A DNA stretch of 64,000 bases from Thermoplasmata archaeon (GTDB lineage: Archaea > Thermoplasmatota > Thermoplasmata > Lutacidiplasmatales > UBA184): contig JAKIVR010000001.1 in NCBI GenBank assembly GCA_022750455.1, forward strand, positions 26,270-90,269, written 5' to 3'. How positions within the stretch are numbered: the first letter of the stretch is position 1; the number at the start of each line of letters is the position of its first letter. The notes under the pieces are model-generated. The model saw nothing but the letters and a program-made list of their open reading frames with translations, made no database searches and was not told the DNA's origin. Positions 1 to 64,000 of the stretch are shown here, piece after piece. Both the position numbers and the translations under genes were made by a program.

Positions 1-207
1 CACGCGCACGACGTCGGGTCGGGCGTCGATCTCCAGGGTGATTGCGATCGGATCCCCGGAGTCCTTCCCCACTTGGTCCCGCAACGCTTGGGGGACGACG
101 ACGAAGAGGCTTCCCCCGCCGCGGGGGATCAACGCGGAACGGAACGGGATCCCATCGAGGGTGCCGTGGACGCGCATCCGGGGCCGGAGCTCCTGCGCCC
201 GGATCAC
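1..207 (-). CDS. DUF1905-like small protein, partial; runs off the window start. Start codon uncertain.
   Basis: The minus-strand translation reads ...MRVHGTLDGIPFRSALIPRGGGSLFVVVPQALRDQVGKDSGDPIAITLEIDARPDVVRV. This matches the DUF1905 pattern (G-T-x-DG-x-FRS-L-P-GGG ... GD-x-I-x-LE-D). It is in the same frame as the upstream ORF, separated only by a TAG. The only in-frame starts are GTG near 207 and ATG near 177. Confidence 0.35.
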   Translation of the reverse strand, partial: MIRAQELRPRMRVHGTLDGIPFRSALIPRGGGSLFVVVPQALRDQVGKDSGDPIAITLEIDARPDVVRV

Positions 208-286
208 CGCCGTCGGGATCTCCGCGAACGTCCATGCCCCCGGCACGTTCGGCCGGGTGAGACGCGAGCGGAACGAGGGCGCCACG

Positions 287-595
287 CTACCGGAAGTAGC
301 CGGCGGCGGCGTTCGAGGAGTCCGGGCGCTTCTCCTCTTCGGCCTTCGCCGCGACGAGGATGTCGATCGCCATCACCGCGTTGAGCGGAACGAGCCGGAC
401 CTTGCCCTTGTCGTCCTTGTCCCCGGACTCCATCTCGAGGGCGATGGAGTTGTCGCCCCCGACGGAGACGAGACCGCGGAACAGTCCGTCGGTCACCATC
501 GGTTGGTCGCGAGAGCCGGCGGAGTGCACGCGCACCTTCGAGCCGGGCGTGAGGGAGATCGCCGTCTTCTTGGCCGGGGGTTCGTTCGGGCTCAT
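287..595 (-). CDS. Small hypothetical protein with a possible Sm-like beta-barrel fold, about 102 aa
   Basis: The 204-aa track ORF has an Arg/Pro-rich N-terminus that is probably spurious. The protein-like part begins MSPNEPPAKKTAISLTPGSKVRVHSAGSRDQPMVTDGLFRGLVSVGGDNSIALEMESGDKDDKGKVRLVPLNAVMAIDIL. Its start overlaps the stop of the upstream regulator gene, suggesting coupling. Confidence 0.45.
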   Translation of the reverse strand: MSPNEPPAKKTAISLTPGSKVRVHSAGSRDQPMVTDGLFRGLVSVGGDNSIALEMESGDKDDKGKVRLVPLNAVMAIDILVAAKAEEEKRPDSSNAAAGYFR

Positions 596-1098
596 CGTTT
601 GGATCCTCGTTCCTTGCCGGCCGCGCGCGGAGCTTTGCGCTCGGGCAGGCCCTTGTCGAGGAGATGCTGGAGGTGGTTTACCGTTTCCCGGTACCGCCGG
701 AGGGCGTTCTGGGCGTTCGCCTCGGTGAAGTCCCAGGCCTGCGCGAGGTTGCCGTAGCGGATCCGGTACCCCTTCCGGCCCTTGCCGTCCGCCGACTCCC
801 CGACCTGTTCGAGGAGGTCGAGCGCCTTCAGCCGATTGAGATGGCGGTAGATCGTCGGCTTGGAGGTGTCCAAGAGGGCGACGAGCTCCTCCGGGTACCA
901 CAGCCGGGCCGGCTCCTTCACCAGACAGTCCCGAACGAGCCGGTACGCGAGGCTCTCGGTCACCGGGCCGTCGCCCGCGCGGCCGTCATCGACCTCGGGG
1001 AGGTATCCGATCAGCCGCAGGAACTCGGTGAGCACCTCGTCGACATCATCGATGGGGGTGAGCGGTGTGCTGTAATGGAGGGCGAGTTCAAAGGGCAT
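592..1098 (-). CDS. ArsR/TrmB-family winged-helix transcriptional regulator
   Basis: HTH segment KPTIYRHLNRLKALDLLEQVGES is typical of the ArsR-type recognition helix and wing. It is 168 aa and sits just downstream of a SAM methyltransferase on the same strand. Confidence 0.65.
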   Translation of the reverse strand: MPFELALHYSTPLTPIDDVDEVLTEFLRLIGYLPEVDDGRAGDGPVTESLAYRLVRDCLVKEPARLWYPEELVALLDTSKPTIYRHLNRLKALDLLEQVGESADGKGRKGYRIRYGNLAQAWDFTEANAQNALRRYRETVNHLQHLLDKGLPERKAPRAAGKERGSKR

Positions 1099-1161
1099 CG
1101 GGAGGCGGGGGAGCGAGCTGTGGGATAAAGCTCCCCCTCGCGCCGGAGGCGCCGCCGCTCG

Positions 1162-2052
1162 CTACGCCCGGCGACGGGAGGCGGGACGCCCCGGCTCCCG
1201 GGACGGGCCTCCGACGCGCAGGCGTACGACCAGGATGTAGGGGATCTCGGGCACCGAGAACCACGACATCCGCTTCGGTCCCCGGACGTTCGGAGGGAAC
1301 TGGGGCTCTTCGAGCCCGTCGAGGGCCAATCCGTTCTCGAGGAATGGGCGAAGGAGGGCGCTCAGCGGGCGCTCGAAATAGTACTGCGGCCTCGGCTGCC
1401 CGATCATCGCGAGCCCCTTCGAGGTCGTGGGCGTCAGGTACCGGTAGACGTAGACTCCGGCCCGATCCACCATCGTGCCGCCCGCATCCTCGTCCTCGAC
1501 GATCCGCCGCATGCCTCCGGTGTTGAAGCACGGGTGGGCCACCGAGAAGACGAAGCGGCCGCCCTCCGCAAGAAGGGTGGGGAGGGCCGAGGCGAGCGGG
1601 GCGATCTCCGCCATGTCCATCAGAGCCATGTTGCAGACGACCGCCGCGAACCGGTTCGTTCCCAGGCTTCGGAGCGCCTGGCCGTCCGCGGCATCGAGGC
1701 GCCGATACTCGATCGTCCCCCGAGCCGTTCGACTTCGGGCGCGGGCGTGGCGGAGCATCCCTTCGCTGAAGTCGACGGCGAGGACCTTCGCGCCGAGCTG
1801 GGCCAAGCGGCGGGTGAACTGACCGTTCCCGCAGGCGATCTCGAGCACCTCCTCTCCGGGCTGGAGGGCAAGGAGTCGCTCGGTCGGGGGCGCCACCAGG
1901 TAGCGGTGGGTGAGGTTCCCGTCCGCCATCCTCTCGTCCCAGAAGTCGGCGTTGGCGTCCCAGACATCCCGGACCGCGCGGCCCACCGGGGAGGTGCGGC
2001 CGGGGGTGGTGCGGCTCCGGGCCGAGCGTCCGGCCAGCTTCGAGGGGGCCAT
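1162..2052 (-). CDS. Class I SAM-dependent methyltransferase
   Basis: Motif I VLEIACGNGQFTRRLAQLGAKVLAVDFSEGML (GxGxG followed by an acidic residue) plus downstream motifs. The Arg-rich first ~25 aa may be a spurious N-terminal extension. Confidence 0.7.
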   Translation of the reverse strand: MAPSKLAGRSARSRTTPGRTSPVGRAVRDVWDANADFWDERMADGNLTHRYLVAPPTERLLALQPGEEVLEIACGNGQFTRRLAQLGAKVLAVDFSEGMLRHARARSRTARGTIEYRRLDAADGQALRSLGTNRFAAVVCNMALMDMAEIAPLASALPTLLAEGGRFVFSVAHPCFNTGGMRRIVEDEDAGGTMVDRAGVYVYRYLTPTTSKGLAMIGQPRPQYYFERPLSALLRPFLENGLALDGLEEPQFPPNVRGPKRMSWFSVPEIPYILVVRLRVGGPSREPGRPASRRRA

Positions 2053-2180
2053 GGTCGAGCTCGATGGACCGTGGCGTTCATTAGAACACCTGGGCGGCCG
2101 ACGCCCGGCGGAGGGAGATCCCCGTCATGACCGAGCGCGTGGGCCGAGGTCTTAAGCTCCCATGGGGCTCGGCGGCTTCC

Positions 2181-3338
2181 ATGCCGATCGAGAGGGCCGC
2201 GATGCAGCGCATCGCGACCGGGTACGAACGGCCGCCCGTGATCGGCGCCCTGGGTTCCCATTCGGCGATCGACATCGCGGACGGGGCCGCGCACGAGGGG
2301 TTCCACACCCTCATCCTCGCCCAGCAGGGGCGGGAGCGGACGTACGCGAACTACTTCCGGGCCCAGCGCGATTCGTCGGGAAAGCTGGTCCGCGGGTGCA
2401 TCGACGAGACGTGGACGTTCCCGACGTTCGCGGAGTCCGTCGCGCCGTCCGTCCAGGAGAGGCTTCGCCAGGAGAGCGTCCTGTTGGTCCCCCACCGCGC
2501 GTTGAGCTCGTACGTTCCCCTCGAGTTCATCGAGAACGAGCTAGAGGTCCCGATCCTCGGCTCGAGGAACATGCTCCGCATCGAGGAGCGGACGGAGCGG
2601 GAGAACTACTACACGCTCCTGAAGGCCGGCGGGCTGCCGATCCCCGAGGCGATGCCCGGACCGGACGCCATCGACGGGCTGTGCATCGTGAAGCTCCCGC
2701 ACGCCGCCCGGCGCCTCGAGCGCGGGTTCTTCACGGCGGCGAGCCCCGAAGAGTTCCGGATCAAGAGCGAGCAGCTGATCCACGACGGCACCATCACCGC
2801 CCCGGACCTCGCCACCGCTCGCATCGAGAAGTACGTCCTAGGGCCCGTCTTCAACTTCAATTTCTTCTATTCGCCCCTCGTCCCTCGGGAGGATGCGCTC
2901 GAGCTCCTGGGGGTCGACGAACGTCGGGAGAGTTCGCTGGACGGCCTGGTCCGTTTGCCCGCGGCCCAGCAGCTCGAGATGAGCGCGCGGCACCGCATCC
3001 CTGAGTACACCGTCGTCGGGCACGGCACCCTGACGGTCCGAGAGTCGCTCTTGGAAGAAGTGTACCGTCTGGGCGAGCGGTTCGTGGAAGCGTCCCGCTC
3101 CCGCTACGCGCCGGGGATCATCGGGCCGTTCTGCCTGCAGACGTGCGTCGACTCCGCCGGTCAGCCGACGATCTTCGACGTGGCGGTCCGCATCGGCGGA
3201 GGAACGAACATTCACCTCTCCCTCGGGCATCCGTACGGAAATGCCCTCTGGCGGGAGCCGATGAGCTCGGGCCGGAGGCTCGCGGTGGAGGTCAAGCACG
3301 CCTTGAGCGAGGAGCGCTTGGGGGAGCTCGTCACATGA
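2181..3338 (+). CDS. purP: 5-formaminoimidazole-4-carboxamide ribonucleotide (FAICAR) synthetase PurP (archaeal ATP-grasp)
   Basis: N-terminal IGALGSHSAIDIADGAAHEGF matches the PurP signature IATLGSHS-x-L-x-I-x-x-GAK-x-EGF, about 20 aa after the start. Downstream ATP-grasp-like blocks are present. Start set at the M(19) of the track ORF. Confidence 0.7.
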   Translation: MPIERAAMQRIATGYERPPVIGALGSHSAIDIADGAAHEGFHTLILAQQGRERTYANYFRAQRDSSGKLVRGCIDETWTFPTFAESVAPSVQERLRQESVLLVPHRALSSYVPLEFIENELEVPILGSRNMLRIEERTERENYYTLLKAGGLPIPEAMPGPDAIDGLCIVKLPHAARRLERGFFTAASPEEFRIKSEQLIHDGTITAPDLATARIEKYVLGPVFNFNFFYSPLVPREDALELLGVDERRESSLDGLVRLPAAQQLEMSARHRIPEYTVVGHGTLTVRESLLEEVYRLGERFVEASRSRYAPGIIGPFCLQTCVDSAGQPTIFDVAVRIGGGTNIHLSLGHPYGNALWREPMSSGRRLAVEVKHALSEERLGELVT

Positions 3339-4540
3339 GCACCCCGACCGCCCCGACCGGGACGACGGCCGCCCTGCCCGCCCCGATCGCGGCGATGCAG
3401 TACTCGCCGCTCGCCGCGTTCCACGCGGCCCACGGCGGGCACATGGTGCCGTTCGCCCGGTGGGAGATGCCGCTCTACTTCTCCGGCATCCTCGAGGAGC
3501 ACGCGGCCGTCCGCCAGCACGTGGGGCTGTTCGACGTCTCCCACATGGGGATCCTCGCCGTCGAAGGAGAACGCGCCGGCGACCTGCTTGCCCGCCGCAC
3601 GACCATCGATCCGCGCACGCTGGCCCCGGGCGGCTGCCGGTACGGGTTCTGGCTCGCGATGGACGGGAAGATCCTGGACGACCTCTTGATCACGCGACTG
3701 GACCGGGAACCCGCGGCGCTCCGGTTCCTCATGGTCCCCAACGCCGCCCGGGCCGTCCGGGTCTACGACTTGCTCCGCCAACACCGCTCCCAGGACACCA
3801 CGATCCAGATGCTGAACGGAAAGGCCGCCATCCTGGCCGTGCAGGGACCGGACTCCCGCCGACTCCTCGAATCGACGTTCGGCTGGTCGCTCGGGGCGCT
3901 GAAGTACTACACCGCGCGCCTCTTTCCGAAGCCGCCCGAGCCCGGGAACGCGGACGGGGTCCCGCAGGCGAGCATTCCCGCAGACCTCGCCCGGAACGTG
4001 TGGGTCAGCCGGACCGGCTACACGGGCGAGCTGGGGTACGAGCTGTTTGTCGATGCGGCCTCGGCCCCGGAGATCGCCGAACGGATCGTGAACGCGGGGG
4101 CACTCCCGTGTGGTCTCGGGGCGCGCGACACGCTCCGCCTCGAAAAGGGGTACCTTCTCTCCGGGCAAGATTTCCATGAGGACCGGTCGCCCCTCGAGGC
4201 CGGCCAGGACCGGTTCGTCGAGTTCGACCACGAGTTTGTCGGCCGTCCGGCCTTGGAAGCTCAGCGGACCGCCGGCATCGCCGAACGGCTCGCGGGGCTG
4301 GAAGTCGATGGGAGTTCGACGATCCCCCGTCACGGAACGCTCGTCTTGAAGGATAGACAACCGGTCGGCGTGGTGACGAGCGGAGGGATCTCCCCGACGT
4401 TGCACCACGGCCTCGCTCTGGCGTATCTCCCGCTCGCCCTCACCGCCCCGGGGACCGCTCTGACGCTGCGGATCCGCGCGGACGACGTCCCGGCGAACGT
4501 CGTACCCCTACCGTTCCTGGCCCCCCCCAAGAAGCCGTGA
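3335..4540 (+). CDS. gcvT: Aminomethyltransferase (glycine cleavage system T protein)
   Basis: MPLYFSGILEEHAAVRQHVGLFDVSHMG is the classic GcvT N-terminal motif. The ATG at 3335 overlaps the purP stop as ATGA. Confidence 0.8.
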   Translation: MSTPTAPTGTTAALPAPIAAMQYSPLAAFHAAHGGHMVPFARWEMPLYFSGILEEHAAVRQHVGLFDVSHMGILAVEGERAGDLLARRTTIDPRTLAPGGCRYGFWLAMDGKILDDLLITRLDREPAALRFLMVPNAARAVRVYDLLRQHRSQDTTIQMLNGKAAILAVQGPDSRRLLESTFGWSLGALKYYTARLFPKPPEPGNADGVPQASIPADLARNVWVSRTGYTGELGYELFVDAASAPEIAERIVNAGALPCGLGARDTLRLEKGYLLSGQDFHEDRSPLEAGQDRFVEFDHEFVGRPALEAQRTAGIAERLAGLEVDGSSTIPRHGTLVLKDRQPVGVVTSGGISPTLHHGLALAYLPLALTAPGTALTLRIRADDVPANVVPLPFLAPPKKP

Positions 4541-5448
4541 CGCGCCGACCTCCTCGCCTCGCGCCCACGCCCGTTCTCACCCAGACCGAGCTCGACCGGA
4601 TCGTGCGCGTGGCGCTTCGGGAGGACCGCGCCGACCGCGATCTGACGACCCATCTCGTCCTGCCGACCCGGCTGCAAGCTCGGGGGGTCGTGATCGCCCA
4701 GGCCCGGGGCGTCCTCTCCGGGATCCGACCCGCTACGCGCACGGCGGAGCGTCTCGGTCTCCGGGTCGAACACTCCCTCCCCGATGGGTCCGCGATCCGG
4801 TCGGGGGACCGCGTGCTCGAGGTTCGAGGGGACGCGCGCGCGATCCTCGCGGCCGAGCGGACGATGCTCAACTTTCTCATGCACCTCTCCGGGGTGGCGA
4901 CGTCGACCGCCGAGGCGGTGCGGCGGGCGGGATCGGCGCGGCGCGGCGTCCAGGTCCGGGCGACCCGCAAGACGCTGCCCGGACTGCGGGTCCTCGAGAA
5001 GCTCGCGGTCATCGACGGAGGCGGGGACCCGCACCGTCAGGACCTGGCGAGCGCCGCCCTCGTGAAGAACACCCACCTCGACCTCCTGGGCTCGTCTCGT
5101 TGGCGCGTCCTCGAGCAGGCGATCCAACAGTCGCCGGAGATCTCGTGGACCGTCGAGGTCCGGTCGGCGGCCGAGGCGCGCCGCGCCGTGGCGGCCGGTG
5201 TCCGCTCGCTGCTGTTGGACAATGCGGGACCTTCCGGGGCGAAGGCGGTGCTGCGAACGCTCCGGGACGTTCCGGCCCGTCGTCGGATCACGGTCGAGCT
5301 CTCGGGCGGAATCACCCACGACAACGTCGCCGCCCATGCTCGTACGGGCGCGAACTCCGTGAGCCTAGGAGCGATCACCCACTCGGCGCCCGCCCTTCCG
5401 TTCCACCTGGAGATCCGACGGGTGGCGCCGCGGAGAGCATCCCGTTAA
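4537..5448 (+). CDS. nadC: Nicotinate-nucleotide pyrophosphorylase (quinolinate phosphoribosyltransferase)
   Basis: Motifs AERTMLNFLMHLSGVAT, LLDNAGP and ELSGGIT. The GTG start overlaps the gcvT stop as GTGA. Confidence 0.85.
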   Translation: MTRRPPRLAPTPVLTQTELDRIVRVALREDRADRDLTTHLVLPTRLQARGVVIAQARGVLSGIRPATRTAERLGLRVEHSLPDGSAIRSGDRVLEVRGDARAILAAERTMLNFLMHLSGVATSTAEAVRRAGSARRGVQVRATRKTLPGLRVLEKLAVIDGGGDPHRQDLASAALVKNTHLDLLGSSRWRVLEQAIQQSPEISWTVEVRSAAEARRAVAAGVRSLLLDNAGPSGAKAVLRTLRDVPARRRITVELSGGITHDNVAAHARTGANSVSLGAITHSAPALPFHLEIRRVAPRRASR

Positions 5449-5450
5449 GA
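5441..5450 (+). promoter_or_regulatory. CCGTTAAG TATA-like element about 30 nt upstream of nadA, overlapping the nadC stop codon
   Basis: The sequence CCCGTTAAGAGCG contains the TAA stop of nadC and resembles the AACCGTTAAG motif found upstream of Sm-L37e and rps15. Confidence 0.35.
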
Positions 5451-5484
5451 GCGCTACCGGGCTTCTCTCGAGCGAGGGGTGGCG

Positions 5485-6393
5485 ATGTCGCTCGAGGCCG
5501 AGATCGTGCGCTGGAAGGAGAAGCGCCACGCGCTCCTTCTCGCCCACAACTATCAGGTCCCCGAGGTGCAGGACGCCGCCGATTTCGTCGGCGATTCCCT
5601 CTACCTCTCCCGGCAGGCCGTCGCGTCGGAGGCGCCGGTGATCTGCTTCGCCGGGGTGCGATTCATGGCCGAGACCGCCAAGATCCTCAATCCAGAGAAG
5701 ACGATCCTCCTGCCCGACCTCGCCGCCGGCTGCACGCTCGCGGATTCGATCACGGCCGAGCAGCTCCGGACCTGGAAGTCCGAGCATCCCGGCGCCGTTG
5801 TGGTGTCGTACGTGAACACCTCGGCCGAGGTGAAGGCCGAGTCCGACTACTGCTGCACGAGCTCGAACGCGGTCCGCATCGTCGCGCAGATCCCGGCGGA
5901 CAAGGAGATCCTCTTCCTCCCGGATATGTTCTTGGGCGAGTGGGTGAAGAAGAGCACCGGGCGCTCCAACGTCCATCTCTGGGCGGGCGACTGCCCGGTC
6001 CATGCGAAGCTCCGACCCGAGACGCTCTCCCGGGCCCGGGCCGAGCACCCCGGGGCCCAGGTGATCGCGCACCCCGAATGCGGATGCGGCACGCAGGTCC
6101 TTCCGATGGTCGACAAGGTGCTCTCCACCGATGGGATGATGCGCTTCGCCCAGACGACGCACGATGCCGAGGTAATCGTGGCGACCGAGGTCGGGATCCT
6201 GCACCGGATGCGGCGCGACAACCCGACCACCAAGTTCCTCGCGCTGGACGAAGGCGCCATCTGCCCGTTCATGAAGCAGATCGATCTGACCGATGTGCGC
6301 GACTCCCTGGCCGAGATGCGCTTTCAGATCGACGTGCCGGCCGAGACGATCCGCCGGGCCCGACTCCCGCTCGAGCGGATGATCGCGTCGTGA
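5485..6393 (+). CDS. nadA: Quinolinate synthase A
   Basis: LLAHNYQ, VRFMAETAKIL and the conserved Cys residues are present. A GGGGTG SD-like element lies 4-9 nt upstream of the ATG. The track begins 6 nt earlier at a GTG. Confidence 0.85.
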   Translation: MSLEAEIVRWKEKRHALLLAHNYQVPEVQDAADFVGDSLYLSRQAVASEAPVICFAGVRFMAETAKILNPEKTILLPDLAAGCTLADSITAEQLRTWKSEHPGAVVVSYVNTSAEVKAESDYCCTSSNAVRIVAQIPADKEILFLPDMFLGEWVKKSTGRSNVHLWAGDCPVHAKLRPETLSRARAEHPGAQVIAHPECGCGTQVLPMVDKVLSTDGMMRFAQTTHDAEVIVATEVGILHRMRRDNPTTKFLALDEGAICPFMKQIDLTDVRDSLAEMRFQIDVPAETIRRARLPLERMIAS

Positions 6394-6406
6394 GCCCCCC
6401 GCCGGC

Positions 6407-6805
6407 CTACGGCATCGAGACCGGGAACAACGGCGCCAGTCCGGCCCTCCAGTAGTCGTACGCCATCGCCCACAGACCGACCCCGGCCAGGAAGACGAGG
6501 CCGATCGAGCTCCACGTCGGCTTGGTGGTCAGATAGAAGGTCGGGGTCAACGGGTTGAGCCGGGTCCCGAGCAGGGAGACACCCGCGCTGAGCAGGACGA
6601 AGCCGATGAGGACCGGGATCAGCAGCGTGTAGTGCACGAGAAAGACGGCCACCACTACGAGCACGATCGCCGTATAACCGGCCGCATTGGAGCGTGGGGG
6701 AACCGGGGCGGGCGCCGGTCGGCCGTTCGCCGGGGCGGGATCCTCTTCGTACGAATCCTCCGGTTCGTAGCCGCTCGGGGTCCGGGGGGCGTACTCGACG
6801 GGCAC
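6407..6805 (-). CDS. Small membrane protein with a Pro/Glu-rich N-terminus and 3 predicted TM helices
   Basis: Hydrophobic helices IVLVVVAVFLVHYTLLIPVLIGFVLLSAGVSLL and IGLVFLAGVGLWAMAYDYW. GTG start with a GATTATTGTA TATA-like element about 30 nt upstream. Confidence 0.5.
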   Translation of the reverse strand: MPVEYAPRTPSGYEPEDSYEEDPAPANGRPAPAPVPPRSNAAGYTAIVLVVVAVFLVHYTLLIPVLIGFVLLSAGVSLLGTRLNPLTPTFYLTTKPTWSSIGLVFLAGVGLWAMAYDYWRAGLAPLFPVSMP

Positions 6806-6940
6806 GAAGGGAGGCGGCGCGGCTCCCGTACAATAATCCCCGGTTCGACAGGTCCCAACCGATCGATCCCGCCGGCCGAACCCGAGGGGAGTGTTTCCGG
6901 TAGGACTGGCTCGCCCACGGATCCGGGTCGCGCCTTCGGA

Positions 6941-8605
6941 TCAATTTCGGGGACGGCGCGGCGCCCGGGGGGCCGGAGGAAGGGATCCCGAGAGGAGGTC
7001 GGAGGGCGTCGCCCACCCTCGACGAGCGATCCCGGTCGCCACGCCGAGGTGCCGGAGATCCTCGGGTCGCTCCGGTCGGGAGGTGATCGCGAGCCGGGCC
7101 CCGGCTGCGATCGCGGCGCGGACGGCCCCCGAATCGAGTCCGTCCCGCTCTGGAGATGGCGTGACCTCCAGGGCGGTCCCCGTCGCGACCGCCCATCGGA
7201 TCCACGCCTCGATCGGGTCCGCGGCCCCGGCCGTGGACGACGAAGTGCGCAGCCCGCTGACGGTCCACGGAGTGACGGACGGGGGCCCGACCATCGCCTT
7301 CGGGGGCGTCGCGACACCCCCCCGTCGGGTCGGTACCGAGATCCCAAAATCGAACGGGTCCGAGAGCGCCCCCGCGGCGCCCGCGACCCGCTCGATCCCC
7401 AACCGGAGGCGGATCGGCGCCCGCTCCATGCCGTTGTCGTCCCATTGGGTTCGCAGCGCCCGAGCTTCGGAGCCGCTCTTCCCTTCCGGCCAGATGATCC
7501 CCAGCTCCTTCAGGCCGGCCGCGACGGCACTCGCCTTCCACTCCCCTAGGTTTCCCCAGGACTCCACGGCCCGGAAATCCACATGGAGGTCCGAGAGGAC
7601 GGCCGCCGCCGGGACCAGGGGGGGAAGTTGGCCCGCCTCGGCCGCTTCGATCTCCCCGCGATTCTCCCGGATCTCCGGAGGAAAGAACGGGAGGTGGAGC
7701 GCGGCGTAAACGTCCTCTTCCGTCCGGCCCGCGATCAGCGCGTCCCCCCGGTAGACCCCGTACTCGTTCACCTTCAGCCCGAGGTCGCGGGCCAAGGAGC
7801 GGATCCGGACGTTGTGGTCCTTGGAGCCGGTGAAGTACTGCAGAGCGGCACCAAAGCTCTCCGGAGGCACCACGCGCAGGTCGACCTGGATGCCGGGGGC
7901 GATCACGACCGTCATCTTCGTCTCCCCCTGCCCCCGGACGGCCTCGATGTCCGGGAAGGCGGCGAAGACGCGGAACACCTGGGCGGGCGCCGCCGACGTG
8001 GCGAGGATGTCGAGGTCGCCGACCGATTCTCGTCGCCGCCGTAGGCTGCCGGCCACGACGATCTGATCGACCGGCGCTCCCGCGCGGATCCGGGCGACGA
8101 GGCGCTCGGCCAGCTCCCACGCCTCGAGCAGCGGACGGCGTTGCCCGTCGGAGGTCCCCAGCGCGGCCAAGCCTCCGCGGAGCAGTTCGATCTTCCGATC
8201 CTTGAAGCCGGCGAGTCCCTTCAACTTCCCGGCCTCGATCGCCGCCGCGAGCTCCTGGGGTCCCTCGATGCCGAGGGTCAGGTGGAGCATCCGTACGGTC
8301 TTCGGTCCGACCCCCGGGAGTTGAAGCAGCTCCCGCAGCCCCGGTGGCACGTCCCGCCGGAGTTTGTCGAGGTACTCGATCTGGCCCGTGGTGAGGAACT
8401 CCTCGATCTTCGCGGAGATCGCGGCGCCCACCCCCGGGATCTGGTCGAGCTCGTGGCGGGCGGAGACCGCGGCCACCTCCTCGCCCAGCGCCTCGAGGGA
8501 CCGCGCCGCCCGTCGGTAGGCGTTCGGCTTGAACCGTTCGCCCTGGAGATCGAGGAGATCGGCGATCTCGTCGAGCATCTTGATGAGTTCGGCGGTTCCG
8601 GGCAT
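6941..8605 (-). CDS. polX: DNA polymerase X family protein (PolX) with a degenerate C-terminal PHP-like region
   Basis: N-terminal MPGTAELIKMLDEIADLLDLQGERFKPNAYRRAARSL is the Pol X / Pol beta lyase-HhH region. The nucleotidyltransferase motif GSLRRRRESVGDLDIL (GS...GDxD) is present. Start moved to M86 of the track ORF. Confidence 0.75.
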   Translation of the reverse strand: MPGTAELIKMLDEIADLLDLQGERFKPNAYRRAARSLEALGEEVAAVSARHELDQIPGVGAAISAKIEEFLTTGQIEYLDKLRRDVPPGLRELLQLPGVGPKTVRMLHLTLGIEGPQELAAAIEAGKLKGLAGFKDRKIELLRGGLAALGTSDGQRRPLLEAWELAERLVARIRAGAPVDQIVVAGSLRRRRESVGDLDILATSAAPAQVFRVFAAFPDIEAVRGQGETKMTVVIAPGIQVDLRVVPPESFGAALQYFTGSKDHNVRIRSLARDLGLKVNEYGVYRGDALIAGRTEEDVYAALHLPFFPPEIRENRGEIEAAEAGQLPPLVPAAAVLSDLHVDFRAVESWGNLGEWKASAVAAGLKELGIIWPEGKSGSEARALRTQWDDNGMERAPIRLRLGIERVAGAAGALSDPFDFGISVPTRRGGVATPPKAMVGPPSVTPWTVSGLRTSSSTAGAADPIEAWIRWAVATGTALEVTPSPERDGLDSGAVRAAIAAGARLAITSRPERPEDLRHLGVATGIARRGWATPSDLLSGSLPPAPRAPRRPRN

Positions 8606-8687
8606 GTCCGGGGTCAACGGTCGGGGGCCGATAAGGGCCAAGGGGACCCGCGACAAGGGTAAGGGGGCCCGCGCGGGTTTCGCGGAG

Positions 8688-9632
8688 ATGGCGCGCGGGA
8701 GGTGGCCGACGCTCGAACTCCCCGCGCACCTGGCGGCCCTGTACGCCGGGTTCCCCTTCGACCGCAGCGTCCCGGACGATCCGGTCTCCCTCGTTCGACC
8801 TCTCGCCGTGGACCGTCGCTCCGCCGAGATCGCCGGGATCTTCGCGGCGACCCTCGCCATCGGCCGCGCCGCCTCGATCCGACGGGCGTTCTCGACCTGG
8901 CACGGACTGGCCGGCTGTGACTTCCGTCATTTTGTCGAGCGCTCTGCACGCCCGACTTCGGACCGCGCGGTGCGCGCGTTCCGCCACCGCTGGATCCGGG
9001 GAGATCAGCTGGCGTACCTCGGGTACCGGCTCCACGAGATCCAGCGAGAGCACGGCGGCCTCGAGGAGCTGTTTCGCGCCGGCTTTGAGGGACCGAACGG
9101 ATTCGCGGGCGGAGTCGACGCCTTGGCCCACGGGCTGCGCGGCGACGACGCCACGGCCGCGCGCGTCCGTCCACCGGTGGGGTACCGGATCCTGTTCCCG
9201 AGCCCGCTCGAGTCGGCGCGGAGTCCGTGCAAGCGGGAGACTCTGTTCGTCCGGTGGATGGTGCGGACGGAGGTCCCCGATCTCGGGGTCTGGACGCACA
9301 TCCCGACCGGCGAGCTCCGCATCCCGCTCGACCTGCACGTCTACTGGATCGCCCGGAACCTCGGGCTGACTCATCGCAAGACACCGAGTTGGGCGGCCGT
9401 CGAAGAGATCACCGCGGCGCTGCGGGCGATCGACCCGGTCGACCCCGTGCGCTTCGACTTCGTCCTCTGCCACACAGGCATCTCGGGCGATTGTCCGAAG
9501 CACCGGGAGGTGGCCCGGTGTGGCCCGTGCGCCGTGCGGCCCGACTGTCGGCTCTGGCACGGGCGGCCCTGGCCGGGCCCCCCGTCCGCTCAGGAGCAGC
9601 CGCTCGTGGCGCCACAGACGGTGCACGCGTAG
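8688..9632 (+). CDS. DUF2400/TIGR02757-like protein with an Endonuclease III-type [4Fe-4S] cluster loop; putative DNA glycosylase superfamily member
   Basis: C-terminal CHTGISGDC-x8-CGPCAVRPDC gives a C-x2-C-x5-C spacing characteristic of the EndoIII/MutY Fe-S cluster loop. It is divergent from polX across an 83-bp intergenic region. Start set at M54 (MARGRWPTLELPAHL). Confidence 0.5.
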   Translation: MARGRWPTLELPAHLAALYAGFPFDRSVPDDPVSLVRPLAVDRRSAEIAGIFAATLAIGRAASIRRAFSTWHGLAGCDFRHFVERSARPTSDRAVRAFRHRWIRGDQLAYLGYRLHEIQREHGGLEELFRAGFEGPNGFAGGVDALAHGLRGDDATAARVRPPVGYRILFPSPLESARSPCKRETLFVRWMVRTEVPDLGVWTHIPTGELRIPLDLHVYWIARNLGLTHRKTPSWAAVEEITAALRAIDPVDPVRFDFVLCHTGISGDCPKHREVARCGPCAVRPDCRLWHGRPWPGPPSAQEQPLVAPQTVHA

Positions 9633-12427
9633 CACGTGCCCGACCGGACCATGATGCCGCCGCAGATGTGGCACGACGGGGAGTCGTCCGTGTTCCCGCC
9701 TGACGGGCCGTGCGACGATTCCCCGGAGGGCTCGCGCTCCGGAACCCGCCGTCCGTCCCCGAACGAGTCGAGCGGCTTCGTCTCGAACTTCACCATCGTC
9801 GACAGTTTCGCGCTCGCCACGTTCCCGTGGCCATTGCCGTTCGCCTCCGCCGCGGGTCCTTCGAGGCCGATGGAGCGACGCTCCTCCTCGGTGAGGAACT
9901 CGACCGCGAGCCAGCGGGCGACGTAGTCGGGGATCGACTTCGCGAACCGGATCTTGGCGTTGTTCGTGGCGCCGGACGGCTCGAACCGCATGTGCGCGAG
10001 CTTGCGGACGAGGTCCTTCAACGGCACGCCGTGCTGGAGCGCCATCGACATGGAGATCCCGAGGGAGTCCATGAGGCCGTTGACGGTCGAGCCTTCCTTC
10101 GTGACCCGGAAGAACATCTCGCCCGGCCGGCCGTCGGGGTAGAGACCGACGGTGACGTAGCCGTCGTGTCCGCCGACCTGGAAGTGGTGGGTGATCGCCT
10201 TGCGCTCGTCCGGCAGCTTCTCCCGGACCGCGCCGCGCAGGGCGGGGCCGGTCGACTTGCCCTTCGCCGTCTCGTACGGCTGGGACGCCTTGCAGCCGTC
10301 CCGGTAGAGAGCGACGGACTTGACGCCGAGGCGCCACGCCTCCATGTAGATCTTCTCGATGTCCTCGACCGTCGCGTCGTTCGGGAGGTTGATCGTCTTG
10401 GACGCACCGCCCGAGAGGAACGGTTGGACCGCTCCGAGCATCTTGAGGTGCCCCATCGGCGCGATGGTGCGCGAGCCGGCGGTCGGCGCCAGCGCGCAGT
10501 CGAAGACCGGGAGATGCTCCGGAGCGAGCCCCGGGGCGCCTTCGATCGTCCCGGTCGTCTCGAGGTGATGGACGATCGCGGCCGCCGCCTCGGGCGCGTA
10601 GCCGAGCTCGGCGAGCGCCTCGGTGACGGTGCGGTTGACCATCCGCATCTGTCCGCCCCCGACGAGGTTCTTCACCTTCACCAGGGAGAGCTCGGGCTCG
10701 AGACCGAGCGTGTCGCATCCCATCAGGAGCCCGATGGTGCCCGTCGGGGCGATGACCGAGATCTGGGCGTTCCGGTAGCCCCAGAGCTCGCCGGCCTGGA
10801 CCGTCTCGTGCCACCGGTCCGCCGCCGCCGTGACGTACGCGTCGAACCGCCCGTCGGTCTTCGGGATGGCGTCGGCGGCCTTCGCGTGCTTGCCCATGAC
10901 CCGGATCATCGGGGCCCGGTTCTTGTCGAACCCGGGGAACGACCCGACCCGCCGGGAGATCTCGGCGGACATGTGGTACCCTTCCGCGGAGAGGTACGCC
11001 GAAAGCGCGGCGGCGAGGGTGCGACCCGCGTCGGAGTCGTACGGGACCCCGTAGTGCATCAGGAGCGCGCCCAGGTTCGCGTAGCCGAGCCCGAGGGGCC
11101 GGAAGTCGTGGGAGTTCTGCGCGATGGCGGCGGTCGGGTAGCTCGAGGCGTCGACGATGATCTCCATGGCGAGCGCCATCGTGCGGACGGCGTCGCGGTA
11201 GAGCGGCAGGTCGAAGTCGCCCCGCTCGTTGAGGAACTTCATCAGGTTGATCGACGAGAGGTTGCACGCCGTGTCATCGAGGAACAGGTACTCGCTGCAC
11301 GGGTTCGACGCGTTGATCCGCCCGCTCATCGGGGAGGTGTGCCAGTCGTTGGTGACGTCGTCGTACTGGACGCCCGGGTCCCCGCAGCGCCACGCCGCGT
11401 AGGCGAGCTTGCGCCAGAGGTCGCGCGCCTGGTAGCTGGCCGCCACCGCGTGGTCGGTCCGGTTGTACGTCTTCCACTCGCCGTCGCGTTTGACCGCCTC
11501 CATGAAGGCGTCGGGGATGCGGACGGAGTGGTTGGCGTTCTGGTACGAGATGGAGGCGTAGGCGGAGTCCGGGTCCGTTCCGTCGAAGTTCGATGAGAAC
11601 CCCTCGCGGATGAGGGCCATCGCCTTCTCCTCCTCGCGGACCTTGCACTCGATGAAGTCGACGATGTCCGGGTGGTCCATGTTCAGGATCACCATCTTCG
11701 CGGCGCGGCGCGTGGTGCCGCCGGATTTAATCACGCCGGCGAGCGCATCGAACGCCCGCATGAACGAGACCGGGCCCGAAGCGATCCCGCCGCCGGCGAG
11801 GCGCTCGCGGCTGCCGCGGAGCGGCGAGAGGTTCGATCCCGTCCCGCTGCCGCCCTTGAACAGACGCCCTTCGCTGCCGGCGAGCGCAAGGATCGAGTCC
11901 ATGTCGTCCGTGACGGACTGGATGAAGCACGCCGAGCACTGGGGAGGTTGGCGGACCCCGACGTTGAACCAGACGGGGCTGTTGAACGCCGCCATCTGCT
12001 GGACCATGAGGAAGGCGAGGCTCTCCTCGAGGATCGTCGTCTCCTCGACGGTGTCGAGGTAGCCGAGCTCGAGCCCTTTCTGGGCGATCCAGTGCGTCAC
12101 GCGCCGGATCATCCCTTCGATGCTCGTCTCGCGCTGCCCGGCGATGATGCGGAAGTACTTCGACGCCGCGATGTTGATCGCGGTGTCCGACCAGCTCGTC
12201 GGGGCTCGGATCCCCTTGAGCTCGAAGATGACCTTGCCGTCCGCGGCCTTGATCACGGAGTCGTGGAGCCTCCACGAAACCGTGTCGAACGCCGTCTTAC
12301 CCCGAGGTACGAGGCGAGGTACGGCGATCGGCTCCCGCCCGTTCCGGCCGGCGGGCCGGATCCCGGTGTCGTCGGTAGGGGTGTTCGGGTTGCTCGAGAC
12401 GGCGGCGCGCTTTCGGGCTACGGCCAT
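9590..12427 (-). CDS. nrdJ: Adenosylcobalamin-dependent (class II) ribonucleotide reductase with a C-terminal Cys-rich zinc ribbon
   Basis: 945 aa with conserved class II RNR blocks (NPCSEYLFLDDTACNLSSINL, VIAPTGTIGLLMG, SKTINLP). The C-terminus CHICGGIMVRSGTCYACTVCGATSGCS matches the zinc-finger domain described for many class II RNRs. No intein is visible. Confidence 0.9.
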   Translation of the reverse strand: MAVARKRAAVSSNPNTPTDDTGIRPAGRNGREPIAVPRLVPRGKTAFDTVSWRLHDSVIKAADGKVIFELKGIRAPTSWSDTAINIAASKYFRIIAGQRETSIEGMIRRVTHWIAQKGLELGYLDTVEETTILEESLAFLMVQQMAAFNSPVWFNVGVRQPPQCSACFIQSVTDDMDSILALAGSEGRLFKGGSGTGSNLSPLRGSRERLAGGGIASGPVSFMRAFDALAGVIKSGGTTRRAAKMVILNMDHPDIVDFIECKVREEEKAMALIREGFSSNFDGTDPDSAYASISYQNANHSVRIPDAFMEAVKRDGEWKTYNRTDHAVAASYQARDLWRKLAYAAWRCGDPGVQYDDVTNDWHTSPMSGRINASNPCSEYLFLDDTACNLSSINLMKFLNERGDFDLPLYRDAVRTMALAMEIIVDASSYPTAAIAQNSHDFRPLGLGYANLGALLMHYGVPYDSDAGRTLAAALSAYLSAEGYHMSAEISRRVGSFPGFDKNRAPMIRVMGKHAKAADAIPKTDGRFDAYVTAAADRWHETVQAGELWGYRNAQISVIAPTGTIGLLMGCDTLGLEPELSLVKVKNLVGGGQMRMVNRTVTEALAELGYAPEAAAAIVHHLETTGTIEGAPGLAPEHLPVFDCALAPTAGSRTIAPMGHLKMLGAVQPFLSGGASKTINLPNDATVEDIEKIYMEAWRLGVKSVALYRDGCKASQPYETAKGKSTGPALRGAVREKLPDERKAITHHFQVGGHDGYVTVGLYPDGRPGEMFFRVTKEGSTVNGLMDSLGISMSMALQHGVPLKDLVRKLAHMRFEPSGATNNAKIRFAKSIPDYVARWLAVEFLTEEERRSIGLEGPAAEANGNGHGNVASAKLSTMVKFETKPLDSFGDGRRVPEREPSGESSHGPSGGNTDDSPSCHICGGIMVRSGTCYACTVCGATSGCS

Positions 12428-12777
12428 GGATGTTCACTTCCTTAGAGATGGAGCGGAGATGCGTGCGGGGCGCGGTGTGGGATATGTCTTTCCTAGGCGC
12501 GGGCGACCATTTCCCCTTCCCGAACGGAAGGTGAAACGGCTCTCCCCTCCACCGTTGCGCCGGACGGTCCGTTCCTCGAGATAGGAAGAACGGACCGAAT
12601 CGGGCACCTCAGCTCACTCCGGGCGCGAGGAGAGCAGTTCCGGTATATCTGCAGTCGGACGGACCTGCCACTTCCCGGCCTCTCGGAGGAACGCGAACCG
12701 CGGCCCGGCGTCACGTTTTCCGCGGCCTGACGCCGCTCTGGCGGAGAGCTCAAAATGGCGAACGACTCCCGGGCGTC

Positions 12778-12948
12778 ATGCCGTGCCGCCACGAGATCTC
12801 GGATCCGCTGAAGTGCGAGATGTGCGGCGCGTACCTGTGGGTGAGCGAGGACATGATGTTCTGCGGCGACTGCGGGGTCGTGATGCCGTGCTCGATGGTG
12901 CGGCGGCCGGTCCCCGATACGCGCGGTGGGCCCCGAGTCTCCGCCTGA
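12778..12948 (+). CDS. Small Cys-rich zinc-ribbon protein, 56 aa
   Basis: MPCRHEISDPLKCEMCGAYLWVSEDMMFCGDCGVVMPCSMVRRPVPDTRGGPRVSA has CxxC...CxxC. It is absent from the ORF track because it is under 60 aa, and lies immediately upstream of a membrane protein gene. Confidence 0.5.
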   Translation: MPCRHEISDPLKCEMCGAYLWVSEDMMFCGDCGVVMPCSMVRRPVPDTRGGPRVSA

Positions 12949-12982
12949 CGCGGGCCGGTATCCCTCGGAGCGACGTCGAACG

Positions 12983-13558
12983 ATGATCGTGGTCTCCCCC
13001 GCCCTCGAGGAAGCGATCGGCCTCGAGCTGCTGATCCTCTTCCTCGTCGCGCGTCGGGCGTATCAGATGTACATGGGGGTGACGTACTCCGCCCCTCGCT
13101 TGTATCTCGTGATGGTCCTGTACGGGTTCCTCCTCGCCCTGACCCTGGGGGAGACGTACGCTCTGTTCCCGTGGTACGCGACCGCCGCGGATGTGGCGAT
13201 CGTCGTCGCGACGGCGTGGCTGTTCACGGCCCACGCCGCGTCGACAGTGGTCTTCGAGACCGGGCCGACGGGCGTGCGAAAGTACCGCCTGCCGATCTCT
13301 CTCGTCCTCGTCTACATCGTCCTGTTCGCGGTCCGGCTCGCGATCGAGGTCGTCTACTTCCCGAGCTTGATCACCGACGGGACGGCCCCAGCGGCCGGCA
13401 CGATCTCGACCGTCGCCTTCGTCGCCCTGGCGACCGTCGACGCCCTCTTCGCGTTCAGCACGGGGCTTCTGTTCGGCCGGGGCTTGGGCGTCGTCCGAGC
13501 CCACGACCGGCTTCCGGCGATCCCACCTCCGCCCACCGCTCCGAGTTGGAGCCAGTAG
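12983..13558 (+). CDS. Hypothetical integral membrane protein, about 4 TM helices
   Basis: Begins MIVVSPALEEAIGLELLILFLVARRAYQMY and contains several 20-residue hydrophobic segments. It is composition-distinct from the surrounding antisense ORFs. Confidence 0.55.
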   Translation: MIVVSPALEEAIGLELLILFLVARRAYQMYMGVTYSAPRLYLVMVLYGFLLALTLGETYALFPWYATAADVAIVVATAWLFTAHAASTVVFETGPTGVRKYRLPISLVLVYIVLFAVRLAIEVVYFPSLITDGTAPAAGTISTVAFVALATVDALFAFSTGLLFGRGLGVVRAHDRLPAIPPPPTAPSWSQ

Positions 13559-13614
13559 GCCCCGTCGATGGAGTGTGGACTCCGGGGTCCGTTCGCCACG
13601 ACCGACCGGGCGGA

Positions 13615-13908
13615 CTACGGAGTACCCGCGACCCCGAGTCCGGCGCCACCGACCCAGCCGATTCCCCGTTGAATGACCCCGGCGACACCCAGACCGGCGC
13701 CGCCCACCCACCGGAGCCCCCCGGTCACGGCGCGGAACCCGACCCCCACGAGGGAGGCCGATCCAATCGTTCCCGGTAGGGTGAGGAGCCGCGCGACGAG
13801 GACCCCAAACGCCACGGTTCCGAGGATGACGAGTCCCCTCCGCCGTGCGTTGGCCCGGATGGATCGTCGCGAACTCCCGCCGTCCCGGAGAGGCCGCTCG
13901 TAGCTCAT
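13615..13908 (-). CDS. Possible small glycine-zipper membrane protein
   Basis: MSYERPL..., then a TM segment, then duplicated GWVGGAGLGVAG blocks that map to a 36-nt direct DNA repeat. Weak support. Confidence 0.3.
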   Translation of the reverse strand: MSYERPLRDGGSSRRSIRANARRRGLVILGTVAFGVLVARLLTLPGTIGSASLVGVGFRAVTGGLRWVGGAGLGVAGVIQRGIGWVGGAGLGVAGTP

Positions 13909-14085
13909 GGTGACCTTCGGCGTAGGAGAGGCGCGGGAGGTTAATGCGACACACCGAACCTTCAACCCGCCCCGGCTCGGCGACGCCGGGGCGACGCGCG
14001 AGACGACGTACCGGCGCTTTGGGATGTTCCCCGGTGGGCCGGGAGGGGGAGAATGGGTTGGCTCCCGCGGAGTGAGATCGACCCT

Positions 14086-14949
14086 CTACCGGATGGTGAT
14101 CGACTCCAACTGCATCCCGCCGCCATTGACCTGGGTGGGGTTGCCGAGCACGAAGCTCGCGGTGGCGAGCGAGCCCGGCGTCGCCGGGTCCGCCGAGACC
14201 TCCGACATGAGCTCGACGACGATCTGCATTTCGTACGTCCCCTTGGGGAGGCGGAGCGTGCCGCTGACTCCCGGTGTGAGAACGACGATCTGGTGGTGGG
14301 CGCTCTCGTTCACCGTTCCGTTCTGGCTGGTGAACTCCTCGGCGATCGGATCGAGGAACCCAGGGAGGTTGAGGTGGGGGTTCGGCACGGTCGGTGCGAT
14401 GTCCCAGCTCACGGAGAGCTCGAACTCGGCCCAGGTGTTGGTGATGCCGGGCGCGCTGCTCCCTCCCGCGACCGAGAGCTTCCCGGTGTAGCTGAGCTCC
14501 CAGACCTGCTGGATCGAGTAGTTCGCCGTGTGGTCGACGGTGAAGTTCACGGTGGCGTACGAGAGCGTGACGCTCGAGCTTGCGGTGCTCGGCTGGGCGT
14601 ACGCCGCGCACCCGCGGGCCGAGTCGACCGCCGACCCGAGGAACAGGCCGGTCGCTTGGTCGAAGTACGCCGCTGCCGGTTCGCGGTAGTTCGAGCACCC
14701 CGAGAGCTGGGTGGCCCCGCCCAGGCTCGCGGTGCCGGGGAACGGCCCGGTCAAATGCAGGAGAGGGGTGGGTGCGGCGCTGACGAACGCCGCTGCGATC
14801 AGCAAGAGGCCAAAGCCGGTCGCGCCCAATGCTCCGAACCGTGTCGCGGTTCGGCGCCGACGGGCGGCGGGCTCGGGCGGGTCTTTGCACGTCGCTCGGG
14901 TCCGGGAGGTCGGGTCGGGCATCTCCAGCGGTCGCTTTTCGGTCTTCAT
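14086..14949 (-). CDS. Secreted or anchored hypothetical protein (N-terminal signal/anchor, Ser/Thr-rich, beta-rich)
   Basis: Begins MKTEKRPLEMPDPTSRTRATCKDPPEPAARRRRTATRFGALGATGFGLLLIAAAFVSAAPT (h-region), then a region rich in S/T/N with beta-strand character. A CTTGATATCC TATA-like element lies about 35 nt upstream. Confidence 0.5.
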   Translation of the reverse strand: MKTEKRPLEMPDPTSRTRATCKDPPEPAARRRRTATRFGALGATGFGLLLIAAAFVSAAPTPLLHLTGPFPGTASLGGATQLSGCSNYREPAAAYFDQATGLFLGSAVDSARGCAAYAQPSTASSSVTLSYATVNFTVDHTANYSIQQVWELSYTGKLSVAGGSSAPGITNTWAEFELSVSWDIAPTVPNPHLNLPGFLDPIAEEFTSQNGTVNESAHHQIVVLTPGVSGTLRLPKGTYEMQIVVELMSEVSADPATPGSLATASFVLGNPTQVNGGGMQLESITIR

Positions 14950-15056
14950 CGTCGCCTCGACCGAGGACCCGGCGGCCGGGATATCAAGACTCAGCGATGG
15001 CAGGAGTGACAGGGAAGGGTGAGACACGGGGAGGTTGGGGACCCCCGCGCCTCCGA

Positions 15057-16148
15057 TCAGGCCCGGGTCGCCATCTTCCGCTCGGCCGACGACGGTCCGC
15101 TCGGTTCGGAGGACGCCCGAAGCCGCAACCGCGCGAGCCACGTCCTGTACTCGTGGGCGCGAGGGAGCCCCCACTGGATCAGGTAGCGCCGGTCGAGGAG
15201 CGGGTGGGGCAGTTCCAGCGAGACCGACGGCCCGTGCCGGCGGAGCCCCTCTTGAGAGCCGACCGTCCGACTGAGCCGCCGGATCCGCACCGTCTCGGCG
15301 CGGTCAAGCCGCGGTCGGTCCAGGTCGTACGCCGCCGCGGCGGGAGCGCGGAATGGATACTCCGGTGGGAAGAGGATCTGGAACCGAAGGTGGGCCTCGG
15401 GGTGCATCCGGAACCTCCGACCATCTGGGCGGCCACTCGGTTGCTCGAGGGAGTCGTATTCGCACTCCCTCCGGGCGAGGGGCCCGCCCTTGTCCGACCG
15501 CGGGGGGGCCTCCCGATGCATCCGGACCGGGACCAGTCGCTCGTTCCCCGTCGCGAGCTGGTTCCACCGGTTGCCCGGCCGGCTCGGGCTCTCGAGCTGC
15601 AACCGCGCGGTCATCGGGCCAAAGTCCATCGAATCCGGCCACGTGGGCGGAGGGGTCGGAAGCCACCTCAGGTGCGCGGGTTGCGAGCTCCACCAGTCGA
15701 ACTCCGACCGGGCGGCGTCCCCGGGGCGGGCGATCCACCGCTGTTGCCCCTTCGTGACACGCGATTCGTACCGGCAGAGGAGTCGAGAACTACCTTCGGG
15801 TCGAACGACCACGGTCATCTCGACCCACCGGAACTCCACCTCGGGCGGAAGGGGATCCGCCCCGGCGGGTCGGAGGGAGTACGACCCGTCCGGCTCTCGT
15901 TCGAGGTCCCGGAGCTGGACGAGCTTCGCCAGGTGGCGCGCCGCCGTGGCGCGCGACGTGTGAAAGCGCCCCCGGACCGCTTCCACGATGTCCCCGAACC
16001 GAGGCGACGGATGCTCGAGCACGTAGCGCGTGACGTACGAATCGATCTCGCCCTCGGCACCGAGGGGGGCCGCCCGCCGGACGTCCGCGAACGGGTCGGT
16101 AGGACCCGACCGCCCCGGCCCGGCGCGGGAGGAGGGCCGCGCCGTCAC
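15057..16148 (-). CDS. Uncharacterised protein, paralog 2: N-terminal winged-helix domain plus an unknown C-terminal domain
   Basis: wHTH segment EIDSYVTRYVLEHPSPRFGDIVEAVRGRFHTSRATAARHLAKLVQLRDLERE. The C-terminal blocks FRMHPEAHLRFQILFPPEYPF and GLRRHGPSVSLELPHPLLDRRYLIQWGLP are shared with the adjacent gene. A GTG start sits 5 nt after the upstream stop. Confidence 0.5.
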   Translation of the reverse strand: MTARPSSRAGPGRSGPTDPFADVRRAAPLGAEGEIDSYVTRYVLEHPSPRFGDIVEAVRGRFHTSRATAARHLAKLVQLRDLEREPDGSYSLRPAGADPLPPEVEFRWVEMTVVVRPEGSSRLLCRYESRVTKGQQRWIARPGDAARSEFDWWSSQPAHLRWLPTPPPTWPDSMDFGPMTARLQLESPSRPGNRWNQLATGNERLVPVRMHREAPPRSDKGGPLARRECEYDSLEQPSGRPDGRRFRMHPEAHLRFQILFPPEYPFRAPAAAAYDLDRPRLDRAETVRIRRLSRTVGSQEGLRRHGPSVSLELPHPLLDRRYLIQWGLPRAHEYRTWLARLRLRASSEPSGPSSAERKMATRA

Positions 16149-16150
16149 GC

Positions 16151-17203
16151 TCAGCCGGCCTCCGGAGTCCGGCCCCCGGGAGCGTGGAGCGAGGACGAAA
16201 GCCAGCGAAGGTACGCGGCGCGCGAGGGGAGGCGCCAGCGCACGCGATAGCTCCGGTCGAGTCGAGGATGGGGGACGGAGAGCGACAGCGTGGAGCCGAT
16301 GCGGCGCAGTCCCTCCGGGCTCTGCGGATCGCGTCCGAGCGCCTCGATCCGGGCGACCTCGGCTGCATCGCTCCGGCTCCCGCTGCCTCCGACCTGGACC
16401 TGCAGGCTCGCCTCGCCGAACGGGTAGCCCGGGGGGAAGAGGAGGCGCATGCGGAAGTGGGCGTCCGGGCTGAACCGGTAGCTGACCCCCGGGCGCGGCT
16501 GCGACGGCTCCAAGAACCGAGCCGATTCGTACCGGGCATCGACCCCCCGCGTCTCGTCCGCCTCGTGCCCTGGCGCCCCGTCCCACATGCGCAGCACCGG
16601 GGGAAATCCGATCTCGAAGGTGTGCCGCACCCAATCCCGGTTGCGGGCGGTAAGCGGCTCTCGATACTCCATCACTTCCATGGGGAGGCCGGAGTCGGAT
16701 TCGTCCGGCGAGACCTGGCGGATCCGGTGAGGATGGGAGCTCCACCAGGTGTGGCAGAGCGCGCCCCCGGGAACGACGATCGGGGCGAACTCGAGCCGGC
16801 CCTGTACCACCCGGGAGGTCGAGGAGAGGTTCGACCAGTACGACCCGTCCGCTTGGACGCTGCCCCACAGCTCCAGCCATTGCCGCTCCAGCACCACGGG
16901 GAACGGGGCCTCCGAGCTGCCCGCCATCGCGTAGGATGCGTCGGCCAGCTGGACAACCTCTCCTAGCTCGACCAAACCGGCGAGGGCGCGGGCGGCCGTG
17001 CGCTCCGAGCCGCGGCGCGCGTCCACGGTCGCGCGCACGAGCTCGCGGTACCGCAGGCGCGGGTGGTCGCGCAGATGGTCGAGGAGGAAGCTCTCGATCT
17101 GACGGGGCGACGCGCTCCGGGGCATCTTCGCCGGGGGATGGGTGTCGCCCTTCAAAGAACCGTAGGTGGCGACGGGACGGCGCGTGGAGGGGGGAGGAAC
17201 CAA
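16151..17203 (-). CDS. Uncharacterised protein, paralog 1: N-terminal winged-helix domain plus an unknown C-terminal domain
   Basis: wHTH segment IESFLLDHLRDHPRLRYRELVRATVDARRGSERTAARALAGLVELGEVV. The C-terminal blocks FRMRLLFPPGYPFG and GLRRIGSTLSLSVPHPRLDRSYRVRWRLP are clearly homologous to the downstream gene. The start may instead be at M27 (17125). Confidence 0.55.
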   Translation of the reverse strand: MVPPPSTRRPVATYGSLKGDTHPPAKMPRSASPRQIESFLLDHLRDHPRLRYRELVRATVDARRGSERTAARALAGLVELGEVVQLADASYAMAGSSEAPFPVVLERQWLELWGSVQADGSYWSNLSSTSRVVQGRLEFAPIVVPGGALCHTWWSSHPHRIRQVSPDESDSGLPMEVMEYREPLTARNRDWVRHTFEIGFPPVLRMWDGAPGHEADETRGVDARYESARFLEPSQPRPGVSYRFSPDAHFRMRLLFPPGYPFGEASLQVQVGGSGSRSDAAEVARIEALGRDPQSPEGLRRIGSTLSLSVPHPRLDRSYRVRWRLPSRAAYLRWLSSSLHAPGGRTPEAG

Positions 17204-17246
17204 ACAAATGGGGAATTGGGATCCCTCCCGGTTTCCCGGGAGGGAT
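17190..17246 (-). terminator. Hairpin (11-bp perfect stem ATCCCTCCCGG-TTT-CCGGGAGGGAT) plus a downstream T-rich tract; terminator of the small Lys-rich gene
   Basis: A perfect palindrome at 17221-17246 is followed on the minus strand by AAUUCCCCAUUUGUUUGG. A second small hairpin, GGGTC-TCGGG-GACCC, lies just before it. Confidence 0.55.
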
Positions 17247-17268
17247 CGAAGGGTCTCGGGGACCCGGT

Positions 17269-17484
17269 TTAGGCGTTCTTCATCTTGGCGCGGGCGATGT
17301 ATCCCTTCTTGTCGAGGAAGTACATGTAGCCGTCAGCGCGAACGATCTTTTCGCTGCCGACCTTACTCTTCCGCCCAGACTTGTTCAGCTTGGTGGGAGT
17401 CTTCCAGAGATACCCGTCCTTCCCGAGGTAGTAGAGATATCCCTTCTCCCGTGTGACCTGCTCCTTCCCGATGCGCTCTGCCAT
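17269..17484 (-). CDS. Small Lys-rich basic protein (about 71 aa) with an internal tandem aromatic repeat, encoded in a low-GC island
   Basis: MAERIGKEQVTREKGYLYYLGKDGYLWKTPTKLNKSGRKSKVGSEKIVRADGYMYFLDKKGYIARAKMKNA contains two GY-x-Y-[YF]-L-x-K-x-GY repeats. The gene has about 55% GC against about 70% around it, with AAG/AAA-rich codons. It lies directly downstream of hutI. Confidence 0.6.
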   Translation of the reverse strand: MAERIGKEQVTREKGYLYYLGKDGYLWKTPTKLNKSGRKSKVGSEKIVRADGYMYFLDKKGYIARAKMKNA

Positions 17485-17528
17485 GTGTGGCGACCTCACC
17501 GACGAGACAGAAGCCCATGTATTTGAAT

Positions 17529-18797
17529 TTACTGACGGAGTTCCGACGTGAAAACGAACTTTCCCTGACGATAAACTTCGACCGGATCGACCCCAATGCG
17601 GCCGGCGATCTCCGCGGCGTGGTGGAGGTCGAACACCGCGAGATCGGCCGGTCCACCGACGGTAATCCGCCCCGATCCGTCGGCGAGGCGGAGGGCGTGG
17701 GCCGCGTTCACCGTCGAGGCGGTGAGCGCCTCCTCGGGCGTCAACCGGGCCGAGTGCACCGCGTGGGCGATCACGAGCGGCATCGACTCGACGTACGAGT
17801 TCGGGGAGAGGTCGGTCCCGAGGGCGACGGCGACCCCGGCCCGGACGAACTCCCGACCCGGGACGGGCCGGTCGACCAGCGTGGCGAACGGCGTCAAGGG
17901 CAGGAGGACGGCGACGACGCCCGCCTTCGCGAGGCGTTGCCGGTCGGCGGCCGGCGTCTGCAGGAGGTGTTCAGCGGAGACGGCCCCGATCTCGGCCGCG
18001 AGCCGTCCGCCGCCCGAGGCGACGAACTCGTCGGCGTGGATTTTCGTGCCGAGGCCGAGCTGCTGCGCGGCTCGCAGGATCCGCCGCGCCGCCGGGACGG
18101 AGAAGAACCCCGGCTCGCAGAAGACGTCGCAGAATCGGGCGAGATGGGCGGAGGCGATGGTGGGAAGGCTGTGGCGGACGATCTCATCGACATACGCCGT
18201 GGCCCGTCCCCGGGCTTCGCGGGGCACGGCGTGCGCCCCGAGGTACGTCGGCACGATGGTCATCGGCTCGGTGGCTTGGAGCTGACGCAACAGACGCAGC
18301 AGACGGAGCTCCCCGCGGGGTTCGAGGGCGTACCCGGTCTTGATCTCGACCGTCGTCGTCCCGTGGCGGCGCAATCGGGCGAGGCGTCCTCGGGCGTCCC
18401 GGAGGAGCTGCGCGCTCGACGCCTTCCGGGTCGCTCGGACGGTGGAGAAGATGCCGCCGCCCGAGGCGGCGATCGATCGGTACGACTCCCCGCGCAGCTT
18501 GCGGCCGATCTCCCGATGCCGGTCCCCGGCGAAGAGGAGGTGGGTGTGGGCGTCGACGAATCCCGGGACGACCAGCCGGCCCTCGAGGTCGTGAGTGCGA
18601 CCGCCGCGCCGCAGCCGGACGGCGGAGCGCGCCTTCCGGGTCGGTCCGATCCAGACGATGCGCCCTCCGTCGACGGCCACGGCGGCCTCCGTCTGCAGAC
18701 CGAGCTCCGACATCGCCGGGCCGCACCGGGGCACCGGACCGCGGTCCAGGGTGGCGAGCTCGCCGATGTGGGTGAGGAGCAGGTCGGCGCGGATCAC
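17529..18797 (-). CDS. hutI: Imidazolonepropionase
   Basis: The run VPGFVDAHTHLLFAGDRHREIGRKLRGESYRSIAASGGGIFSTVRATRKAS...GTTTVEIKTGYAL...YLGAHAVP closely matches HutI conserved blocks. GTG start at VIRADLLL preceded by GGTGA. The 60-aa Gly/Pro-rich N-terminus in the track ORF is spurious. Confidence 0.8.
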   Translation of the reverse strand: MIRADLLLTHIGELATLDRGPVPRCGPAMSELGLQTEAAVAVDGGRIVWIGPTRKARSAVRLRRGGRTHDLEGRLVVPGFVDAHTHLLFAGDRHREIGRKLRGESYRSIAASGGGIFSTVRATRKASSAQLLRDARGRLARLRRHGTTTVEIKTGYALEPRGELRLLRLLRQLQATEPMTIVPTYLGAHAVPREARGRATAYVDEIVRHSLPTIASAHLARFCDVFCEPGFFSVPAARRILRAAQQLGLGTKIHADEFVASGGGRLAAEIGAVSAEHLLQTPAADRQRLAKAGVVAVLLPLTPFATLVDRPVPGREFVRAGVAVALGTDLSPNSYVESMPLVIAHAVHSARLTPEEALTASTVNAAHALRLADGSGRITVGGPADLAVFDLHHAAEIAGRIGVDPVEVYRQGKFVFTSELRQ

Positions 18798-19696
18798 GAG
18801 GTTCTCACCAGGTGCTCCATCAGGTCCCGCGCGGCCCGGCTCGCCGGGAACACCGCTCGGGCCTCGGCCTCCAACGGCTCCGGGTCCTTGTACCGGGAGG
18901 AGAAGTGGGTCAGGAACAGCTCCCCGACCTCCGCGTCCCGGGCGAGGGTCGCGGCCTGGCGAGCGGAGGAGTGGCCCCACTTGTTCGCCTCCGCCTCGAT
19001 CTCCTGGGAGGTCGTCGCCTCGTGGATGAAGACGGTCGATTTCGTAGCGAGCTTACCGATCCTCTCCGAGGGCGCGCTGTCGCCGGAGTAGACGATGCTG
19101 CGCCCGGCCCGGGGGGGTCCCATGACGTCCTCGGGGTGGATCTTCTGACCGCCGATCGTCACCGGCTCCCCCGCTTCGAGGCGGCGGAAATCCGGCCCTC
19201 GCACCCCGAGCCCGTGCGCCTTCCCGGCGTCGAATCGCCCGCGCTTGGCCCCTTCCTCGAGGCGGTACGCCAACGAGGGCACCGGGTGGTCCGCGACTTC
19301 GGTGCGCACGGTGTACCCCTCGAACCCCAGGTTCTCCCCCGGGTTCAGGGCGTGGACCGTCACCGGGAAGCGGAGCGTGAAGTACCCGAGGTGGAGCACC
19401 CGGTCCACGATATCCTTCGCATCCGCCGGGCCGTAGATGTCGAGGGGGCCTTCCCGGTTGTTGAGGCACATCGACTGGATCAGTCCGGGCAGGCCGAGGA
19501 AATGGTCCCCGTGGAAATGGGTGAGGAAGATGCGCCGGACCCGCATGAACGACTCCGAGGAGGAGAACAGCTGGCGCTGGGTCCCCTCCCCGCAGTCGAG
19601 GAGGACGAGCTCGCTCTCCAGATCGGCGGCGATGGCGCTCGCGTTCCGATCCTTCGTCGGCCATGAGCCAGCGGTGCCGAGGAAGGTGACCCGCAT
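18794..19696 (-). CDS. rnz: Ribonuclease Z (tRNA 3' endonuclease), short form
   Basis: MRVTFLGTAGSWPT..., HFHGDH metallo-beta-lactamase motif, and about 300 aa. The ATG sits 196 codons inside the track ORF, and the 3' end overlaps the hutI start by 4 nt. Confidence 0.8.
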   Translation of the reverse strand: MRVTFLGTAGSWPTKDRNASAIAADLESELVLLDCGEGTQRQLFSSSESFMRVRRIFLTHFHGDHFLGLPGLIQSMCLNNREGPLDIYGPADAKDIVDRVLHLGYFTLRFPVTVHALNPGENLGFEGYTVRTEVADHPVPSLAYRLEEGAKRGRFDAGKAHGLGVRGPDFRRLEAGEPVTIGGQKIHPEDVMGPPRAGRSIVYSGDSAPSERIGKLATKSTVFIHEATTSQEIEAEANKWGHSSARQAATLARDAEVGELFLTHFSSRYKDPEPLEAEARAVFPASRAARDLMEHLVRTS

Positions 19697-19764
19697 GGAA
19701 ACTCCACCAGATGGTCGGGTTATTAGATGGGGCCGGCCGCCACGGACCGGCCCCGTTCGCGGCC

Positions 19765-20478
19765 CTACTTCTTCGGCTTTGAGTACGGCTGCTTCGACGC
19801 GGCGCGGCGGCGGGTCATCTCGGTCCCCACGAGGTCGTTCGCTCGCTTGATCTTGTGCAGCTCCTGGACGAACGTCTCCAGGTGGTCGCCCCGGATCCCG
19901 ACGAGGAACCGGTCGTCGCCCATCTGGCTGTAGACCCGGGAGCCGATGCAGCCGACCGAGTACGCGACCGGGGCCCCGGCATTGAGGATCGGCATGATCG
20001 CGCACATCGGGCGCCCGTTCACTGGGGCCTTGAAGTGAGCCGCCTCCAACGCGAGCATCGCCGACTTCGGCTTCGCAAAGATTAGCACATTGGTCGGGGC
20101 CATCGGGAGAGAGCCGAGCGGCCCATACGCGACGAACTTGGGGGCCTTCGCATTGTGCGGGACCCGCGCCTCCTCCCCGGCTTCCAGGTAGCCTTCCTTC
20201 TGCATCATCCCGATCGTGCCCATCAGCCGCTCGCCGAGCGGGCCTTCGGGAGGGATCCCCATCACGAACGCCCCGATCTCGCACTCCTCGTGCGCCTTCG
20301 ATCCGGCGAAGAACGGGTGGTCCTGCCCTTCGGCGAAGAACGAGCAGACGGAGGGCACCCCGGGGGCGTGCTCCGGGACCCCGGCGGGAGGGGCCTCCAA
20401 GTACGACACCTGCACGGGGGGTTGGTCCAGTTCCAGCGCTTGGGTCAGCTCGTGAGATACCTTCGTCCAGTCGGTCAT
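19765..20478 (-). CDS. DUF169 family protein
   Basis: 237 aa with conserved Cys/His pattern (SVCSFFAEG...HEECEIGAFVMG...PMCAIMPILNAGAPVAYSVGCIGSR), consistent with the DUF169 (COG2043) family. Confidence 0.5.
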   Translation of the reverse strand: MTDWTKVSHELTQALELDQPPVQVSYLEAPPAGVPEHAPGVPSVCSFFAEGQDHPFFAGSKAHEECEIGAFVMGIPPEGPLGERLMGTIGMMQKEGYLEAGEEARVPHNAKAPKFVAYGPLGSLPMAPTNVLIFAKPKSAMLALEAAHFKAPVNGRPMCAIMPILNAGAPVAYSVGCIGSRVYSQMGDDRFLVGIRGDHLETFVQELHKIKRANDLVGTEMTRRRAASKQPYSKPKK

Positions 20479-20559
20479 GATGCTCTGAGCCCCGACGCCC
20501 CCGGACTAGTCAACCTTTCCGAGCGGTTCTCTCGGCGGCAGGGAGCGCGCCAAAACGTC

Positions 20560-20580
20560 ACCCCCGCCTTATATACCGGA
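20560..20580 (+). promoter_or_regulatory. Archaeal TATA box (TTATATA) for the atpKEC transcript
   Basis: CCCCCGCCTTATATACCGG lies about 38 nt upstream of the atpK ATG, in the only AT-rich patch of a 130-bp intergenic region. Confidence 0.55.
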
Positions 20581-20612
20581 CCATTCTGCGCACCGCTCGG
20601 AAGGGTCTGAGG

Positions 20613-20843
20613 ATGGCAGTAGACATCGGGTCGGCCATACTGGCAGTTGCCGCGGGGATCGCCATCGCCGGGGGTCTCATCGGGACGGGGGTCGCCCAGT
20701 CCGGGATCGGCGCCGCCGGGATGGGGATCATCGCGGAGAAGCGGGAGAAGTTCGGGCAAGTGCTCGTCTTCTTCGTCATTCCCGAAACCTTGTGGATCAT
20801 CGGATTCGTGCTCGGGATCCTCCTGCTCAAGCAGATCCTCTAG
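20613..20843 (+). CDS. atpK: A-type ATP synthase subunit K (proteolipid, c subunit)
   Basis: 76 aa with two TM helices, MAVDIGSAILAVAAGIAIAGGLIGTGVAQSGIGAAGMGIIAEKREKFGQVLVFFVIPETLWIIGFVLGILL; typical proteolipid. Confidence 0.85.
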   Translation: MAVDIGSAILAVAAGIAIAGGLIGTGVAQSGIGAAGMGIIAEKREKFGQVLVFFVIPETLWIIGFVLGILLLKQIL

Positions 20844-20870
20844 GCCGTCTGGGGCGAGTCAGGAGACGCG

Positions 20871-21425
20871 ATGCCGCTGGACCGTCTCGCCGAACAGATC
20901 CAGAGCCAGTCCCGCAAGCAGCTCGCCGACGAGCAGGCCAGGCTCGAGGCGGAGACGCAGCGGATCGCGACGGATCGGGATGCCCGGGTCACCAAGGTCC
21001 GGGACGACATCCTGCGGCAGGCCGACATCGACGCGGCCCGGGAGCGCGGCCAGCGGATTGCCGGTGCCAAGATGCAGGCCAAGAAGCTCGAGTACGAGGC
21101 GGAGGAGAGGGCGCTGGCGCTCTCCCTCGAGAGCGTCCGCCAGCACCTCGCCCAGTTCACCGGGTCGGACGACTACGCGCTCCTGCTCAAGCGGATGTAC
21201 CAGGTCGCCGTCGACCGATTCGGCAAGGACCTCAAGATCACCGGCCGGGCCGAGGACGCCGCCCGGCTGAAGTCGATCGCGGGCAAAGGGTTCCAGGCGA
21301 CGCCGGCCCCGATCCTCGGGGGCCTCATCGCCGAGACCAGCGACGGGTCCCGCCGGCTCGTCCTCTCCTTCGACGAGCTCCTTCGCTACCGAGAGGCCGC
21401 CGTCCGCGACCTGCTCTCGCGCTGA
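20871..21425 (+). CDS. atpE: A-type ATP synthase subunit E
   Basis: 184 aa with a coiled-coil N-terminal half and a globular C-terminus; its position between K and C matches the conserved order. Confidence 0.75.
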   Translation: MPLDRLAEQIQSQSRKQLADEQARLEAETQRIATDRDARVTKVRDDILRQADIDAARERGQRIAGAKMQAKKLEYEAEERALALSLESVRQHLAQFTGSDDYALLLKRMYQVAVDRFGKDLKITGRAEDAARLKSIAGKGFQATPAPILGGLIAETSDGSRRLVLSFDELLRYREAAVRDLLSR

Positions 21426-21435
21426 CGGAGCTTCG

Positions 21436-22512
21436 ATGGCGGGTTCCCCCTATGCGGCCGCCCTCGGCCGGTTCAAGTCGGTCGCCTCCGCGTTCCTGAC
21501 CAAGGAGCAGTTCGCCGGCCTCGTCAACGCCGACGACCTCACGGAGGTCGCCAAGCTCCTGGAGCCGACCCTCTACGGGCCGGAGCTCGCCGCCGCGGCG
21601 GCGACGTACGAGGGGACCGCGCGGTTCGAAGTGGCGATCAACCGGCTCTTCGTACGTCGCAACCGCGAAGTGCTCGAGGCGGCCCCGTTCGCGGGGAAGC
21701 CACTGGTCACCGCGTACCTGCGGCGGTGGGACGTGGAGAACCTGGGAGCCCTGCTCTCCGCGAAGGCCCAGGGGCGCTCGGTCGCCGAGACCGAGTCGTT
21801 CCTCGTCTCCGACCGCTCGATCCCCGCCGGCCTCCTGGCGGGGACGCTGACCCTCGACGACTACCGGCTCCTCCTGCAGCAGCCGACGATCGAGGCGATC
21901 GCCTCCCAGCTCGTCCGCTTCGGGTACGGGGCGCCGTTGCTCCCGCTCCTCGAGGCGTACGAGCGGACACACGATGTCTTCCCGCTCGTGCAGGCGTTGA
22001 CGATCCAGTACTACGCGACCCTCCTCGATTCCGACCGGTTCTTCCAGGGGGACGAGTGGGTCGTCCGGGAGTACCTCCAGGAGGAGATCGACATCCGGAA
22101 CGTCCTCCTCCTCCTGAAGGGAAAGGACGCGGCTCTCCCGCTCGAGACGATCCTCCCCCGGTTCATCCCGGGAGGCACGCTCGGGGCCGCGCTGTTGCCG
22201 GACCTCTATGGGGCCCGGGGGGTGGAGGAGCTCGTGCAGGCCCTCGCCGGGCGGTTCCCCTCGTTGGTGGACGGAGTCGCCCCGTACAAGGCGGAGCGCA
22301 GCCTGGTGCCGTTCGACCTCGCCCTGACCCGGGAGCGCTCCATCCGGGAGCTGCGGCGGCTGCGCAGCTACCCGATGTCGATCTCCGTCCTCTTCTCCCA
22401 GATGCTGCAGTCCGACCTCGAGCGGGCGGACCTGCGGAAGATCGTCTACGGCAAGCAGTACGGGATCGGGGCGGAGACGCTCGGCCCGACGTTGATCGTG
22501 CCCAGCCTCTGA
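21436..22512 (+). CDS. atpC: A-type ATP synthase subunit C
   Basis: 358 aa, alpha-helical, immediately after atpE. Confidence 0.75.
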   Translation: MAGSPYAAALGRFKSVASAFLTKEQFAGLVNADDLTEVAKLLEPTLYGPELAAAAATYEGTARFEVAINRLFVRRNREVLEAAPFAGKPLVTAYLRRWDVENLGALLSAKAQGRSVAETESFLVSDRSIPAGLLAGTLTLDDYRLLLQQPTIEAIASQLVRFGYGAPLLPLLEAYERTHDVFPLVQALTIQYYATLLDSDRFFQGDEWVVREYLQEEIDIRNVLLLLKGKDAALPLETILPRFIPGGTLGAALLPDLYGARGVEELVQALAGRFPSLVDGVAPYKAERSLVPFDLALTRERSIRELRRLRSYPMSISVLFSQMLQSDLERADLRKIVYGKQYGIGAETLGPTLIVPSL

Positions 22513-22534
22513 GCTGTCGCGGTCGGGCGTCCGT

Positions 22535-24511
22535 TCAGGCCGGGACGCCACCGGGTGGGATCGCATCGATCCACGGCCGGGTGTACCGGCGGCCCGAGGC
22601 GAACGGCTGGAACGACTTGCCGCCCCCCTCGTAGTACTTCGAGAAGTGCTCCACGAACAACAGCCGCGCCCCTTGGATCCCCGGCTCGAAGACGCCGACG
22701 ATGAGGTTGAACGTCTGGCCCGCGATCAGGATGAGGAGCCCGAGCACGATCCCGATCGCCTGGATCCCGAGGATGTTGGAACTCGCCGTCTGCTGCGCGA
22801 TGGTGTTGATGACGATCGCCAGGAAGGCGCTGGAGAGGAGGATCCCGACGAGCCGGGTGTACGAGATGATGTGGCTCATCACCTCCAGGATTCCCATGAA
22901 ACCGAACAATCCCTCCCCCACGACGAGCAAGACGATGCCGCCCAGCAGGAGGGCAAGCGGTACTTGGGTGCCCAGCGCCCCGAAGGCGAACGTCCCCCGG
23001 ATGACCGCGAGACCGACGAAGGCGAGCCCCCAGGAGACCCCGATGCCGCCGATGCGCGCGATCATCATGCCCCGGTGGTGGGTGTAGTACGACCGGACGA
23101 TCCCGAGCCCGAAGCCGAGGGTCACCATCGCGAGGCCGATGTAGCCCGAGAGCACCAGGAGCTTCCCGAGGTTCGTGACCGGATCGAAGAACGGAGTGGC
23201 GAACGGAAAGAGCGCGCCGAAGAACCGGTCGTAGTTGAGCCCCACGCCGATCGCGACGATGCAGCCCGGCACGAGCGTCCTCGCCAGCATCTGCATCCCG
23301 CTCGGACCCATGATGCCCGTGACCATGGAGCGGATCCCCTTCGGGAGGTGCCGCCCGCCGGGGAACCCGGCGATCATCCACAGGCAGATCGCAAGGATCG
23401 CGCTGCCGTACCCCCAGTCGCCGAGCATGAACCCGAAGAACACCGGGAAGGCGATCGCGAAGATGAACGTCGGATCCCACTCGGTCCCGACCGGGAGCCC
23501 GAAGAACCGGATGAAGAACTCGTAGGTCCGCACACCGGGCGGGTTGTCGAGCAGCGTCGGAGGCTCCTCGGAGGTCGGGATCGGGTAGATCTCGACGCGG
23601 CCTTGGGCCGCGTTCTGCACGGCCGCCTCGACCCGGGCCCGCGCGCGGACCGGGACCCATCCTTCGAGTGCGAACGTCGAGGCGCCGGAGCCCATCCGTC
23701 CCCACGCCTCGAACTTCCGGTTCTCGATCGTCAACCCCTCCTCGAGGGCGGTGATCCGGGCGTACCAGTACTGGGAGATCCCCCCGAGCCGCCCGTAGAT
23801 CTCGGTCAATCGGGCGTCGATCGCCGACTGCCGGGCGATCAGCCCGGGGCGGGACTCGGCGATGGTGCCGGGGAGGTTGGGGGTCGCCACGAGGCGGACG
23901 CCCGCGGTCTGGGCCGCCCGGGCGACGAACTCCGCGTCCGCGGTCGGAACGGCGACGAGGAAGCGGGACGTCGGACCGGCCGGCCCCGGCACGACCGTGA
24001 GGTTCGGGACCTGGGCGGTGGTGGCCCGGAACCGGGCGACCGACGCCTCGACCCCTTCCCCGAAGAACGCGAGGAGGTGTCGTCCCTGCAAGTACTCGAG
24101 ACGGTCGGTATAGTACGCATGTCGGTCGAGGAGCTCCAGGGTGTCGCGCACCCCTTTGCGTTCCGTAAGAAGCTGGTCCTCCTCCCGCTTCAGCGCCGCG
24201 ACCTCGGCATCGATCGGGACCGCCGCCGCGTCCGCGAGGAGAGCGCCGCGGTTCGGCCAGCTCGCGGGCGGCGCCGCCACGGGGACGGGAGGCAGGGCGG
24301 CACGCAATCCCCGGATGCGGAGCAACGCGGTGGCGGTCGCCCGCTGCGACTCATCGGCGTGCTCGGCCTCCAGCAGCTCGAGCACCTCTTTGCGGATCGG
24401 CTCCAGCTGGACGACGCCGAGATCGTGCAGGGCGGCGACGATTCGCTCCCGGTCCTCCTTGAGGCCAAGAACGCCGATCTTGGTCATCTTGACCGGTCGC
24501 AGGAAGCCCAT
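22535..24511 (-). CDS. atpI: A-type ATP synthase subunit I (a subunit, membrane stator)
   Basis: 658 aa with a hydrophilic coiled N-terminal half and a C-terminal half holding multiple TM helices (FIFAIAFPVFFGFMLGDWGYG..., ILEVMSHIISYTRLVGILLSSAFLA). It converges on atpC with a 22-nt gap. Confidence 0.85.
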   Translation of the reverse strand: MGFLRPVKMTKIGVLGLKEDRERIVAALHDLGVVQLEPIRKEVLELLEAEHADESQRATATALLRIRGLRAALPPVPVAAPPASWPNRGALLADAAAVPIDAEVAALKREEDQLLTERKGVRDTLELLDRHAYYTDRLEYLQGRHLLAFFGEGVEASVARFRATTAQVPNLTVVPGPAGPTSRFLVAVPTADAEFVARAAQTAGVRLVATPNLPGTIAESRPGLIARQSAIDARLTEIYGRLGGISQYWYARITALEEGLTIENRKFEAWGRMGSGASTFALEGWVPVRARARVEAAVQNAAQGRVEIYPIPTSEEPPTLLDNPPGVRTYEFFIRFFGLPVGTEWDPTFIFAIAFPVFFGFMLGDWGYGSAILAICLWMIAGFPGGRHLPKGIRSMVTGIMGPSGMQMLARTLVPGCIVAIGVGLNYDRFFGALFPFATPFFDPVTNLGKLLVLSGYIGLAMVTLGFGLGIVRSYYTHHRGMMIARIGGIGVSWGLAFVGLAVIRGTFAFGALGTQVPLALLLGGIVLLVVGEGLFGFMGILEVMSHIISYTRLVGILLSSAFLAIVINTIAQQTASSNILGIQAIGIVLGLLILIAGQTFNLIVGVFEPGIQGARLLFVEHFSKYYEGGGKSFQPFASGRRYTRPWIDAIPPGGVPA

Positions 24512-24513
24512 CG

Positions 24514-24885
24514 TTACGCACCGGAGAGACCTTCGCCTAGTCCGCCGAAGATGGAGTCGTAGAGAGCGCCCTCGATCTTTTGGATCTCGGCTTCCGTGGA
24601 GGCCCGGACGGCCGCCGCGCGGGCCGTCCCCTCGTCGAGGATGCGGGCGACCTCGGCATCGATCGCCCGGCGAGCGGCGGCGAGCTTCCGGGCCCGCTCC
24701 TCCTCGGCCTCGTGGCGGGCGGCGGCGACCGCCGCTTCGGTCTCCTCCTTCAGGCGTTGGATCCGGGCGGCGACGTCCGCCTGGAGCGAGGCAAGGCGGC
24801 GGGCCGCCTCCTGCTCGACGGCGTGGATGCGCTTGATCGCCTCGAGAGACTCCGGAGCCGGCGTTTGTACGTTCGTTTCGGTCAT
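24514..24885 (-). CDS. atpH: A-type ATP synthase subunit H
   Basis: About 123 aa, Ala/Glu/Arg-rich helical protein (MTETNVQTPAPESLEAIKRIHAVEQEAARR...), immediately upstream of atpI. Confidence 0.65.
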   Translation of the reverse strand: MTETNVQTPAPESLEAIKRIHAVEQEAARRLASLQADVAARIQRLKEETEAAVAAARHEAEEERARKLAAARRAIDAEVARILDEGTARAAAVRASTEAEIQKIEGALYDSIFGGLGEGLSGA

Positions 24886-24996
24886 CGCTAGATCACTCCC
24901 CACCACCACAGGGCCACGAGAAGCACGAGGACGACGGAGACTCGGATCCCCCACAGGACCGCGTAGACGCGGAGCGGGCCCTTCCGCTTCTCCCGG

Positions 24997-25641
24997 TCAA
25001 ATACCCACACCCTGGGCCGCCTCCGCTTCCAGCTTGCGCTTGACCGTCTTCAGCATGGAGAAGGCGTCCCGCTCCAGTTCGTCGAACCGGAACTTGATCA
25101 TCCGCACGATCCCCTCGAGGCGCGGGATCAGAACGTTCTCGATGGCGCTGGCGCGGCGCTTGGTCTTCTCGATCTCCTTGAGGAGCCGGCGCAGCGCGTT
25201 CTCCTTCTCGGCGATGTCGAGGACGATCTGGTAGATCCCTTGGAACTGTCGGATCGACTCGTCGATCGAGGTCGGCAGGTCCAGGAGCTGCGGCGCCGAG
25301 GCGGGAACGTAGGTGCTGACGTCGACGCGCGGCGTCCGCACCCCCATCACATTCCGAGTAGTGACGGTCAGGGGGGCGACCGTCGGCAGCAGCATCGCGA
25401 CGCTCTCGAGCCGGGTCGGCCCTTCCAGCATCTCGGCTTGGCGGATGGACGCGTACCCGCGGACGATCTTCTTCTGCAGGTCGCCCCGGAGTTCCAGCGC
25501 CTGGCGCGAGATCTGGAAGAACTCCGCGATCAGGGCGGAGCGCTTGAGTTTCAGGAGCTTCAGCCCCTTCTTCGCCAGAACAATGCGGCGGCGCGTGCGC
25601 AAGAGCTCGAGGCGGGTCGGTCGGACGTTCTCCTGCGCCAT
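24997..25641 (-). CDS. atpD: A-type ATP synthase subunit D
   Basis: MAQENVRPTRLELLRTRRRIVLAKKGLKLLKLKRSALIAEF is typical of the subunit D N-terminus; 214 aa. Confidence 0.85.
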   Translation of the reverse strand: MAQENVRPTRLELLRTRRRIVLAKKGLKLLKLKRSALIAEFFQISRQALELRGDLQKKIVRGYASIRQAEMLEGPTRLESVAMLLPTVAPLTVTTRNVMGVRTPRVDVSTYVPASAPQLLDLPTSIDESIRQFQGIYQIVLDIAEKENALRRLLKEIEKTKRRASAIENVLIPRLEGIVRMIKFRFDELERDAFSMLKTVKRKLEAEAAQGVGI

Positions 25642-25662
25642 CCCCCCTCGCTCCGCGGGCGC

Positions 25663-27096
25663 CTAGGCCGCCTTTGTGCGCTGGTAGTACTGCTGGATGA
25701 ACTCGGGCTTGAGCCGCTTGAGCTCCGCCTCGGGAAGTTCCGACAGGATCGACCAGCCGATCGCCAAGCTCTCGTCGATGGTCCGGTCCTCGTCCGGACG
25801 CTGGCCCACGAACTCGGCCTCGAACCGGTCCGCGACCTTCAGGTAGATCCGGTCGACCTCGGAAAGGGACTCCTCGCCGACAATGGCGCTCAGCGCGCGC
25901 TGGTCCTTTCCCGTGGCGTACGCCGCGTACAGCTGATCGGCGACGCCCCGGTGGTCGTCGCGCGTCCGGCCCTTCCCGATCCCCTGGTTCATCAGACGCG
26001 AGAGCGAGGTGAGCACGTCGATCGGTGGGTAGATGCCGCGGCGTTGCAGGTCGCGGCTCGCAACGATCTGCCCTTCGGTGATGTACCCCGTCAGGTCCGG
26101 GATCGGGTGGGTGATATCGTCGGCGGGCATCGTCAGGATCGGCAACTGCGTGATCGATCCCTTGCGCCCGTGGATCTTTCCCGCGCGCTCGTACAGCGTC
26201 GCCAGGTCGGTGTACATGTACCCCGGATACCCCCGGCGTCCCGGCACCTCTTCCCGCGCGGCGGCGATCTCCCGGAGCGCCTCGCAGTAGTTCGTCATGT
26301 CCGTCAGCACCACGAGCACGTGCATGTCGCGCTCGTAGGCGAGGAACTCGGCCGTGGTCAGCGCCATCCTCGGCGTGATGATCCGCTCCATCGACGGGTC
26401 GGAGGAGAGGTTCAGGAACACGACGGTGCGCTCGAGCGCCCCGGTCGATTCGAACTCCTTGAGGAAGAAGTTCGCCTCCTCGCTCGTGATCCCCATCGCC
26501 GCGAAGATGACGGCGAAGCTCTCGGAGGAGTTTCGAAGCTTGGCCTGCCGGACGATCTGCGCCGCGATCTGGTTGTGGGGGAGTCCCGCGCCGGAGAAGA
26601 TCGGCAGCTTCTGGCCGCGCACGAGGGTGTTCATCATGTCGATGTTGGTGAGACCTGTCTGGATGAACTCCGAGGGCTCCTCGCGGGAGTACGGGTTCAT
26701 GGCGTTCCCGACGATCTCGAGCTCCTTGTCCGAGATGATCCGGGGACCGCCGTCGCGCGGTTCGCCCAGTCCGTTGAAGACGCGGCCGAGCATCGCGTCC
26801 GAGACGGCGAGGGTGGCGACCTTGCCCATGAACCGGACGGCGGTCGTCTCCACGTCCATGCCCATCGTGGGCCCGAACACCTGGACGATGGCGAGGCCTT
26901 TGCGTGAATCGAGAACCTGGCCTTGCCGTCGCTCTCCATTCGGGAGCGTGATCTCGACGATCTCCCCGTACGCCGCTCGTTCGATGTCGCGAACGAACAG
27001 GAGGGGGCCGGAGATGCGGTCGATGGTGCGGTAGTCGATCGGCATGTCCGACGAGCTGACCGCCCCGGCCGCGGCTTTCGGCTTCGTGCTCGCCAT
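25663..27096 (-). CDS. atpB: A-type ATP synthase subunit B
   Basis: [16 protein letters not shown]..., [33 protein letters not shown]. The MASTKPK start overlaps the atpA stop as ATGA. Confidence 0.9.
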
Positions 27097-27098
27097 GA

Positions 27099-28856
27099 CT
27101 ACACCCCTCCGGCCGTGACGGAGGCCACGGCCTCGGCCATCTCGGTCTCGAGCCGATCGAAGGAGGCCTGCAGTTCTCCTTCCGGGATCCACTTCATGCG
27201 CGACAGCTTCTGGCGGACAGGCAGCTTCTGCAGCTGCCCGACGGTTGCGCCCTTGCCGATCGCATCCTGCTCCTGATCGCCGAACGACAGGATCGCCCGG
27301 AGCATCCGGTACTGTTTGCCGATCGACGTGTAGGTGTCAACGTCGTCGTAGGCACTCTGTTGCAGGTAATCCTCCCGCAGCATCCGTGAGACGTCAAGGA
27401 TCGCCTTCTCTCGCTCGGGGAGAGCGTCGACGCCTACCAATTGCACGATTTCCTGGAGCTCGGATTCCTTCTGGAGCGTCTCGATGGCGCGTTGACGGAG
27501 TGGTCCGAAATCACGAGCGAGGTGATCTCGATACCATGGTTCGAGATCGCCAACGTAGAGCGAGTAGCTTTGCAGCCAATTGATCGAAGGGAAGTGCCGG
27601 CGCGATGCGAGGGCGGCGTCCAACGCCCAGAATACCCGCGTGACTCGAAGCGTGTTCTGGCTAACTGGCTCAGAGAAATCTCCGCCGGGAGGGGACACCG
27701 CTCCGACCACAGTGACCGAGCCGGCTCTTTGATCGGGAGAGAGAGCAATGACACGTCCGGATCTTTCGTAGAACTCTGCGACACGGCGTCCGAGGTACGC
27801 CGGGTACCCTTCCTCACCAGGCATCTCTTCGAGCCGCCCGGAGATTTCCCGCATCGCCTCCGCCCAGCGGGATGTCGAATCCGCCATGAGGGCAACATCG
27901 TACCCCATGTCCCGGTAATACTCTGCAATGGTGATGCCCGTGTACACGCTCGCCTCCCGAGCCGCGACGGGCATATTGGATGTGTTCGCGATGAGGATCG
28001 TCCGCTCCATCAGAGGGCGTTTGGTCTTCGGATCCTGGAGGTTCGGGAACGTCGCGAGCACCTCCGTCATTTCGTTGCCGCGCTCTCCGCATCCGACGTA
28101 AACTACAACGTCCGCATCGGACCACTTGGCAAGTTGTTGCTGACAAACGGTCTTGCCACTCCCGAAGGGTCCTGGAATGCACGCCGTGCCTCCCTTCGCG
28201 ACCGGGAAGAAGGTATCGATGACCCGCTGCCCTGTCAGGAGCGGGATTGCCGGAGCAAGTTTCTGTTGAACTGGCCGTGGGACACGCACGATCCACTTCT
28301 GGCTTAGCCCGAGCGGCACGGAGCCCGTCTTGGTGGTGACGCTACCGATCGGGTCCCGGATCGTGAAGTTGCCGCTCTTGAGCGCCGCGAGCGTTCCCGA
28401 AACGCCCGGCGGGACCATCACTTTGTGCAGGATGAGGGGCGTCTCCTGGACGGTCCCGAGGATCGTTCCGCCGCTGACCTCGGCGCCGATCTTGGCGGTC
28501 GCTGTGAACTCCCAGACCTTCTTCTCGTCCAGCGGCGCGGCGACGAAGCCGCGCGTGATGAAGTCGCCTAGGTTCTTCTTGAGCACGTCGAGGGGACGCT
28601 GGACTCCGTCGTAGATCGAGGTCAACAAGCCGGGGCCGAGCTCGACGCTCAGGGCCTGGCCCGTGTTCTCGACTTTGTCCCCGGGTCGGATCCCGGTCGT
28701 GTCTTCGTATACTTGGACCGTCGCGGTGTTCCCCACCAGACGGATGATCTCGCCCACGAGGCCGAGATCGCCGACGCGGACCACGTCGAACATCTTGCCG
28801 TTGTCGAGTCCTTCGGCGATGACGACCGGTCCTGATACTCGTGCAACAATTCCCAT
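27099..28856 (-). CDS. atpA: A-type ATP synthase catalytic subunit A, no intein
   Basis: Walker [10 protein letters not shown], then [24 protein letters not shown]...; 585 aa. Confidence 0.9.
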
Positions 28857-28871
28857 GGGACGTTCTACCTC

Positions 28872-29207
28872 CTACTTCGGTACGCTCAGCGATACGCCGA
28901 GCACGCGTTTGGCGAGCGCGGCGAGGCTCTCGCCCTCGTACTCCCCCGTCGGGGACGGGACGAAGACGACGAGGGGTTGGAGCGAGTTCTCCGCGTGCAG
29001 GCGCAGGTTCTCGGGCAGCGCCTTCCGGACCATCTCGCTTGCGATGACGAGCGAATGGGTCCCCTGGGCCACCGCCTTCTGGAACTCCGCCGCGGCCGTG
29101 GCGGGCGTCACCTCCACGACATCCGCGAGCCCGATCAGTCGAAAACCGATCGCCAGCTCCCGTTCGCCGAGAACGAGCGGATTTCCGGCCGTCGAAGGGA
29201 CCGCCAT
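28872..29207 (-). CDS. atpF: A-type ATP synthase subunit F
   Basis: 111 aa, MAVPSTAGNPLVLGERELAIGFRLIGLADVVEV..., first gene of the minus-strand atpFABDHI block. Confidence 0.75.
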   Translation of the reverse strand: MAVPSTAGNPLVLGERELAIGFRLIGLADVVEVTPATAAAEFQKAVAQGTHSLVIASEMVRKALPENLRLHAENSLQPLVVFVPSPTGEYEGESLAALAKRVLGVSLSVPK

Positions 29208-29233
29208 GAACTTGCTCGGCTCGGCGGGGTACC

Positions 29234-29245
29234 CAAGTATTTAGC
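29234..29245 (-). promoter_or_regulatory. TATA-like element (CTAAATACT) about 29 nt upstream of the atpF start codon
   Basis: The minus strand reads GCTAAATACTTGGGTACCCCGCCGAGCCGAGCAAGTTC-ATG. Confidence 0.4.
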
Positions 29246-29285
29246 GGCTGGGGGCAACGCCGCCACCGTCGGCCGGGCGTCGTCG

Positions 29286-29564
29286 CTACTTGTAGGTCGA
29301 ACGGTGGACGTGACCCTCATCGTCCGTGATGAGGATGCACTCGCCTTCGCACTCGAACAGGCAGGCTTCGCAGACGATGCACTCGGGTCCGTTGAGGGCG
29401 ATCGACTTCTCGCCCCGGAACTGGAACTTGGCCCCCACGTTCGCGTCGTCGACGAGATCCGGGAACTGGTCGCGCGGCTTCAGCTCGAAGACGTTCACCG
29501 GGCAGACATCGCGGCAGTGGGCGCAGCCGGTGCACTTGCCGAGGTCGATGTCGACTAGGACCAT
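29286..29564 (-). CDS. 2x[4Fe-4S] ferredoxin
   Basis: Contains CTGCAHCRDVCP and CIVCEACLFECEGEC motifs; 92 aa. Confidence 0.8.
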   Translation of the reverse strand: MVLVDIDLGKCTGCAHCRDVCPVNVFELKPRDQFPDLVDDANVGAKFQFRGEKSIALNGPECIVCEACLFECEGECILITDDEGHVHRSTYK

Positions 29565-29602
29565 GCGGGTAGCCTCGAGGAAAATCCACAGGCGTTTTGT
29601 AT

Positions 29603-32392
29603 TTAGGGTTTGGCCCGGTTGAGAGCAGAATCGGGTTCGGCGTCCCGACCGGACGGGGCCTCCGGAGCGTTCTTCGGCGCGGAGGGAGGGGTAGCGGAGC
29701 TCCGTCTATGAACCCAGATCCAGCCTCCCACGATCGCTCCGATCCCCACAACGGCTACGAACCCGAGGAGGACCCACTCCCACTCGACCAGTTGGCCGGG
29801 CGGAGTTGTCTCGGCCCTCGGCGCGCACGGCGGGGGCGCGACGTTCAAGGTCGTGGACTCGCGGACGGAGACGCCGGAGGAATCGGTCACGATCAGGAGC
29901 ACCGAGTTTGCCGAGTACGAGTACGCAACCGCCGTCACTTCCATCCCGGTCTCGGTCGTCCCGTTGGGGAGCGTCCATTGGTAGCGGTACGGCCCGATCC
30001 CGCCGGTCGCCGAACCGATCAGGTTCCACTCGGTGCTGAACGATCCGTTCGATCCGCACCCCCCGCAGTCGGAGGGCGCGCACGGTGAGGCGACGGTGAC
30101 ATAGGCGGAGAGGGGGGGCGGGGCGGCGGTGCGGAACTCTACGGAAAAGTTCTGGGCGAGGGCCGTTCCGTACTGGCTCGTCGCCTCGGTCGACAGCTCG
30201 ATCGTGTAATTGGTGGCTGGGGCGAGCGCGACGGAATGGGACCACGTCAGCTCGGGGCCCGACACAGTGGCGGCGCCCGCCACGGTCGGGGTGATCGAGA
30301 CGGCCGCGGAGGTCGAGGCGGCGTCCATCGCGAGACTGAACGTGAGGGTCACGTTCTGCCAGACCGAAACATCTTGACTCTGGTTCACCGGGTCGCTGGA
30401 GACGACGGTGGCGTTCGGAGCCGTCGTGAACTGAAATTCGAACGCGTACGGGAGAGGAATTCCGTTCGTCGTGGTTGCGGCGGTTCCGATCGAGACGGTG
30501 TAGACAGTAGCCGGCGAATAGCTGAGGTCGGACACGAGGAGGCTTGTGTTCCCCGAGGTGAAGCTAGCTCCCCAGTCACCAGGAGACGGCAAGATGTTGA
30601 GCGCCGTGAGGACACTGTCGGCGTTCATCGGCTGGCCGAATACCACGGAGATCGCCGCGTGGGTCTCCACGGGGACCAACCTCGTTCCGTTCACCGGAGC
30701 GGAGGAGAGCACCCACGGGTGCAGGAGTACGACGACCGTGACGGGCCCCGACCCCGTGACGGACGCATTCCCGAGATCCAGCTCGTCCTCTGCCACGACC
30801 GTGTAGTTCTCCAGCCAGGTAGTCGTCAGTGCGGTCACCTCGATCTGGGCCGCCACGAAGGTCACCCAGCCACTGGTGTTCGCCGTGGCGATTTGGGGAA
30901 CGCTGAGGTTGGAGGCCCCTCGGAGGGTGACGACCGCTCTGACGGCCGGCGCTCCACCCGGAACGAGGGTTTGCACACGCACCGGCTCGTCCACGTGGAT
31001 CACGCCGGAGTTCAGCGATTGATATCCCTCGCCGGGCGCGAGGGGGCTGTTGAGCAGGGTCACGGTGCCGTTGCTTGTCGCTTGGATGCCGATCGTCGCG
31101 CCCGGGAAGTTGACGTCGCGGTCCACGGAGCTGTTCTCGAGCTCGATCGAGCTCGAATCCGCCGCCGCGACCAAGTTGTAGACCGTGGTGTTCTCGACCA
31201 GGATCTTCGACGTCTCGTACGCGCCCAGGTATCCCGTGATCCCCGTGTAGTTGGAATCGTTGAGGATCACCGTGGACGACCCGTACGCCACGATCTGGGC
31301 GACGTCGCTGTCGGTCACGGCGATGTGGCTGCTGAACGGGAACCACCCCCAGCTGTAGATCGAGACGTTGTACAGGTGGAAGTCGAAGTCCGGGCTCACG
31401 AAGCTGAGGGCCGTATAGTACTGCGCCCGGAATCCTGAGAAGTTGTCGAGCGCGGTCGAGTCCTGCAGGTGGAACCCGACCTGCGCGAACGTCTGGTTGT
31501 GCAGGGTGACGTTCGCCCCGTTCCAGAGGTGCACCCCGTCCCGCCAGATCTGGTCGTTCCCGAGCTGGATGGAGTAGTTGATGCCCGTCACGTTCTGGGT
31601 CCCGGGGAAGATCCACGAGTTCACCTGGGTGAGGTGGTGATGCGCCGGCTCCACGCTCGGGAGCGTGAGGTTCGCCGTCATGCCGGCCTTGAAGTTCGGC
31701 CAGATGTTGAACGCCGAGGAGTTCACGATCCGCAGATGGGCGTTGTTCCACATGGTCGGATTGTCCCACAGCGCCACGTCGGAGAAGAGCACGGAATCGG
31801 AGACGTTCTGGGTCGCGTTGTACGCCACCAGGTCGATGAACCAGTTCCCCCGCACATTGCAAACGGTGCTGTTGGAGATCGCGCTGTTCGAGGAGCCGTA
31901 GAAGTTCCCGCTCCACTGCCACCCGTTCGACTCCACGTTCGATCGGTTGAGCGTGAACCAGCTGTGGTTCTGGAGCACGAGGCTGTACTCGTCGTCGTAC
32001 GCCTCGAGGACGTTCAGGTCCGATTGCTGGATGTCGAGCCGGGCGTTGTCGGTCAGGAGAATGTTTCCCATTACGTCCAACGTGACCGTTTGCGAGGCGT
32101 TGGAGACGAACAAGCTCGAATTCCCGGAGAGGGTGATGTCGCCGACCGTCGTGTTCGTGGAGATGTTCATCTGCGTGGAGCCCGACAGGTCAATGTCCGG
32201 GACCGCCGCGGTCGGCGCCAAGGCGTCGGGGGATGCCGCCCCGGGAAGCTCTCCGGGGCGCTCCGCCGGGGAGGCGGCCGACCCGAGAGGAACTCCGGAG
32301 CGGCTCGCCGATCCCGTGAGTCCCGGCGGGGCGATCACCAGCAGAATGAGGGCGAGCGTGATTGCGATCGGGAGGGGTGACCGGCCCATCAC
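29603..32392 (-). CDS. Large cell-surface protein: signal peptide, right-handed parallel beta-helix (PbH1-like) repeats, many N-glycosylation sequons, C-terminal TM anchor
   Basis: Begins MMGRSPLPIAITLALILLVIAPPGLTGSAS. More than 20 N-x-S/T sequons (NISTNTT, NSS, NAS, NHS, NRS, NST...). It ends in a hydrophobic anchor, VLLGFVAVVGIGAIVGGWIWVHRR. Confidence 0.7.
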   Translation of the reverse strand: MMGRSPLPIAITLALILLVIAPPGLTGSASRSGVPLGSAASPAERPGELPGAASPDALAPTAAVPDIDLSGSTQMNISTNTTVGDITLSGNSSLFVSNASQTVTLDVMGNILLTDNARLDIQQSDLNVLEAYDDEYSLVLQNHSWFTLNRSNVESNGWQWSGNFYGSSNSAISNSTVCNVRGNWFIDLVAYNATQNVSDSVLFSDVALWDNPTMWNNAHLRIVNSSAFNIWPNFKAGMTANLTLPSVEPAHHHLTQVNSWIFPGTQNVTGINYSIQLGNDQIWRDGVHLWNGANVTLHNQTFAQVGFHLQDSTALDNFSGFRAQYYTALSFVSPDFDFHLYNVSIYSWGWFPFSSHIAVTDSDVAQIVAYGSSTVILNDSNYTGITGYLGAYETSKILVENTTVYNLVAAADSSSIELENSSVDRDVNFPGATIGIQATSNGTVTLLNSPLAPGEGYQSLNSGVIHVDEPVRVQTLVPGGAPAVRAVVTLRGASNLSVPQIATANTSGWVTFVAAQIEVTALTTTWLENYTVVAEDELDLGNASVTGSGPVTVVVLLHPWVLSSAPVNGTRLVPVETHAAISVVFGQPMNADSVLTALNILPSPGDWGASFTSGNTSLLVSDLSYSPATVYTVSIGTAATTTNGIPLPYAFEFQFTTAPNATVVSSDPVNQSQDVSVWQNVTLTFSLAMDAASTSAAVSITPTVAGAATVSGPELTWSHSVALAPATNYTIELSTEATSQYGTALAQNFSVEFRTAAPPPLSAYVTVASPCAPSDCGGCGSNGSFSTEWNLIGSATGGIGPYRYQWTLPNGTTETGMEVTAVAYSYSANSVLLIVTDSSGVSVRESTTLNVAPPPCAPRAETTPPGQLVEWEWVLLGFVAVVGIGAIVGGWIWVHRRSSATPPSAPKNAPEAPSGRDAEPDSALNRAKP

Positions 32393-32535
32393 CCGCTGGT
32401 CTGATTCGTTCTAGTCTATCAAGGCTCGTCCAGCGTCGGGGGGCTTCGGGAGGTATCTCCGCTGACATTGGGACGATCTCTCCCCCCGGATCGGTCGGTG
32501 ACGTCATTCTTCCCGAGGCCTGGGGGGATCGTTCG

Positions 32536-33303
32536 ATGGGCGCCATCCTCCTCGGCACCAGCGGCTGGGATTACCCGGAATGGGTCGGCCCGGTCTATCC
32601 GGCCCACCGGAACATCGATCGGCTGCGCCACTACGCCGACCTGTTCCCGATCGTGGAGGTGAACTCCACCTTCTACCATCTGCCGACAGTCTCGGTCGTG
32701 GGCTCGTGGGTCCGCCGGACGCCCTCGGGGTTCCGATTCGCCGTCAAGTTCCCGCAGACGATCACGCATGAGCGCCGGCTCGTCGGGGCCGACGGGGAGC
32801 TCCGCGAGTTCCTCCGTGTCGTCCGGCCCTTGACCGAGGCCGGACGGCTCGTGGGCGCCCTCCTCCAGCTGCCGCCGTCCCTCGCGTTCGATGCCGCGAT
32901 CGTGCGCTCGTTCTACGAATCGATCCCGGCCGAGCTGCCCGTGGCCGTGGAGTTTCGGCAGGCGTCCTGGACCTCTCCGGAGTCGCTCGAACTTCTGAAG
33001 GAGTTCCGTCTGGCGTACAGCGTGGTCGATGAACCGCTCCTCCCGATCTCGCTGCACGTCACCGGTTCGTTCAGCTACGTCCGGTGGCATGGCCACGGAA
33101 CCCCCCTCTGGTACGACTACACCTACTCGCCGGCCGAGCTCGCCCGTTGGATCCCCCGGATCCGGCAACTCGCCGAGGACGGGCGACCCGTGTATGGCTT
33201 CTTCAACAATCACTTCCGGGGGGACGCCGCCGTCAACTGCCGGCAGTTCACCGAACTCCTCGAGCTTCCCCGGCCGTCCTGGATGTCACCCCGTCTCGAC
33301 TGA
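32536..33303 (+). CDS. DUF72 (YecE-like) family protein
   Basis: N-terminal MGAILLGTSGWDYPEWVGPVYP is the DUF72 GTSGW-x-Y signature. The start is an ATG at M59 of the track ORF. Confidence 0.75.
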   Translation: MGAILLGTSGWDYPEWVGPVYPAHRNIDRLRHYADLFPIVEVNSTFYHLPTVSVVGSWVRRTPSGFRFAVKFPQTITHERRLVGADGELREFLRVVRPLTEAGRLVGALLQLPPSLAFDAAIVRSFYESIPAELPVAVEFRQASWTSPESLELLKEFRLAYSVVDEPLLPISLHVTGSFSYVRWHGHGTPLWYDYTYSPAELARWIPRIRQLAEDGRPVYGFFNNHFRGDAAVNCRQFTELLELPRPSWMSPRLD

Positions 33304-33359
33304 ACGGACCCTCGAGAGCCGCCCGGCACCCCCATATTCTCCGACCCGCTAGCGGTACT

Positions 33360-34832
33360 GTGCTGCCCGTCGAGCCCCCTTCCCCCGCCCCGACCGCTCG
33401 CGTCCGGGACGAGAGGCCCTTGACCGTTCGTCTGCGGGAGATCCAGGACCGGGCCGAGAGCGCGGACTCGTCGGCCGTGGCCGGCTTCCTGCACGGTCTC
33501 AACGATCCGGAACCGCGGATCCGGGCGGCCTCGGCGTGGGCCCTCGGGTACAACCGGGTGCACGCGAGCGTCGGATCCCTCGAGGCGGCCCTCCTCGACC
33601 CCGAGGTCGGGGTCCGGATCGCCGCGGTGGAGGCGCTCGCGACGATGGGCCGGGTCGAGAGCCGCGGCCCGATCGAGTCGGTCGCGGGCGACTTGGACCC
33701 CGACGTTCGGATCCGCGTGGCGTGGTCCCTCGGCCTCTTGGCCGATCCCCGCTCCGCCGCCGTCCTGGTCGCCGCCGTCCGAGATGCGGACCCCCGGGTA
33801 CGACGCGCGGCCGCGGTCGCCCTCGGTCGGATCCCGGCCCCGGAGCTGATCCCGGTGCTGGAACCGCTGCTCGACGACCCGGCCGACACCGTACGTCGGG
33901 ACGCGATCCATTCGCTCGCCCGGATGGGCGGTCCTTCGATCGCGTCCCCGATCCGGCGCAAGCTCGCCGACCCGACCGAGCGGGTCCGGATCTCCGCGGC
34001 CATCGAGTTGGGTCGTCTGCGCGACACGGCCTCCCTCGAGGCCCTCACGAAGTCGCTGGCCGCCTCCGAGACCTGGGAGCGTCCGGCGGTCCTCCACGCC
34101 CTCGGCCTGATCGGCGATGCCCGCGCGATCCCCCTCGTCCGGGGATACCTCTCCGACCCGGGCAGCTGGAACCGGGTCTGCGCCCTCCGGTCGCTGGCGG
34201 ACCTGAACGATCCCGAGCTCCGCTCCGCGGTCGCCGTCGCCGTGAACGACCGGCAACCGGCGATCCGGGGCGCCGCCGCGGAGGCGCTCGGACGCCGGGG
34301 CGACGAGCGGGACCTGCCGCTCCTGCTCGGACTTCTCGAGGATTCCCATCCGTGGCCCCGGCGGAACGCGATCTATGCCCTGGGCCAGTTGCAACTCGCC
34401 GCGGCCGCCCCCCGGATCCGTGACGAGCTCGAACATCCGGAGGCGGAGGTGCGCCTCGCCGCGATCTGGGCGCTCGGGTACCTGCGCGACGACGGAGCCA
34501 AGGACGCCCTGTTGCAGGTGCTCCCGACCCTCCCGAAGAACCCGACCAAGCACGACGTCTTCTCCGCCGGCCGCGGTGCCTCGATCGTCAGCGATGCCGA
34601 GTTGCGCCTCGCGGACACCCTCGTCCAGGCGCTCTCCCGTCTGCCTCATGCCGACTCCGACCCCCTCCTCCTCCGTACACTCGCCGATCTGTGGGCGCAC
34701 TACTCGGACGAGGAGCTCGACCGGCCGGCCCGTCTACCGGTCCCCGAGGTGGGGCCGGGGCAGACCGCTCCGACCGTCCGCCACCTGTTCACCGATCTGC
34801 TGGCGGCCGGGGCGGACGACGACGAGATCTAG
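33360..34832 (+). CDS. HEAT-repeat (PBS-lyase-like) protein
   Basis: About ten repeats of D-x-D-x-x-VR-x-x-A-x-x-ALG-x-IG (e.g. DPDVRIRVAWSLGLL, DPRVRRAAAVALGRI). GTG start at VLPVEPP; TAG stop. Confidence 0.65.
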   Translation: MLPVEPPSPAPTARVRDERPLTVRLREIQDRAESADSSAVAGFLHGLNDPEPRIRAASAWALGYNRVHASVGSLEAALLDPEVGVRIAAVEALATMGRVESRGPIESVAGDLDPDVRIRVAWSLGLLADPRSAAVLVAAVRDADPRVRRAAAVALGRIPAPELIPVLEPLLDDPADTVRRDAIHSLARMGGPSIASPIRRKLADPTERVRISAAIELGRLRDTASLEALTKSLAASETWERPAVLHALGLIGDARAIPLVRGYLSDPGSWNRVCALRSLADLNDPELRSAVAVAVNDRQPAIRGAAAEALGRRGDERDLPLLLGLLEDSHPWPRRNAIYALGQLQLAAAAPRIRDELEHPEAEVRLAAIWALGYLRDDGAKDALLQVLPTLPKNPTKHDVFSAGRGASIVSDAELRLADTLVQALSRLPHADSDPLLLRTLADLWAHYSDEELDRPARLPVPEVGPGQTAPTVRHLFTDLLAAGADDDEI

Positions 34833-34833
34833 C

Positions 34834-36156
34834 GCGCCGAAGCTCCCCCTCGACGTCTACCTCCTCCCCCACCCGGTCGGTCGGGGGGTCGGAGACATCG
34901 AGGAGGTCCTCCTGGCGGGACGACGCTTGCACCGGGCCGGCTTCCCGATCGTTGTCCTGCCGTTCCCCGGACGGCGGACCCCGAGCTGGTGGGACGCCCC
35001 GTGGGACTGGCCGCCGGCCTGCCGGCCGAGCCGGCCTCGTCCGACGGCGTCCCGGGCCCTCACGCTCTGTACCAATTGGGGGGTCACGGCGACCCCCGCC
35101 CACCCCGGGCCGCTCGGTCACGCCGGCCCGTGGGCCCCCGCCGTCGATTCCATCGAGTCCGCGTACGGAACCGAGAATGTGGTCCACGTCAGCTTCGAGG
35201 AGTTCGGACGGACGTTCTCGAGCCGCCGCCAGGAGTTCGAGCGGTACCGGGAGGGAGGTTGGCCGGTCCGAAGGATCCAACAGAAGCTGCGCTCCGCCTC
35301 CGGCCAGCGCGGGATCCGAAACGCGCACGAGGCGTACGCTCGGTATCGCGGGTTCGCCCGTCCGAACGTGCTCCACCTCTACCCCTCGTTCCAGCCGGCG
35401 CCCGGATTCCGCCGAGAGTTTCCCGAGGCTCTGGAGTGCGGCCCATTCCGGCCGGATATCTCGCGAGAGCACGCCTATCGACCGCGCGGACGAGCCGGGC
35501 GGACCCCCGTCTGGTTCTGGCATGCCTCCCCGGGCAGCTCCGCCCGGTTAGCGCAGGCCCTGGACCCAGTCGTCGAAGCGCTCGGGACCCAGCTCATCCT
35601 CGAGTATCGAGGCGATCCATGGGAGCACGATCCCTCCTCGAACGCGATCGAATGGCGGCGACTCGAACATCTCCCCGCGCCGGAGTTCCGTCGACGATTT
35701 CGCGCCGCCGACTTGCGGATCGTGACGGGGAGCCGTACACTGCTCGAGGCGCTCTGGATCGGCGGGCCGTTCCTCTACTTCCACGGGGTCCTGAACTCGG
35801 GCGCGCATCTCCGGCGGCACCGGCCGGAGAAACTCGAGGCCCTTCTCCGTCTCTGGAAGTCGCAAGGCGTCTCTCCCGAGGTGGCGCACGACCTCGCCTC
35901 GTTCTCTCGCCTTCGCAACCTTCACCCGATCGTTCGCCGCGCCTTGGAGGATCGCCGGTGGGCCTCGGCCTTCCGACGCCGCCCGATTTCCCGGGGCTTT
36001 TCGGCGCCGTGGCACGAGGCCGGAGAACTCCTCGAAGCGATCGCCCACGGTTGGGTCGAAGGACGTCGCTCGGCCCCCGCCTGGGTCCAGGAGGTTCGCT
36101 CCGGACGTCTTCGAGCCGACGCCGTCGGCCCCAATCGTTCCCGACGACCCGCCTGA
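34834..36156 (+). CDS. Uncharacterised protein with no canonical start codon near its N-terminus; the C-terminal region weakly resembles a GT-B glycosyltransferase motif
   Basis: Protein-like from ...LDVYLLPHPVGRGVGDIEEVLLAGRRLHRAGFPIVVLPFPG through ...ADLRIVTGSRTLLEALWIGGPFLYFHGVLNSGAHL. The only in-frame start is a TTG at 34927. Its TGA overlaps the downstream ATG as TGATG. Confidence 0.4.
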   Translation, partial: APKLPLDVYLLPHPVGRGVGDIEEVLLAGRRLHRAGFPIVVLPFPGRRTPSWWDAPWDWPPACRPSRPRPTASRALTLCTNWGVTATPAHPGPLGHAGPWAPAVDSIESAYGTENVVHVSFEEFGRTFSSRRQEFERYREGGWPVRRIQQKLRSASGQRGIRNAHEAYARYRGFARPNVLHLYPSFQPAPGFRREFPEALECGPFRPDISREHAYRPRGRAGRTPVWFWHASPGSSARLAQALDPVVEALGTQLILEYRGDPWEHDPSSNAIEWRRLEHLPAPEFRRRFRAADLRIVTGSRTLLEALWIGGPFLYFHGVLNSGAHLRRHRPEKLEALLRLWKSQGVSPEVAHDLASFSRLRNLHPIVRRALEDRRWASAFRRRPISRGFSAPWHEAGELLEAIAHGWVEGRRSAPAWVQEVRSGRLRADAVGPNRSRRPA

Positions 36157-37295
36157 TGTATATCTCGGGAGGCGATAGGGGTGAGATGCCGGCGGACCCC
36201 AACGTTCCGGCCGCCCTGGCTTCCGTGCTTCTCGGGGGAGCGCTCTCGGTCCGGCCCCGCGAGAACGTCATCATCGAGACGTGGCCGCACACCTTGCCGT
36301 ACGCCACCGCGTGCGTCCTCGAAGCCCGGCGTCTCGGAGCCCGTCCGCTGTTGCTCCTCGAAGACGAGGGCACGTTCTGGCAAAGTCCCGAACCGTCGGC
36401 CGGTGCCTCCGCTTGGAGCCGGGCCGGCGCCCATGAGTGGGCGGCCCTCTCCCGGACCCACGCGTACGTCTTCTTCCCCGGCCCGGCCGACCGTCCACGG
36501 TTCGCCGCGCTCGCGGAGGGAACTCGCAAAGCGCTGTTCGTGTCCAACTCGGAGTGGTACGCTAGGGCCCGACGGGCCCGGGTCCGCGGTGTCCGCTCTC
36601 TTCTCGGGTACGCATCCGATTCCCAGGCGTCGTTCTTCCACGTGAACGGCGCCACATGGAGAGGCCAGCTGGTGAAGGGCGCGCTCGCGACGGACCTCCC
36701 CCAGATCGGCCGGGATGCCCGCAAGGTCTCCACCGCTCTGCGCAAAGGCACGGAGCTGCGGATCACCGGTTCCAACGGGTCGGATGTCCGGGCGCGCCTG
36801 AAACATCGTCAGCCGATCATCGATGACGGGCTCGTTGACGCCGAAGACCTCCGGCTCGGCTGGAACATGACCAACTCCCCGGCCGGCCTGGTCGTCGTCG
36901 CCCTCGACGAGCGGAGCGCCGAGGGGGTCCTGGTGGCGAATCGACCGAGCTTCCTCCGCACGGGGCGGCTCGATCAAGGCCAGTGGGAGTTTCAAAAGGG
37001 GCGCCTCGGCAACGCGTGGTTCGCGGAGGGGAAGGAGACGTTCGACACCGGGTACGCGAACGCCCCCCCGGGGAAGGACGTCGTCGGGCTTTTTTCCATC
37101 GGGCTGAACCCGGCGGTCGCCCCGGGCGTCCCCCGCGTCGAGGATCACGAGGCCGGATCGATCACGATCGGGATCGGCGGGAACTCGGACTCCGGGGGAT
37201 CGAACCGATGCCCGTACCTGTCGTGGATCGTCCTCGGCGAGGCGACCGTCGCCGTCGATGGCGTTCCGGTCGTGGACCGGGGCCACGTCCTCTGA
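36156..37295 (+). CDS. M29-family aminopeptidase (AmpS/PepS-like)
   Basis: The C-terminal half (GLFSIGLNPAV...GSITIGIGGNSDSGGSNRCPYLSWIVLGEATVAVDGVPVVDRGHVL) has the M29 block pattern. The MYISGG start overlaps the upstream stop; a second ATG at 36186 has a GGAGG SD. Confidence 0.55.
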   Translation: MYISGGDRGEMPADPNVPAALASVLLGGALSVRPRENVIIETWPHTLPYATACVLEARRLGARPLLLLEDEGTFWQSPEPSAGASAWSRAGAHEWAALSRTHAYVFFPGPADRPRFAALAEGTRKALFVSNSEWYARARRARVRGVRSLLGYASDSQASFFHVNGATWRGQLVKGALATDLPQIGRDARKVSTALRKGTELRITGSNGSDVRARLKHRQPIIDDGLVDAEDLRLGWNMTNSPAGLVVVALDERSAEGVLVANRPSFLRTGRLDQGQWEFQKGRLGNAWFAEGKETFDTGYANAPPGKDVVGLFSIGLNPAVAPGVPRVEDHEAGSITIGIGGNSDSGGSNRCPYLSWIVLGEATVAVDGVPVVDRGHVL

Positions 37296-37348
37296 TCCCT
37301 CGCCGAGCGAACGCCTCTGTCATCTGCGACGACCCGCTCGGGCGAATC

Positions 37349-37942
37349 GTGACCGATCCTCCCTCCCGCCGTGGGCTCCCCCCGACGGCCGGCGATCGGT
37401 GGCGACGCGGGGCGTTCGATCGACCGACGGTGCGGGTCGCGCGCGAGCTGCTCGGCGCTTGGCTCGTCGTCCGCCAGGGCCAGCGCAGGCTCTCGGCCCG
37501 GATCGTGGAGACGGAGGCGTACGTCGCGCGGGACGCGGCGAGCCACACGTTCCGAGGACCGACCCGTCGCAACCGGTCCATGTTCGGGCCGCCGGGAACG
37601 CTGTACGTGTACCGCATCCATCAGGTCGTCTGCGCGAACGTGGTCACCCAGCCCGGTCAGGCCGTGTTGCTCCGCGCCGCGGAACCCGGCCCGGGTCTCC
37701 GGGGGGATACCCGAGGCCCTGGACGGCTGTGCCGCACCCTCGGGATCACGCTCCTCGATGACGGCTCCGATGTGGTCCACGGACGGGTCGAGGTGAGGAG
37801 CGGAGCCCGCCGGACCGAGCGGATCGTGGTCGGGCCCCGGGTAGGGATCTCCCGTGGGGCGCGTCGGAGACTTCGCTACGCTCTCGACGGGAACCGGTGG
37901 GTCTCGTTGCCTCGACCGAGGCGGGTGCGCCCTACCGCTTGA
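37349..37942 (+). CDS. mpg: DNA-3-methyladenine glycosylase (Mpg/AAG family)
   Basis: [18 protein letters not shown]...[41 protein letters not shown]...LLRAAEP matches the Mpg family. GTG start. Confidence 0.8.
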
Positions 37943-38096
37943 GCTTCGCCCAGCTGTACGAGCGCCGCCGGGCCGTGTCACCGAACCCGCACGAGGAGCA
38001 GACCTCGTGTTGGCGGTGGAACGAATGGCTGCCACACCGGCGGCAGCGGATGTGCACGATCTTCCCGCCGCGGCGGGATGGAGTACCCTTTCCCAT
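37932..38096 (-). CDS. rpl37e: 50S ribosomal protein L37e
   Basis: [54 protein letters not shown] is 54 aa with CxxC...CxxC. It is under 60 aa and so absent from the track. A GGGAG lies 8 nt upstream of the ATG. Confidence 0.85.
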
Positions 38097-38114
38097 GAGC
38101 TTCTCCCGCGAAAC

Positions 38115-38327
38115 CTAGGGGGATATGAAGACAATGCTGTCGCCGCGGACCAGGAGAACCCCCGGGCGGGAGGTGACCTCCTCCTGCGCGACCTCTTCCG
38201 CGGCCGAGAGCACCAGGTTCAGGTGCTGGTCGAACGCATCGAGCACCCCTCGGATCGATCGACCGCCCCGAAGCTCGACCAGGACGCGCTTGTGGAGGCT
38301 CTGCTGGAGGAGATCGAGGGGCCGCAT
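38115..38327 (-). CDS. Sm-like archaeal protein (SmAP/LSm)
   Basis: MRPLDLLQQSLHKRVLVELRGGRSIRGVLDAFDQHLNLVLSAAEEV carries the Sm1 and Sm2 motifs. It is directly followed by rpl37e, the conserved archaeal Sm-L37e pair. Confidence 0.85.
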   Translation of the reverse strand: MRPLDLLQQSLHKRVLVELRGGRSIRGVLDAFDQHLNLVLSAAEEVAQEEVTSRPGVLLVRGDSIVFISP

Positions 38328-38356
38328 GGCAACGAAGGGTTCACCGGAATCCGTGG

Positions 38357-38366
38357 CTTAACGGTT
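38357..38366 (-). promoter_or_regulatory. AACCGTTAAG TATA-like element about 30 nt upstream of the Sm gene, overlapping the kinase stop codon
   Basis: The minus strand reads GAAACCGTTAAGCCACGG. The same 10-mer occurs upstream of rps15. Confidence 0.4.
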
Positions 38367-39113
38367 TCTCGGGGGGGATCCGAGCGCGCCCCTCCAGAGG
38401 AAGTCGAGCACGCGGCGCTCTTCGGAGGGACGTACCGGGGGGAGGGTGTCCGACGCGAGCCGTCGAAGAAGTCGGGTTGCCAGGACCTCCGGGGCGGGAC
38501 CCGCTCGCACGGTCCAGACGCGTCCCGGGGCGAGGCGGGGGACCGTCCGCAGCCAGAACGTCCGTTCGGTCCGTCCGATCTGGGCGTGCCGTTCCCTCCA
38601 CGCCTCGGGATGTGTCGTCGACGAGATCCGGGCGCGTTTCGTCGAGAGCGTCGGCGACGCCTTCAAGAAGACGTGGACGTCGGCGAGTCCGAGGGACCCG
38701 ACCCGACCGCGCGGCAACTGGCCCCGAACGTCCCACTCGGGTCCCCAGATCTCCCCGAGCCCCCGGACGTACGTGAGAGGTCCGAGTACCCCCGTATCCA
38801 GGATCACGGATCGTCCCGATCGCTGCCACCGTCGGGCCCGGGCGAACCGACGGGATTCCTCGCGGAGCAGATCCGCTTCCAGCCGGCGGAGCCGCGCCGG
38901 GGTCGGGATCGCCAAGGAGCGCCGGGGTCGCTGCCCCCACCACGCCTCTTCGAGCAACGGCCAACCGGTCCGCGTCGAAAGTTCCCGAGCGAGGGTGCTC
39001 TTCCCCGCGCCCGACACCCCTTCGATCGCCAGGAGCACCGGACGAGGGGGAACGGCGATCGAGGGATTCGCCCGACGGGAATCTTCGCGATCCACCGGCG
39101 TCCGCTTCTTCAA
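38358..39113 (-). CDS. P-loop nucleotide/nucleoside kinase-like protein
   Basis: Walker A LLAIEGVSGAGKSTLAREL, then DTGVLGP. 251 aa; the precise family is undetermined. Confidence 0.5.
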   Translation of the reverse strand: MKKRTPVDREDSRRANPSIAVPPRPVLLAIEGVSGAGKSTLARELSTRTGWPLLEEAWWGQRPRRSLAIPTPARLRRLEADLLREESRRFARARRWQRSGRSVILDTGVLGPLTYVRGLGEIWGPEWDVRGQLPRGRVGSLGLADVHVFLKASPTLSTKRARISSTTHPEAWRERHAQIGRTERTFWLRTVPRLAPGRVWTVRAGPAPEVLATRLLRRLASDTLPPVRPSEERRVLDFLWRGALGSPPRNR

Positions 39114-39181
39114 TCGGGAGCTCCTAGTTCGAGCCGAACACCGCCCGTCGCCTTATTCCTCTCGCTCCCTTCGACCCGAAC

Positions 39182-40513
39182 GTGACCCAGAACGAGTCGG
39201 CCCGCCTCGCCCGACTGGTCGCTCAATATCGACCGCGCGTCCTGGAGGCCACCACGGCGGGCGAGGTCGTCGTCGAGCTGGCGCGTACCCGTTCCGATCC
39301 GGAAGGCGTGGGACTCATGGCCCCGAAGGGTCGAACTCTTCTCGTTCGTCTCGACGACGTACCGCTGAAGGCCGCGCCGCTGCTCAAACAGGAGATGCTC
39401 AGCGTCGGGGCGGACGCCGCCCACGCCCGCGGCATCGCCGACCACTCCGTGGCGCACACCCCGGCGGTGCTGATCGGCACCCCCGGGCAGTATCGGCGGC
39501 TCGCGACGAAGCTCCGTCGACAGCCGTTCCGACTCTCGGAGATCGGCGAGGCGGTCGAAGCCGCGATCGACCGGTTCTCCGCCCGTCCTCCGGAATCGTT
39601 GCGAGGCGTGCATCGACCGATTCCGTTGGGGGACCGCACCCGCGTCATGGGCGTGGTGAACGTCACCCCCGACTCGTTCTTCGACGGCGGAGTCCACCTT
39701 GAACCGACGGAGGCCGTCGCCCACGCGCTCCGTCTGGTCGCGGAAGGCGCGGACCTCCTGGACGTCGGCGGGGAGTCTACGCGCCCGGGGGCGGCGAGCG
39801 TGTCGGCCCGGGCGGAGCTCCGCCGCATCGGGCCCGTCCTCGAGGCGTTGCGGGACGCCTCTCCCGTACCGGTCTCGGTCGACACCCGCAAGGCGGAGGT
39901 CGCGAAGGCGGCGCTCGACCTCGGGGCGGACCTCGTGAATGATGTCGAGGCCCTCCACCAACCGGCGATGCGTCGACTGATCGTCCGCACCGGAGCTCCG
40001 GCGATCCTGATGCACATGCGGGGAACGCCCCCGACGATGCAGCGGGACACGAAGTATGACGATCTGCGGGACGAGATCTACGGATCGCTCGCCGTCTCCG
40101 TGGCGACGGCGATCGAGGAGGGGGTCGGGCCCGAGCAGTTGCTCATCGATCCTGGGCTCGGGTTTGGGAAGTCCGGAGAACAGAACTTGGAGCTCCTGCA
40201 CCATCTGGGAGAGTTCCGCTCCTTGGGGTATCCGATCGTCGTGGGAGCGTCTCGCAAATCCTTTCTCGGCACGGCGCTGGGCCACGCCCCGCCGGAGGAC
40301 CGGTTGGAGGCTGGGATCGCGGCGGCCGTGCTGGCGGCCCGGGAAGGCGCCTCGATCGTTCGAGTCCACGACGTCCGACCGACGGTGCGCGCCATGCGGC
40401 TCGTCGACGCGGTCCGTCGTGGAGGCTGGGAGTCTGCCGACGGCACCCCACGAGCTCCGGCGCGTCGCGCCAGCACCCGTCGCGCGCGACCGGGTCGGTC
40501 GGGCGCGGCCTGA
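39182..40513 (+). CDS. folP: Dihydropteroate synthase (pterin-binding) with a 145-aa N-terminal extension domain
   Basis: VMGVVNVTPDSFFDGG (DHPS signature), DLLDVGGESTRPGA and LLIDPGLGFGK are present. The N-terminal domain is of unknown function. Confidence 0.75.
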   Translation: MTQNESARLARLVAQYRPRVLEATTAGEVVVELARTRSDPEGVGLMAPKGRTLLVRLDDVPLKAAPLLKQEMLSVGADAAHARGIADHSVAHTPAVLIGTPGQYRRLATKLRRQPFRLSEIGEAVEAAIDRFSARPPESLRGVHRPIPLGDRTRVMGVVNVTPDSFFDGGVHLEPTEAVAHALRLVAEGADLLDVGGESTRPGAASVSARAELRRIGPVLEALRDASPVPVSVDTRKAEVAKAALDLGADLVNDVEALHQPAMRRLIVRTGAPAILMHMRGTPPTMQRDTKYDDLRDEIYGSLAVSVATAIEEGVGPEQLLIDPGLGFGKSGEQNLELLHHLGEFRSLGYPIVVGASRKSFLGTALGHAPPEDRLEAGIAAAVLAAREGASIVRVHDVRPTVRAMRLVDAVRRGGWESADGTPRAPARRASTRRARPGRSGAA

Positions 40514-40957
40514 TCAGGCCGGCCCCTTCAACTTCGTGGAGATCTCCACGACGTTTCCGTCCGGGTCCCTCAGGATCGCATTGCGAACGCCCATCATCGG
40601 CCGGTCCGTCGGCGGCGAGAAGAACTTCCTCCCGGCGTCGGAGATCCGACGGTACGCCGCATCGACGTCCGGGACCTGGATGGCGAACACCACGGTCCCT
40701 CCCGGCCCGACGTCGAGCGGGGGCGCGTCGGCGCCGTGGACCTTCGCATAGAATCCCTTCTCGAGCAGTACCAGCCGAACCCCGCTCGACTGGAACTCGG
40801 CCCACGGGGGAGAGCCGTCCGTCTCCGTCGCCAGCCCGATCGTGTCGTGGTAGAATCCGAACGAGGCCGCGAAGTCCGCGCAGACGACCAGGGGTCCGTA
40901 GAGAATGCCAGCCGCCGGGCTCGCCATGCTGTTCACGATCGGGTCCGAGTATTTCAT
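40514..40957 (-). CDS. VOC/glyoxalase-family protein, about 147 aa
   Basis: The C-terminal 147 aa of the track ORF (MKYSDPIVNS...HDTIGLATETDG...GNVVEIS) has the beta-alpha-beta-beta-beta pattern of the VOC superfamily. The upstream 200 aa of the ORF are spurious. Confidence 0.5.
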   Translation of the reverse strand: MKYSDPIVNSMASPAAGILYGPLVVCADFAASFGFYHDTIGLATETDGSPPWAEFQSSGVRLVLLEKGFYAKVHGADAPPLDVGPGGTVVFAIQVPDVDAAYRRISDAGRKFFSPPTDRPMMGVRNAILRDPDGNVVEISTKLKGPA

Positions 40958-41075
40958 CCCAGTAGCCCCCGAATCGGAGCGGAGCGCCCGAGTTCCCCCG
41001 CCGTCCCGCCGCCCCGTCTCGGCCCGCCCACGTCCGGTGTCAAGTAGCTCGAAGGAATCGACCCTCGACTCCTCC

Positions 41076-42413
41076 ATGGCGCAGCGATCCAGGACGAGCT
41101 TGGAGCTCCCTCTCGCGACCGCGCGGCGGTTCGTCCTCGATGCGCAACGGTTCCCGAAGCGCGCGCCTCCGCGGCGTCCGACCAAGGGGGAGATCCTGCG
41201 CTTGGTCGAACATCTCGGGTACGTCCAGCTGGATCCCACCAGCATCGTCGCCCGGAGCCACCTTCTCGTCCTCTGGAGCCGCCTCGGGCCGTACGATCCC
41301 CGGTGGGTGGACGAGCTGCTGGAGAAGGACAAGCAGCTGTTCGAATACTGGGCCCACGAGGCGTCGATCGTCCCGACCTCGGACCTGCCGTACCACCGGT
41401 TCCTGATGCGGAGATATCCGTGGGAACGGGGCCCGTATGGCGTTCGGATCCGCCGGTGGATGAAGCGGAACGCGCCGCTCCGCCGGGAGGTGCTCGCCCG
41501 ATTGCGCTCGGACGGCGCCCTGCCCCTCCACGCGTTCGCCGGCCGATCCCCGTCGGGATGGACGTCGAGGGAGAGGGACACCGGACGGAACGTGCAGCAG
41601 ATGCTGTTCGTCCTCTGGCTCCAAGGTCGGGTCGCCGTGCCTCGCCGGGAGTCGGGCCGGCGGTGGTGGGACCTCGCCGAACGTCACTATCCACCGGAGC
41701 CGAAGGGAGGCGCCCTGAGCCACCGGGCGGGGGCCTTGGGGACCGTGGACCGGGCGTTGCAAGCCCTGGGCGTGGCGACGGAGCGTCAGATCGCGCACTA
41801 CTCGATGTCGAATCGATTTCCCCACGTGGGCCGGGTGATCGAGCGCCTCACGTCGGAGGGCGCCCTGACCCCGACGACCCTGACCGGCGGACGCCGGCCG
41901 GTGAAGGGGCGCTGGTTCGTCCGGACGAAGGATCTCCCCCGCCTCACGTCCGGCGAGTTCGATCGACCGTGGCGGCGCGCCACCCTGCTCTCCCCGTTCG
42001 ACAGCTTGATCACGAACCGGGAGCGCACCGAGACGCTCTTCGGGCTGCGGTACCGGATCGAGATCTACACGCCGGCGGCGAAGCGGGTGCACGGGTACTA
42101 CGCGATGCCCGTGCTCGTCGGCGACCGTCTGGTCGGGACCGTGGAACCGGTCTTCGATCGGCGTCGGAACGTTCTGCAGGTCCCTCAGGGACACGAGAGC
42201 TCCGAGGAGGCGGGGGAGCGCAGTTCGGGAGCGGGCGTCGATCGGGCCGTGCGGGGCCTCGCCGACTTCCTCGGGGCGGATCGGGTGGAGTACGGACGCC
42301 GGTTCCCGGCGGCCTGGCGGGGCCATCTCGTCAGCGGACCGCTCGGGCGCCGCCCGGCGCGCGCCTCGCCCGTCGTCACTCCACGTCGTCGGGGAGGTCT
42401 TGCTCCAGGATGA
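41076..42413 (+). CDS. AlkZ/YcaQ-like winged-helix DNA glycosylase (DUF1006, HTH_42)
   Basis: The block TLLSPFDSLITNRERTETLFGLRYRIEIYTPAAKRVHGYYAMPVLVGDRLVGTVEP matches the YcaQ/AlkZ C-terminal catalytic region. Start set at MAQRSRTSLELPL. Confidence 0.55.
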   Translation: MAQRSRTSLELPLATARRFVLDAQRFPKRAPPRRPTKGEILRLVEHLGYVQLDPTSIVARSHLLVLWSRLGPYDPRWVDELLEKDKQLFEYWAHEASIVPTSDLPYHRFLMRRYPWERGPYGVRIRRWMKRNAPLRREVLARLRSDGALPLHAFAGRSPSGWTSRERDTGRNVQQMLFVLWLQGRVAVPRRESGRRWWDLAERHYPPEPKGGALSHRAGALGTVDRALQALGVATERQIAHYSMSNRFPHVGRVIERLTSEGALTPTTLTGGRRPVKGRWFVRTKDLPRLTSGEFDRPWRRATLLSPFDSLITNRERTETLFGLRYRIEIYTPAAKRVHGYYAMPVLVGDRLVGTVEPVFDRRRNVLQVPQGHESSEEAGERSSGAGVDRAVRGLADFLGADRVEYGRRFPAAWRGHLVSGPLGRRPARASPVVTPRRRGGLAPG

Positions 42414-42546
42414 GCGCCCCCGAGTAGCCGCACGCCTCGCAGACGTAGCGCGGTCCGAGGATCCCCCCGAGGATCGGGGAGATCTGCGTCGACTGGCAGC
42501 TCGGGCAGATCTTGATCGTCTTATGTTTCGCCCGGCGGTGAACCAT
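42376..42546 (-). pseudogene. Small 4-Cys zinc-ribbon gene interrupted by a 1-nt frameshift in a G-run (possibly a sequencing error)
   Basis: The ATG-initiated frame reads [22 protein letters not shown] and then degenerates. The -1 frame continues SPILGGILGPRYVCEACGYSGALILEQDLPDDVE to a stop. Removing one G from cggggagg (about 42474-42480) gives a clean 56-aa CPSC...CEAC protein. It overlaps the 3' end of gyrA. Confidence 0.5.
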
Positions 42547-45085
42547 CGTCGTCCCCCTTCGGCTCGGGCTCGTCGTCCGTCGGTGCCTCCGCCTCGGGCT
42601 CCGTGGGGGCGGCCGGCGTCGCCAGGGCGGCCTCCGCCGGTGGGTCGAGCGCCGCGACGTCCTTCACCGCATCGTTCGGCTCCAACCGGATGATCCGAAC
42701 GCCCATGGTGTTCCGGCCCTGGGAGCGGATCCCATCGACCGGGACGCGGATCGTGATGCCGTCCTGGGTCGTCACGAGCGCCTCTTGGTCCGGGGTGACC
42801 GGCAGCACCGCCACCACGTCGCCGTTCCGCCCGCCGGTCCGGATCGTCCGGACGCCCCGGGCCCCGCGCCGGGTCCGGCGGTAGTCCGCGAACTTGCTCC
42901 GCTTGCCAAAGCCCGTGGTGGTGAGGGTCAACAGGTCGGGCAGCTCGGCGGTCGCCGGGGCCATCGTCACGACCCGGTCCGTCGCGGGGTCCTTCAGGCG
43001 GACGCCGATGACCCCGTATGTCGCGCGCCCGGTCGGACGCACTTCGCTGAGCGGGAACCGGACCAACAGGCCGGAGGCGGTGGCGAGGATGACCTCCACG
43101 TCGTCCTGCGGCAGCAGGGCGACGTTCACGAGCTCGTCCTTCTCCTCGAGGAGGATCGCCTGGATCCCGTTCGTCCGGATGTTCTGGAACTGGTCGAGGG
43201 TCGTTCGCTTGACGAACCCCTGGCGGGTCGCGAAGAGGAGGCTGCCGCCGGTCGCGAGGTCCCGGATCGGAAGCAACGTCTGGACCTTCTCGTTCTCGAG
43301 CAGCTTCGGGAGGAGGTTGACGACCGCCTTGCCCTTCGAGTGGCGGCTTCCCTCGGGGAGCTCGTACGCCTTCAGCCGGTAGACGCGGCCGAGCGTGGTG
43401 AAGAAGAGGATGTTGTCGTGCGTCCGGGTGACGAACGTGCCGGTCACGAAGTCCTCCTCCTTCGTCTCCATCTGGATGAGCCCCTTGCCGCCCCGCCGCT
43501 GGCGGCGGTACTGGTCGAGCGGGAGGCGCTTGACGTAGCCGGAGTTCGTGACGAGCACGACGACGTCGGTGTCGGGGATCAGGTCCTCGAGCGTCCTCTC
43601 GGTGAATCCCGGGACGACCTTCGTCCGCCGGGGGTCGTTGAACTTCTGCTTGATCTCCTGCAGCTCGACGACGATCAGCGCATCGAGCTCCTTCGGGGAG
43701 GCGAGGATCGCCGTGAGGCGCTTGATCAGCTCCTCCTTCTCCTTCGCCTCCTTCTCGATCGACTCGCGTTCGAGGCCGGTGAGGCGCGAAAGTCGCATGT
43801 CCAGGATCGCCTTCGCCTGCTCCGTCGAGAGCAGGAACTTGCCCATCAGCGCCGTCTCGGCCGTGGCGACGTCCTTGGACTTACGGATGATCCGGACGAC
43901 CTCATCGATGTGGTCGAGGGCGACGAGGAACCCTTCGAGGAGGTGCTTGCGCTCCTGGGCCCGGGCGAGATCGAACTTGGTCCGTCGCGTGATGACCGTC
44001 CGGCGCTCCGTGAGGTGGAGCTGGAGGAGCTCGGCGAACGGTAGCACCTTCGGGCGGCCGTCGACGAGGCAGAGGTTGATGACGCCGAACGCCGCCTCGA
44101 GCGGGGTGTGCTCGTACAGCCGGTTGAGGACGATCTCCGCGGGCGCGTCCCGCCGCAGCTCGAGAACGATGGAGATGCCGTGCCGGTCGGACTCGTCCCG
44201 AAGGTCGGTGATGCCGTCGATCCGCTTCGCCTTGACGAGCTCCGCGATGAGCTGGAGCAGGCTCGACTTGTTGACCTCGTACGGGATCTCGGTGATGACG
44301 ATCTCGTCGCGCCCGTCCCGCTCCCGCGTCTCCGCCTTCCCGCGGATGCGCAGCATGCCGCGGCCGGTCGCGTAGACCTCGTGGAGGCTGGTGTCGGCGG
44401 CGACCAGCCCTCCGGTCGGGAAATCCGGTCCGGGGACGAGCTGGAGCAGCTCCTCGACGGTCGCCTCGGGCTTCCGGAGGACGAGGAGGAGCGCGTCGAC
44501 GATCTCCCCGAGGTTGTGGGGCGGCATGTTCGTCGCCATGCCGACGGCAATTCCGGCCGAACCGTTCACGAGCAGGTTCGGGAGCTTCGTCGGGAGCGTC
44601 AGCGGCTCCTTCAGCGTCCCATCGAAATTGTCGGTCCAGTCGACGGTCTCCTTCTCGATGTCCGTGAGCATGTCGTCGGCGATGGCGGCGAGGCGCGCCT
44701 CGGTGTACCGCATGGCGGCCGGCGGGTCGCCATCGATGGAGCCGAAGTTCCCCTGCCCGTCGATGAGCGGATAGCGCATGGAGAACAGCTGGCCCATCCG
44801 GACCAGCGCGTCGTACACCGACTGGTCGCCGTGCGGGTGGTACTTGCCGAGCACCTCTCCGACGGCGCGGGCGGACTTGCGGTACGGCTTGTCGTGGGTG
44901 ACCCCGCTCTCCCACATCGCCCAGAGGATGCGCCGGTGGACCGGCTTCAGGCCGTCCCGGCCGTCGGGGAGCGCCCGTCCGATGATGACGCTCATGGCGT
45001 ACTCGAGGTACGAGGTGTGGATCTCGCGCTCCAGCGGCTGCTCCCGGAGGCGGGAGTCCTTCACGAGCTCGACCTCGGGGCTCAT
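42521..45085 (-). CDS. gyrA: DNA gyrase subunit A
   Basis: [57 protein letters not shown]..., the active-site Tyr region, and C-terminal beta-pinwheel repeats; 853 aa. The track ORF carries a spurious 321-aa Arg/Gly-rich N-terminal extension. No gyrB is adjacent. Confidence 0.9.
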
Positions 45086-46464
45086 GGGGCGGTCCCTCCG
45101 ATCTGGCCGGCGACGACCTTCTCGGCGGCCTCGAGGAAACTTTGCCGCGAGCCGGCCGGGATGGTCGCCCCAGCGGCGACGCGGTGACCGCCCCCCTCGC
45201 CCTTCACGGAACGCGCCGCCTCGCGGCACGCCACGGAGAGGTCGAGCCCCTGCTCCACGAGCCACGTCGTCGCCCGGGAGGAGACCTTCATCTGGGTCGA
45301 GGACTCCGCCGCGATCCCGAAGACCGGATGCCGAGGATTGAGCAGGTAGTTCGCCGCGAACCCGGCCTGCGCGCCGGCGAGCGTCGACTCGTGGCTCTCG
45401 AACCAGTAGATGGAACCGAGTCGCTGCGGGCCCTCCAGCTCGAGTCGTCGGAGCCCGCTCATCACCCCCGTCCGCCACTGAGCCTCGGCCGCCTTCGCCT
45501 GGTGGAGAGCCGTGGGGTCCCCGAGCGCCAGCGAGATCCCGAGACCCGGCTCCCCGATGCGTCCGACCGAGTTCTGCAGGTTCGAGAGGTCCTCGGCGTC
45601 GAACTTCGGGTGCTCGGTGGTCCACGCCTCCCGACGAACCATGTGCACGAACTCGGGTCTCGCCCCTTGTTCTTGTAGCCGTCGCTCCAGTTCGGCCGCC
45701 AGGCGCTCCGTCCCTTCTTTTGACAGCGCCTCCGGGGCGACGGCAGGGTCGATCTCGAGCGAACGAAGGAGCGCCGTACACGCCTCCAAGTTGCCCGAGA
45801 GCCCCCGGAAGTACGGGTCCACGCTCCGCTCGATCGCGTCGGCGATGGTCGGGCCCCGGACGGCGAGGGCGGCCCGGGGGTGCAGGAGACCACGCTCGGT
45901 CGCCTCCTTCACGAGTCGGCCGCTCAGCCCTTGGAACCCTCCGACGTTCTGGCGGTCGGCGATCCCCCCGGAGAGACCCCACGGCGCGTTGTCCCAATTC
46001 TTCGGATCGAGGAAGATCGTGAACAGCCACGTGAGCGTGGCGCCGCACAGCTCGCTCATCCCGTCGACCCCCCAGTTCAACGGGTTCACGTATGCGACGT
46101 GCGCCGGCAGCTCGCCGGGGAACGGAGGGGCCTTGTGGTGGTCGAGTACGATGACGGGGTGAGCGTGCTTCGCGAACGCATCGAGCCAGCTCGCCCCCGT
46201 ATCGATGACCCAGACGGGGCCGGGGGTCGCGTGGAGGAGCTCCTCGATCTTGCCGCGCTCCACGCCGAGGAGCGGCGTCGCCTGCGCCGGATAGCCGAGA
46301 CGTCCCAGGGCGCGCACCGCGGACGACGCGCCCGCGATCCCATCCCCGTCGTAATGGTAGATGATGCGCCAGCGACCGGGGTGGGTGAGAAGGAGCTCTC
46401 GCGCCCGGTCGAACTCCCGGGCGTACTGTGGGTGGCTGACGAAACTCTCGGGCCCCGAGGGCAT
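45082..46464 (-). CDS. Archaeal RecJ-like DHH/DHHA1 phosphoesterase (RecJ/Cdc45/GAN-like)
   Basis: [22 protein letters not shown] and GGGHRVAAG (DHHA1) are present. Start at MPSGPESF (M134 of the track ORF) overlaps the rps15 stop as TGATG. Confidence 0.75.
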
Positions 46465-46919
46465 CACTCCACCTGGAGTACCGCCCGGGTGGCCGAATAG
46501 CTCCACGTCTCGGGGAGCACCTTGTGTTGCCGGTAATAGATTGCGAGGCGACGGATGCGCGACTCCATCAGGTTCAGTCCCCGGCGGTTCGCGAGATCCT
46601 TCGGATTCTGGCTGAGATGGCGCTGGAGCTTGACGACGCGCTTTAGGAGCGCCTCGATGTCCTCGGGGATGTCGCCCTTGATCCCGTTGTCGTGGAGAAG
46701 GGTGCCCAGGCGCTTGCCCGTGACGAGGCGGACGGAGGGGATCGCATACCCATCCCGCAGCTGCGCCCCGACCTGGGCGCTGGAGAGGCCGCTCTTGGCG
46801 AGCCGGACCGCCTGCTCCGTCGCCTCGTCCGCATCGACGGTGACCCACTCGGGGCGGGTCCACGGATACGGGCGCTGGGAGCCGGCACGGCCCCGGCGAC
46901 GGGAGTGGATGCGAGACAC
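46464..46919 (-). CDS. rps15: 30S ribosomal protein S15 (uS15, archaeal S15P/S13e)
   Basis: [20 protein letters not shown]...[37 protein letters not shown] is a typical archaeal S15 with a GTG start. Confidence 0.85.
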
Positions 46920-46942
46920 AAAGATTCGACGACCGTTGCGTA

Positions 46943-46952
46943 CTTAACGGTT
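46943..46952 (-). promoter_or_regulatory. AACCGTTAAG TATA-like element 24 nt upstream of the rps15 GTG
   Basis: The minus strand reads GAACCGTTAAGTACGCAACGG, sharing the 10-mer with the Sm-L37e upstream region. Confidence 0.4.
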
Positions 46953-47324
46953 CGCGCGCAAGGAGTTCTGACCACGTAGCAGGGCCGGCCGCGCCGCCTC
47001 TCCGGATCGGGCCGGGGACGGAACTCCGACGGAGGGAACGCCCTCCCCGCCGCTCCCGCCCAACCTACGTCTTTAAGCAACATGGCTATACCGCCGCAGG
47101 GAGGCCGTCGAGGTCCGGTGCGCCACGGAGAGTCCGACCTTCGGAACCCCAGCGTGGAAATTTCGGGAGACCGCCCGTTCCTGCGGACGATCCGGTCGCG
47201 CGCTCTGCGACGTTCCCGCTTCGCCTCGGCCCTCCGGCGTTCGGGTGCCCCGGTCCCCGTTCGATATCGTTCCGATCCGTGCGGTCCCCCGGCGATCTCG
47301 TCGACCCTCGTATGGGGGCGGATC

Positions 47325-50300
47325 CATGCACCGAGGGGATCGCGTCACGGTACGACCTGGCTGGGGGCGATCGTACTCACGCTCCTGCTGATCCTCTCCG
47401 GCCTCGCGTTCCTCGAGACAGCACCTCGCGGGGGGAGCGAGGCGAGCCCACCGGCTCCGTTCGTCCCCGCCCGCTCGATGGTGGCGACCCCCCCGAGCTC
47501 CCCCTCCGTAGCACCCATCGTCGAGCGTGCCGGCCCGACGTTTCCCTCCGCCATCGCGTGCGCGTTGGCGCCCGTTCCCGGTTGCCCGGCGCTGACCGAT
47601 CGCGCCCCCCTCGTGCCCCACCCCCTCGCCTCCGGCCCCTCGTCGTGGCTGAATCTCACACCGAACCCGTACCCCGTCTCCTACCCTTCGGCCCGGCTCG
47701 GCGCCGAAATGACGTACGATCCGGGCGACTCCCGCACGCTCCTGTTCGGCGGGCTCGGGAACGACTACGAGTTCGCGAACGACCTCTGGTCGTTCTCGGC
47801 GGGGAACTGGACGAACCTCACCGCCGCCTCCCCATGCTCCGCCACGAGCTGCCCCTCCCCCCGGGCGTACGCCGGCTTCGCCTACGACCTTCGCAACAAG
47901 GAGGCGGTCGTGTTCGGCGGCCTCGGGATCGTCGCGGGCCATCTCGCCGCGCTGGGGGACACCTGGGTCGACGCCCGCGGGGCGTGGACGAACGTCACCG
48001 CCACCGCCGGCACGCCCCCGTCGCCCCGGTTCGACGCCAGCATGAGCTACACGAGCGCTGAGGGCTACGTGGTGCTCTTCGGAGGCTCGACGATCAACAG
48101 CACGTTCCTCTCCGACACCTGGACGTTCGAGAACGGCCGGTGGTCGAACATCACGGCGAACGAGACCGACGAACCGGGAGCTCGGGCCGGCGCCGCCTTC
48201 GGTGATTCCCCGACCGGCTACGCGCTGCTGTTCGGAGGGTACGGTCCGGTCGGCTTGATCCAGCCTTCGACCGGGACGTGTGGGGAGTTCGCGCAGTACT
48301 GGTTCTCGGGCGGACAGTGGACCCATGCATCGATCTCTTGCGTGGAGTCCCCCCGCGGCCTGACCAGCGCGAACACCACCGGGGAACCGTGCGGCCGGGA
48401 AGGGGCGGCGCTGGCGTGGAGCCCGAAGAACCAGCATTTCGTCCTGTTCGGAGGGGACGGGATCGCGGGATCGGGATGCAACCCGACCGGCACCCTCGTG
48501 GCGCTGAACGATACCTACCTCTACCTCGGATCCCCCGGAGGCGCCTACGACCTCTGGCAGTCCGACATCTCGCCGGGCTGGCCCGCCGACCGGGAGGAGA
48601 TGGCGTACGCGCCCGATTACGCGGACGGCTACGTGGTCATCTTCGGGGGCACGATCGGGGGCGGCGGCCTCACCAACGAGACGTGGCGGTACTATGCCGC
48701 GGTCTCCGCTCTCTTCACCGGTCCGTTGGTGATCGAGAACAGTGCGACCAATCTCGGCTTCCCGATCTTCACCCTCACCGCGTTCGGAGGTTCCGGCAAC
48801 CTGGACTTCATCTTCAATACCACCGGGCTCCAGACCGGGAACCCACTGACGGGTTCGGCCGGCTGTTCCTTGTTCACCGACCAGGCCGGTCATCCGGCCC
48901 CAACGCAAGGCGTCGACGTGATTCGGTGCGCCCCGGCCCCCGGCGCCTACAACATCTACCGGCTCAGCGTCACCGTCTGGGACACGGAGCAGACGACGGC
49001 CCGGGCGTACGCGAACTGGACGTTCACGGCCGACCCGCCGGAGGCGCTCGACCTGTACTCCCAGTTCGCGGGGGCGTTCTACAACGGGATCTCGTTCACC
49101 GACCGATTCTCGGTCTACGCCCAGATCAACAACCAGCCGGTCACCCAGATCACGGGGTCGATTGGTCTCGGCCCCAACCTCAGCTTCTCCCACACCAGCT
49201 CGTCGGACTTCTGGTGGAACGCCTCGTACAACATGGACGAGGCCCCGGCCGGTGCCACCCTGTACGTCGTCGTCGAGAGCGACAACTGGCAGGAGAATGC
49301 GAGCCTGGCGCTCAACGTCGTCAACACCCCGTCGTTCATCACGAACTTCGTCAACGATCCGGGCGTCGTCCAGCAGGAGAAGTCGGTCGGATCCGGGCCG
49401 TTCAACGAGAACTACAGCCTCACGCAGTCGATCGCGATCTCGCTCTCCGCGTTCAGCGTCACGGTCCCGAAGAGCGTCCCGCTCCTCAGTGGCCTCTTCT
49501 CCCTGCTCCCGTCGATGACGGTGACGTTCTACGAGTCGAGCGCCGGGACCGTGATGATCTCGGGCGTCCTCGGGGAATCGCTGCCGGCGATCGACCTCGT
49601 CGGCGGCAGTCTCACGATCTCGGCGTCGCTGAACCTAAGCGGGACGCTCTCCATCACCAACTCGAACGGCGTCGAGAGCATCGACTGGGTCACCGCCAGC
49701 CTGACCGTCCAGATCAAGGGGGACTTCCAGGCGAGCATTCCGATCTACGGGTACACGTTCGACCTCTTCGGCGTGCCAGTCACCATCGGCTTCAGCCTGA
49801 CGATCGACGTCGCGCCGACCATCGCGCTGCAGATGGTGATGGCCCCGGCGAACTCCTCCGCGACGGCGATCGCCGACGGGTTCAACTTCACGATCGTCCA
49901 ACTCCTCGGGGATTTCTCGCTTCCCATCACGGCCGCCATCAACTTCGGGGTCGGGGTCGCCTCGGTCGCCGTCGGCGGCACGTTGACGTTCGACGTGGCG
50001 TTCGGGATCGCGCCCGGCCCGTTCGGTCCGACCGGATTATGGATCAACGGCACGTTGTTCGCCATGGTCCAGGTGCTCTTCTGGAGCGCCACCTGGAACT
50101 TCCTCGGACCGGCCGTCATCTACCACTCGTCGCCGGGGCAAGGGGAGGCGCCACGGTCGGAGGGGGCGCAACCGGCCACCTACGACAACGGCTCGGACGC
50201 GAGCTGGCAGCTCGATCCCCGGAGCTACAACGGGACCGGCTACGACCGCCTCCTCTGGTCCTCCCTGAACTCCTCGGGGGTCGCGATCTCCGACATCTAT

Positions 50301-51584
50301 CCGCACACGTCCTTCGCAGCCGCGAGCGCGTACGGGGGCGCCACTCTGTTCTACTCCAATGACCAGGTCGACCAACCCGTCCGCTCGGGGCTGGCGATCT
50401 CCGGTCTCCAGATCAACGCGAGCAACAACGTCGCCACGGCCCTCCCGTCCCCGGTCGATCCGGGGTTCATCGTCACGGCCCCCCACAGTTCGGCGATGCC
50501 CGACGGAAGCGACTACGTCCTCTGGAGCGCACTTCCCACCTCCCAGGCCGGCGGCCCCTCTCCGGTGGGGATCACCACCCTCGCGCTCCACGGGGCGCGG
50601 TACGACCCGCGAAATGAGAGCTGGGGGCCGGTCCACCAGTTCACCGCCTCCGAGATCGTCCAATCGTCCGGGATCGACACCTCGGGTCCCTCCCCGACGG
50701 TGGTCGCGCTCGTCGCCCCCGGCCTCAGCCCGACGCCGTCGAGCCCGGAGTGGCTGCTCAGCTTCAACGTCACCACCGGCGCCGAGATCTCCAACGCCTC
50801 GGTCCACGGGTACGCGACAATCGTCTCCGTACGCGGGGCCTCCGGTAGCATCCCCGGACGCGCGGTGTTGCAGCTCGTCGCCGGCAACGACTCCCTCCTG
50901 AACCTCGCCGAAGGCTCCGTGCAGGGCGTCGGGTACACGCCGCCCGACAACTCGACCTTGGTCGAGGAGCAGAACGTCGAGGGCAGCGCGACGGCCCTCC
51001 TGCTCCGGTATCGGCAGACCCAGTTGGAGATCGCCGTCCTGTACGATCCGGCCACGAGCCGGACGGTGGCGGTCCTGCCGCTTTCGGGAAGCGTCACGGA
51101 TGCGGAGGCGCTCGCGTCCGGGGGCAGCTTCTACGTGTACGTCGCCAACGGGACCGGGTTCTCGGGCTGGGAGGTCGGCCCCACGGGCGCCGTGACCCCG
51201 CTCCTTCCGGTCGACGTCTCGGGCCTCAACGGATTCGGGATGACGCAGGTCGGGAGCTCCCTGTTGCTCTATGCGCTCGTGCCCGAGGCCGGGGGCGCCC
51301 CGGGGAGCCGCTCGTTGTTCCTCACCGAGGTCGGGGTCGGTCTGCCGGCGCTGACCGCCGGAGCGCCCGCCTCGAGCACGGGGACGAGCCTGCCGCCGGC
51401 CGCGTCCTCTCCGTCACCGTTCAACTGGGCGCTGTGGCTCGGCGTGCCGATCGTCGCCGCCGTGGTCGCGCTCACGACGATCGTCATCCTTCGGAGGCGT
51501 CCACCGACCGCGCCCGCGGCCGCACCACCGTCCGGAGCGACCGCGCCGGAAGCGCCGTTGGGACCGCCTCCGGGTCCGGGGTGA
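47325..51584 (+). CDS. Large secreted Kelch-repeat (galactose-oxidase-like beta-propeller) protein with a C-terminal TM anchor; an apparent 1-nt frameshift separates its signal peptide from its body
   Basis: The body has repeated LLFGG/VLFGG/VVFGG Kelch blocks and a Ser/Ala/Pro-rich stalk. It ends with a hydrophobic anchor (WALWLGVPIVAAVVALTTIVILRRRP) and a Pro/Ala tail. The ATG at 47325 (another frame) encodes MHRGDRVTVRPGWG and then hits a stop. Deleting one G from GGGGG (47363-47367) yields the signal peptide MHRGDRVTVRPGWGAIVLTLLLILSGLAFLETAP. The track start at 47082 is probably spurious read-through. Confidence 0.6.
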   Translation, partial: HAPRGSRHGTTWLGAIVLTLLLILSGLAFLETAPRGGSEASPPAPFVPARSMVATPPSSPSVAPIVERAGPTFPSAIACALAPVPGCPALTDRAPLVPHPLASGPSSWLNLTPNPYPVSYPSARLGAEMTYDPGDSRTLLFGGLGNDYEFANDLWSFSAGNWTNLTAASPCSATSCPSPRAYAGFAYDLRNKEAVVFGGLGIVAGHLAALGDTWVDARGAWTNVTATAGTPPSPRFDASMSYTSAEGYVVLFGGSTINSTFLSDTWTFENGRWSNITANETDEPGARAGAAFGDSPTGYALLFGGYGPVGLIQPSTGTCGEFAQYWFSGGQWTHASISCVESPRGLTSANTTGEPCGREGAALAWSPKNQHFVLFGGDGIAGSGCNPTGTLVALNDTYLYLGSPGGAYDLWQSDISPGWPADREEMAYAPDYADGYVVIFGGTIGGGGLTNETWRYYAAVSALFTGPLVIENSATNLGFPIFTLTAFGGSGNLDFIFNTTGLQTGNPLTGSAGCSLFTDQAGHPAPTQGVDVIRCAPAPGAYNIYRLSVTVWDTEQTTARAYANWTFTADPPEALDLYSQFAGAFYNGISFTDRFSVYAQINNQPVTQITGSIGLGPNLSFSHTSSSDFWWNASYNMDEAPAGATLYVVVESDNWQENASLALNVVNTPSFITNFVNDPGVVQQEKSVGSGPFNENYSLTQSIAISLSAFSVTVPKSVPLLSGLFSLLPSMTVTFYESSAGTVMISGVLGESLPAIDLVGGSLTISASLNLSGTLSITNSNGVESIDWVTASLTVQIKGDFQASIPIYGYTFDLFGVPVTIGFSLTIDVAPTIALQMVMAPANSSATAIADGFNFTIVQLLGDFSLPITAAINFGVGVASVAVGGTLTFDVAFGIAPGPFGPTGLWINGTLFAMVQVLFWSATWNFLGPAVIYHSSPGQGEAPRSEGAQPATYDNGSDASWQLDPRSYNGTGYDRLLWSSLNSSGVAISDIYPHTSFAAASAYGGATLFYSNDQVDQPVRSGLAISGLQINASNNVATALPSPVDPGFIVTAPHSSAMPDGSDYVLWSALPTSQAGGPSPVGITTLALHGARYDPRNESWGPVHQFTASEIVQSSGIDTSGPSPTVVALVAPGLSPTPSSPEWLLSFNVTTGAEISNASVHGYATIVSVRGASGSIPGRAVLQLVAGNDSLLNLAEGSVQGVGYTPPDNSTLVEEQNVEGSATALLLRYRQTQLEIAVLYDPATSRTVAVLPLSGSVTDAEALASGGSFYVYVANGTGFSGWEVGPTGAVTPLLPVDVSGLNGFGMTQVGSSLLLYALVPEAGGAPGSRSLFLTEVGVGLPALTAGAPASSTGTSLPPAASSPSPFNWALWLGVPIVAAVVALTTIVILRRRPPTAPAAAPPSGATAPEAPLGPPPGPG

Positions 51585-51588
51585 GACG

Positions 51589-53652
51589 ATGATCTCTCAC
51601 TGGTCCGGACATCTGCTCGTGGCCGTTGCGACCCTCGCCCTCTTGGTCGGGTCGGGCGTGCCGCTCCCGGGCGCACCGAACGCGACGTTCACAGCTCCTC
51701 TCCACGCCGCGGCACCGACGCAACTCGGGATTCCCCCACCGCCGCCACCGCCGCCGCCCGCTCCGGCGATCGTGCAGACCGAGGGTCTCGCCTGGATCGA
51801 TCTGACGCACTCCGGACCCGGCCACGCCCCGCCCGCCTCCGCGGGGTCGTCGCTCGCCTACGACGCCGCGGATGCCGAGTGGGTCGAGTTCGGGGGGTGC
51901 GGAGTTCCGCGGTGCCCCCTCAACGACACGTGGGTGTTCCGGGACGGCGGTTGGCAGAACGTCACGCGCGGGGGACCGTCCCCGCCGGCGCGCGCAGGGG
52001 CCTCCATGGATTACGACGCGAACGCGCAGGGCATCCTGCTGTTCGGGGGACTCGGGACCTCCGGCGCCCTGAACGACACGTGGCTGTTCCGCGACGGACT
52101 ATGGACGAACGAGACGTACCTCGGAAACGCGCCCTCGTCGCGCGAAGAGGCGGATCTCGTCTTCGACCCGGAACCCGAGACCAACGGTTCGCTCCTCTTC
52201 GGAGGATGCCAGGCCCAATTGTACCCCTTCCCCTGCTTCAACGACACGTGGGTCTGGAATCCCGGAGCCGGTTGGGTGGAGCTCTCCGCGGGGGCAGCGC
52301 CTCCGGCCCGCGGCGGCGGCATGATGGCCTATGATGCCGCGGACGGCTACGTCGTTCTCTTTGGCGGCTGGTACGGGTGCGGCTTGTCGATCTGCAACGA
52401 CAACGACACCTGGGAGTACTACTCCGGCCAGTGGTGGCCGGTCGACCCGGCCGGCCCGGTCCCGAGCGCGCGCGATTCGGGAGCGATGACGTTCGACGCC
52501 GCCTTGGGTGGCGTGCTGTTGTTCGGCGGCCTGAACGAATCGACGCTGACGGACACGAACGACAGCTGGGAGTTCTCGCAGGGAGGCTGGAGCGAGCTCT
52601 CGACGTCCCAATCCCCCCCGGGCCGGGATTCGGTCGGGCTGTCGGTCGACTCGTCCGACGTCCCGCCTCTGCTCTTCGGGGGGAATGAGTACCCCGCCGG
52701 GACCCCCCTCAACGATACCTGGGTGTTCGAACCGGCTCTCGGGGCCGGGATCTCCGGCGCCCCGGCCCACGCCGTGGAAGCCGGCTCGACCATCCTCCTT
52801 GAGGTCGCCGTGGTGGGCGGGAGCGCTCCGTACGCCGTCACGATCGACTTCGGCGACGGACACGACTCGGCGGCGGCGGGCCCCGGGCCGATGTTCGAGT
52901 TCCCTGCTACCTACGACAGCGTGCAGAACTGCACGGTCCGGGTGAACGTCACCGATTCGGTCGGCGTCAACATCTCCGCCACGGCGCCGGTGACGGTGAT
53001 GCGGGGCCCGAGCGTCCAGATCTCGACAGCCACCGTCTCGGGCGACGTCGGCGTCCCCGCCCATTTCACTGGCACCCCGGGAAACGGCTCGCCTTTGCTG
53101 TTGAACTACTCCTGGTCGTTCGGCGACGGAACCCCTCCCGAGACGGGCCCGATCGTGTCGCATATCTTCTCTCTCGCGGGCCCGTACGCCGTCGAGCTCG
53201 GCGCGAACGATGCGGCCGGAACTCCGGCTTCGACCGAGCTCCTCTTCGTCGTCGCGCCCAACCCCACGGTGACGATCAGTGCCACCCCGACGGGACCGGT
53301 CGTCGGGGTTCCGCTCTCGTTCATCGCGAACGTTTCGGGCGGAACGGCTCCGTTCCAGTATACGTGGTCGTTCGGCGACGGCGCCTCGGCGGGCTCCCCC
53401 GGGCCTTCCCACGTCTACGCCACTTCCGGCACCTTCCAAGTGCAGTTGTGGGTGAACGACTCCGCCGGCGGCTCGGCCCACTCCGTTTCGACCCTCTCTG
53501 TGGCGGGCAGCTCCTCGTCGGGCCCGGGACCCTCGCCCGGTTCGGGATCGACCCCGATTCCGTCGGACTATTGGATCGCCCTCGGAGCCGTGGTCGGCCT
53601 CACCCTCGTGGCGGCGGCGGTCCTCCTCTGGAAGCGTCCTCCCCGGCCCTAG
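51589..53652 (+). CDS. Secreted Kelch-repeat protein with PKD domains and a C-terminal TM anchor
   Basis: Signal peptide MISHWSGHLLVAVATLALLVGSGVPLPGAP, followed by a PPPPPPPPAPA linker. It has Kelch blocks (LLFGG, VLFGG, LLFGG) and PKD signatures (YSWSFGDGTP, YTWSFGDGAS), and ends YWIALGAVVGLTLVAAAVLLWKRPPRP. Confidence 0.75.
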   Translation: MISHWSGHLLVAVATLALLVGSGVPLPGAPNATFTAPLHAAAPTQLGIPPPPPPPPPAPAIVQTEGLAWIDLTHSGPGHAPPASAGSSLAYDAADAEWVEFGGCGVPRCPLNDTWVFRDGGWQNVTRGGPSPPARAGASMDYDANAQGILLFGGLGTSGALNDTWLFRDGLWTNETYLGNAPSSREEADLVFDPEPETNGSLLFGGCQAQLYPFPCFNDTWVWNPGAGWVELSAGAAPPARGGGMMAYDAADGYVVLFGGWYGCGLSICNDNDTWEYYSGQWWPVDPAGPVPSARDSGAMTFDAALGGVLLFGGLNESTLTDTNDSWEFSQGGWSELSTSQSPPGRDSVGLSVDSSDVPPLLFGGNEYPAGTPLNDTWVFEPALGAGISGAPAHAVEAGSTILLEVAVVGGSAPYAVTIDFGDGHDSAAAGPGPMFEFPATYDSVQNCTVRVNVTDSVGVNISATAPVTVMRGPSVQISTATVSGDVGVPAHFTGTPGNGSPLLLNYSWSFGDGTPPETGPIVSHIFSLAGPYAVELGANDAAGTPASTELLFVVAPNPTVTISATPTGPVVGVPLSFIANVSGGTAPFQYTWSFGDGASAGSPGPSHVYATSGTFQVQLWVNDSAGGSAHSVSTLSVAGSSSSGPGPSPGSGSTPIPSDYWIALGAVVGLTLVAAAVLLWKRPPRP

Positions 53653-53777
53653 CGCGGACGACGCGCCCTCGGTCCACGACGGGGATCACGCCCCGAAGCT
53701 CCCGCTCCGGACGATCCACGACCGACGCCACGAAGGTCGGGATCGCGAACGGCAGGCCCTGAACCATCCGCGCCGGA

Positions 53778-54143
53778 TCAGGCGATCCGACCGGAGTCTT
53801 CCATGAACTTCGTCAGGAAGACCTTGCCGGCCGCCGTGATCTGGTAGCGGGTCTCGACCGTCCGCTGCCGGCCCCACGAGTAGGCGGCGTTGGTGGCCGG
53901 TTGGACCATTCCGTTCGTGACGAGCAGTCCCAGGGCGCGGGCGATCGTCACCTTCCCCTCGCTCACCGCCCAGAACTTGGCCAACCGGGTCTCCAGCTCC
54001 TTCAGCTCCATCGCCTGCTCGGCGAGCTGGCCTTCGTTGTCGTTCTCCTGACGGTTCAGGTACCGGAGGATCTCCGCGAACGTGGCGCGCCACGGGTCCT
54101 CGTCGCCGCCGGCCGGCACCTGGGGGTACGGGGCGTTCGCCAT
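53778..54143 (-). CDS. Small winged-helix DNA-binding protein (hypothetical regulator)
   Basis: MANAPYPQVP...FAEILRYLNRQENDNEGQLAEQAMELKELETRLAKFWAVSEGKVTIARALGLLVTNGMVQPATNAAYSWGRQRTVETRYQITAAGKVFLTKF has a PadR/MarR-like wHTH character. About 121 aa. Confidence 0.5.
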   Translation of the reverse strand: MANAPYPQVPAGGDEDPWRATFAEILRYLNRQENDNEGQLAEQAMELKELETRLAKFWAVSEGKVTIARALGLLVTNGMVQPATNAAYSWGRQRTVETRYQITAAGKVFLTKFMEDSGRIA

Positions 54144-54211
54144 TCTACGGCAACGAGCGTCGAAGGCGTATATGTGCACCATGCCCGAGCGGGGCGGAAC
54201 CGGCAAAGGGG

Positions 54212-54547
54212 ATGTACCCCCTCTTCCGATACCTGAGCATGGCGTGCACGTGCCGGCTGCCGGCCCGATGCAGCGTGTGCAACACGCCCATCCGGGTCCC
54301 GCTCTCGAACCTGGAGAGCTCGAGCGGAGCGGCGCTCATGCTCGACAAGTTCGCCCGCCGCGACTCGACGGCGAGCCGGGAGGGCCTTCATCGTCTCATC
54401 GAGGGGAACACCCGTTGTCCGCACTGCGGCCACACGGTGACGCACTTGCACTCGCGCAGCTGCGTCGCGGCGTACCTCGCCCAGATCGGGGTGCCCCCGA
54501 ACGAGGCCGCCCAGCTCCTGCAGCGCACCACGTTCCCTGAGGGGTAG
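54212..54547 (+). CDS. Cys-rich small protein (putative zinc finger) immediately upstream of trpS
   Basis: Seven Cys arranged as ACTCRLPARCSVC...CPHCGHTVTHLHSRSC. The TAG stop lies 6 nt before the trpS GTG. The start may instead be at M10. Confidence 0.4.
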   Translation: MYPLFRYLSMACTCRLPARCSVCNTPIRVPLSNLESSSGAALMLDKFARRDSTASREGLHRLIEGNTRCPHCGHTVTHLHSRSCVAAYLAQIGVPPNEAAQLLQRTTFPEG

Positions 54548-54553
54548 TTCGCC

Positions 54554-55735
54554 GTGCCCAACCCGCCGGAGAAGTTCGTCGTCACGCCCTTCGAGGTGCG
54601 GGGGACGATCGACTACGACCGTCTGCGCACGCTGTTCGGGACCCAGGAGCTGACTTCGGAGCTCCTCGACCGCCTCCGCCGGATCTCGGGGGCTCCGCTG
54701 CCCCCGACCCTCGAGCGCGGCGTCTACTACTCCCACCGGGACCTGGCCGAGCTCCTGACCGGCTACGAGCAAGGGCGACGGTTCTTCCTCTACTCCGGCC
54801 GCGGCCCATCCGGGCCGATGCATCTCGCCCACCTGATCCCGTTCGAACTGTGCCAGTGGTTCCAGGAGAAGCTGCACGTACCGATGTACGTCCAGGTCAC
54901 CGACGACGAGAAGTTCTGGCTGCGGCCGGCGCTCGATCGCGCCACGACGTACCAGTGGGGGATGGAGAACCTCCTCGACATCCTCGCCGTCGGGTTCGAC
55001 CCGAAGCGAACCCGGGTCTTCTTCGATACCCGCTCGGTGGGTACGATGTACTCGCTCGCGGTCGACGTCGCGAAGAAGATCCCGTACTCGACGGTCAAGG
55101 CGGTGTTCGGATTTCCGCCGAGCACGAACATCGGCCTCGTCTTCTACACGGCGATGCAGACCGTCCCCTGCTTCTACCCGTCGTGGAGGACGGGGACCCA
55201 GGTCCCGTGCCTCATCCCGTGCGGGATCGATCAGGATCCGCACTTCCGGATCACCCGCGACCTCGCCGAGGCGCTCGGCTACCCGAAGCCGGCCCTTCTC
55301 CACAGCCAGATCATCCCGGGGCTCTCGGGCGGGAAGATGTCGAGCGGTTCCGGGGAGAAGGACAACGCGGTGTTCCTCAACGATCCACCCGAACAGGTCG
55401 AGCGGAAGCTCAAACGCGCCTTCACCGGGGGCCGGGCGAGCATCGAAGAGCAGCGGCGGCTCGGGGCGACGCCGGAGATCTGCTCTGTGTGGGCGCTGTG
55501 GCGCTCCAAGTTCGCCAAGGACGAGCCCGAGTTCCAGCAGATCACGAACGACTGTCGATCGGGGGCTCTGCTCTGCGGCGATTGCAAATCGAACCTCATT
55601 GCCAGGGTGAATCCGTTCCTCGAAGAGCACCAGAAGCGTCGCGAGATCGTCCGACCGATCGCGGAGTCGCTGATCCTCGAGCCGGCGCCCGGATCGACGG
55701 GTCCCCACGGGGGACCGCCGCTCCCCTCGCCCTGA
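54554..55735 (+). CDS. trpS: Tryptophanyl-tRNA synthetase, archaeal/eukaryotic type
   Basis: YSGRGPSGPMHLAHLIPF (HIGH-like motif), GKMSSGSGE (KMSKS-like) and CGDCK are present. GTG start, 393 aa. Confidence 0.85.
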   Translation: MPNPPEKFVVTPFEVRGTIDYDRLRTLFGTQELTSELLDRLRRISGAPLPPTLERGVYYSHRDLAELLTGYEQGRRFFLYSGRGPSGPMHLAHLIPFELCQWFQEKLHVPMYVQVTDDEKFWLRPALDRATTYQWGMENLLDILAVGFDPKRTRVFFDTRSVGTMYSLAVDVAKKIPYSTVKAVFGFPPSTNIGLVFYTAMQTVPCFYPSWRTGTQVPCLIPCGIDQDPHFRITRDLAEALGYPKPALLHSQIIPGLSGGKMSSGSGEKDNAVFLNDPPEQVERKLKRAFTGGRASIEEQRRLGATPEICSVWALWRSKFAKDEPEFQQITNDCRSGALLCGDCKSNLIARVNPFLEEHQKRREIVRPIAESLILEPAPGSTGPHGGPPLPSP

Positions 55736-55792
55736 GCGGACTCCGCGGCTCCCGGGAAACGGTCTTGAAGCGCCGGTGTCGTAGCTCCGCGG

Positions 55793-56146
55793 ATGTCCTG
55801 TATCGAATCCCAACTCACACAGATGGTCCCGGCCATCGAACGACAGCTGAAGCCGGTCCTCTTTCTCGCGGGAGGGTACCTCCCCCAGGCCTGGGTCTTC
55901 CAAACGGCCGAGGAGACGGCCTCGATCGTGGTCGAGAAGAGCGGCAAGGTCCGGGCGATGGCGGGGGCGGCGCCGCATCCGGACGTGACGATCGAAACGG
56001 ACCACGATCGCCTCGCCATCGCGTTGCGGACCCGGGACTCTCACCAGGTCCCCCCGGGGCCTCCCCCCAAGGTCACCTTCCATTCGGACAAGGGCAAGTT
56101 GGCGTTCGAGTTCCTCAAGGGCCGGTTCGGCCTGTCGGCGTCGTAG
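55793..56146 (+). CDS. Hypothetical protein, possibly SCP2-like
   Basis: 117 aa, protein-like composition (…PDVTIETDHDRLAIAL…KVTFHSDKGKLAFEFLKGRF). Family assignment is tentative. Confidence 0.4.
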   Translation: MSCIESQLTQMVPAIERQLKPVLFLAGGYLPQAWVFQTAEETASIVVEKSGKVRAMAGAAPHPDVTIETDHDRLAIALRTRDSHQVPPGPPPKVTFHSDKGKLAFEFLKGRFGLSAS

Positions 56147-56366
56147 GGGTCGGCTTCGTCGGGCGTGAGCTACCGGCTCACGGGTCGACGGCAAAATGGG
56201 GAACTATTATGTACCCCGGTTTCCGTGACCCGAACAAGGAATCCCAGACCCGCCCCCTTCGAGCTGCCCCCGCCAACAGTTGTTGACGAGTTTTGTTCGA
56301 TTCGTGCACAGGTCGAACGATTCCCCGCGAAACAACGCAAAACCGACCAACAGAGAGAAAACGACC

Positions 56367-56918
56367 ATGGTAGACAAACCCCTGACCAAACTGCGCGACC
56401 TAACGCCGAGCTCGAAACAAGTGAACGTCCACGCGAAGGTGGTGAACGTTGGAGAAGGTAAGGAAGTGATGGGAAAGTACGGTGACCCGCGAAAGGTCGC
56501 TGAGGCGATCATCGCCGACGACACCGCCCAGATCATCCTGTCGCTCTGGAACGAACAGATCGGACAGATCGCGAAGGACGATGTCATCCTGATCGACAAC
56601 GGATACGTCTCCCTCGTCCGCGGACACATGCGACTCAACGTGGGCCGGTACGGCTCCATGGCCAAGTCGCCTGACCCGATCGCCGAGGTCAACTCGACGC
56701 TGGACATGAGCCAGCAAGAGTTTGAGTCCGAGCGCCGCTCCTTCGGAGGCGGCGGTGGCGGCGGCGGCTACCGCGGCGGAGGCCGGGGTGGCGGCGGCGG
56801 CGGCTACGGCGGCGGTGGTGGCGGTGGCGGCTATGGTGGCGGCAACCGCGACGGTGGCGGCAGTGGTGGGGGCGGCGGCGGCGGAAGCCGCGAGCGCTCC
56901 GACTACAAGCGCTACTAA
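56367..56918 (+). CDS. ssb: Single-OB-fold ssDNA-binding protein (crenarchaeal-type SSB) with a Gly-rich RGG/YGG C-terminal tail
   Basis: The OB domain VNVHAKVVNVGEGKEVMGKYGDPRKVAEAIIADDTAQIILSLWNEQIGQIAKDDVILIDNGYVSLVRGHMRLNVGRYGSM follows the Sulfolobus SSB pattern. The tail is GGGGGGGYRGGGRGGGGGGYGGGGGGGGYGGGNRDGGGSGGGGGGGS. The start is an ATG 29 codons into the track ORF. Confidence 0.7.
   Translation: MVDKPLTKLRDLTPSSKQVNVHAKVVNVGEGKEVMGKYGDPRKVAEAIIADDTAQIILSLWNEQIGQIAKDDVILIDNGYVSLVRGHMRLNVGRYGSMAKSPDPIAEVNSTLDMSQQEFESERRSFGGGGGGGGYRGGGRGGGGGGYGGGGGGGGYGGGNRDGGGSGGGGGGGSRERSDYKRY
56751..56890 (+). repeat. Low-complexity GGC/GGT repeat tract encoding the Gly-rich SSB tail
   Basis: ggcggcggtggcggcggc... 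repeated. Confidence 0.7.
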
Positions 56919-56930
56919 GTGACAACCTTG

Positions 56931-56966
56931 GGCAGGGACTTCGGTCCCTGCCCTCCTTTCTTTTTT
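56931..56966 (+). terminator. Hairpin GGCAGGGAC-TTCG-GTCCCTGCC followed by a CTCCTTTCTTTTTTCGG T-run, downstream of ssb
   Basis: A perfect 9-bp stem with a tetraloop and an oligo-T tract lies in the 65-bp gap between the convergent ssb and carB. Confidence 0.6.
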
Positions 56967-56983
56967 CGGACGATCGGATCGGA

Positions 56984-59900
56984 CTAGCTTCGGCGCCGCC
57001 GTCCGCGCGCGCCGGACTTCGGCCGGGATCCCATCGGCACCGGCGTCGGGGTCCGGGCGGGCTTCGGTCCGGTCTCTGGCGTCCCGTACAGCGCGTCGAC
57101 CGTCACGGGATGCTGCTCCAGCCAATGGAGCCCCTCGACGTACGCGTCGAACGACTCGAGGCTCGTGAACAGGGGAACGCCGAGCTCCACGGCCCGTCGC
57201 CGGATGGTGTACTCATCCTCGAGCATCCGCTCGAACTTCTCCTGCGTGAGCGAGAGCGGCACGTTCAGGATGAGGTCGATCCGGCCACTGTCGAGCGCCT
57301 CCTGGACGTTCGGGTGGCGGTCGGGCTCGGAGATCTTGTGGAGCACCTCGACCCCCCGGAAACCCCGGGCCACGAGGTACGCGGCCGTGTCCTCGGTGGC
57401 GGCGAGCTTGAAGTCGAGGGCGACGAGCCGCTCCGCGGTCGGCACGAGTGCCGCCTTCAGCTCCTGACCGCCCACGGAGAGCATCGCGCGTCCGCCGCGG
57501 GGGACGAGACGCACGCCCGTCGCCACGAGCGCCTTCACCAGCGCGTCCGCAAAGGTCGGGCCGAAGCAGGCGACCTCGCCGGTCGACTGCATCTCGACGC
57601 CGAGGAGCGGGTCCGATCCGGAGACCTGTAGGAACGAGAACTGGGGGACCTTGACGCCCCACCGGCCAGGCGGCAGCGGCGCGACCCCCTTGCGCCCGAG
57701 AGGACGGCCGAGCATCGCCCTCGCCGCCTCACGGAGCAGCGGGAGTCCGGTCGCCTTCGTGAGGAACGGGAGGGAGCGGCTCGCCCGCAGATTCAGCTCG
57801 ATGATCTGGTACGCGCCGTCCTTGACGAGGAACTGAATGTTGAATGGACCGCGGATCTGCAGCTCCTTCGCGAGGCGCTCGGCGACGGAGATCAAAGCGC
57901 GCTGGACCGTGAACGGTGTGTGGCGCGGCGGCAGGCAGAAGATCGCGTCGCCGGAGTGGATCCCGGCGCGTTCGACGTGCTCGAGGATGCCCGCGATGAG
58001 CACGCTCTTGCCGTCGGAGATCCCATCGAGCTCGACCTCGTCGGCGCCCTCGACGAACTTGGAGATCACGACCGGGTACTCGGGGGATAGGCGTGCGGCC
58101 TCGGTCAGGAACCGTACGAGGTCGGAGCGGCCCCAGATGACCCGCATCGCCTGGCCGCTCAGCACGTACGACGGCCGCACGAGGACCGGGTAGCCCACGG
58201 TGTCGGCGAACGCCTCCGCCTCCTGCTCGCTGGTGAACGCCTGCCACGCCGGTTGCGGGATGTGCAGCTTCTCTAGCAAACGGGCGAACAGGGACCGGTT
58301 CTCGGCCGTGTCGATGGAACTGGAGGCGGTCCCGAGGATCGGGATGCCGCAGGCCGAGAGGAGCGGTGTCAGATTCTGGGCGAGCTGGCTCCCCACGCAG
58401 GTGACGACGCCGCCGAACTTCTCGAAGTCCATGATGTCGCGGACGCGCTCGAGCGTGATCTCCTCGAAGTAGAGGCGGTCCGAGCGGTCGTAGTCCGTCG
58501 AGACCGTCTCGGGGTTCGAATTGAGGAGCGCGACGCGGGGCACCCCTTCGGCGCGCAGCCCGTCCACGAGGTTCATCGTCGACCAGTCGAACTCGACGCT
58601 CGAGCCGATCCGGTACGGTCCCGCTCCGAGGACGAGCACGCTTCCCACCGGCGACGGGGTCACGTCGTCGGCGTCGGCGCGGTAGGTGAAGTAGAGGTAG
58701 TTCGTCTTCGCGGGCCATTCGCCGGCGAGCGTATCGATCATCCGGATGCGGGGCCGGATGCCGAGCTCGAGACGGTGCTGCCGTACCATCTCCTCGTCCT
58801 GACGGAGCGCCCGGGCGATCGCCCGGTCCGACAGTCCGTTCTCCTTCGCCGTGCGGAGGAGCTGAGGGGAGGCGACCTTTCCGGTCGAGGCGCAACGCAT
58901 CAGCTCCCTCTCGACCCGCTCGATGTCCGCGAGCCCGTCCAGGAACCATCGGTCGATCCAGGTGCGCTTCGCGAGATCGTCGAGGGTCGCTCCCGCGCGG
59001 ATCGCCTCGAGCAGCTGGATCAGGATCTCCGGCCGCATCGGGAGGAGACCGTCCAGGACTTCCGGTAGGGGGCGCGCCTCCGGGGGGGGGATCAGGTCCG
59101 ACCGGGGGTCGACCATCCGTACGGCCTTGCTCAGCGCCTCGGGGAACGACGCGCCGATCCCCATCACTTCGCCGACGCTCTTCATCGACGGACCGAGGTC
59201 GGTGTTCGCCCGGGCGAACTTGGCGAGGTCCCAGCGGGGGAGCTTGACGACCACGTAATCCAACGCCGGCTCGAAGCAGGCGGTGGTGACCCCGGTGATC
59301 CGATTCTTCAGTTCGGGCAACGTGTACCCGAGGGCCAATTTCGCTGCGACGTACGCGAGGGGGTACCCCGTCGCCTTGCTCGCCAGCGCGCTCGATCGCG
59401 AGAGACGGGCGTTGATCTCGATCGCGTAGTAATCGTCCGTCTTCGGATCGAGCGCGAACTGGATGTTGCACTCCCCGACGATGCCGACGACCTCGGCGGC
59501 GCGCAGCGCGGCCTGGCGAAGCATCTGGTACTCGTGGTCGTCGAGGGTCTGCGAGGGAGCGATGACGACGTTGTCACCGGTATGCACCCGCATCCCGAGG
59601 ACGTTCTCCATGTTGCAGACGGTGATCGTCGTCCCGAGCCGGTCCCGAACGATCTCGTACTCGATCTGTTTGTACTCCCCGACGTACCGTTCGAGGAGCA
59701 CCTGGCCCACGGGGGAGAGCCGGAGGCCCCGGCTCACGACCTCCTCCAGATGCGCCGGGTCGCCGACGTACCCTCCGCCCTTCCCGCCGAGGGTGTAGGC
59801 GACGCGGACCATCACCGGATATCCGAGCTCGGCGACGGCGCTGCGCGCCTCCTCCAGGGAGTAGACGGCGCGCGCTTGGAGGACCGGGACCTTCGCCTTG

Positions 59901-60307
59901 CGCATGAGGGAGATGAACTTCGCCCGGTCCTCGGTCCCACGGATCCCGGAGAGCGGGGTCCCGAGCACCTCCGTCTGGCAGCGCTTCAGGACGCCTTGAT
60001 CGGCGAGCGCGATGCCGCAGTTCAGCGCCGTCTGGCCGCCGAAGCTGAGCATGAGGCCGTCCGGGCGCTCCGCCTCCAGGATCGGGGTGACGAACTCGGG
60101 GACGAGCGGCTGCAGGTAGACCCGGCCGTGCCGCGGCGGGTCGGTCTGCAACGTCGCGATGTTCGGGTTGACCACGACGGCGTAGATCCCCTCCTCCTCG
60201 AGCGCCTTCAGGCATTGGCTGCCGGAGTAGTCGAACTCGCCCGCCTCCCCGATCTTCAGCGCGCCGCTGCCGAGCAGGAGCACCTTGTCGAACTTGCGCG
60301 GACTCAC
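56984..60307 (-). CDS. carB: Carbamoyl-phosphate synthase large subunit
   Basis: MSPRKFDKVLLLGSGALKIGEAGEFDYSGSQ..., duplicated ATP-grasp halves and an MGS-like C-terminus. 1107 aa. Confidence 0.9.
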   Translation of the reverse strand: MSPRKFDKVLLLGSGALKIGEAGEFDYSGSQCLKALEEEGIYAVVVNPNIATLQTDPPRHGRVYLQPLVPEFVTPILEAERPDGLMLSFGGQTALNCGIALADQGVLKRCQTEVLGTPLSGIRGTEDRAKFISLMRKAKVPVLQARAVYSLEEARSAVAELGYPVMVRVAYTLGGKGGGYVGDPAHLEEVVSRGLRLSPVGQVLLERYVGEYKQIEYEIVRDRLGTTITVCNMENVLGMRVHTGDNVVIAPSQTLDDHEYQMLRQAALRAAEVVGIVGECNIQFALDPKTDDYYAIEINARLSRSSALASKATGYPLAYVAAKLALGYTLPELKNRITGVTTACFEPALDYVVVKLPRWDLAKFARANTDLGPSMKSVGEVMGIGASFPEALSKAVRMVDPRSDLIPPPEARPLPEVLDGLLPMRPEILIQLLEAIRAGATLDDLAKRTWIDRWFLDGLADIERVERELMRCASTGKVASPQLLRTAKENGLSDRAIARALRQDEEMVRQHRLELGIRPRIRMIDTLAGEWPAKTNYLYFTYRADADDVTPSPVGSVLVLGAGPYRIGSSVEFDWSTMNLVDGLRAEGVPRVALLNSNPETVSTDYDRSDRLYFEEITLERVRDIMDFEKFGGVVTCVGSQLAQNLTPLLSACGIPILGTASSSIDTAENRSLFARLLEKLHIPQPAWQAFTSEQEAEAFADTVGYPVLVRPSYVLSGQAMRVIWGRSDLVRFLTEAARLSPEYPVVISKFVEGADEVELDGISDGKSVLIAGILEHVERAGIHSGDAIFCLPPRHTPFTVQRALISVAERLAKELQIRGPFNIQFLVKDGAYQIIELNLRASRSLPFLTKATGLPLLREAARAMLGRPLGRKGVAPLPPGRWGVKVPQFSFLQVSGSDPLLGVEMQSTGEVACFGPTFADALVKALVATGVRLVPRGGRAMLSVGGQELKAALVPTAERLVALDFKLAATEDTAAYLVARGFRGVEVLHKISEPDRHPNVQEALDSGRIDLILNVPLSLTQEKFERMLEDEYTIRRRAVELGVPLFTSLESFDAYVEGLHWLEQHPVTVDALYGTPETGPKPARTPTPVPMGSRPKSGARGRRRRS

Positions 60308-61527
60308 GCTGCCCTCCGTCGGAGCTTGGCGGCGAATTCGTCGAACACGAAACCGGCCTCTTGCGGACCGGGGTGGCCTTCCGGGTGTCCCTGCAGCGCG
60401 ATCGTGCGGCCTCCCGAATCGCGGAGCGCTTCCACCGTACCGTCATCCGGATTGACCGCCCACGGTTTCAGATCGGTCCGCTTGAGCGACTTCGGATCGA
60501 CCGCGTAGCCGTGATTCTCGCTCGCGATCAGCGCCGTGCGGTCGGTGAAGACGACGGTCTTGTTCTGCCCGCGGTGTCCGTACTTCATCTTGTACGTCTT
60601 CCCGCCGCGGGACAAGGCGAGGAGCTGCTGTCCGAGGCAGATCCCGAGCGTTGGCAGGGCCCGGCGCCGGGCGTCGCGCAGCGCTTCGATCGCCGCTCCG
60701 AGCTCCGCCGGATCGCCCGGTCCGTTCCCCACCAGGAGCCCCGCCACGCGGCGCCCCTCCCACTTCTCGGGGATCTCCGCGTCGAACGGTAACCGGAGGA
60801 CGGCGATCTTCCGGGTCAGCAGGGATCGAATGATGCTCGTCTTCACCCCGCAGTCGGGGAGCGCGACGAGCGGGTCCCGGCGCGCCCCGTACACGTGCGC
60901 GACCTTCGGGGAGACCTGCGCCATGTAGTCCTCATCGGCGTATTTCGGGGCCGTGCGCAGCAGGGCGCGGAGGGCGCCGGTCGTGGGACGCTCCTCGCCG
61001 GGCTCCGAGACGGCGAGTACCCCTCGAACGACCCCTTCGGCCCGGAGATGCTCGGTCAGGCGCCTCGTGTCGATCCCGACCACGCCCGGGACGTGACTCT
61101 CGGTCAGCCACGTGTCGAGGCTCTCGTGACTCTTCCAATGATTCGCCGAGGTCACCCCTCGGACCACGAGCCCCCGGACCTGGATCTCCTCCGATTCCAG
61201 GAACGTCGGGAGGCCGTACCGGTCGCGGGCGGCGGGGGACGGGACCCCGTAGTTCCCGAGCAACGGGTAGGTGAACGTCAGGATCTGGCCGCGGAACGAC
61301 GGGTCCGTTAGCGATTCCGGGTACCCGACCATGCCGGTGGTGAAGACCACCTCGCCGACCCGGGTCGTCCCGGCGCCGATCCCCCGACCTTCCCAACGGC
61401 TCCCGTCTTCAAGAAAAAGAGTCCCCCATCGGGCGGGAGATTTCGGGTCTTCGCGAGGCAACGTAGACGACCCGAAAGCGCGCACAATGCGACCTCGGCT
61501 TAACGCTTGCCTCGGGATTTCTGTCAA
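60304..61527 (-). CDS. carA: Carbamoyl-phosphate synthase small subunit (glutamine amidotransferase)
   Basis: LFLEDGSRWEGRGIGAG... and the GATase catalytic LGICLGQQLL. It overlaps the carB start by 4 nt; the first ~30 aa may be an extension. Confidence 0.85.
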   Translation of the reverse strand: MTEIPRQALSRGRIVRAFGSSTLPREDPKSPARWGTLFLEDGSRWEGRGIGAGTTRVGEVVFTTGMVGYPESLTDPSFRGQILTFTYPLLGNYGVPSPAARDRYGLPTFLESEEIQVRGLVVRGVTSANHWKSHESLDTWLTESHVPGVVGIDTRRLTEHLRAEGVVRGVLAVSEPGEERPTTGALRALLRTAPKYADEDYMAQVSPKVAHVYGARRDPLVALPDCGVKTSIIRSLLTRKIAVLRLPFDAEIPEKWEGRRVAGLLVGNGPGDPAELGAAIEALRDARRRALPTLGICLGQQLLALSRGGKTYKMKYGHRGQNKTVVFTDRTALIASENHGYAVDPKSLKRTDLKPWAVNPDDGTVEALRDSGGRTIALQGHPEGHPGPQEAGFVFDEFAAKLRRRAA

Positions 61528-61594
61528 ACTGCCCGCTCGGTCGTGGCGTCACGGAAGCCGGAGCGTAAAGTGCCCGGCGCCGCTAGGAGGATCC

Positions 61595-62614
61595 ATGGCC
61601 GGGTTCCCCCGATTGAGACCGCGGTACGACGTGACCGTCCTCGGGGGCGGGCACGCCGGGCTCCAGGCCGGATTGAAGGTCGCCCTCCTCCACCACACCG
61701 CCGCGATCGTCGACCGGGGGCCGAAGTTCGGCCGGTCGTTCTACGCGCCCCACATGGCGAACATTCCCGGGTTCCCCGAGGGGATCAGCGGCCACAAGCT
61801 CCTCGACACGCAGATCGCCGCGGTCAAGCGCCAGGCGGATCGGATCAGCTATCTGACGCCGGCCCGGGCGGTGAAGGCGACTCGGAACGACGCCGGCTTC
61901 GAGGTCACGTTCGAGTGGCTTGGGGCGACGCACACCGTCGGCAGCTCCGCGCTCATCCTCGCCCTCGGCGTCGTCGACCGCATCCCCGTGGTCGCCGGCG
62001 AGATCAAGTCGATCTTCCCCTGGGCGAACGCCGCCATCGTCGACTTCTGTCTCTTCTGCGACGGCCATGACCTCACCGGGCGGACGGTCGGCGTGATGGG
62101 CGACGACGCGTTCGCCGCCCGTCTCGCCCTCGATATCCTGGAGTTCGAGCCGACGTCGGTGGAGCTCCTCACCCACGGACATCCCCTGCTCGGCACGACG
62201 CCCGAACCCGAGCAGAGCTCGCTCCGCCGACAGCTCGAGAAGAATGGAGTGACCGTCTACGAGAGCGAGATGACCGGCTTCGATGGGATCCGGGAGAAGC
62301 GCTGGATCGTCCGGTTCGCCGACGGCACCCGCCGAGAGTACGAGCGGGGCTTTTCGGGGCTCGGGTGGTTCGAGATGAACTCCGCCCTTCCCCGTTCGCT
62401 CGGGGCCCGCTTCGATCCGGACGGGTACGTCGTGACGGACGAAGATTGCCGGGTCCTCGCCGAGGACGGCGGGGCCCCGATCCCCGGTCTGTACGCCGTG
62501 GGCGACCTCCGCAACGGGTGGAACCAGATCCCCGAGGCGTGGGCGACGGCCGAGCGCGCCGCCATCCATGCGTACGCCGAATATCTTCCCGGTCGGCCCC
62601 GGGCGCCCCTCTAA
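61595..62614 (+). CDS. Thioredoxin-reductase-like FAD/NAD(P)-dependent pyridine nucleotide-disulfide oxidoreductase
   Basis: YDVTVLGGGHAGLQAG (FAD GxGxxG), the redox-active CLFCDG, and YAVGD are present. A perfect AGGAGG lies 6 nt upstream of the ATG, which is M109 of the track ORF. Confidence 0.7.
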   Translation: MAGFPRLRPRYDVTVLGGGHAGLQAGLKVALLHHTAAIVDRGPKFGRSFYAPHMANIPGFPEGISGHKLLDTQIAAVKRQADRISYLTPARAVKATRNDAGFEVTFEWLGATHTVGSSALILALGVVDRIPVVAGEIKSIFPWANAAIVDFCLFCDGHDLTGRTVGVMGDDAFAARLALDILEFEPTSVELLTHGHPLLGTTPEPEQSSLRRQLEKNGVTVYESEMTGFDGIREKRWIVRFADGTRREYERGFSGLGWFEMNSALPRSLGARFDPDGYVVTDEDCRVLAEDGGAPIPGLYAVGDLRNGWNQIPEAWATAERAAIHAYAEYLPGRPRAPL

Positions 62615-63342
62615 CGCGAGCCGACCATCGGGGCGGCCACGCCGAGGTGGCGCGCGACCTCCGCGAGGTCCCGTGCGATCGCGTTGGCCCCCGCGGCCCG
62701 GAACCGTTCGACCTCGGTGCCGAGGACGCTCGGCGTCTCGGTGAGGACTCCGTAGAACCGGACGCCCGCGGCGCTCGCACACTGCGCGTCCATCGGATGA
62801 TCCCCCACGTACGCCGCCCGGTGCGGTTGGACCCCAAGGGCCCGGAGCACGCGCCGCATCGATTCGGGATCCGGCTTCACCGGCCCGACGTCGGTCCGAG
62901 TGCCCATCGCCTCGATGTACGGGAGGAGGTGCGCGTTCTGGAGCGCCTGGCGCGCGTACACGGCGGACGAGCGGGTCAAGAGGCCGATCCGGAAACCCCG
63001 TTCCTTCAGCGCCTGGAGGAGCTCCAAGGCGCCGGCGCGCGCTCGCGTCTGGGGCAGCGTCGCCAGCTCCATCTCGTCGAGGCGCTGGTTGACGGCCGCC
63101 TCGAACCGGTACCGGTCGGTCGCCGGCCGTCCCAGCCGATCCATCGATCCCCCGGCATCCTTGAGGAGACCGGCGATCGTGCGATGGAGATCGAGATCGC
63201 TCGGTGGCACCCCGTACGACATCGCGATCTTCGCGACCTCCCGGCGCATCTCTCCGTACGGGTGGGGGCTGAGGACGAGGGTCCCGTCCAGGTCGAAGAT
63301 CACCCCGAGGAGCGGGTCATGGTACTTCGGGTCCACAGGCAC
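62611..63342 (-). CDS. HAD-superfamily hydrolase
   Basis: VIFDLDGTLV (HAD motif I), then LLTRS, then ...YVGDHPMDAQCASAAGV (motif IV). GTG start with an AATCTTTAACGG TATA-like element about 30 nt upstream. Confidence 0.65.
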   Translation of the reverse strand: MPVDPKYHDPLLGVIFDLDGTLVLSPHPYGEMRREVAKIAMSYGVPPSDLDLHRTIAGLLKDAGGSMDRLGRPATDRYRFEAAVNQRLDEMELATLPQTRARAGALELLQALKERGFRIGLLTRSSAVYARQALQNAHLLPYIEAMGTRTDVGPVKPDPESMRRVLRALGVQPHRAAYVGDHPMDAQCASAAGVRFYGVLTETPSVLGTEVERFRAAGANAIARDLAEVARHLGVAAPMVGSR

Positions 63343-63429
63343 CCTACGGGCACCGGGCGACCTTCCGCCCGTTAAAGATTCGTGCGGAGTGGAATCCCGG
63401 TCGCCACCCCCGGTCCGGGCGAAGTTCTC

Positions 63430-64000
63430 ATGCCGGTCGACGCCTCCCGGCCGGTGATGCCGGACGGGTCGCTCCAGTCCCTGCCGATGGTCCGGCCCGA
63501 CAAGATGTGCCGGCCGGAGCTCCTGACCCATCCGTTGCGGCGCTGGCTCGCCCCGGCCCGACGCGAAGTGGATCTCCTCGATCCCCAGCCGGGCGAGCGC
63601 ATCGTCGACCTCGGAGCCTCCGTTGGGTACTTCGATGACGAGATCCTCGAGCGGATCGGCCCGACCGGCTCGCTCGACCTCGTGGACATCGACGGGGAGA
63701 ACTTGGCGTTGTACCGCTCCCGGCGGAGCCCCGATCTCCGGGTCCGATACTGGACGACCTCGGCCGCCCACCTCGACGCCATCCCGACCGGAGAGGTCGA
63801 CCAGGTCCTGGCCAGCCTGGTCCTCTGTTGTCTCGGGGACAAGGAGGGTACGTTGGAGCAGGCGTGGCGCCTCCTTCGACCGGGAGGGCGGATCCTGGTG
63901 ACGTACCCGCGTCTCGGAGCCGGTCCGCTTCGCATGCGCCGCTCCCGGTGGGCCTCGTTGATGGCGAGGCATCCGTGGCAGGCACGTCCGGTCGTCCGGG
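63430..64000 (+). CDS. Class I SAM-dependent methyltransferase, partial; runs off the window end
   Basis: MPVDASRPVMPDGS... VDLGASVGYF (motif I) ... LLRPGGRILV (post-II). Absent from the track because it is truncated by the window end. Confidence 0.55.
   Translation, partial: MPVDASRPVMPDGSLQSLPMVRPDKMCRPELLTHPLRRWLAPARREVDLLDPQPGERIVDLGASVGYFDDEILERIGPTGSLDLVDIDGENLALYRSRRSPDLRVRYWTTSAAHLDAIPTGEVDQVLASLVLCCLGDKEGTLEQAWRLLRPGGRILVTYPRLGAGPLRMRRSRWASLMARHPWQARPVVR

Follow-up and report, generated by a model that had tools for sequence, protein, structure and literature searches.

A probable BRE/TATA core promoter of the TTAAG type and its overlap with upstream stop codons in an uncultured, GC-rich Thermoplasmata archaeon

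The locus and the copies of the motif

The window (the whole stretch of 64,000 nucleotides that was analysed) comes from a Thermoplasmata archaeon and has a GC content of about 69 % across its entire length and a coding share of 91 %. Cultured Thermoplasmatales are much less GC-rich than the present uncultured lineage, and the proteins of the window have relatives solely in uncultured Thermoplasmata genomes. Pfam agreed with the gene names given in the initial annotation. When the RecJ-like protein was used as a query against reference genomes, 37 syntenic loci were obtained. It matched 36 Thermoplasmata MAGs over its full length with 54-63 % identity and the 37th locus (L036), which is cut off, with 79 % identity over 114 residues; one MAG among the matches is named Candidatus Lutacidiplasmatales. 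Five close nadC-nadA loci were found in metagenomes with nadA as the query. A codon-usage model, a simple caller of our own on which the gene starts without orthologue support rest, served to call genes in 42 related loci as well as in the window, and 140 families were distinguished. Positional counts were made over 699 kb of related DNA. Since the 37 genome loci represent one syntenic region, the sample comprises just about 40 independent promoter families.

A short AT-containing motif had been reported to occur three times in the window, and a re-reading of the window showed the sequences and coordinates of the reported sites to be correct. The count of three holds for the 8-mer CCGTTAAG, which has exactly three copies, at 5442-5449 (+), 38357-38364 (-) and 46943-46950 (-). 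These copies stand 28-40 nt 5' of nadA, the Sm-L37e pair and rps15, respectively. The 10-mer AACCGTTAAG, however, is exact at two sites only (38357-38366 and 46943-46952, both on the minus strand), the nadA site being TCCCGTTAAG. Two copies of the 10-mer were reached in 0 of 100 shuffles. A fourth copy with one mismatch (AAGCGTTAAG, 61499-61508, minus strand) lies 5' of carA and was absent from the initial list.

At the first site, nadC (4537-5448, +) is followed by nadA, and its TAA stop (5446-5448) lies within the nadA promoter box TCCCGTTAAGAG (5440..5451, +), in which the 8 bp GTTAAGAG at 5444-5451 are proposed as the TATA element. The most likely start of nadA is ATG 5485 because the residues MSLEA are conserved in the orthologues, where the start is kept as ATGTC(G/T)CT(C/G)GA(G/A)GC(G/C). 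This start leaves space for a short leader carrying the SD-like sequence GAGGGGTG. Thus, the reported inclusion of the nadC TAA in the motif was confirmed but the reported distance of 30 nt was not, as the TAA stands 36 nt before ATG 5485.

The Sm-L37e promoter GAAACCGTTAAGCC (38355..38368, -) consists of AA at 38366-38365, in the position of a BRE, and a TATA element GTTAAGCC at 38362-38355. The TAA stop of the P-loop kinase gene (38360-38358, -) is located inside this box, as had been noted, and the box is followed on the same strand by Sm (38327-38115, ATG 38327) and then by L37e (38096-37932). In the case of rps15 (46919-46464, -), the first gene of an operon with the RecJ-like gene and gyrA, the promoter CGAACCGTTAAGTA (46941..46954, -) has its AA at 46952-46951 and its TATA element GTTAAGTA at 46948-46941, and the gene starts at GTG 46919.

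Related boxes precede further genes. The box of the HAD-hydrolase gene, AATCTTTAACGG (63369..63380, -), has the layout AA-N3-TTAA. This element had been placed at about 63371 and 31 nt upstream of the gene; a related box is indeed present, but when it is read from 63380 to 63369 on the minus strand the start codon GTG 63342 lies 33-34 nt downstream. Reading this site on the plus strand (CCGTTAAA with the stop of an ORF at 62365-63375) was rejected. It is because this ORF, whose TAA falls in the HAD box, runs antisense to the HAD gene, has no Pfam match and is a spurious antisense artefact. The purP-like gene (DUF1246/DUF1297) starts at ATG 2181 and has the promoter box GGTCTTAAGCTC (2147..2158, +) with its first T 29 nt upstream; the same box was found in the single orthologue compared (2/2 members of the family). 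The carA box AAGCGTTAAGCC (61497..61508, -) is one base off the 10-mer. The start codon of carA is uncertain, TTG 61461, located 42 nt past the first T, being the likely one.

In the divergent spacer between rps15 and a Kelch-repeat gene, TTAAG (47073..47077, +) stands 9 nt before ATG 47082. This copy is a possible Kelch-repeat promoter if the gene starts downstream, for example at GTG 47118 behind GGAGG. A ferredoxin-like gene with ATG 29564 is preceded by AACCCTAAATAC (29599..29610, -), which has the layout AA-N3-T(T/A)AA and holds the TAA stop of the upstream gene (29605-29603, -). The small gene at 17269-17484 is preceded by the AT-rich box TAAATTCAAATACAT (17517..17531, -), and the TAA stop of its upstream gene (17531-17529, -) forms the start of that box.

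The copy number of the motif was evaluated against shuffled sequence and expected counts. The 8-mer CCGTTAAG has three copies against about 0.5-0.6 expected, and three copies were reached in 1 of 100 shuffles; 219 other 8-mers of the window have at least three copies with an equally low expectation. Given the post-hoc choice of the word, its copy number alone is weak, non-significant evidence. TTAAG is likewise not enriched in the window (7 copies against 9.9 expected). Another word, CGTACGCC (24 copies against 3 expected), was considered as a dispersed element and rejected, as it represents a Tyr-codon context. The motif exceeds chance through its placement and conservation and not through its count.

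Placement and conservation of the box

All seven TTAAG matches in the window, at six places, lie outside gene interiors. Four of them begin 28-34 nt before a start codon, namely those of the purP-like gene (2181), nadA, Sm and rps15, a fifth stands before carA and the sixth is found in the spacer before the Kelch-repeat ORF. Over the 699 kb, 128 of 151 TTAAG copies were non-coding or at gene edges. The 100 nt upstream of called starts hold 82 copies, of which 62 begin at -40 to -26, and TTAA, TTTA and TAAA peak at the same upstream distance. The absence of TTAAG from gene interiors is partly trivial because GC-rich third codon positions nearly forbid TTAAG in frame. Thus, position inside non-coding DNA and conservation are the stronger tests.

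When the matrix was weighted by family, it converged on TTAAATA(C/G), with box starts peaking at -34 to -28. In the same weighting (39 families), A was enriched at positions -5 and -4 relative to the box, with frequencies of 0.32 and 0.27 against a background of 0.15. An SD-like motif was present at 10 % of the starts with a box at -37 to -27 and at 50 % of the co-directional starts with a gap of less than 18 nt. L37e, which begins 18 nt after Sm, carries GGGAG. Starts near a box are thus poor in SD motifs and operon-internal starts often carry them, which matches the gene organisation of leaderless mRNAs. The fixed distances between box and start codon, observed for rps15, for Sm and for TTAAG over the 699 kb, are also the pattern given by leaderless or short-leader promoters.

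Across about 35 Thermoplasmata genomes with a protein identity of only 55-80 %, the rps15 and Sm promoters retain AA-CCG-TTAAG at a constant distance from the start codon. In the 31 distinct rps15 promoters, for which AACCGTTAAGTA is the consensus, 28-32 nt separate the first T from the start codon. Among these 31, A is found at -5 in 24 and at -4 in 26, the following C, C and G in 20, 23 and 22, TT in 31, the next two A in 31 and 28, G at +4 in 27, and the subsequent T and A in 29 and 30. The 23 distinct Sm promoters read AACCGTTAAG(A)(A/G), with the box 31-40 nt before the ATG; A is present at -5 in 20 of the 23 and at -4 in 22, TT and the A after it are invariant (23 each), and G at +4 occurs in 16. 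The core columns are 87-100 % conserved and the flanking columns are near background. The AA 4-5 nt before the first T occupies the place where a BRE sits. Of the orthologues, 65-78 % retain the CCG that separates AA from TT, a share above the expectation for a free spacer. In the five orthologous nadC-nadA junctions, GTTAAG, TTTAAG or TTTTAG lies 34-36 nt upstream of the ATG. At 55-80 % protein identity, intergenic DNA free of constraint would be expected to be randomised, and the motif is therefore under selection.

The box is spread over genes of unrelated function. TTAAG or TTAA(A) boxes were found before rps15, Sm, nadA, the purP-like gene, carA, the HAD gene, an M29-like peptidase gene and unannotated families. 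Conservation of a TTAA(G) box at that distance was observed in families unrelated to translation: the M29-like peptidase, the TTAAATAG family, the small GTTTAAGTAG family, nadA and the purP-like gene. Other genes of the window have TAAATAC, TTATATA, ATATAC or CTAATAA in the same place. The motif is thus very probably a general core promoter, neither a mark of a translation regulon nor special to translation-related genes. Across the genomes the full 10-mer class is dominated by the rps15 and Sm families, which we read as strong promoters near the consensus; a factor specific to these promoters is conceivable.

Stop codons within the box

TAA is the rarest stop codon overall (15 %). When co-directional gene pairs were sorted by their gap, TAA closed the upstream gene in 24 of the 32 pairs with a gap of 25-38 nt, against about 5-15 % of the pairs in other gap classes and 7 of 21 in the adjacent bin of 18-24 nt. 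The difference was also seen at the level of families (6/11 with a gap of 25-38 nt vs 9/117, p = 3e-4) and in the window alone (4/8 with a gap of 18-45 nt vs 5/48, p = 0.017). The four TAA cases of the window are nadC, the kinase gene and the genes ending at 17529 and 29603.

In orthologous junctions the role of the box as a stop comes and goes. The nadC stop lies inside the box in four of the five junctions; in L041 nadC ends at a TGA before the box and the box is kept. The kinase stop is the TAA of the box in 10 of 21 loci. In six to seven other loci the kinase frame crosses the box and ends at an ATGA on the Sm start codon, again with the box kept, and the same holds for L028, in which Sm does not have the kinase gene as its neighbour. 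The nadC tails beyond the conserved PFHL vary in both length and sequence. Judging from the retention of the box with or without a stop role and from these variable tails, it is probably the downstream gene for which the box is conserved.

The overlap may arise when an upstream frame crosses GC-rich, stop-poor DNA until the AT-rich box offers an in-frame TAA, so that promoter and stop would coincide. The stop overlap is probably a by-product, a passive capture of the first available stop, more than designed compaction. The initial annotation had proposed that TATA elements embedded in upstream stop codons mark compact internal promoters. The arrangement itself is real, since TAA is enriched and the overlap recurs in the nadC-nadA and kinase-Sm orthologues, but selection for compactness is less likely than passive capture.

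The core promoter reading and related systems

We consider it very probable that the AACCGTTAAG-type sequence is an ordinary archaeal BRE plus TATA core promoter for leaderless and short-leader genes. The same type of box precedes unrelated metabolic genes, which argues for a generic core promoter. On this reading AACCGTTAAG would span the junction of both archaeal core promoter elements. The AA would belong to the TFB-recognition element (BRE) as its conserved 3' part, corresponding to -35/-34 in Methanocaldococcus numbering, the CC(G) a weakly constrained spacer between BRE and TATA, and (G)TTAAG(T/A)A this lineage's form of the 8-bp TATA box to which TBP binds. Initiation by RNA polymerase would take place about 23 nt beyond the box. 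We infer both the binding of TBP and TFB and the transcription starts, as we do the passive origin of the stop overlap; the position of the box, its conservation, its spread over gene functions and the stop-codon statistics were observed directly.

Start sites were estimated with the rule of 23 +/- 2 nt between the TATA edge and the start site (PMC2699501). For rps15 (GTG 46919), the purP-like gene (ATG 2181) and the HAD gene (GTG 63342), the predicted start falls on or next to the start codon and these genes would be leaderless. The leaders of nadA and Sm are probably a few nucleotides long. For Sm, a start at about 38333-38329 would give a leader of about 2-6 nt before ATG 38327; for nadA, a start at about 5473-5477 would give about 8-12 nt before ATG 5485, holding part of GAGGGGTG. 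The suggestion that the spacing fits an archaeal TATA box for near-leaderless transcripts is supported by the fixed position, the conservation in orthologues, the upstream AA and the scarcity of SD motifs; initiation downstream of the boxes is predicted from their position. The three exact copies may be alike simply because well-expressed housekeeping promoters sit near the consensus, and would not form a regulon.

Other explanations were weighed. That the three copies are a coincidence of AT-containing words in a GC-rich genome, without a shared function, accords with the unremarkable 8-mer count (219 equally surprising 8-mers) and with TTAAG not being over-represented; it is nevertheless refuted by the conservation at a fixed position across genomes and by the clustering before starts, and we regard it as scarcely credible. 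We also give little weight to the 10-mer being the operator of a regulator that co-controls translation-related genes (rps15, Sm-L37e and others) and overlaps or replaces TATA. Exact AACCGTTAAG is indeed found mainly 5' of rps15 and Sm across genomes, the CCG spacer is conserved above background, and the rps15 copy of the window sits inside the dyad ACCGTT-N8-AACGGT. This dyad, however, was not kept in the orthologues and conserved dyad symmetry was rejected: the inverted repeats were no longer than those of shuffled sequence (rps15, n = 33, mean arm 4.45 vs 4.51; Sm, n = 23, 4.26 vs 4.45). Near variants occur before nadA, carA, the purP-like gene and the peptidase gene, the tRNA-synthetase operon of the window has a different box, and the fixed distance to the start is typical of a basal element. 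Among the approximately 40 promoter families, the motif was not restricted to a coherent gene set, as genes of NAD, purine and pyrimidine/arginine biosynthesis have variants of the box too.

If the conservation reflected instead the 3' end of the upstream gene (a stop context, a terminator or an RNA-processing site), one could point to the two of three window copies that hold an upstream TAA and to the recurrence of the overlap in orthologues. The rps15, purP-like, carA and HAD boxes, however, have no co-directional gene ending inside them, and the box is retained where it is not the stop (nadC in L041 and the six to seven kinase read-through loci), for which reason stop-codon context was rejected as the cause of conservation. 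The distance of the box is constant to the downstream start and not to the conserved C-terminus of the upstream protein. The box also lacks a T-run of the archaeal-terminator type, and an Rfam scan of the whole window at the gathering threshold gave no matches, leaving a structured RNA without support. An upstream 3'-end function is therefore very improbable. A less remote, though still doubtful, proposal is that the AT-rich promoter island systematically sets the end of the upstream gene, three quarters of the co-directional gaps of 25-38 nt using the TAA of the TATA box, and that the near-invariant AA-CCG-TTAAG forms a distinct strong housekeeping class read by a particular TFB/TBP variant and not by the generic pair.

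The generic core promoter that we prefer has close counterparts. In M. jannaschii the TATA box has 8 nt (TWTATATA), the BRE comprises nine upstream positions of which -34 is highly conserved, and in 94 % of the promoters the 3' edge of TATA and the start site are 23 +/- 2 nt apart (PMC2699501). As in Methanocaldococcus jannaschii, an 8-bp AT-containing box stands about 30 nt before the start point, a predicted one in our case, an A-rich position is conserved 3-4 nt 5' of the box (-34 in that work), and the box precedes genes of every function with its 3' edge within 23 +/- 2 nt of the start, although the starts were mapped in M. jannaschii and are deduced from start codons here (PMC2699501). 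The box differs in being (G)TTAAG(T/A)A or TTAAATA and not TWTATATA, in DNA of 69 % GC against 31 % (PMC2699501). GTTAAGTA matches TWTATATA at five of eight positions and the TTAAG core is a poor fit to textbook TATA boxes; aligning GTTAAGTA to the box of PMC2699501 puts the conserved A's at -35/-34.

Haloarchaea, the other GC-rich group that has been studied well, have a BRE CGAAA, a TATA element TTWT and 72 % leaderless transcripts, as determined by dRNA-seq in Haloferax volcanii (PMC4983044). They share with the present genomes a high GC content, short TATA cores and first genes that are mostly leaderless, as predicted here from position. Their CGAAA resembles the CGAAC before rps15, whose promoter reads CGAAC-CG-TTAAGT, and leaderless genes started by GUG are known there (PMC4983044) and are predicted here for rps15 and HAD. 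Unlike haloarchaea, the present lineage belongs to the Thermoplasmata and has a TATA core TTAA(G/A) in place of TTWT, and the haloarchaeal starts are experimental (PMC4983044).

GeneMarkS-2 placed each of the 11 Thermoplasmata genomes that it examined in 'group D', in which leaderless starts follow a promoter box at a distance of about 26 nt (PMC6028130). The signal appears to be the same, a box at fixed distance where a gene is first in its operon and an RBS where it is internal. The lineage here is uncultured, and neither the TTAAG flavour nor the overlap with stop codons is described in the parts of that study considered here. Archaeal promoters within operons that overlap upstream coding sequence are established in Halobacterium salinarum, according to the sections of PMC2710873 used here. 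As there, the promoter overlaps the 3' end of a co-directional gene (nadC-nadA, kinase-Sm), which would allow separate downstream transcription; these sections report ChIP-chip, tiling arrays and GFP fusions as evidence for the internal promoters, which are predicted in our case, and do not describe a regular use of the box TAA as the upstream stop. Elements of this kind are already known, and the TTAAG(T/A)A flavour of this lineage is a minor addition.

The view of archaeal transcription is unchanged by these results, and the main products are a promoter model and the quantified regularity of TAA in the TATA box. The model (AA, N3, TTAA(G/A)(T/A)A, the first T preceding the start codon by 28-36 nt) is usable for uncultured GC-rich Thermoplasmata of soil and sediment and aids the calling of start codons and operons in MAGs, as with nadA ATG 5485, HAD GTG 63342 and carA near 61461. 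Where gene ends or apparent operons are annotated, stop codons in the box could be misleading. Judging from box position, most first genes of this Thermoplasmata group would be leaderless. In very GC-rich genomes the TATA box also serves as a stop-codon reservoir for the upstream gene, which would explain why the C-terminal tails of nadC and of the kinase vary.

Gene junctions and the Sm and rps15 boxes

When the region from the Sm promoter box to the Sm start codon (window 38327-38368, minus strand) was compared with related Thermoplasmata loci, the upstream kinase frame in L003, L015, L027, L029, L031 and L037 apparently traverses the box in a different frame, and the kinase ends there at the TGA of an ATGA overlapping the Sm start codon. 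Thus the kinase-Sm pair alternates between two arrangements: in one the kinase stop codon falls within the TATA box, and in the other the start and stop codons overlap by 4 nt.

The L37e gene, which follows Sm on the minus strand, converges with the called plus-strand ORF 37430-37942, and their 3' ends overlap by 11 nt (37932-37942).

The rps15 promoter box lies inside a perfect 6-bp dyad, ACCGTT-N8-AACGGT (46929-46952, minus strand). Different dyads surround the box in some relatives (8 bp in L003; 6 bp in L006, L037 and L036). When the rps15-box dyads were taken as a class across the relatives, no excess over shuffled controls was found.

Other AT-rich boxes and a repeated word

A 68-nt divergent spacer (within 53778-54212) contains one ATATAC/GTATAT box at about 54167-54177, which is located 24-32 nt upstream of the minus-strand gene 53778-54143 and also 36-44 nt upstream of the plus-strand gene 54212-54547. 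Both genes may share this one quasi-symmetric TATA box. The plus-strand gene stands ahead of one for a class I aminoacyl-tRNA synthetase of the W/Y type.

At the start of a long plus-strand Kelch-repeat ORF (47073-47120; product of 1,400-1,500 residues), TTAAG lies just 9 nt upstream of the ATG at 47082. The in-frame GTG at 47118 has GGAGG upstream (47100-47104) and may be an alternative candidate start beside that ATG.

The word CGTACGCC was found in 24 copies in the whole window against about 3 expected (for example at 14596-14605, 25915-25924 and 47864-47873), in some cases forming the palindrome GGCGTACGCC, and GTAC occurs 273 times against 87 expected. A dispersed element was considered and rejected, as frame analysis placed CGTACGCC in an Ala-Tyr-Ala-type codon context, indicating a codon-usage effect.

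Conserved spacer upstream of the SSB-like gene

The spacer at 56205-56366, upstream of the plus-strand SSB-like OB-fold gene (56367-56918), contains the TATA-like CTATTATGTA (56205-56214). Comparison across related genomes revealed the conserved blocks GGAATCC, TCGAGCG, CCGTC and TTTTGACGAGTG, together with the purine-rich AACGCGAAACGCGAAAGA immediately before the ATG; about 25 related loci carry conserved blocks at the corresponding place (for example L004:6092-6229, minus strand). In this spacer, RNAalifold found no consensus structure and Rfam returned only a chance-level match. The spacer may represent either a conserved leader, about 130 nt long, or several sites for regulators, in a genome whose first genes mostly look leaderless.

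Follow-up and report, generated by a model that had tools for sequence, protein, structure and literature searches.

The canonical family X DNA polymerases (PolX), those of Thermus thermophilus and Bacillus subtilis, consist of a core of 8-kDa, fingers, palm and thumb domains with a DDD catalytic triad, followed by a C-terminal PHP-fold domain that carries nuclease and AP-endonuclease activities. In the noncanonical PolXs of Deinococcus and others the polymerase site is lost, the PHP site is extremely conserved and the protein is retained (PMC9226535). The same study found PolX in 31% of complete archaeal genomes and 13% in bacteria, so that an earlier, sequence-only reading of the locus described here was mistaken in calling the enzyme uncommon in archaea. 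As of that 2022 survey no archaeal PolX had been characterised, and PolX gene neighbourhoods were class-specific, with no universal partner. A decayed PHP domain is also found in E. coli Pol III alpha, a family C polymerase; its metal ligands are gone and, according to PMC3666897, a structural role keeps the domain in place.

The second group of relevance here is the HhH-GPD superfamily, in particular the Fe-S-bearing Nth/MutY/MIG enzymes. These have a catalytic Asp motif (xDTHV) preceded by a Gly/Pro-rich stretch, a short LPGVG hairpin and a C-terminal loop of four cysteines spaced C-x6-C-x2-C-x5-C. In the bifunctional Nth a Lys opens the helix that follows the hairpin. QNG1/DUF2419, a queuosine-nucleotide N-glycosylase, is without the Fe-S loop and its substrate is the free nucleotide, not DNA.

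The window, a stretch of 64,000 nucleotides with 69% G+C from a soil archaeon (Lutacidiplasmatales-like Thermoplasmata), contains a PolX gene and a DUF2400/TIGR02757 gene arranged back to back (Table 1). This divergent pairing is as first read from the sequence, except that the spacer measures 82 bp and not 83. The best overall explanation, in which we place about even confidence, is that the two are separately transcribed repair genes, one for a DUF2400 Fe-S glycosylase-like protein and the other for a PolX with a decayed PHP domain. The overlap of the DUF2400 gene with the ribonucleotide reductase (RNR) gene is also found in a relative, L162. The small membrane protein on the other side has a homologous ORF in L011 (6994-7362) and gave no match in a Pfam search. 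The mpg and AlkZ-like genes, once counted toward a repair-gene density, are both present in the window but are 29-32 kb distant, with ATP synthase, surface-protein and folate genes in between. Scanning the window for Rfam families and tRNAs gave no matches.

Table 1. Positions of the PolX/DUF2400 locus and its sequence features in the window
Feature	Position	Strand	Remarks
Small conserved membrane protein, 3' of PolX	6407..6805	-	member of conserved gene block; context only
PolX gene	6941-8605	-	554 aa, N-terminus MPGTAELIK
Degenerate PHP-like C-terminal domain of PolX	6941..7579	-	residues 343-554 plus stop
PolX polymerase core	7580..8605	-	residues 1-342: 8-kDa/HhH domain, fingers, palm (DDD triad), thumb
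Divergent spacer	8606-8687	.	82 bp; both promoters and four AAGGG tracts
Putative PolX TATA-like element GATAAG (CTTATC on minus strand)	8630..8635	-	~28 bp from ATG
BRE/TATA-type element of DUF2400 gene, AAGGGTAAG	8655..8663	+	starts -33 from ATG
DUF2400/TIGR02757 gene	8688-9632	+	314 aa
K182 codon, candidate Schiff-base Lys	9231..9233	+	N-terminus of helix following hairpin; family-invariant
D215 codon in PLDxHV	9330..9332	+	aligned to EndoIII catalytic Asp (VDTHI, D138)
Fe-S cluster-loop motif C269-x8-C278-x2-C281-x5-C287	9492..9548	+	
Convergent 3'-end overlap, DUF2400 and RNR genes	9590-9632	.	43 bp
Class II ribonucleotide reductase (RNR) gene	9590-12427	-	
AAG/mpg homologue	~37415-37909		
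AlkZ-like gene	40905-42413		

The polymerase core of the window PolX is ~50% identical to that of the Thermus enzyme. Pfam identified HHH_8 (3e-22), thumb (1e-21), palm and HHH_5 domains, and the Thermus PolX 3au2 matches residues 6-366 with an E-value of 2e-85. The total length is also alike, as is the presence of a C-terminal PHP-fold domain. The DDD triad is intact in the window protein and in all 64 relatives. Comparison with the nearest relative gave a dN/dS of 0.06 for the core and twice that, 0.12, for the PHP-like domain; with the same substitutions seen in L162, these values rule out a pseudogene, a truncation or a misassembly. Because the core is intact, the window PolX is likely to be capable of gap filling.

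The PHP-like domain is where the window PolX departs from the canonical enzymes. Aligned to the nine-ligand consensus HHHEHHEDH (taken from PMC9226535) its signature reads HDPETGERE, with three of the nine metal ligands kept. L162 also keeps three, and 56 of the 64 relatives keep five (HH.E.HE..). The catalytic site had been suspected lost from the missing HxH motif (DLHVDF); the ligand alignment bears this out and is worse than was supposed. A Pfam search found no PHP match in this region, and phmmer aligned the Thermus PHP domain with the C-terminus over a weak stretch only. The ligand signature, together with an NCBIfam PolX equivalog score of 258.8 that falls below the cut-off of 426, indicates that the PHP-borne nuclease and AP-endonuclease are probably absent; judged by sequence, the 3'-5' exonuclease, AP-endonuclease and 3'-phosphodiesterase activities have very probably been lost. 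The dN/dS of the PHP-like part means that purifying selection persists, and the decayed domain may have been kept as a structural or DNA-binding module. Pol III alpha offers a parallel for such a structural role in a different polymerase family. As in the noncanonical PolXs one catalytic module has decayed and the protein has been retained, but the window PolX is their mirror image in the module that was lost.

The DUF2400 protein matches PF09674 over model positions 1-224 of 225 (E = 1.4e-49, 169.6 bits; gathering cut-off 25) and scores 125.5 bits against NCBIfam TIGR02757, under the curated cut-off of 139.2. Its identity as DUF2400-like was upheld by the first profile, while the second placed it short of the threshold; at the level of sequence it is a divergent archaeal branch of DUF2400/TIGR02757. 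The family is large and widespread: clustering at 50% identity gives >2000 clusters, and members occur in numerous lineages of both bacteria and archaea. Domain fusions were sought among its longer members and only DUF2400 was found. Full-text literature searches on DUF2400, TIGR02757, PF09674 and new HhH-GPD families returned nothing relevant.

The relationship to EndoIII appears at the level of the family rather than the single protein. A PDB search with the single sequence gave noise only, and Pfam HhH-GPD (PF00730) did not match the window protein at E-values up to 1. Across the family, 13 of 95 members match HhH-GPD weakly (best 0.0023), the only other family to recur. The family profile matches EndoIII structures in hmmsearch (E = 0.005-0.04), and hhalign gave E = 2.3e-5 and a probability of 76% against an EndoIII profile that is shallow, its homologue search having yielded only Enterobacterales at >=86% identity. 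One member, L159, matches E. coli Nth even in plain tblastn (5e-4; the Nth query is 99% identical to the database entry). An AlphaFold model from a deep alignment (pLDDT 93.1) has the two-domain helical glycosylase fold of HhH-GPD proteins. On the best explanation DUF2400/TIGR02757 is a divergent branch of the HhH-GPD superfamily, closest to the Nth/MutY/MIG group; of this, the fold is shown, as is homology over the C-terminal half. The window protein has the fold, the candidate catalytic Asp motif and the Cys loop of EndoIII-type glycosylases. It differs from this group in several ways. First, identity is 11-16%. Second, the hairpin has ~12 residues (FPSPLESARSPC) instead of LPGVG, and the first Cys spacing is x8 instead of x6. 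Third, the protein is ~80-100 residues longer than EndoIII and has invariant positions of its own (HRW at 100-102 and DPxDPVRYDF at 249-258).

D215 in PLDxHV, the candidate catalytic Asp, is family-invariant and was aligned to the EndoIII Asp both by hmmsearch to 1orn and by hhalign; the stretch before it (D198, G200, W202, P213) recalls the Gly/Pro-rich segment of the Nth/MutY/MIG enzymes. K182 is kept in all 95 family representatives and in all 27 members without the canonical Cys-motif spacing, and begins a helix (182-192) in both structure models. It is the presumed counterpart of EndoIII K120, as suggested by the motif (GSACKRL against GVGRKTA) and the secondary structure; the hhalign alignment leaves the non-canonical hairpin before it uncovered. 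Across 122 diverse members there is little or no variation at K182, R183, D198, G200, W202, P213, D215 and H217. The window protein has all of the family-invariant R101, K182, R183, W190, R193, P213, D215, H217, D252, P253 and D257.

The C-x2-C-x5-C motif noticed at the C-terminus is confirmed as part of C261-x7-C269-x8-C278-x2-C281-x5-C287, in which all five cysteines are invariant in 24 close homologues. Of 127 full-length representatives chosen across the family, 100 have the four-Cys motif (C269 to C287); the cluster is missing in ~12% of members, and the deep-alignment model gives the loop a pLDDT of 96-98. Both hmmsearch and hhalign align the cysteines one for one with those of EndoIII, with identical x2 and x5 spacings. 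The four cysteines C-x8-C-x2-C-x5-C would bind a [4Fe-4S] cluster and so place the DNA-binding loop, D215 would activate catalysis and K182 would form a Schiff base. Together, these would make the protein a bifunctional glycosylase/AP-lyase acting on some lesion.

Alternatively, DUF2400 might not be a DNA glycosylase and might instead hydrolyse a modified nucleoside or nucleotide, as QNG1 does, or bind DNA or RNA through a non-catalytic Fe-S domain. The non-canonical helix-hairpin-helix, the extra residues with invariant R101, D252, P253 and D257, and the cluster-less members could all be read in this way, and neither NCBIfam nor Pfam assigns a function. However, the sequence-level similarity is solely to EndoIII and covers the catalytic Asp motif and the DNA-binding cluster loop; none was detected to QNG1, and cluster-bearing DNA enzymes rank above QNG1 once the loop is confidently modelled. 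The Lys and Asp are conserved throughout the family, and genuine MutY enzymes also include cluster-less variants (8uuc). A role other than DNA glycosylase is improbable.

The PolX gene is upstream and divergent of DUF2400 in 75 of 80 related genomes, or 75 of the 77 loci with sufficient upstream flank, and a GNAT gene separates the two in 72 of the 80. The 80 syntenic genomes are without exception from a single lineage of Thermoplasmata, one order. The pairing is ancestral to this order, the usual arrangement being PolX, GNAT and divergent DUF2400, and the window clade has lost GNAT. A PADLOC defence-system search gave no match for DUF2400, PolX or GNAT. Elsewhere only 3 of 80 diverse DUF2400 loci have a PolX gene close by, and these represent one or two bacterial lineages. 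Two of these (L144 and L120) have PolX on the minus strand followed by MoaB and DUF2400 on the plus strand, with PolX within ~1 kb; in the looser third case, L137, it is 6.5 kb away. Clustering of the neighbours of these 80 metagenome loci gave no recurrent repair partner and mostly antisense-ORF noise; an M20 peptidase, a MEMO-like protein and a thioredoxin reductase were among the other neighbours. The contigs that carry the nearest homologues beyond the close Thermoplasmata relatives are too short to give gene context. In L094 a canonical nth gene is found 1.2 kb from DUF2400; it was rejected as a partner, since nth is present in nearly every genome and such proximity is expected by chance.

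The two genes may simply be functionally unrelated neighbours whose order was inherited within one archaeal order, in which case DUF2400 may still be a glycosylase. The confinement of the synteny to one lineage fits this, as do the inclusion of RNR, GNAT and the membrane protein in the conserved block, the divergent and usually non-adjacent genes, the 77 of 80 diverse loci with no PolX nearby, the lack of a recurrent repair partner and the class-specific neighbourhoods of PolX. Against it, the order has been retained while the proteins diverged to ~50-65% identity, and an independent bacterial lineage has a divergent PolX ~1 kb from DUF2400. With the third lineage at 6.5 kb this exceeds the ~0.02 PolX genes expected by chance in ~515 kb of flanking DNA, a crude figure that uses the 13% bacterial prevalence. 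Unrelated neighbours are a serious contender, though somewhat less likely than not.

The best explanation places in the spacer two archaeal BRE/TATA promoters that point away from each other, each ~27-33 bp from its start codon. Elements of the AAnnGTAAA type start at -35 to -32 of DUF2400 in 70 of 80 relatives, and the 9-mer class of AAGGGTAAG is also found at -33 of the rpS15 gene. The position of AAGGGTAAG implies a leaderless or near-leaderless DUF2400 mRNA. On the PolX side the putative TATA-like element fits the -27 rule, and its ATAAG is kept in L162 and L163 while the neighbouring G-runs are not. The AAGGG tracts (at 8633, 8640, 8655 and 8661) would for the most part represent the A-containing element cores, set in DNA of such high G+C content.

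The sequence-only reading had proposed that these tracts form a G-quadruplex or a shared regulatory site; as a rival explanation, such a quadruplex or operator would co-regulate both genes after DNA damage. The tracts are present and are not an artefact of composition, since none of 300 Markov-1 simulations reached four AAGGG within 40 bp, whereas the spacer has four in 33 bp. Its plus strand has 39 G against 21 C, and an imperfect direct repeat, GATAAGGGCCAAGGGG / GACAAGGG-TAAGGGGG, changes in parallel in both halves in L162. The tracts are not conserved, however, in relatives whose DUF2400 is 83-89% identical; two of the four exact tracts remain in L162 and none in L163, with the spacer ~83% identical, and a G4-like motif is upstream in only 5 of 80 relatives. 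The window holds 54 G4-like motifs (loops up to 12 nt), as a background of its G+C content, and four runs can be attained here only with a 9-11 nt loop. The downstream half of the cluster is at the site of the lineage-wide BRE/TATA element. A quadruplex or operator can hardly be correct, and the two-promoter reading serves as a warning that intergenic G-rich repeats in a 69% G+C archaeon are likelier to be promoter cores.

A base-excision-repair module as originally suggested is retained only in part. The adjacency is conserved in one order; the divergent orientation in place of co-transcription, the intervening GNAT and the rarity of PolX near DUF2400 elsewhere count against it. DUF2400 and PolX could still act in one short-patch base-excision pathway, the former excising the lesion and incising the strand and the latter filling the gap. 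A shared pathway is plausible, if somewhat short of an even bet. The lyase product needs a 3'-diesterase, the very activity that the window PolX seems to have lost, so 3'-end cleaning would require another enzyme; in addition, the conserved block includes RNR and the membrane protein, and the synteny may be simple inheritance. The fullest version, which we consider rather unlikely and put forward tentatively, is that DUF2400/TIGR02757 is a family of Fe-S DNA glycosylase/lyases with a lesion specificity of its own that forms, together with a PolX now lacking the PHP nuclease, a two-gene "excise and fill" unit in Lutacidiplasmatales.

These findings extend known superfamilies and do not overturn current understanding. 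For a large family with a "domain of unknown function" they provide a concrete hypothesis, that of a predicted Fe-S DNA glycosylase whose candidate catalytic residues can be named. An archaeal PolX clade predicted to be polymerase-competent with a degenerate PHP site would be a new kind of PolX decay, the counterpart of the PolXs, described only recently, in which the polymerase site is dead and the PHP site active. If the "excise and fill" unit is real, the DUF2400 lyase would replace the AP-endonuclease function that bacterial PolX carries itself.

The window has a G+C content of 68.7% and carries the archaeal markers PurP and an A-type ATP synthase operon. Homologues of its DUF2400 protein come nearly all from Thermoplasmata MAGs, among them Candidatus Lutacidiplasmatales, a lineage of acidic soils with a G+C of ~69% and genomes of ~2.1 Mb (PMC9287336). 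PolX and DUF2400 do form a divergent pair; the observations of the sequence-only reading held overall and its interpretation in part. The 3' ends of the DUF2400 and class II ribonucleotide reductase (RNR) genes overlap convergently, as they do in L162, which with L163 belongs to the window's clade. The overlap appears to be due to a clade-specific C-terminal tail of ~20 aa, modelled with low confidence.

Coordinates of the features in the window and in related or comparison loci (L numbers)
Feature	Locus	Position	Strand	Remarks
Small membrane protein	window	6407-6805	minus	directly downstream of PolX, same strand; no Pfam match
PolX	window	6941-8605	minus	554 aa, start MPGTAELIK
PolX-DUF2400 spacer	window	8606-8687		82 bp
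Spacer repeat halves	window	8629-8647, 8652-8669
GATAAG	window	8630-8635		upstream spacer half
DUF2400 protein	window	8688-9632	plus	314 aa
DUF2400/RNR overlap	window	9590-9632		43 bp
DUF2400/RNR overlap	L162	2639-2681		43 bp
Class II RNR	window	9590-12427	minus
AAnnGTWAR elements	window	46944-46952, 61500-61508, 677-685	minus
AAG/mpg	window	~37415-37909		1e-21 to human AAG
AlkZ-like	window	40905-42413		PF06224 at 1e-57
DNA gyrase A	window	42521-46863	minus	longest ORF
gyrB-like ORF	window	45082-46863
Kelch/PKD + Big_5 repeat proteins	window	47082-53652	plus	1500, 687 and 929 aa, with next row
Kelch/PKD + Big_5 repeat proteins	window	29603-32392	minus
Small membrane protein	L011	6994-7362	minus	counterpart
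PolX	L011	7415-9070		example of the 64 related PolX genes
FR47/GNAT acetyltransferase	L011	9122-10024	minus	equivalent position in 72/80 of L001-L080
PolX-MoaB-DUF2400	L144	5117-8822		independent of archaeal pairing
PolX-MoaB-DUF2400	L120	1705-5349		independent of archaeal pairing
DUF2400, cluster-less	L137	7980-8777
DUF2400	L094	1305-2267
nth/endonuclease III	L094	3479-4093		same strand as DUF2400

In Pfam the DUF2400 protein matches PF09674 alone (1.4e-49), and its NCBIfam TIGR02757 score of 125.5 bits is under the 139.2 cut-off. A PDB search with the single sequence gave no match, and a literature search found no paper on the family, which an exhaustive HMMER search put at 2038 cluster representatives (50% identity). 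Invariant in 95 diverse members are P32, R101, K182, R183, W190, R193, P213, D215, H217, D252, P253, D257 and four cysteines. The consensus around D215, PLDTHVxRI, corresponds to the EndoIII catalytic motif VDTHIFRV, and the cysteines follow C-x8-C-x2-C-x5-C in 100 of 127 near-full-length representatives. K182 and D215 also persist in members without this spacing, some of which truly lack a cluster. Cluster-less proteins make up about a tenth of the family (P0139, P0170, P0190, P0223, P0240, P0244, P0255, P0257, the L137 protein and others), yet retain these and the other invariant residues, a parallel to the cluster-less MutY variants.

The kinship with EndoIII was seen at several levels. First, a profile of the 95 sequences matched EndoIII structures (1orn, 1p59, 9nzc and Deinococcus EndoIII 8a5f, 8a5c, 8a5g and 4unf) at E = 0.005-0.04, in an alignment that begins at the Asp motif and ends with the final cysteine. 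Second, hhalign gave E = 0.004 against E. coli Nth alone and 2.3e-5 (probability 76%) against a shallow 12-sequence Nth profile, and the L159 member matched E. coli Nth by plain tblastn (5e-4). Pfam HhH-GPD was weakly matched by 13 of the 95 members, and no other Pfam family recurred in more than five. Third, a second structure model, built from the 95-sequence alignment, has a pLDDT of 93.1 (96-98 at residues 260-290). Cluster-bearing enzymes top its structural ranking: NTHL1 (13.9), MutY and Deinococcus EndoIII-3 (13.1 each), MUTYH (13.0), E. coli EndoIII (12.8; 195/211 residues aligned), and MIG (12.3). QNG1 (11.6) and OGG1 (10.9) come next, with AGOG, AlkA and others below. Thus the profile, hhalign and model evidence establishes the fold of DUF2400 and the homology of its C-terminal half to EndoIII. 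The EndoIII-like Fe-S loop proposed earlier stands as a motif; cluster binding and DNA-glycosylase activity are predicted. K182 is a candidate Schiff-base lysine because GSACKRL resembles GVGRKTA and K182 starts helix 182-192; the ~12-residue hairpin preceding it is non-canonical.

Residues 6-366 of PolX align with Thermus PolX (2e-85), and the palm triad DDD is present in the window protein and in all 64 relatives examined. PolX had been called uncommon in archaea; it occurs in 31% of complete archaeal genomes (PMC9226535), so its presence by itself is not unusual. Nine PHP ligands are "extremely conserved" in prokaryotic PolXs (consensus HHHEHHEDH, 88-98% of sequences; PMC9226535). The window PolX retains three of the nine (HDPETGERE), as does that of L162, the nearest relative (HDPEPGERD). 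The His-to-Asp and His-to-Gly changes common to both are therefore real and not sequencing errors. The canonical site is lost, as the sequence-only reading had it, and loss of the activity is predicted from the residues. In the comparison of the window with L162, the polymerase core has a dN/dS of 0.06 and the PHP-like part one of 0.12; the latter domain is thus kept under selection though its canonical metal site is gone. The window PolX is a mirror image of the "noncanonical" PolXs, in which polymerase activity went and the PHP site stayed. A reduced set, HH.E.HE.. (5/9), runs through the whole lineage (56/64 relatives) and might still bind one or two metals in a remnant site whose activity has changed; decay has gone further in the window clade and L004.

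A divergent PolX lies upstream of DUF2400 in 75 of 80 related genomes and is missing in just two loci having enough flank. An FR47/GNAT gene, co-directional with PolX, usually stands between them, and the conserved block also holds the class II RNR and small membrane protein genes. No GNAT homologue was found anywhere in the window, and L162 and L163 share its short spacer, so direct pairing is a derived state: this clade lost the GNAT gene and kept the ~82-bp divergent spacer.

The four AAGGG tracts of the spacer, previously read as a potential G-quadruplex or shared regulatory site, do exist, and their local clustering is non-random. The spacer aligns at ~83% in two relatives with DUF2400 proteins of 89% and 83% identity, and conservation is restricted to the A-containing cores ATAAG and GACAAG.GTA.GG; two of the four tracts are kept in L162 and none exactly in L163. 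Of the 80 related genomes, 70 have an AAnnGTAAA-type element, most commonly GCAACGGTAAAT, that begins between -35 and -32 relative to the start codon of DUF2400; in the window it is AAGGGTAAG (start at -33). In the window, 9-mers of the AAnnGTWAR type are enriched, with 6 found against 1.7 expected; one of them stands exactly 33 nt ahead of the rpS15 GTG start. Together these mark a general archaeal BRE/TATA promoter with leaderless or short-leader mRNA, and the element may serve as a promoter signature when start codons are called in this lineage. GATAAG, ~28 bp from the PolX ATG, is likely the TATA box of PolX. The quadruplex or shared-operator reading was rejected, since the G-runs are unconserved, the downstream half is a promoter and G4-like motifs are common background (54 in the window with loops <=12 nt; upstream of DUF2400 in only 5/80 relatives). 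Oddly, the spacer consists of an imperfect direct repeat, GATAAGGGCCAAGGGGACC / GACAAGGG-TAAGGGGGCC, whose two copies have changed in parallel in L162, AAGCG replacing AAGGG in both.

The base-excision-repair module proposed for the pair was followed in 80 diverse metagenome DUF2400 loci (583 kb in total, 45 loci >5 kb). PolX was nearby in three. L144 and L120 are one lineage, called bacterial because holA and holB are next door; PolX (minus), its PHP domain intact, is followed by MoaB and DUF2400 (plus), ~1 kb apart. L137 has a G+C of 35%, a cluster-less DUF2400 and PolX 6.5 kb off. PolX occurs in 13% of bacterial genomes (PMC9226535), a prevalence that predicts ~0.02 chance occurrences in the flanking DNA of this sample. 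Recurrence outside the order, in one or two events, is suggestive. No other recurrent repair neighbour was found among the 80 loci; the canonical nth gene 1.2 kb downstream of DUF2400 in L094, one case in 80, is within chance expectation. The adjacency is thus conserved in the order, but with GNAT usually between and few pairings outside, a shared pathway is a tentative reading, somewhat more doubtful than even. DUF2400, if a lyase, would leave a 3'-blocked product needing a diesterase, which the window PolX is probably unable to supply.

The AlkZ-like and AAG/mpg genes said to add to repair-gene density both exist, but they lie 29-32 kb from the locus, past unrelated operons, and form no cluster or dense repair island with it. 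Elsewhere in the window, the gyrase A ORF carries ~357 extra N-terminal residues, which probably overlap the gyrB-like ORF, and its start codon needs re-calling. The very large Kelch/PKD and Big_5 repeat proteins are presumably surface proteins.

What is gained is a specific prediction of function for the large, unstudied DUF2400 family, together with an archaeal clade whose PolX has a decayed PHP site.

Follow-up and report, generated by a model that had tools for sequence, protein, structure and literature searches.

The window analysed here, a 64,000-nucleotide stretch of a Thermoplasmata contig, carries a short gene on its minus strand at positions 17269–17484 (ATG at 17484–17482; TAA, included, at 17271–17269). 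It was found in the list of open reading frames with their translations, and its 71-residue product is identical to the sequence given in the initial annotation. The protein has a mass of 8.2 kDa, a pI of 10.0 and a net charge of about +11, with 13 lysines and five arginines against seven aspartates and glutamates, and with seven tyrosines; the earlier description of a small, basic, lysine-rich protein therefore holds. We prefer the ATG at 17484 to the upstream GTG at 17499 as the start, because the orthologues all begin MAE[RK] and because a Shine–Dalgarno-like GGTGAGG, read from the sequence (17494–17500, minus strand), lies at −16 to −10 from this ATG. No features of an enzyme, a transporter or a signal peptide were found in the 71 residues: the N-terminus, MAERIGKEQ..., has no signal peptide as judged by eye, and the C-terminus, ...AKMKNA, has no Lys/Ala-rich tail.

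Upstream of the gene, a TATA-box-like element, TTCAAATA (17520–17527, minus strand; −43 to −36), is the predicted archaeal promoter. It begins one base past the stop codon (17529–17531) of the upstream amidohydrolase gene, and its assignment draws on the sequence and on a consensus of conserved columns, T-c-.-A-A-a-a-a-g-G-g-g-G, which is kept at equal distance in 39 Thermoplasmata loci; cgacgatagATATTTAAA stands at the equivalent distance in Micrarchaeota loci. Of the 39 high-GC orthologous loci, 37 have a Shine–Dalgarno-like motif at −13 to −10; all 41 low-GC loci have one at −10 to −8.

At the other end of the gene, a perfect 12-bp stem-loop identified by folding, GAUCCCUCCCGG-GAAA-CCGGGAGGGAUC (17220–17247, minus strand; arms 17220–17231 and 17236–17247, GAAA loop), begins 22 nt past the stop codon. 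No other perfect hairpin in the window is as long, and it occurs there once. The 3′ region folds at −37.6 kcal/mol (z = −3.1), and a minor 5-bp stem-loop, GGGUC-CCCGA-GACCC (17251–17265, minus strand), is present directly past the stop codon in both the MFE and the centroid structures. Ten nucleotides past the 12-bp hairpin comes an interrupted T-run, ATTTGTTTGG (AUUUGUUUGG; 17200–17209, minus strand). The terminator proposed earlier, an 11-bp perfect hairpin plus a U-tract, is thus right in kind and needs amending in detail: the hairpin is perfect and 12 bp long, and the T-run exists, but is weak, interrupted and separated from the stem by 10 nt. A scan for bacterial-type intrinsic terminators, defined as a G+C-rich stem followed after 0–2 nt by at least five U in eight, gave no site in 16900–17800. 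Among 45 high-GC loci (the orthologues and the window's own copy), a stem of at least 7 bp, differing in sequence, is found in 38 (shuffles: mean 11.4, maximum 19), and a run of at least four T lies within 20 nt past the hairpin in 26 (shuffles: mean 0.46, maximum 4). This conserved pairing of stem-loop and T-run at orthologue 3′ ends is what would be expected of an archaeal oligo-T termination signal, and the run at 17200–17209 is probably such a signal, predicted to be weak in the window's copy. The only other strong hairpin with a T-run found in the window lies 3′ of an Ssb-like OB-fold gene. The gene appears to be transcribed alone, from the TATA-like box about 40 nt before the ATG; the transcript would carry a short Shine–Dalgarno leader and end at the stem-loop and T-run, a layout shown in part by the conservation of these motifs.

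The initial annotation had called for a search for homologues and their genomic contexts. This returned 213 close homologues at 62–92% identity to the window protein, the listed close relatives in this range including sequences from Thermoplasmata, Micrarchaeota and Marsarchaeota; across loci recovered from genomes of Thermoplasmata, Micrarchaeota, Marsarchaeota and Methanoregulaceae, identity spans 57–96%. The median dN/dS over 819 orthologue pairs is 0.116, and this is a real gene under purifying selection. All aligned Thermoplasmata sequences end in MKNA, and most of those from Micrarchaeota and Marsarchaeota in NR[RK]GR[RK]. Synteny in the loci examined is lineage-specific only: the amidohydrolase gene is the upstream neighbour in 36 Thermoplasmata loci, and a divergently oriented PAC2 (proteasome-assembly-chaperone-like) gene is the conserved neighbour in 31 Micrarchaeota loci, with no neighbour shared across phyla and never a ribosomal-protein operon around the gene. 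Scanning the window for Rfam families and tRNAs gave no matches. Contigs that encode the identical protein or one closely related to it were considered as transcripts; they include adjoining genes and are therefore uninformative on expression, and the literature on Micrarchaeota and Thermoplasmata yielded neither follow-up work nor expression data.

The low GC content reported for the gene is real (0.556 in the coding sequence and 0.687 in the whole window), the local profile falling to 0.54–0.58 between flanks of 0.70–0.76. Horizontal acquisition had been offered as one cause. A gene recently transferred from a mobile element or virus and serving some virus–host function, its low GC that of foreign DNA, would fit a local GC 13 points under that of the window, the occurrence of divergent relatives in virus-like contigs (see below) and the patchy distribution of the family, which includes both Micrarchaeota and Thermoplasmata, lineages that form symbiont–host pairs. 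Nevertheless, we reject the foreign-DNA explanation because of third-position GC and synteny: GC3 is 0.82, near the 0.87–0.94 of the adjoining genes, and in the 36 Thermoplasmata loci the gene stays next to the amidohydrolase gene. The drop sits at codon positions 1 and 2 (GC1 0.49, GC2 0.36), and we therefore attribute it to amino-acid composition, the 13 lysines and seven tyrosines, the AT-rich Lys codons (AAA/AAG) going against the compositional trend of a 69% GC genome. The different C-termini of the Thermoplasmata and Micrarchaeota proteins also speak against a recent viral gene, as do the failure to find an integrase, repeats or a tRNA near the gene and an IMG/VR scan with close-family patterns that found no relatives. 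We consider such an origin highly improbable.

The protein is shown by profile comparison to be a tandem duplication of a unit of about 35 residues. Its N-terminal and C-terminal halves have homologous profiles (hhalign probability 99.2%, E 2.6e-19), the duplication spans the whole protein, and both of the repeat motifs pointed out earlier are present, GYLYYLGKDGY at residues 15–25 and GYMYFLDKKGY at 52–62. Structure prediction, which had also been recommended, gave a confident all-beta AlphaFold2 model (pLDDT 90), in which each unit is predicted with confidence to be a short strand followed by a beta-hairpin, G-Y-x-Y-[YF]-x-x-K-x-G-Y. Unit 1 (residues 1–36; 17377–17484, minus strand) consists of the short strand and the hairpin GYLYYL-GKDG-YLWKTP, with modelled strands at residues 16–20 and 25–30. 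Unit 2 (residues 37–71; 17272–17376, minus strand), delimited by hhalign, the model and alignment A1, consists of the strand KVGSEKI, the hairpin GYMYFL-DKKG-YIARAKM and the conserved MKNA C-terminus. Between the two hairpins runs a Lys/Arg/Gly-rich linker, KTPTKLNKSGRKSK (residues 28–41; 17362–17403, minus strand), in which P30, G37 and K39 are invariant and N34 near-invariant in alignment A1. The model and hhalign give two copies of a three-stranded unit of about 36 residues, and the protein as a whole, of about 70 residues, is predicted to be five-stranded and all-beta, with aromatic residues beside glycines in the strands (KGYLYYL, DGYMYFL). A pseudo-symmetric sheet of six strands is the predicted arrangement.

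Neither curated families nor solved structures account for this protein. Searches of Pfam, NCBIfam, PHROGs and PADLOC gave no significant family match, the 71 residues showed no known domain or fold for binding DNA or RNA, and the AlphaFold2 model matched none of the solved or viral folds searched. The PDB, searched by sequence with the protein and with three profiles (A1, A2 and A4), likewise gave no significant match; a 20-residue match to 9erw_E was sub-threshold (E 0.03–0.19). No ribosomal protein family in Pfam or NCBIfam and no solved-ribosome chain in the PDB (protein and three profiles) was matched, the solved ribosomes not being known to include any from Thermoplasmata or Micrarchaeota, and the few ribosomal chains returned by Foldseek, at E of at least 0.4 and TM about 0.3, are noise. 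The initial annotation would have considered the protein ordinary had it proved homologous to a ribosomal or housekeeping family; homology to neither was found.

At 90% identity the wider family comprises 5,578 clusters. It is represented in uncultured Thermoplasmata, in Micrarchaeota (BCS90855.1 from the ARM-1 co-culture among them), Marsarchaeota, Methanoregulaceae and Nanoarchaeota, and in virus-like contigs, the taxon names being those among the best 80–120 matches listed, of several hundred to 5,578, most of them nameless; every named member is labelled ‘hypothetical’. Among 331 sampled single-module relatives, 32 carry C-terminal tails of 8–30 residues that are Lys/Arg-rich and often Lys/Ala-rich (for example ...KAKAKVKAKTKAKAKVKTKAKGKRRR), tails of the KAKA- or KKKK- type being present in about 10% of sampled family members. 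Some of these tails are like the DNA-binding Lys/Ala-rich tails of histone H1, Chlamydia Hc1 and mycobacterial HupB, in composition only. Divergent members in virus-like contigs adjoin RusA, ParB_N, Mom, HNH and helicase genes. We have counted the purifying selection, the Lys-dominated composition, the single-gene unit, the conserved TATA-like box, Shine–Dalgarno site and 3′ hairpin with T-run (the one other such 3′ site being that of the Ssb-like gene), the basic tails in 32 of 331 relatives, the virus-like neighbours and the lack of enzyme, transporter or signal-peptide features and of curated-family matches in favour of nucleic-acid binding. In some relatives the module is fused to an M48 peptidase, DoxX, single-pass transmembrane proteins, zinc ribbons or YdcK/bactofilin-like beta-solenoids, and an 886-residue membrane protein carries 4–10 copies of it. 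Against it we have counted the lack of a known DNA- or RNA-binding domain or fold and these fusions to membrane proteins, beta-solenoids and zinc ribbons, which fit a general binding module and a DNA binder equally. The family is large, archaeal and virus-borne, and is without a name, a known fold or a known function.

The nearest matches to the family in structure and sequence, weak as they are, are PQQ-like propeller blades (BamB, 3HXJ and the designed ‘Cake’), DUF5050 and choline-binding repeats, with which it has in common the hairpin motif [DE]-G-aromatic-L-Y-aromatic-hydrophobic-x-x-D-G. A PQQ-like propeller repeat was rejected: hhalign to three Cake blades aligns 13 residues only, at a probability of 63%, and the E-value of 4e-7 of the Cake10 match in the PDB adds up nine weak matches that are identical. 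We also rejected a choline-binding or cell-wall-binding repeat, given sub-threshold Pfam scores and no signal peptide; Pfam, scanned with an E-value limit of 10, returned only DUF5050, DUF3116, CoiA_C and Choline_bind_2, all sub-threshold, the last with E 0.57 for the window protein and 0.028 at best among 33 relatives. The shared hairpin motif, the summed Cake score and the weak DUF5050 and choline-binding matches could nevertheless point to a self-associating beta-hairpin repeat module that forms a larger beta assembly or docks on a protein or membrane partner, its charge serving some other polyanion or an acidic partner. The fusions to transmembrane proteins, M48 peptidase, DoxX and solenoids, the multiple copies in the 886-residue membrane protein and the PAC2 neighbour in Micrarchaeota would agree with this. 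However, the blade likeness is limited to the 13-residue hairpin, and a blade has four strands in about 40 residues, whereas the window unit has three in about 36 and is present in two copies. Moreover, the window protein is highly basic and without a signal peptide, unlike the propeller and choline-binding repeat group; such a module would not account for how extremely basic the protein is, nor for the Lys/Ala-rich tails, and across phyla there is no conserved partner gene. We regard this alternative to nucleic-acid binding as decidedly unlikely.

We believe instead that this putative nucleic-acid-binding family most likely binds DNA or RNA. The conserved Lys/Arg/Gly-rich linker and the basic C-terminus give the protein its net charge of about +11, and the identity of 62–92% among listed relatives is at a level usual for proteins that touch a universal macromolecule. 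Known nucleoid-associated proteins are usually encoded in single-gene operons (Hocher et al. 2022, PMC7613761). The reading that we favour, tentatively and at a little under an even chance, is that the gene product is a stand-alone, probably abundant, non-sequence-specific nucleic-acid binder, most likely an architectural protein of chromatin or the nucleoid with a role comparable to that of Sul7d or Cren7. Lysine and arginine residues would contact the phosphate backbone, conserved surface tyrosine and tryptophan would stack against bases or insert as wedges into a groove, and the cell would produce the protein in large amounts.

Sul7d (Sso7d/Sac7d) and Cren7 are small, Lys-rich, mostly beta-sheet proteins encoded by stand-alone genes of Crenarchaeota. 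At 71 residues and a pI of 10.0, the window protein is comparably small, Lys-rich and strongly basic; it is like them in its range of size (about 60–70 residues) and charge (pI near 10), its mostly beta-sheet structure, its stand-alone gene and its restriction to certain lineages. It differs from them in having no match to their Pfam families (7kD_DNA_binding, Cren7), no structural match to the SH3-like five-stranded barrel and an internal tandem duplication, and the carriers of its family are Thermoplasmata, DPANN, Methanoregulaceae and viruses instead of Crenarchaeota. Because members occur in Methanoregulaceae, which encode histones, the family is not simply a histone substitute.

Were RNA the ligand, the protein might act as an RNA chaperone, in the niche of cold-shock or TRAM proteins, or be a lineage-specific ribosome-associated or ribosomal protein, its aromatic beta-strands and basic loops contacting ssRNA or rRNA. 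It resembles CspA and archaeal TRAM proteins, families of patchy distribution in archaea, in being an all-beta, five-stranded protein of about 70 residues from a monocistronic gene, and its Gly-adjacent aromatic strands bear a loose likeness to cold-shock-domain RNP motifs. Its conservation equals that of ribosomal proteins, its translation signals are strong, and ribosomal proteins too can bear basic tails. It has, however, no Pfam match to CSD and no match to an OB or TRAM fold, and E. coli CspA is far less basic. TRAM, Sm and ribosomal families and solved-ribosome chains were not matched either, none of the loci examined has the gene within an operon of ribosomal proteins, and the virus-like contexts resemble replication or recombination modules. 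We judge an RNA-binding role unlikely.

A published candidate nucleoid protein of Methanomassiliicoccales, WP_019177984.1 / AGI86273.1, bears on the choice between DNA and RNA. It has 70–74 residues, is Lys-rich with a pI of 9.6–9.9, has no known domain and a ‘novel fold’, and is encoded in a single-gene operon; homologues are reported from Methanomassiliicoccales, Sphingomonadales and Rhodobacterales (Hocher et al. 2022, PMC7613761). This look-alike makes up 1.34% of the Methanomassiliicoccus luminyensis proteome, and, for all its abundance, it shows scarcely any enrichment in the nucleoid fraction (PMC7613761), as might suit an RNA binder. The window protein, compared with it by description only, is alike in size, charge, lack of a known domain or fold, single-gene unit and membership of the class Thermoplasmata, and the two might belong to the same family. 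The named relatives among the best 80–120 matches listed, of several hundred to 5,578 that are mostly nameless, include none from Methanomassiliicoccales, Sphingomonadales or Rhodobacterales; when divergent members, whose cluster records give no taxonomy, served as queries, no name from Methanomassiliicoccales or Alphaproteobacteria appeared among the matches listed, and the published length and pI of the candidate match none of 278 family sequences.

In the Diaforarchaea (Thermoplasmata and their relatives), histones and Alba were lost at the root, and their replacements are mostly unknown (Hocher et al. 2022, PMC7613761). For the packaging of DNA in histone-less archaea, this family provides a concrete candidate: about 70 residues, very basic, with thousands of members and no annotation, a predicted fold that matches nothing solved, virus-borne relatives and, in some members, H1-like tails. 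The protein is small enough for rapid biochemistry and structural work. It is conceivable, though rather doubtful, that the window protein is the first recognised member of a major family of archaeal chromatin or nucleoid proteins with a new all-beta tandem-repeat fold, one that would coat DNA in uncultured Thermoplasmata and act also in Micrarchaeota, Marsarchaeota, some Methanoregulaceae and their viruses. If RNA or protein is bound instead, this would still be a large, well-conserved family lacking an assigned function or fold, from lineages in which hardly any experiments have been done.

The small gene lies on the minus strand (17269..17484), where the ORF list and translation place its ATG at 17484 and its TAA stop at 17271–17269, and the translated product is exactly the 71-residue protein of the initial annotation. 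Translation is unlikely to begin at the upstream GTG (17499), which would give 76 aa, as the orthologues all start MAE[RK][IV]G and the Shine-Dalgarno site GGTGAGG (minus strand, −16..−10 relative to the ATG) fits the ATG. The protein (8.2 kDa, pI 10.0) contains 18 Lys+Arg against 7 Asp+Glu, its composition including 13 Lys, 7 Tyr, 2 Asn and 3 Met. The CDS is 55.6% GC in a window of 68.7%, a contrast that had been taken as a possible sign of horizontal acquisition. We attribute the dip to amino-acid composition rather than to foreign DNA, because GC at codon positions 1, 2 and 3 is 0.49, 0.36 and 0.82, while GC3 of the neighbouring genes, in the correct frame, is 0.87–0.94. With both GC3 and synteny speaking against it, acquisition finds no support, and it is very improbable that this is a recently acquired mobile-element gene.

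The gene is flanked by conserved signals. A TATA-like sequence, TTCAAATA, at −43..−36 (17520–17527, minus strand), begins one base past the upstream gene's stop codon; Thermoplasmata keep an equivalent, T[CT][CT]AAATAGG, at the same distance, the Micrarchaeota counterpart, cgacgatagATATTTAAA, lies at an equivalent distance, and an SD-like GGTGA is present in 78 of 80 loci. On the 3' side, folding gives a stem of 12 bp, perfectly paired and capped by a GAAA loop (17220–17247, minus strand), which occurs once and is the longest perfect hairpin of the 64-kb window; the 3' region folds more stably than 200 of 200 shuffles (z = −3.1). The gene, hairpin and U-tract described earlier are therefore all present, but on the minus strand, with a stem of 12 rather than 11 bp and a weak, interrupted T-run, ATTTGTTTGG, that begins 10 nt past the stem. 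A scan for bacterial-type terminators found none at the small gene. In a set of 45 high-GC loci, made up of orthologues and the copy in the window itself, 38 form a stem of ≥ 7 bp within 90 nt past the stop (shuffles: mean 11.4, maximum 19), often with a UUCG or GNRA loop, and 26 have a T4+ run ≤ 20 nt past the stem (mean 0.46, maximum 4). The architecture of the 3' hairpin is thus kept among orthologues while its sequence is not; in low-GC Micrarchaeota orthologues, long T-rich runs take the place of stem and T-run. Taken together, the TATA-like box, the SD and the 3'-end signals point to a monocistronic mRNA, whose predicted leader is ∼10–18 nt long.

The only other strong hairpin-plus-T-run site found in the window, a 10-bp UUCG-loop hairpin (56930–56953) followed by T6 (56961–56966), is at the 3' end of a gene for an Ssb-like OB-fold protein (56364–56918, plus strand; Pfam Ssb-like_OB, E 5.7e-14) with a Gly/Arg/Tyr-rich C-terminal tail of ∼60 residues (GGGGYRGGGRGG...). 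This is a weak hint that such an architecture marks well-expressed nucleic-acid-binding genes in the window.

Upstream, on the same strand, the small gene is preceded by a HutI-like amidohydrolase gene, beyond which lie genes for RNase Z, DUF169 and A/V-ATPase, and the amidohydrolase adjoins the small gene in 36 Thermoplasmata loci. Downstream lies a 350-aa ORF (16151–17203, minus strand, likely start near 17127) without a Pfam match, whose N-terminal part (…ESFLLDHLRDHPRLRYRELVRATVD…LAGLVELGEVV) looks by eye like a winged-helix regulator. In 31 Micrarchaeota/Marsarchaeota loci (within L004, L005 and L044–L085), the conserved divergent neighbour directly upstream is a gene of the PAC2 family (proteasome-assembly-chaperone-like), on the opposite strand and with a promoter region in common with the small gene; none of the Thermoplasmata loci has a PAC2 equivalent beside it. 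Neighbours are kept within lineages and, in the loci compared, none is common to different phyla. This shows that the gene has been inherited vertically within lineages, and indicates that it is transcribed as a unit of its own. The neighbourhood points to no functional partner. Near the small gene, scans of the window detected neither a tRNA or Rfam element nor an integrase or repeat.

The two repeats that had been noted, GYLYYLGKDGY (residues 15–25) and GYMYFLDKKGY (52–62), belong to a duplication that covers the entire protein. When profiles of the N- and C-terminal halves of 34 family members were compared with hhalign, 36 columns aligned with a probability of 99.2% (E 2.6e-19), the consensus unit being roughly [RK]-[IV]-G-x-E-K-I-x-R-E-x-G-Y-L-Y-[YF]-x-x-K-D-G-Y-V-x-R-x-x-M. 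An AlphaFold2 model from a 30-sequence alignment (mean pLDDT 90, pTM 0.69) is all-beta, with predicted strands at 16–20, 25–30, 40–46, 53–57 and 63–67 and a short bridge at 3–4, a pattern that would amount to two strand-plus-hairpin units; the small barrel suggested initially is not supported. Foldseek searches of the PDB and BFVD gave no match at E ≤ 0.001; none of the structural searches returned a meaningful hit, and the fold, as modelled, is without a solved counterpart. Weak sequence signals came from DUF5050 (Pfam, E 0.006, short of the cut-off), from choline-binding repeats and from PQQ-like propellers. The designed propeller Cake10 reached E 4e-7 only as a sum over nine identical matches of ∼5.8 bits each, and against Cake blades hhalign aligned a 13-residue hairpin alone (probability 63%). 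We therefore consider that the family and these repeats have a widespread aromatic hairpin motif in common, without domain-level homology. Residues 41–63 of PDB chain 9erw_E (128 aa, unnamed function), KERVGVSCISRTDGYTYYLD, resemble one repeat unit at E 0.03–0.19, below significance; among solved structures, this chain may be the hairpin unit's closest relative.

The family of the small gene is very large, spans archaea and viruses and is without annotation; it matches no known family, and its predicted fold is unmatched. A word-indexed search returned 213 relatives; those listed are about 71–74 aa (a few longer), 62–92% identical, all annotated 'hypothetical' and without Pfam domains. When 1.84 billion cluster representatives were searched exhaustively by HMM, 669 clusters at 50% identity matched (191 with E ≤ 1e-10), a profile from divergent members gave 5,578 clusters at 90% identity, and scanning GTDB with one genome for each species turned up at least 550 loci. 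The sources that carry a name comprise uncultured Thermoplasmata (UBA184, UBA61, Lutacidiplasmatales and numerous soil/peat MAGs, JA4.bin57 being the closest of those listed at 96%), Micrarchaeota (including ARM-1 and Mancarchaeum), Marsarchaeota, MAGs of Methanoregulaceae, Methanolinea and Methanoregula, Nanoarchaeota and one Elusimicrobia MAG. Methanoregulaceae encode histones, so the family is not simply a histone replacement. The gene is under selection, with a median dN/dS of 0.116 (819 pairs, 71-aa orthologues). In two Thermoplasmata MAGs (L040, JBARHO01; L041, DATEQS01) a second copy, 77% identical to the query, lies on another contig in addition to the syntenic one.

Divergent members, which score between E 1e-13 and 1e-22 with the family profile A1, occur in virus- or mobile-element-like contigs rich in small unannotated ORFs: at 10001–10228 with DUF669, HNH, DEAD helicase and ribonucleotide reductase (L088), at 10001–10225 with RusA, ParB_N, Mom and HNH (L089), at 10001–10201 with a phage integrase (L090) and at 1379–1603 among many small ORFs (L092). 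The patterns used to scan IMG/VR were those of the close subfamily specifically, which is why that scan missed the divergent virus-like members. Longer relatives (P0121–P0124, P0139, P0144, P0155, P0184, P0222, P0249 and P0266) carry one module or several, joined to zinc ribbons, TM segments, M48 peptidase, DoxX or YdcK/bactofilin-type solenoids; some have two full modules and a C-terminal zinc ribbon, and a membrane protein of 886 aa contains several modules. An HNH-like motif was seen by eye in P0266, unconfirmed by Pfam. These fusions would suit a generic binding module of the cytosol and weaken a strictly chromatin reading. A self-associating or protein-binding beta-repeat module, as a rival reading, seems distinctly unlikely to us.

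Our leading reading, tentative and at a little short of even, is that the protein is abundant and binds nucleic acid non-specifically, being most likely of nucleoid/chromatin type, similar in role and proposed working mode to Sul7d/Cren7, the small basic chromatin proteins of Crenarchaeota, yet unrelated to them. The gene itself, the selection on it, its duplication, the conserved signals, the size and range of the family and its lack of a known family or fold are established, whereas binding, abundance and mechanism are what we infer. Clues to function are the high charge, the dominance of Lys in a GC-rich genome and the single-gene unit with conserved expression signals. Lys/Arg would contact the backbone, and Tyr/Trp may contact bases or a groove. 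Lys/Arg-rich C-terminal tails of 8–30 residues, often Lys/Ala-rich (for example GHKKKAKAKVKAKTKAKAKVKTKAKGKRRR), are present in 32 of 331 sampled single-module relatives, some being similar in composition to the DNA-binding tails known from histone H1, Hc1 and HupB. The basic chromatin- or RNA-binding protein proposed at the outset is indeed basic, and its binding of nucleic acid is plausible; an RNA chaperone or ribosome-associated protein is an unlikely form for it to take.

A single-gene unit is one criterion for predicting nucleoid proteins (Hocher et al., PMC7613761). The same study describes WP_019177984.1 and AGI86273.1 of Methanomassiliicoccales, Lys-rich proteins of 74 and 70 aa with pI 9.6–9.9, no known domain and a 'novel fold' (Hocher et al., 2022). 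That description closely matches the present family, but the reported range (Methanomassiliicoccales, Sphingomonadales and Rhodobacterales) does not overlap its named taxa, and, with the two set side by side by description only, we think it rather unlikely that they are one family. The ancestor of the Diaforarchaea had already lost histones and Alba (Hocher et al., 2022), which makes an unassigned basic protein of uncultured Thermoplasmata worth testing.

Follow-up and report, generated by a model that had tools for sequence, protein, structure and literature searches.

The window analysed here, a stretch of 64,000 nucleotides from a Thermoplasmata archaeon, very probably carries at the 3' end of gyrA an intact gene, kept by selection, for a 56-residue micro-protein with a single zinc ribbon. 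This gene closes a block that starts with a RecJ-like gene and gyrA, and its product would be co-expressed with GyrA and act as an adaptor. Three independent translations of the minus strand at positions 42376-42546 give one uninterrupted frame, with 56 codons and then a stop, and the same 56-residue protein is deposited in NCBI/GenBank as 'MAG: hypothetical protein L3K03_00340 [Thermoplasmata archaeon]'. The original prediction placed a real small zinc-ribbon gene at this end of gyrA, which is borne out by an ATG lying 26 nt inside gyrA and by homologues in 44 of 44 related genomes. It reached the fused 56-residue protein with its CPSC...CEAC pair by deleting one G; this protein is the one actually encoded, without any deletion. 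The features considered below are:

42376..42546, minus strand: intact 56-residue zinc-ribbon ORF, stop included (translations, identical NCBI protein, homologues in 44/44 loci, family HMM)
42544..42546, minus strand: ATG start codon, aligned with the start of most relatives and 13 codons upstream of the first Cys
42552..42558, minus strand: Shine-Dalgarno-like (SD-like) motif AGGGGGA, 5 nt upstream of the ATG, within the codons of the gyrA acidic tail (sequence, clade consensus)
42521..42546, minus strand: dual-coding overlap of 26 nt between the last 8 gyrA codons plus stop and the first zinc-ribbon codons (frame comparison)
42496..42507, minus strand: predicted first zinc knuckle, C14-P-S-C17 (CPxC) (80-sequence alignment, structure model)
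42430..42441, minus strand: predicted second zinc knuckle, C36-E-A-C39 (80-sequence alignment, fixed Cys span)
42476..42479, plus strand: run of four G taken for five in the original prediction (insertion of an extra G reproduces the apparent frameshift)
42521..45085, minus strand: gyrA, DNA gyrase subunit A, 854 residues, upstream cistron (Pfam DNA_topoisoIV and 6 GyrA C-terminal repeats; NCBIfam equivalog)
45082..46863, minus strand: RecJ-family (DHH/DHHA1) nuclease-like gene, first cistron of the block (domain matches)
40905..42413, plus strand: AlkZ-like DNA glycosylase ORF, convergent, not part of the conserved unit

The overlap with gyrA and the surrounding block

The comparison drew on 80 loci, each with a gene for a relative of the GyrA C-terminal domain, 44 of them from Thermoplasmata MAGs (61-76% identity, Ca. 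Lutacidiplasma silvani included) and 36 from bacteria (~40%). An intact small CxxC...CxxC ORF is present at the 3' end of gyrA in each of the 44 Thermoplasmata loci, so that the proposal to look for an intact ORF in related genomes received a positive answer; the 36 bacterial loci gave one unrelated match. The window copy starts inside the 3' end of gyrA, in the +1 frame and with an SD-like motif upstream, and it is accordingly counted in the gyrA-linked clade, which together with the 44 relatives amounts to 45 loci.

The stop codon of gyrA occupies 42523-42521 and the zinc-ribbon ATG 42546-42544, 26 nt inside the gyrA 3' end, and the gyrA stop falls within codons 8-9 of the zinc-ribbon gene, which read GGT-AAG in the clade consensus and CAT-AAG in the window. 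The frame of the small gene relative to gyrA is +1 in 45/45 loci, window included, and the overlap lengths are congruent modulo 3. The overlap is most often of 26 nt (22 of the 45 loci), followed by 23 nt in 10 loci and 29 nt in 3, the remaining values being 20, 14 and 11 nt; in two loci (L035 and L037) the gene begins just past the gyrA stop, and in a low-coverage contig (L040) the gyrA end is disturbed. A canonical start codon stands at or near the aligned position in 40/45 loci, the window among them. Upstream of it the clade consensus reads GGAGGAcGACG-ATG, and SD-like sequences (GGAG, GAGG or GGGG) lie between -17 and -4 in 43/45 loci. This motif is written in Glu/Asp codons of the GyrA acidic tail and could partly be a by-product of those codons. 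A search for RNA genes, carried out for a check of the anti-SD sequence, gave no Rfam match within the window.

The gene upstream was assigned to gyrA with 1107 bits against the NCBIfam equivalog model (cutoff 902). The TGA of the RecJ-like gene overlaps the gyrA ATG as ATGA at 45085-45082, with GGAGGGA upstream; the order of the block is RecJ-like, gyrA, zinc ribbon, the zinc-ribbon gene being the last cistron. Among the 44 related loci, 37 have the RecJ-like gene upstream of gyrA and 39 a convergent dihydropteroate synthase gene downstream. In the window, the AlkZ-like gene and a glyoxalase-fold gene separate the zinc-ribbon gene from the dihydropteroate synthase gene, and the 3' end of the AlkZ-like ORF overlaps that of the zinc-ribbon ORF by 38 nt (42376-42413). 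No match to either of these two genes was found in the 44 related loci, hence they represent an insertion in the window. With regard to the other gyrase subunit, the EGDSAG and PLRGKxLN motifs of gyrB were absent from every frame of the window, and annotation of the large ORFs did not bring up gyrB either; a survey of archaeal gyrases reports that gyrA and gyrB lie at separate loci in many archaeal lineages (PMC9348778).

The predicted protein and its possible role

In an alignment of 80 family sequences, residues C14, P15, C17, C36, C39, G43 and E48 are invariant, and S19, G31, Y34 and Y41 are conserved in at least 90%; the window protein has the full clade signature formed by these eleven residues. 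It is also the most divergent copy of the clade (36-50% identity): of nine nearly invariant positions, five do not have the consensus residue (Q32P, V33R, D40G, V42S and S44A), a point that was counted against a role in gyrase. The 13 residues that precede the first Cys are basic, with a mean net charge of +5.5 in the clade and +5 in the window, and the tail that follows the ribbon is acidic (-3.8 and -5, respectively). The AlphaFold2 model, obtained with a 59-sequence alignment, has a mean pLDDT of 82.9, with means of 93, 83, 92 and 91 for the ten-residue blocks spanning residues 11-50; it includes four short strands and floppy termini, and the two CxxC knuckles are placed on beta-hairpins beside a small antiparallel sheet, as is characteristic of zinc ribbons in general. 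A Foldseek search with this model gave nothing at E<=0.001, the best matches, all of them weaker, being the eIF5 N-domain, NrdR, TFIIS/Rpb9, ShdD and ZifS. The predicted fold is thus a four-stranded zinc ribbon of generic type, to which no structure is specifically related, and the product is predicted to bind one Zn through its four Cys.

From the arrangement of the block, the zinc-ribbon protein would be made from the same mRNA as GyrA, its translation starting either by SD-assisted initiation or by re-initiation as ribosomes finish gyrA. A common mRNA and an initiation site near the gyrA stop, if both hold, would bring about its co-expression with GyrA. Translational coupling to gyrA is plausible on sequence grounds, although it is weakened by the fact that an overlap of 26 nt is outside the -4/-1 class for which coupling has been demonstrated. 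The product, with one Zn held by four Cys, might serve as a small adaptor that binds nucleic acids or proteins, a role that fits the basic tail, the ribbon with conserved Tyr residues and the acidic tail. Regarding its target, we consider a general nucleic-acid-binding role independent of gyrase to have about an even chance, and a role as accessory or regulatory partner of gyrase in this clade to be possible but rather unlikely.

The reach of the link with gyrA bears directly on this question. An exhaustive HMMER search of 1.84 billion proteins recovered 124 representatives at E<=1e-3, so that the homologue search proposed with the 56-residue protein yielded many relatives, and the profile search gave 433 clusters at 90% identity. 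Through its more distant members the family extends to other Thermoplasmata and to Nanoarchaeota, Caldarchaeum and Methanolinea; some of these members have tandem repeats or a hydrophobic C-terminal segment. Linkage to gyrA outside the clade was examined in six distant or intermediate members. One intermediate member (P0265) overlaps gyrA by 26 nt and has the same downstream gene, therefore it belongs to the clade. Of the other five, one follows a TPR gene, one lies 3 nt behind Mrp/ParA and another 2 nt behind a methyltransferase gene; the fourth adjoins an amino-acid kinase gene, and the fifth overlaps a PqqD-like gene by 14 nt. Given that distant members adjoin unrelated genes, the zinc-ribbon domain is not specific to gyrase and its coupling to gyrA is a feature of the clade.

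The strongest alternative, whose probability we place a little short of even, is that the protein is a general archaeal small zinc ribbon, for instance RNA- or ribosome-associated like DUF1610 or aS21, and that its position next to gyrA reflects inherited synteny only. When PDB sequences were searched with the profile, an 'HVO_2753-like' small zinc-finger protein from a ribosome entry ranked first, matched at its second zinc pocket (E=1e-6); next came an aS21-type archaeal 'Zn-ribbon RNA-binding protein involved in translation' (E~3e-3), and JGI labels many family members as DUF1610. The unrelated contexts of the distant members, in lineages such as Caldarchaeum, point in the same direction. 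In addition, the linkage to gyrA is not uniquely retained, because the whole neighbourhood is syntenic, including the RecJ-like (37/44) and dihydropteroate synthase (39/44) genes.

At the other end, the protein could be a dedicated accessory or regulatory subunit of gyrase in this clade, whose gyrA stands apart from gyrB. It would be made in fixed proportion to GyrA by means of the overlap, as a non-homologous archaeal counterpart of small bacterial gyrase regulators such as YacG, and still produced, by ACG initiation or by a +1 fusion, in those lineages in which the start codon is ACG. We regard this as unlikely; the presence of the same architecture beside unrelated genes, also in Caldarchaeum, and the lack of similarity to YacG argue against a role in gyrase. 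In the literature searched, no paper ties a zinc ribbon to archaeal gyrA or describes this conserved coupling, and no protein regulators of archaeal gyrase were found; a small partner co-translated with GyrA, if true, would be a concrete and testable candidate for such a regulator.

Integrity of the reading frame

Judged from the comparison of sequences, the zinc-ribbon ORF is a real gene under purifying selection. The span from the first to the fourth Cys is of 26 residues in 45/45 loci, and the median pairwise dN/dS over 40 core codons is 0.55, as compared with 0.96 and 1.55 for the two shifted frames of the same DNA. When the family HMM was run against the six-frame translation of the window, this locus was the sole match (E=1.9e-24). 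Segments of the type CxxC-(10-30)-CxxC occur five times in the window, and 0.27 would be expected from second-order Markov simulations (~20x rarer); this excess, together with the conservation in 44/44 related genomes, places the ORF beyond chance.

Five of the relatives (L006, L026, L028, L036 and L043) have ACG in place of the aligned start or at the codon beside it. The change from ATG to ACG in the zinc-ribbon start is a synonymous change from GAT to GAC in the overlapping Asp codon of gyrA. In three of these loci (L026, L028 and L043) there is no ATG, GTG or TTG in the open frame before the first Cys. The ORFs of the ACG type are intact, with pN/pS values of 0.10-0.77 relative to their nearest ATG-bearing relatives, and by sequence they represent at least three sub-lineages. 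Near-cognate initiation at ACG, +1 frameshifting out of gyrA and recent silencing are the options for these loci.

The second of these options could be extended to the whole clade, the zinc ribbon then being at least in part a C-terminal extension of GyrA produced by +1 ribosomal frameshifting in its Asp-rich tail. The constant +1 frame of the ORF and the three intact ORFs devoid of ATG, GTG or TTG before the first Cys, whose pN/pS relative to close relatives is 0.16-0.77, favour this idea; nonetheless we consider it very improbable, given that a canonical start is present in 40/45 loci, including the window, and an SD-like motif in 43/45, that no slippery or pause element was identified, that in L035 and L037 the gene begins after the gyrA stop, and that near-cognate initiation at ACG is a simpler account of the exceptions.

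A further and hardly credible alternative is the one originally proposed, namely that a one-base frameshift breaks the gene, be it through an error in sequencing a homopolymer, as the mark of a pseudogene or as a programmed event. Both peptide stretches quoted in support of two frames, as well as the CPSC...CEAC pair, are contained in the single 56-codon frame, and so is every invariant position of the family. On the plus strand, the run at 42476-42479 has four G (GGGG, then A) and not five. When one G was added in silico to this run, the translation gave the reported 22 residues and then the Arg-rich sequence, an exact match to the earlier description, in which the break had been placed after '...STQI'. 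The frameshift is therefore a counting error, and the 'Arg-rich nonsense' frame appears only if a fifth G is supplied. Nothing in the sequence favours the frameshift, the three translations are continuous, and the deposited NCBI protein has the same 56 residues, which also shows that this gene was not missed by gene callers as had been supposed. The refutation originally envisaged combined a sequence with five G and an absence of homologues; the run has four G and homologues are many, so it does not apply here. As a consequence, this locus holds neither a sequencing error nor a pseudogene nor a recoding event, since each of them needs a frameshift and the frame is intact.

The possibility of a chance ORF, for which one could invoke the many long spurious ORFs that arise in DNA of 69% G+C and the lack of a curated family above its threshold, is just as slight in view of the homologues present in all 44 related genomes, which share invariant Cys, Gly and Tyr columns and the same Cys span, the 124 representatives in the protein search, the lower dN/dS than in shifted frames, and the confident fold prediction.

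Comparison with known families and systems

In Pfam and NCBIfam the window protein draws only sub-threshold matches to generic zinc ribbons, and membership in a curated family was rejected since no model scored above its threshold. The 80 family members scatter over ~39 zinc-ribbon models (IS1595 in 43/80, Zn_ribbon_8 in 35/80, Lar in 30/80 and HVO_2753_ZBP in 7/80). Two specific assignments were also discarded: the DUF1610 model (PF07754) is not matched by the window protein at E<=10 and is matched by 7/80 family members at E<0.01, and the HVO_2753_ZBP model (NF011481) gives the window protein 13.2 bits against a cutoff of 61. Like the DUF1610/HVO_2753 proteins, the family described here consists of archaeal micro-proteins of ~60 residues made up of C(P)XC knuckles. 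In DUF1610 proteins, two pockets are formed by four C(P)XCG motifs (PMC11241148); in contrast, this family has one ribbon with two CxxC motifs, and its profile aligns solely to the second zinc pocket of the solved DUF1610/HVO_2753 members (CPxCG...YxCxxCG.xG). Moreover, it has an extra C-terminal strand (LxLExD) and an acidic tail, whereas DUF1610 proteins stop at the last Gly-Pro. From these sequence comparisons, the gyrA-linked zinc ribbon would be at most a distant relative of DUF1610 and not a member. It is thus a well-conserved family of micro-proteins for which Pfam and NCBIfam have no model, and in which overlap with the end of gyrA is usual within an order-level group of soil and peat Thermoplasmata. 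Its members have been annotated by JGI as 'DUF1610' (many of them), 'transposase-like', 'rubredoxin' or 'Elf1', and by NCBI as 'hypothetical' or 'TFIIB-type'; the family alignment could seed a curated model that would put an end to these inconsistent names.

In bacteria, YacG (PF03884) is a zinc-binding inhibitor of gyrase, of ~60 residues and with an acidic C-terminal tail. The protein described here resembles it in its small size, its predicted zinc binding and its acidic C-terminal tail, and the overlap with gyrA makes YacG, with its functional link to gyrase, the most evident comparison. Homology was rejected, the hhalign probability being 8.9% with no match to PF03884.

The gyrA-linked protein belongs among the known archaeal C(P)XC zinc-ribbon micro-proteins. 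The C(P)XCG zinc-finger micro-proteins of Haloferax volcanii (e.g. HVO_0758) have likewise fewer than 70 residues and two C(P)XC motifs, and no specific sequence relationship to them was found. For these proteins one zinc is predicted and the function is mostly unassigned, and their predicted pockets do not always bind zinc (PMC11241148, PMC10716476); for this reason zinc binding by the gyrA-linked protein stays a prediction. No linkage of the H. volcanii micro-proteins to gyrA has been reported, and 'gyr' occurs 0 times in PMC11241148.

Finally, the arrangement can be compared with that of other overlapping genes. Subunits of complexes are over-represented among co-directional overlapping pairs (PMC6728339, PMC10666635), the figures for H. 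volcanii being 45% vs 5.6% (PMC10666635). Coupling by termination-reinitiation has been shown for overlaps of 4 or 1 nt, the class tested ranging from -8 to +10 nt, and the coat/lysis pair of phage fr, with 34 nt, is the only comparably long overlap cited (PMC10666635). Like the coupled pairs, gyrA and the zinc-ribbon gene are co-directional, and the upstream gene contains an SD-like motif; their overlap of 26 nt falls outside the termination-reinitiation class, whereas the ATGA junction between the RecJ-like gene and gyrA fits in it.

ACG codons at the zinc-ribbon start position

Five of the related gyrA loci (L006, L026, L028, L036 and L043), spanning at least three sub-lineages, carry an ACG codon at the position aligned with the ATG start codon of the zinc-ribbon ORF of the window (42544-42546), or at the adjacent codon. 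The start-position ACG corresponds to a synonymous GAT to GAC change in the overlapping gyrA gene, and in three of the five genomes no upstream in-frame ATG, GTG or TTG is present. In the ACG-bearing genomes the zinc-ribbon ORFs are intact, with pN/pS values of 0.10-0.77 against close relatives; together with the ACG codons, this sequence pattern suggests either a non-canonical initiation event or +1 frameshifting from gyrA.

At a further locus, L040 (JAKBKR010000197.1, about 2940-3133), the gyrA frame continues past the zinc-ribbon gene and the normal stop is missing. This contig has a coverage of 2.3x and is labelled 'bacterium', yet it is Thermoplasmata-like; a misassembly of the gyrA tail probably explains the missing stop.

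Gene neighborhood of gyrA

In the region 42521-46863 the neighbor of gyrA is a RecJ-family gene instead of gyrB, and no GyrB motif was found within the 64 kb window. This upstream gene encodes a nuclease-like protein (DHH/DHHA1) whose score on the archaeal RecJ model, 264 bits, falls short of the 360-bit cutoff; the gene is joined to gyrA by an ATGA overlap, and the pairing is kept in 37 of the 44 relatives.

On the other side, two genes within 40514-42413 separate the zinc-ribbon gene from the dihydropteroate synthase gene:

40905-42413, + strand, AlkZ-like DNA glycosylase gene
about 40514-41200, - strand, glyoxalase-fold gene

The AlkZ-like ORF and the zinc-ribbon ORF overlap tail to tail by 38 nt. 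None of the 44 related loci has a match to either gene, and there the synthase gene comes immediately after the zinc-ribbon gene, so the pair looks like a lineage-specific insertion.

Three genes within 37932-39113 on the - strand come after the dihydropteroate synthase gene:

within 37932-39113, - strand, ribosomal protein L37e, a further small C4 zinc ribbon, of 54 aa
within 37932-39113, - strand, LSm protein of 70 aa
within 37932-39113, - strand, AAA_28-type P-loop protein

Their order is identical in the relative L086, so that, as judged from gene order, conserved synteny extends well past gyrA.

Elsewhere in the window, two adjacent very large ORFs of 1500 and 687 aa (47082-53652, + strand) bear Kelch beta-propeller and PKD domains and probably encode secreted or surface proteins. 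Two more CxxC...CxxC segments lie in open frames:

about 12814, + strand, in a 137-codon frame
about 9673, - strand, in a 947-codon frame

The zinc-ribbon module in other architectures

The same zinc-ribbon module is present in other architectures in proteins outside the window (P0002, P0004, P0007, P0028, P0044, P0047 and P0078). Among these, 2-4 tandem repeats are separated by acidic linkers (P0002 is 432 aa long), and the module is also fused to hydrophobic segments that are probably membrane-spanning. These tandem repeats and fusions suggest a portable binding module that would not be gyrase-specific.
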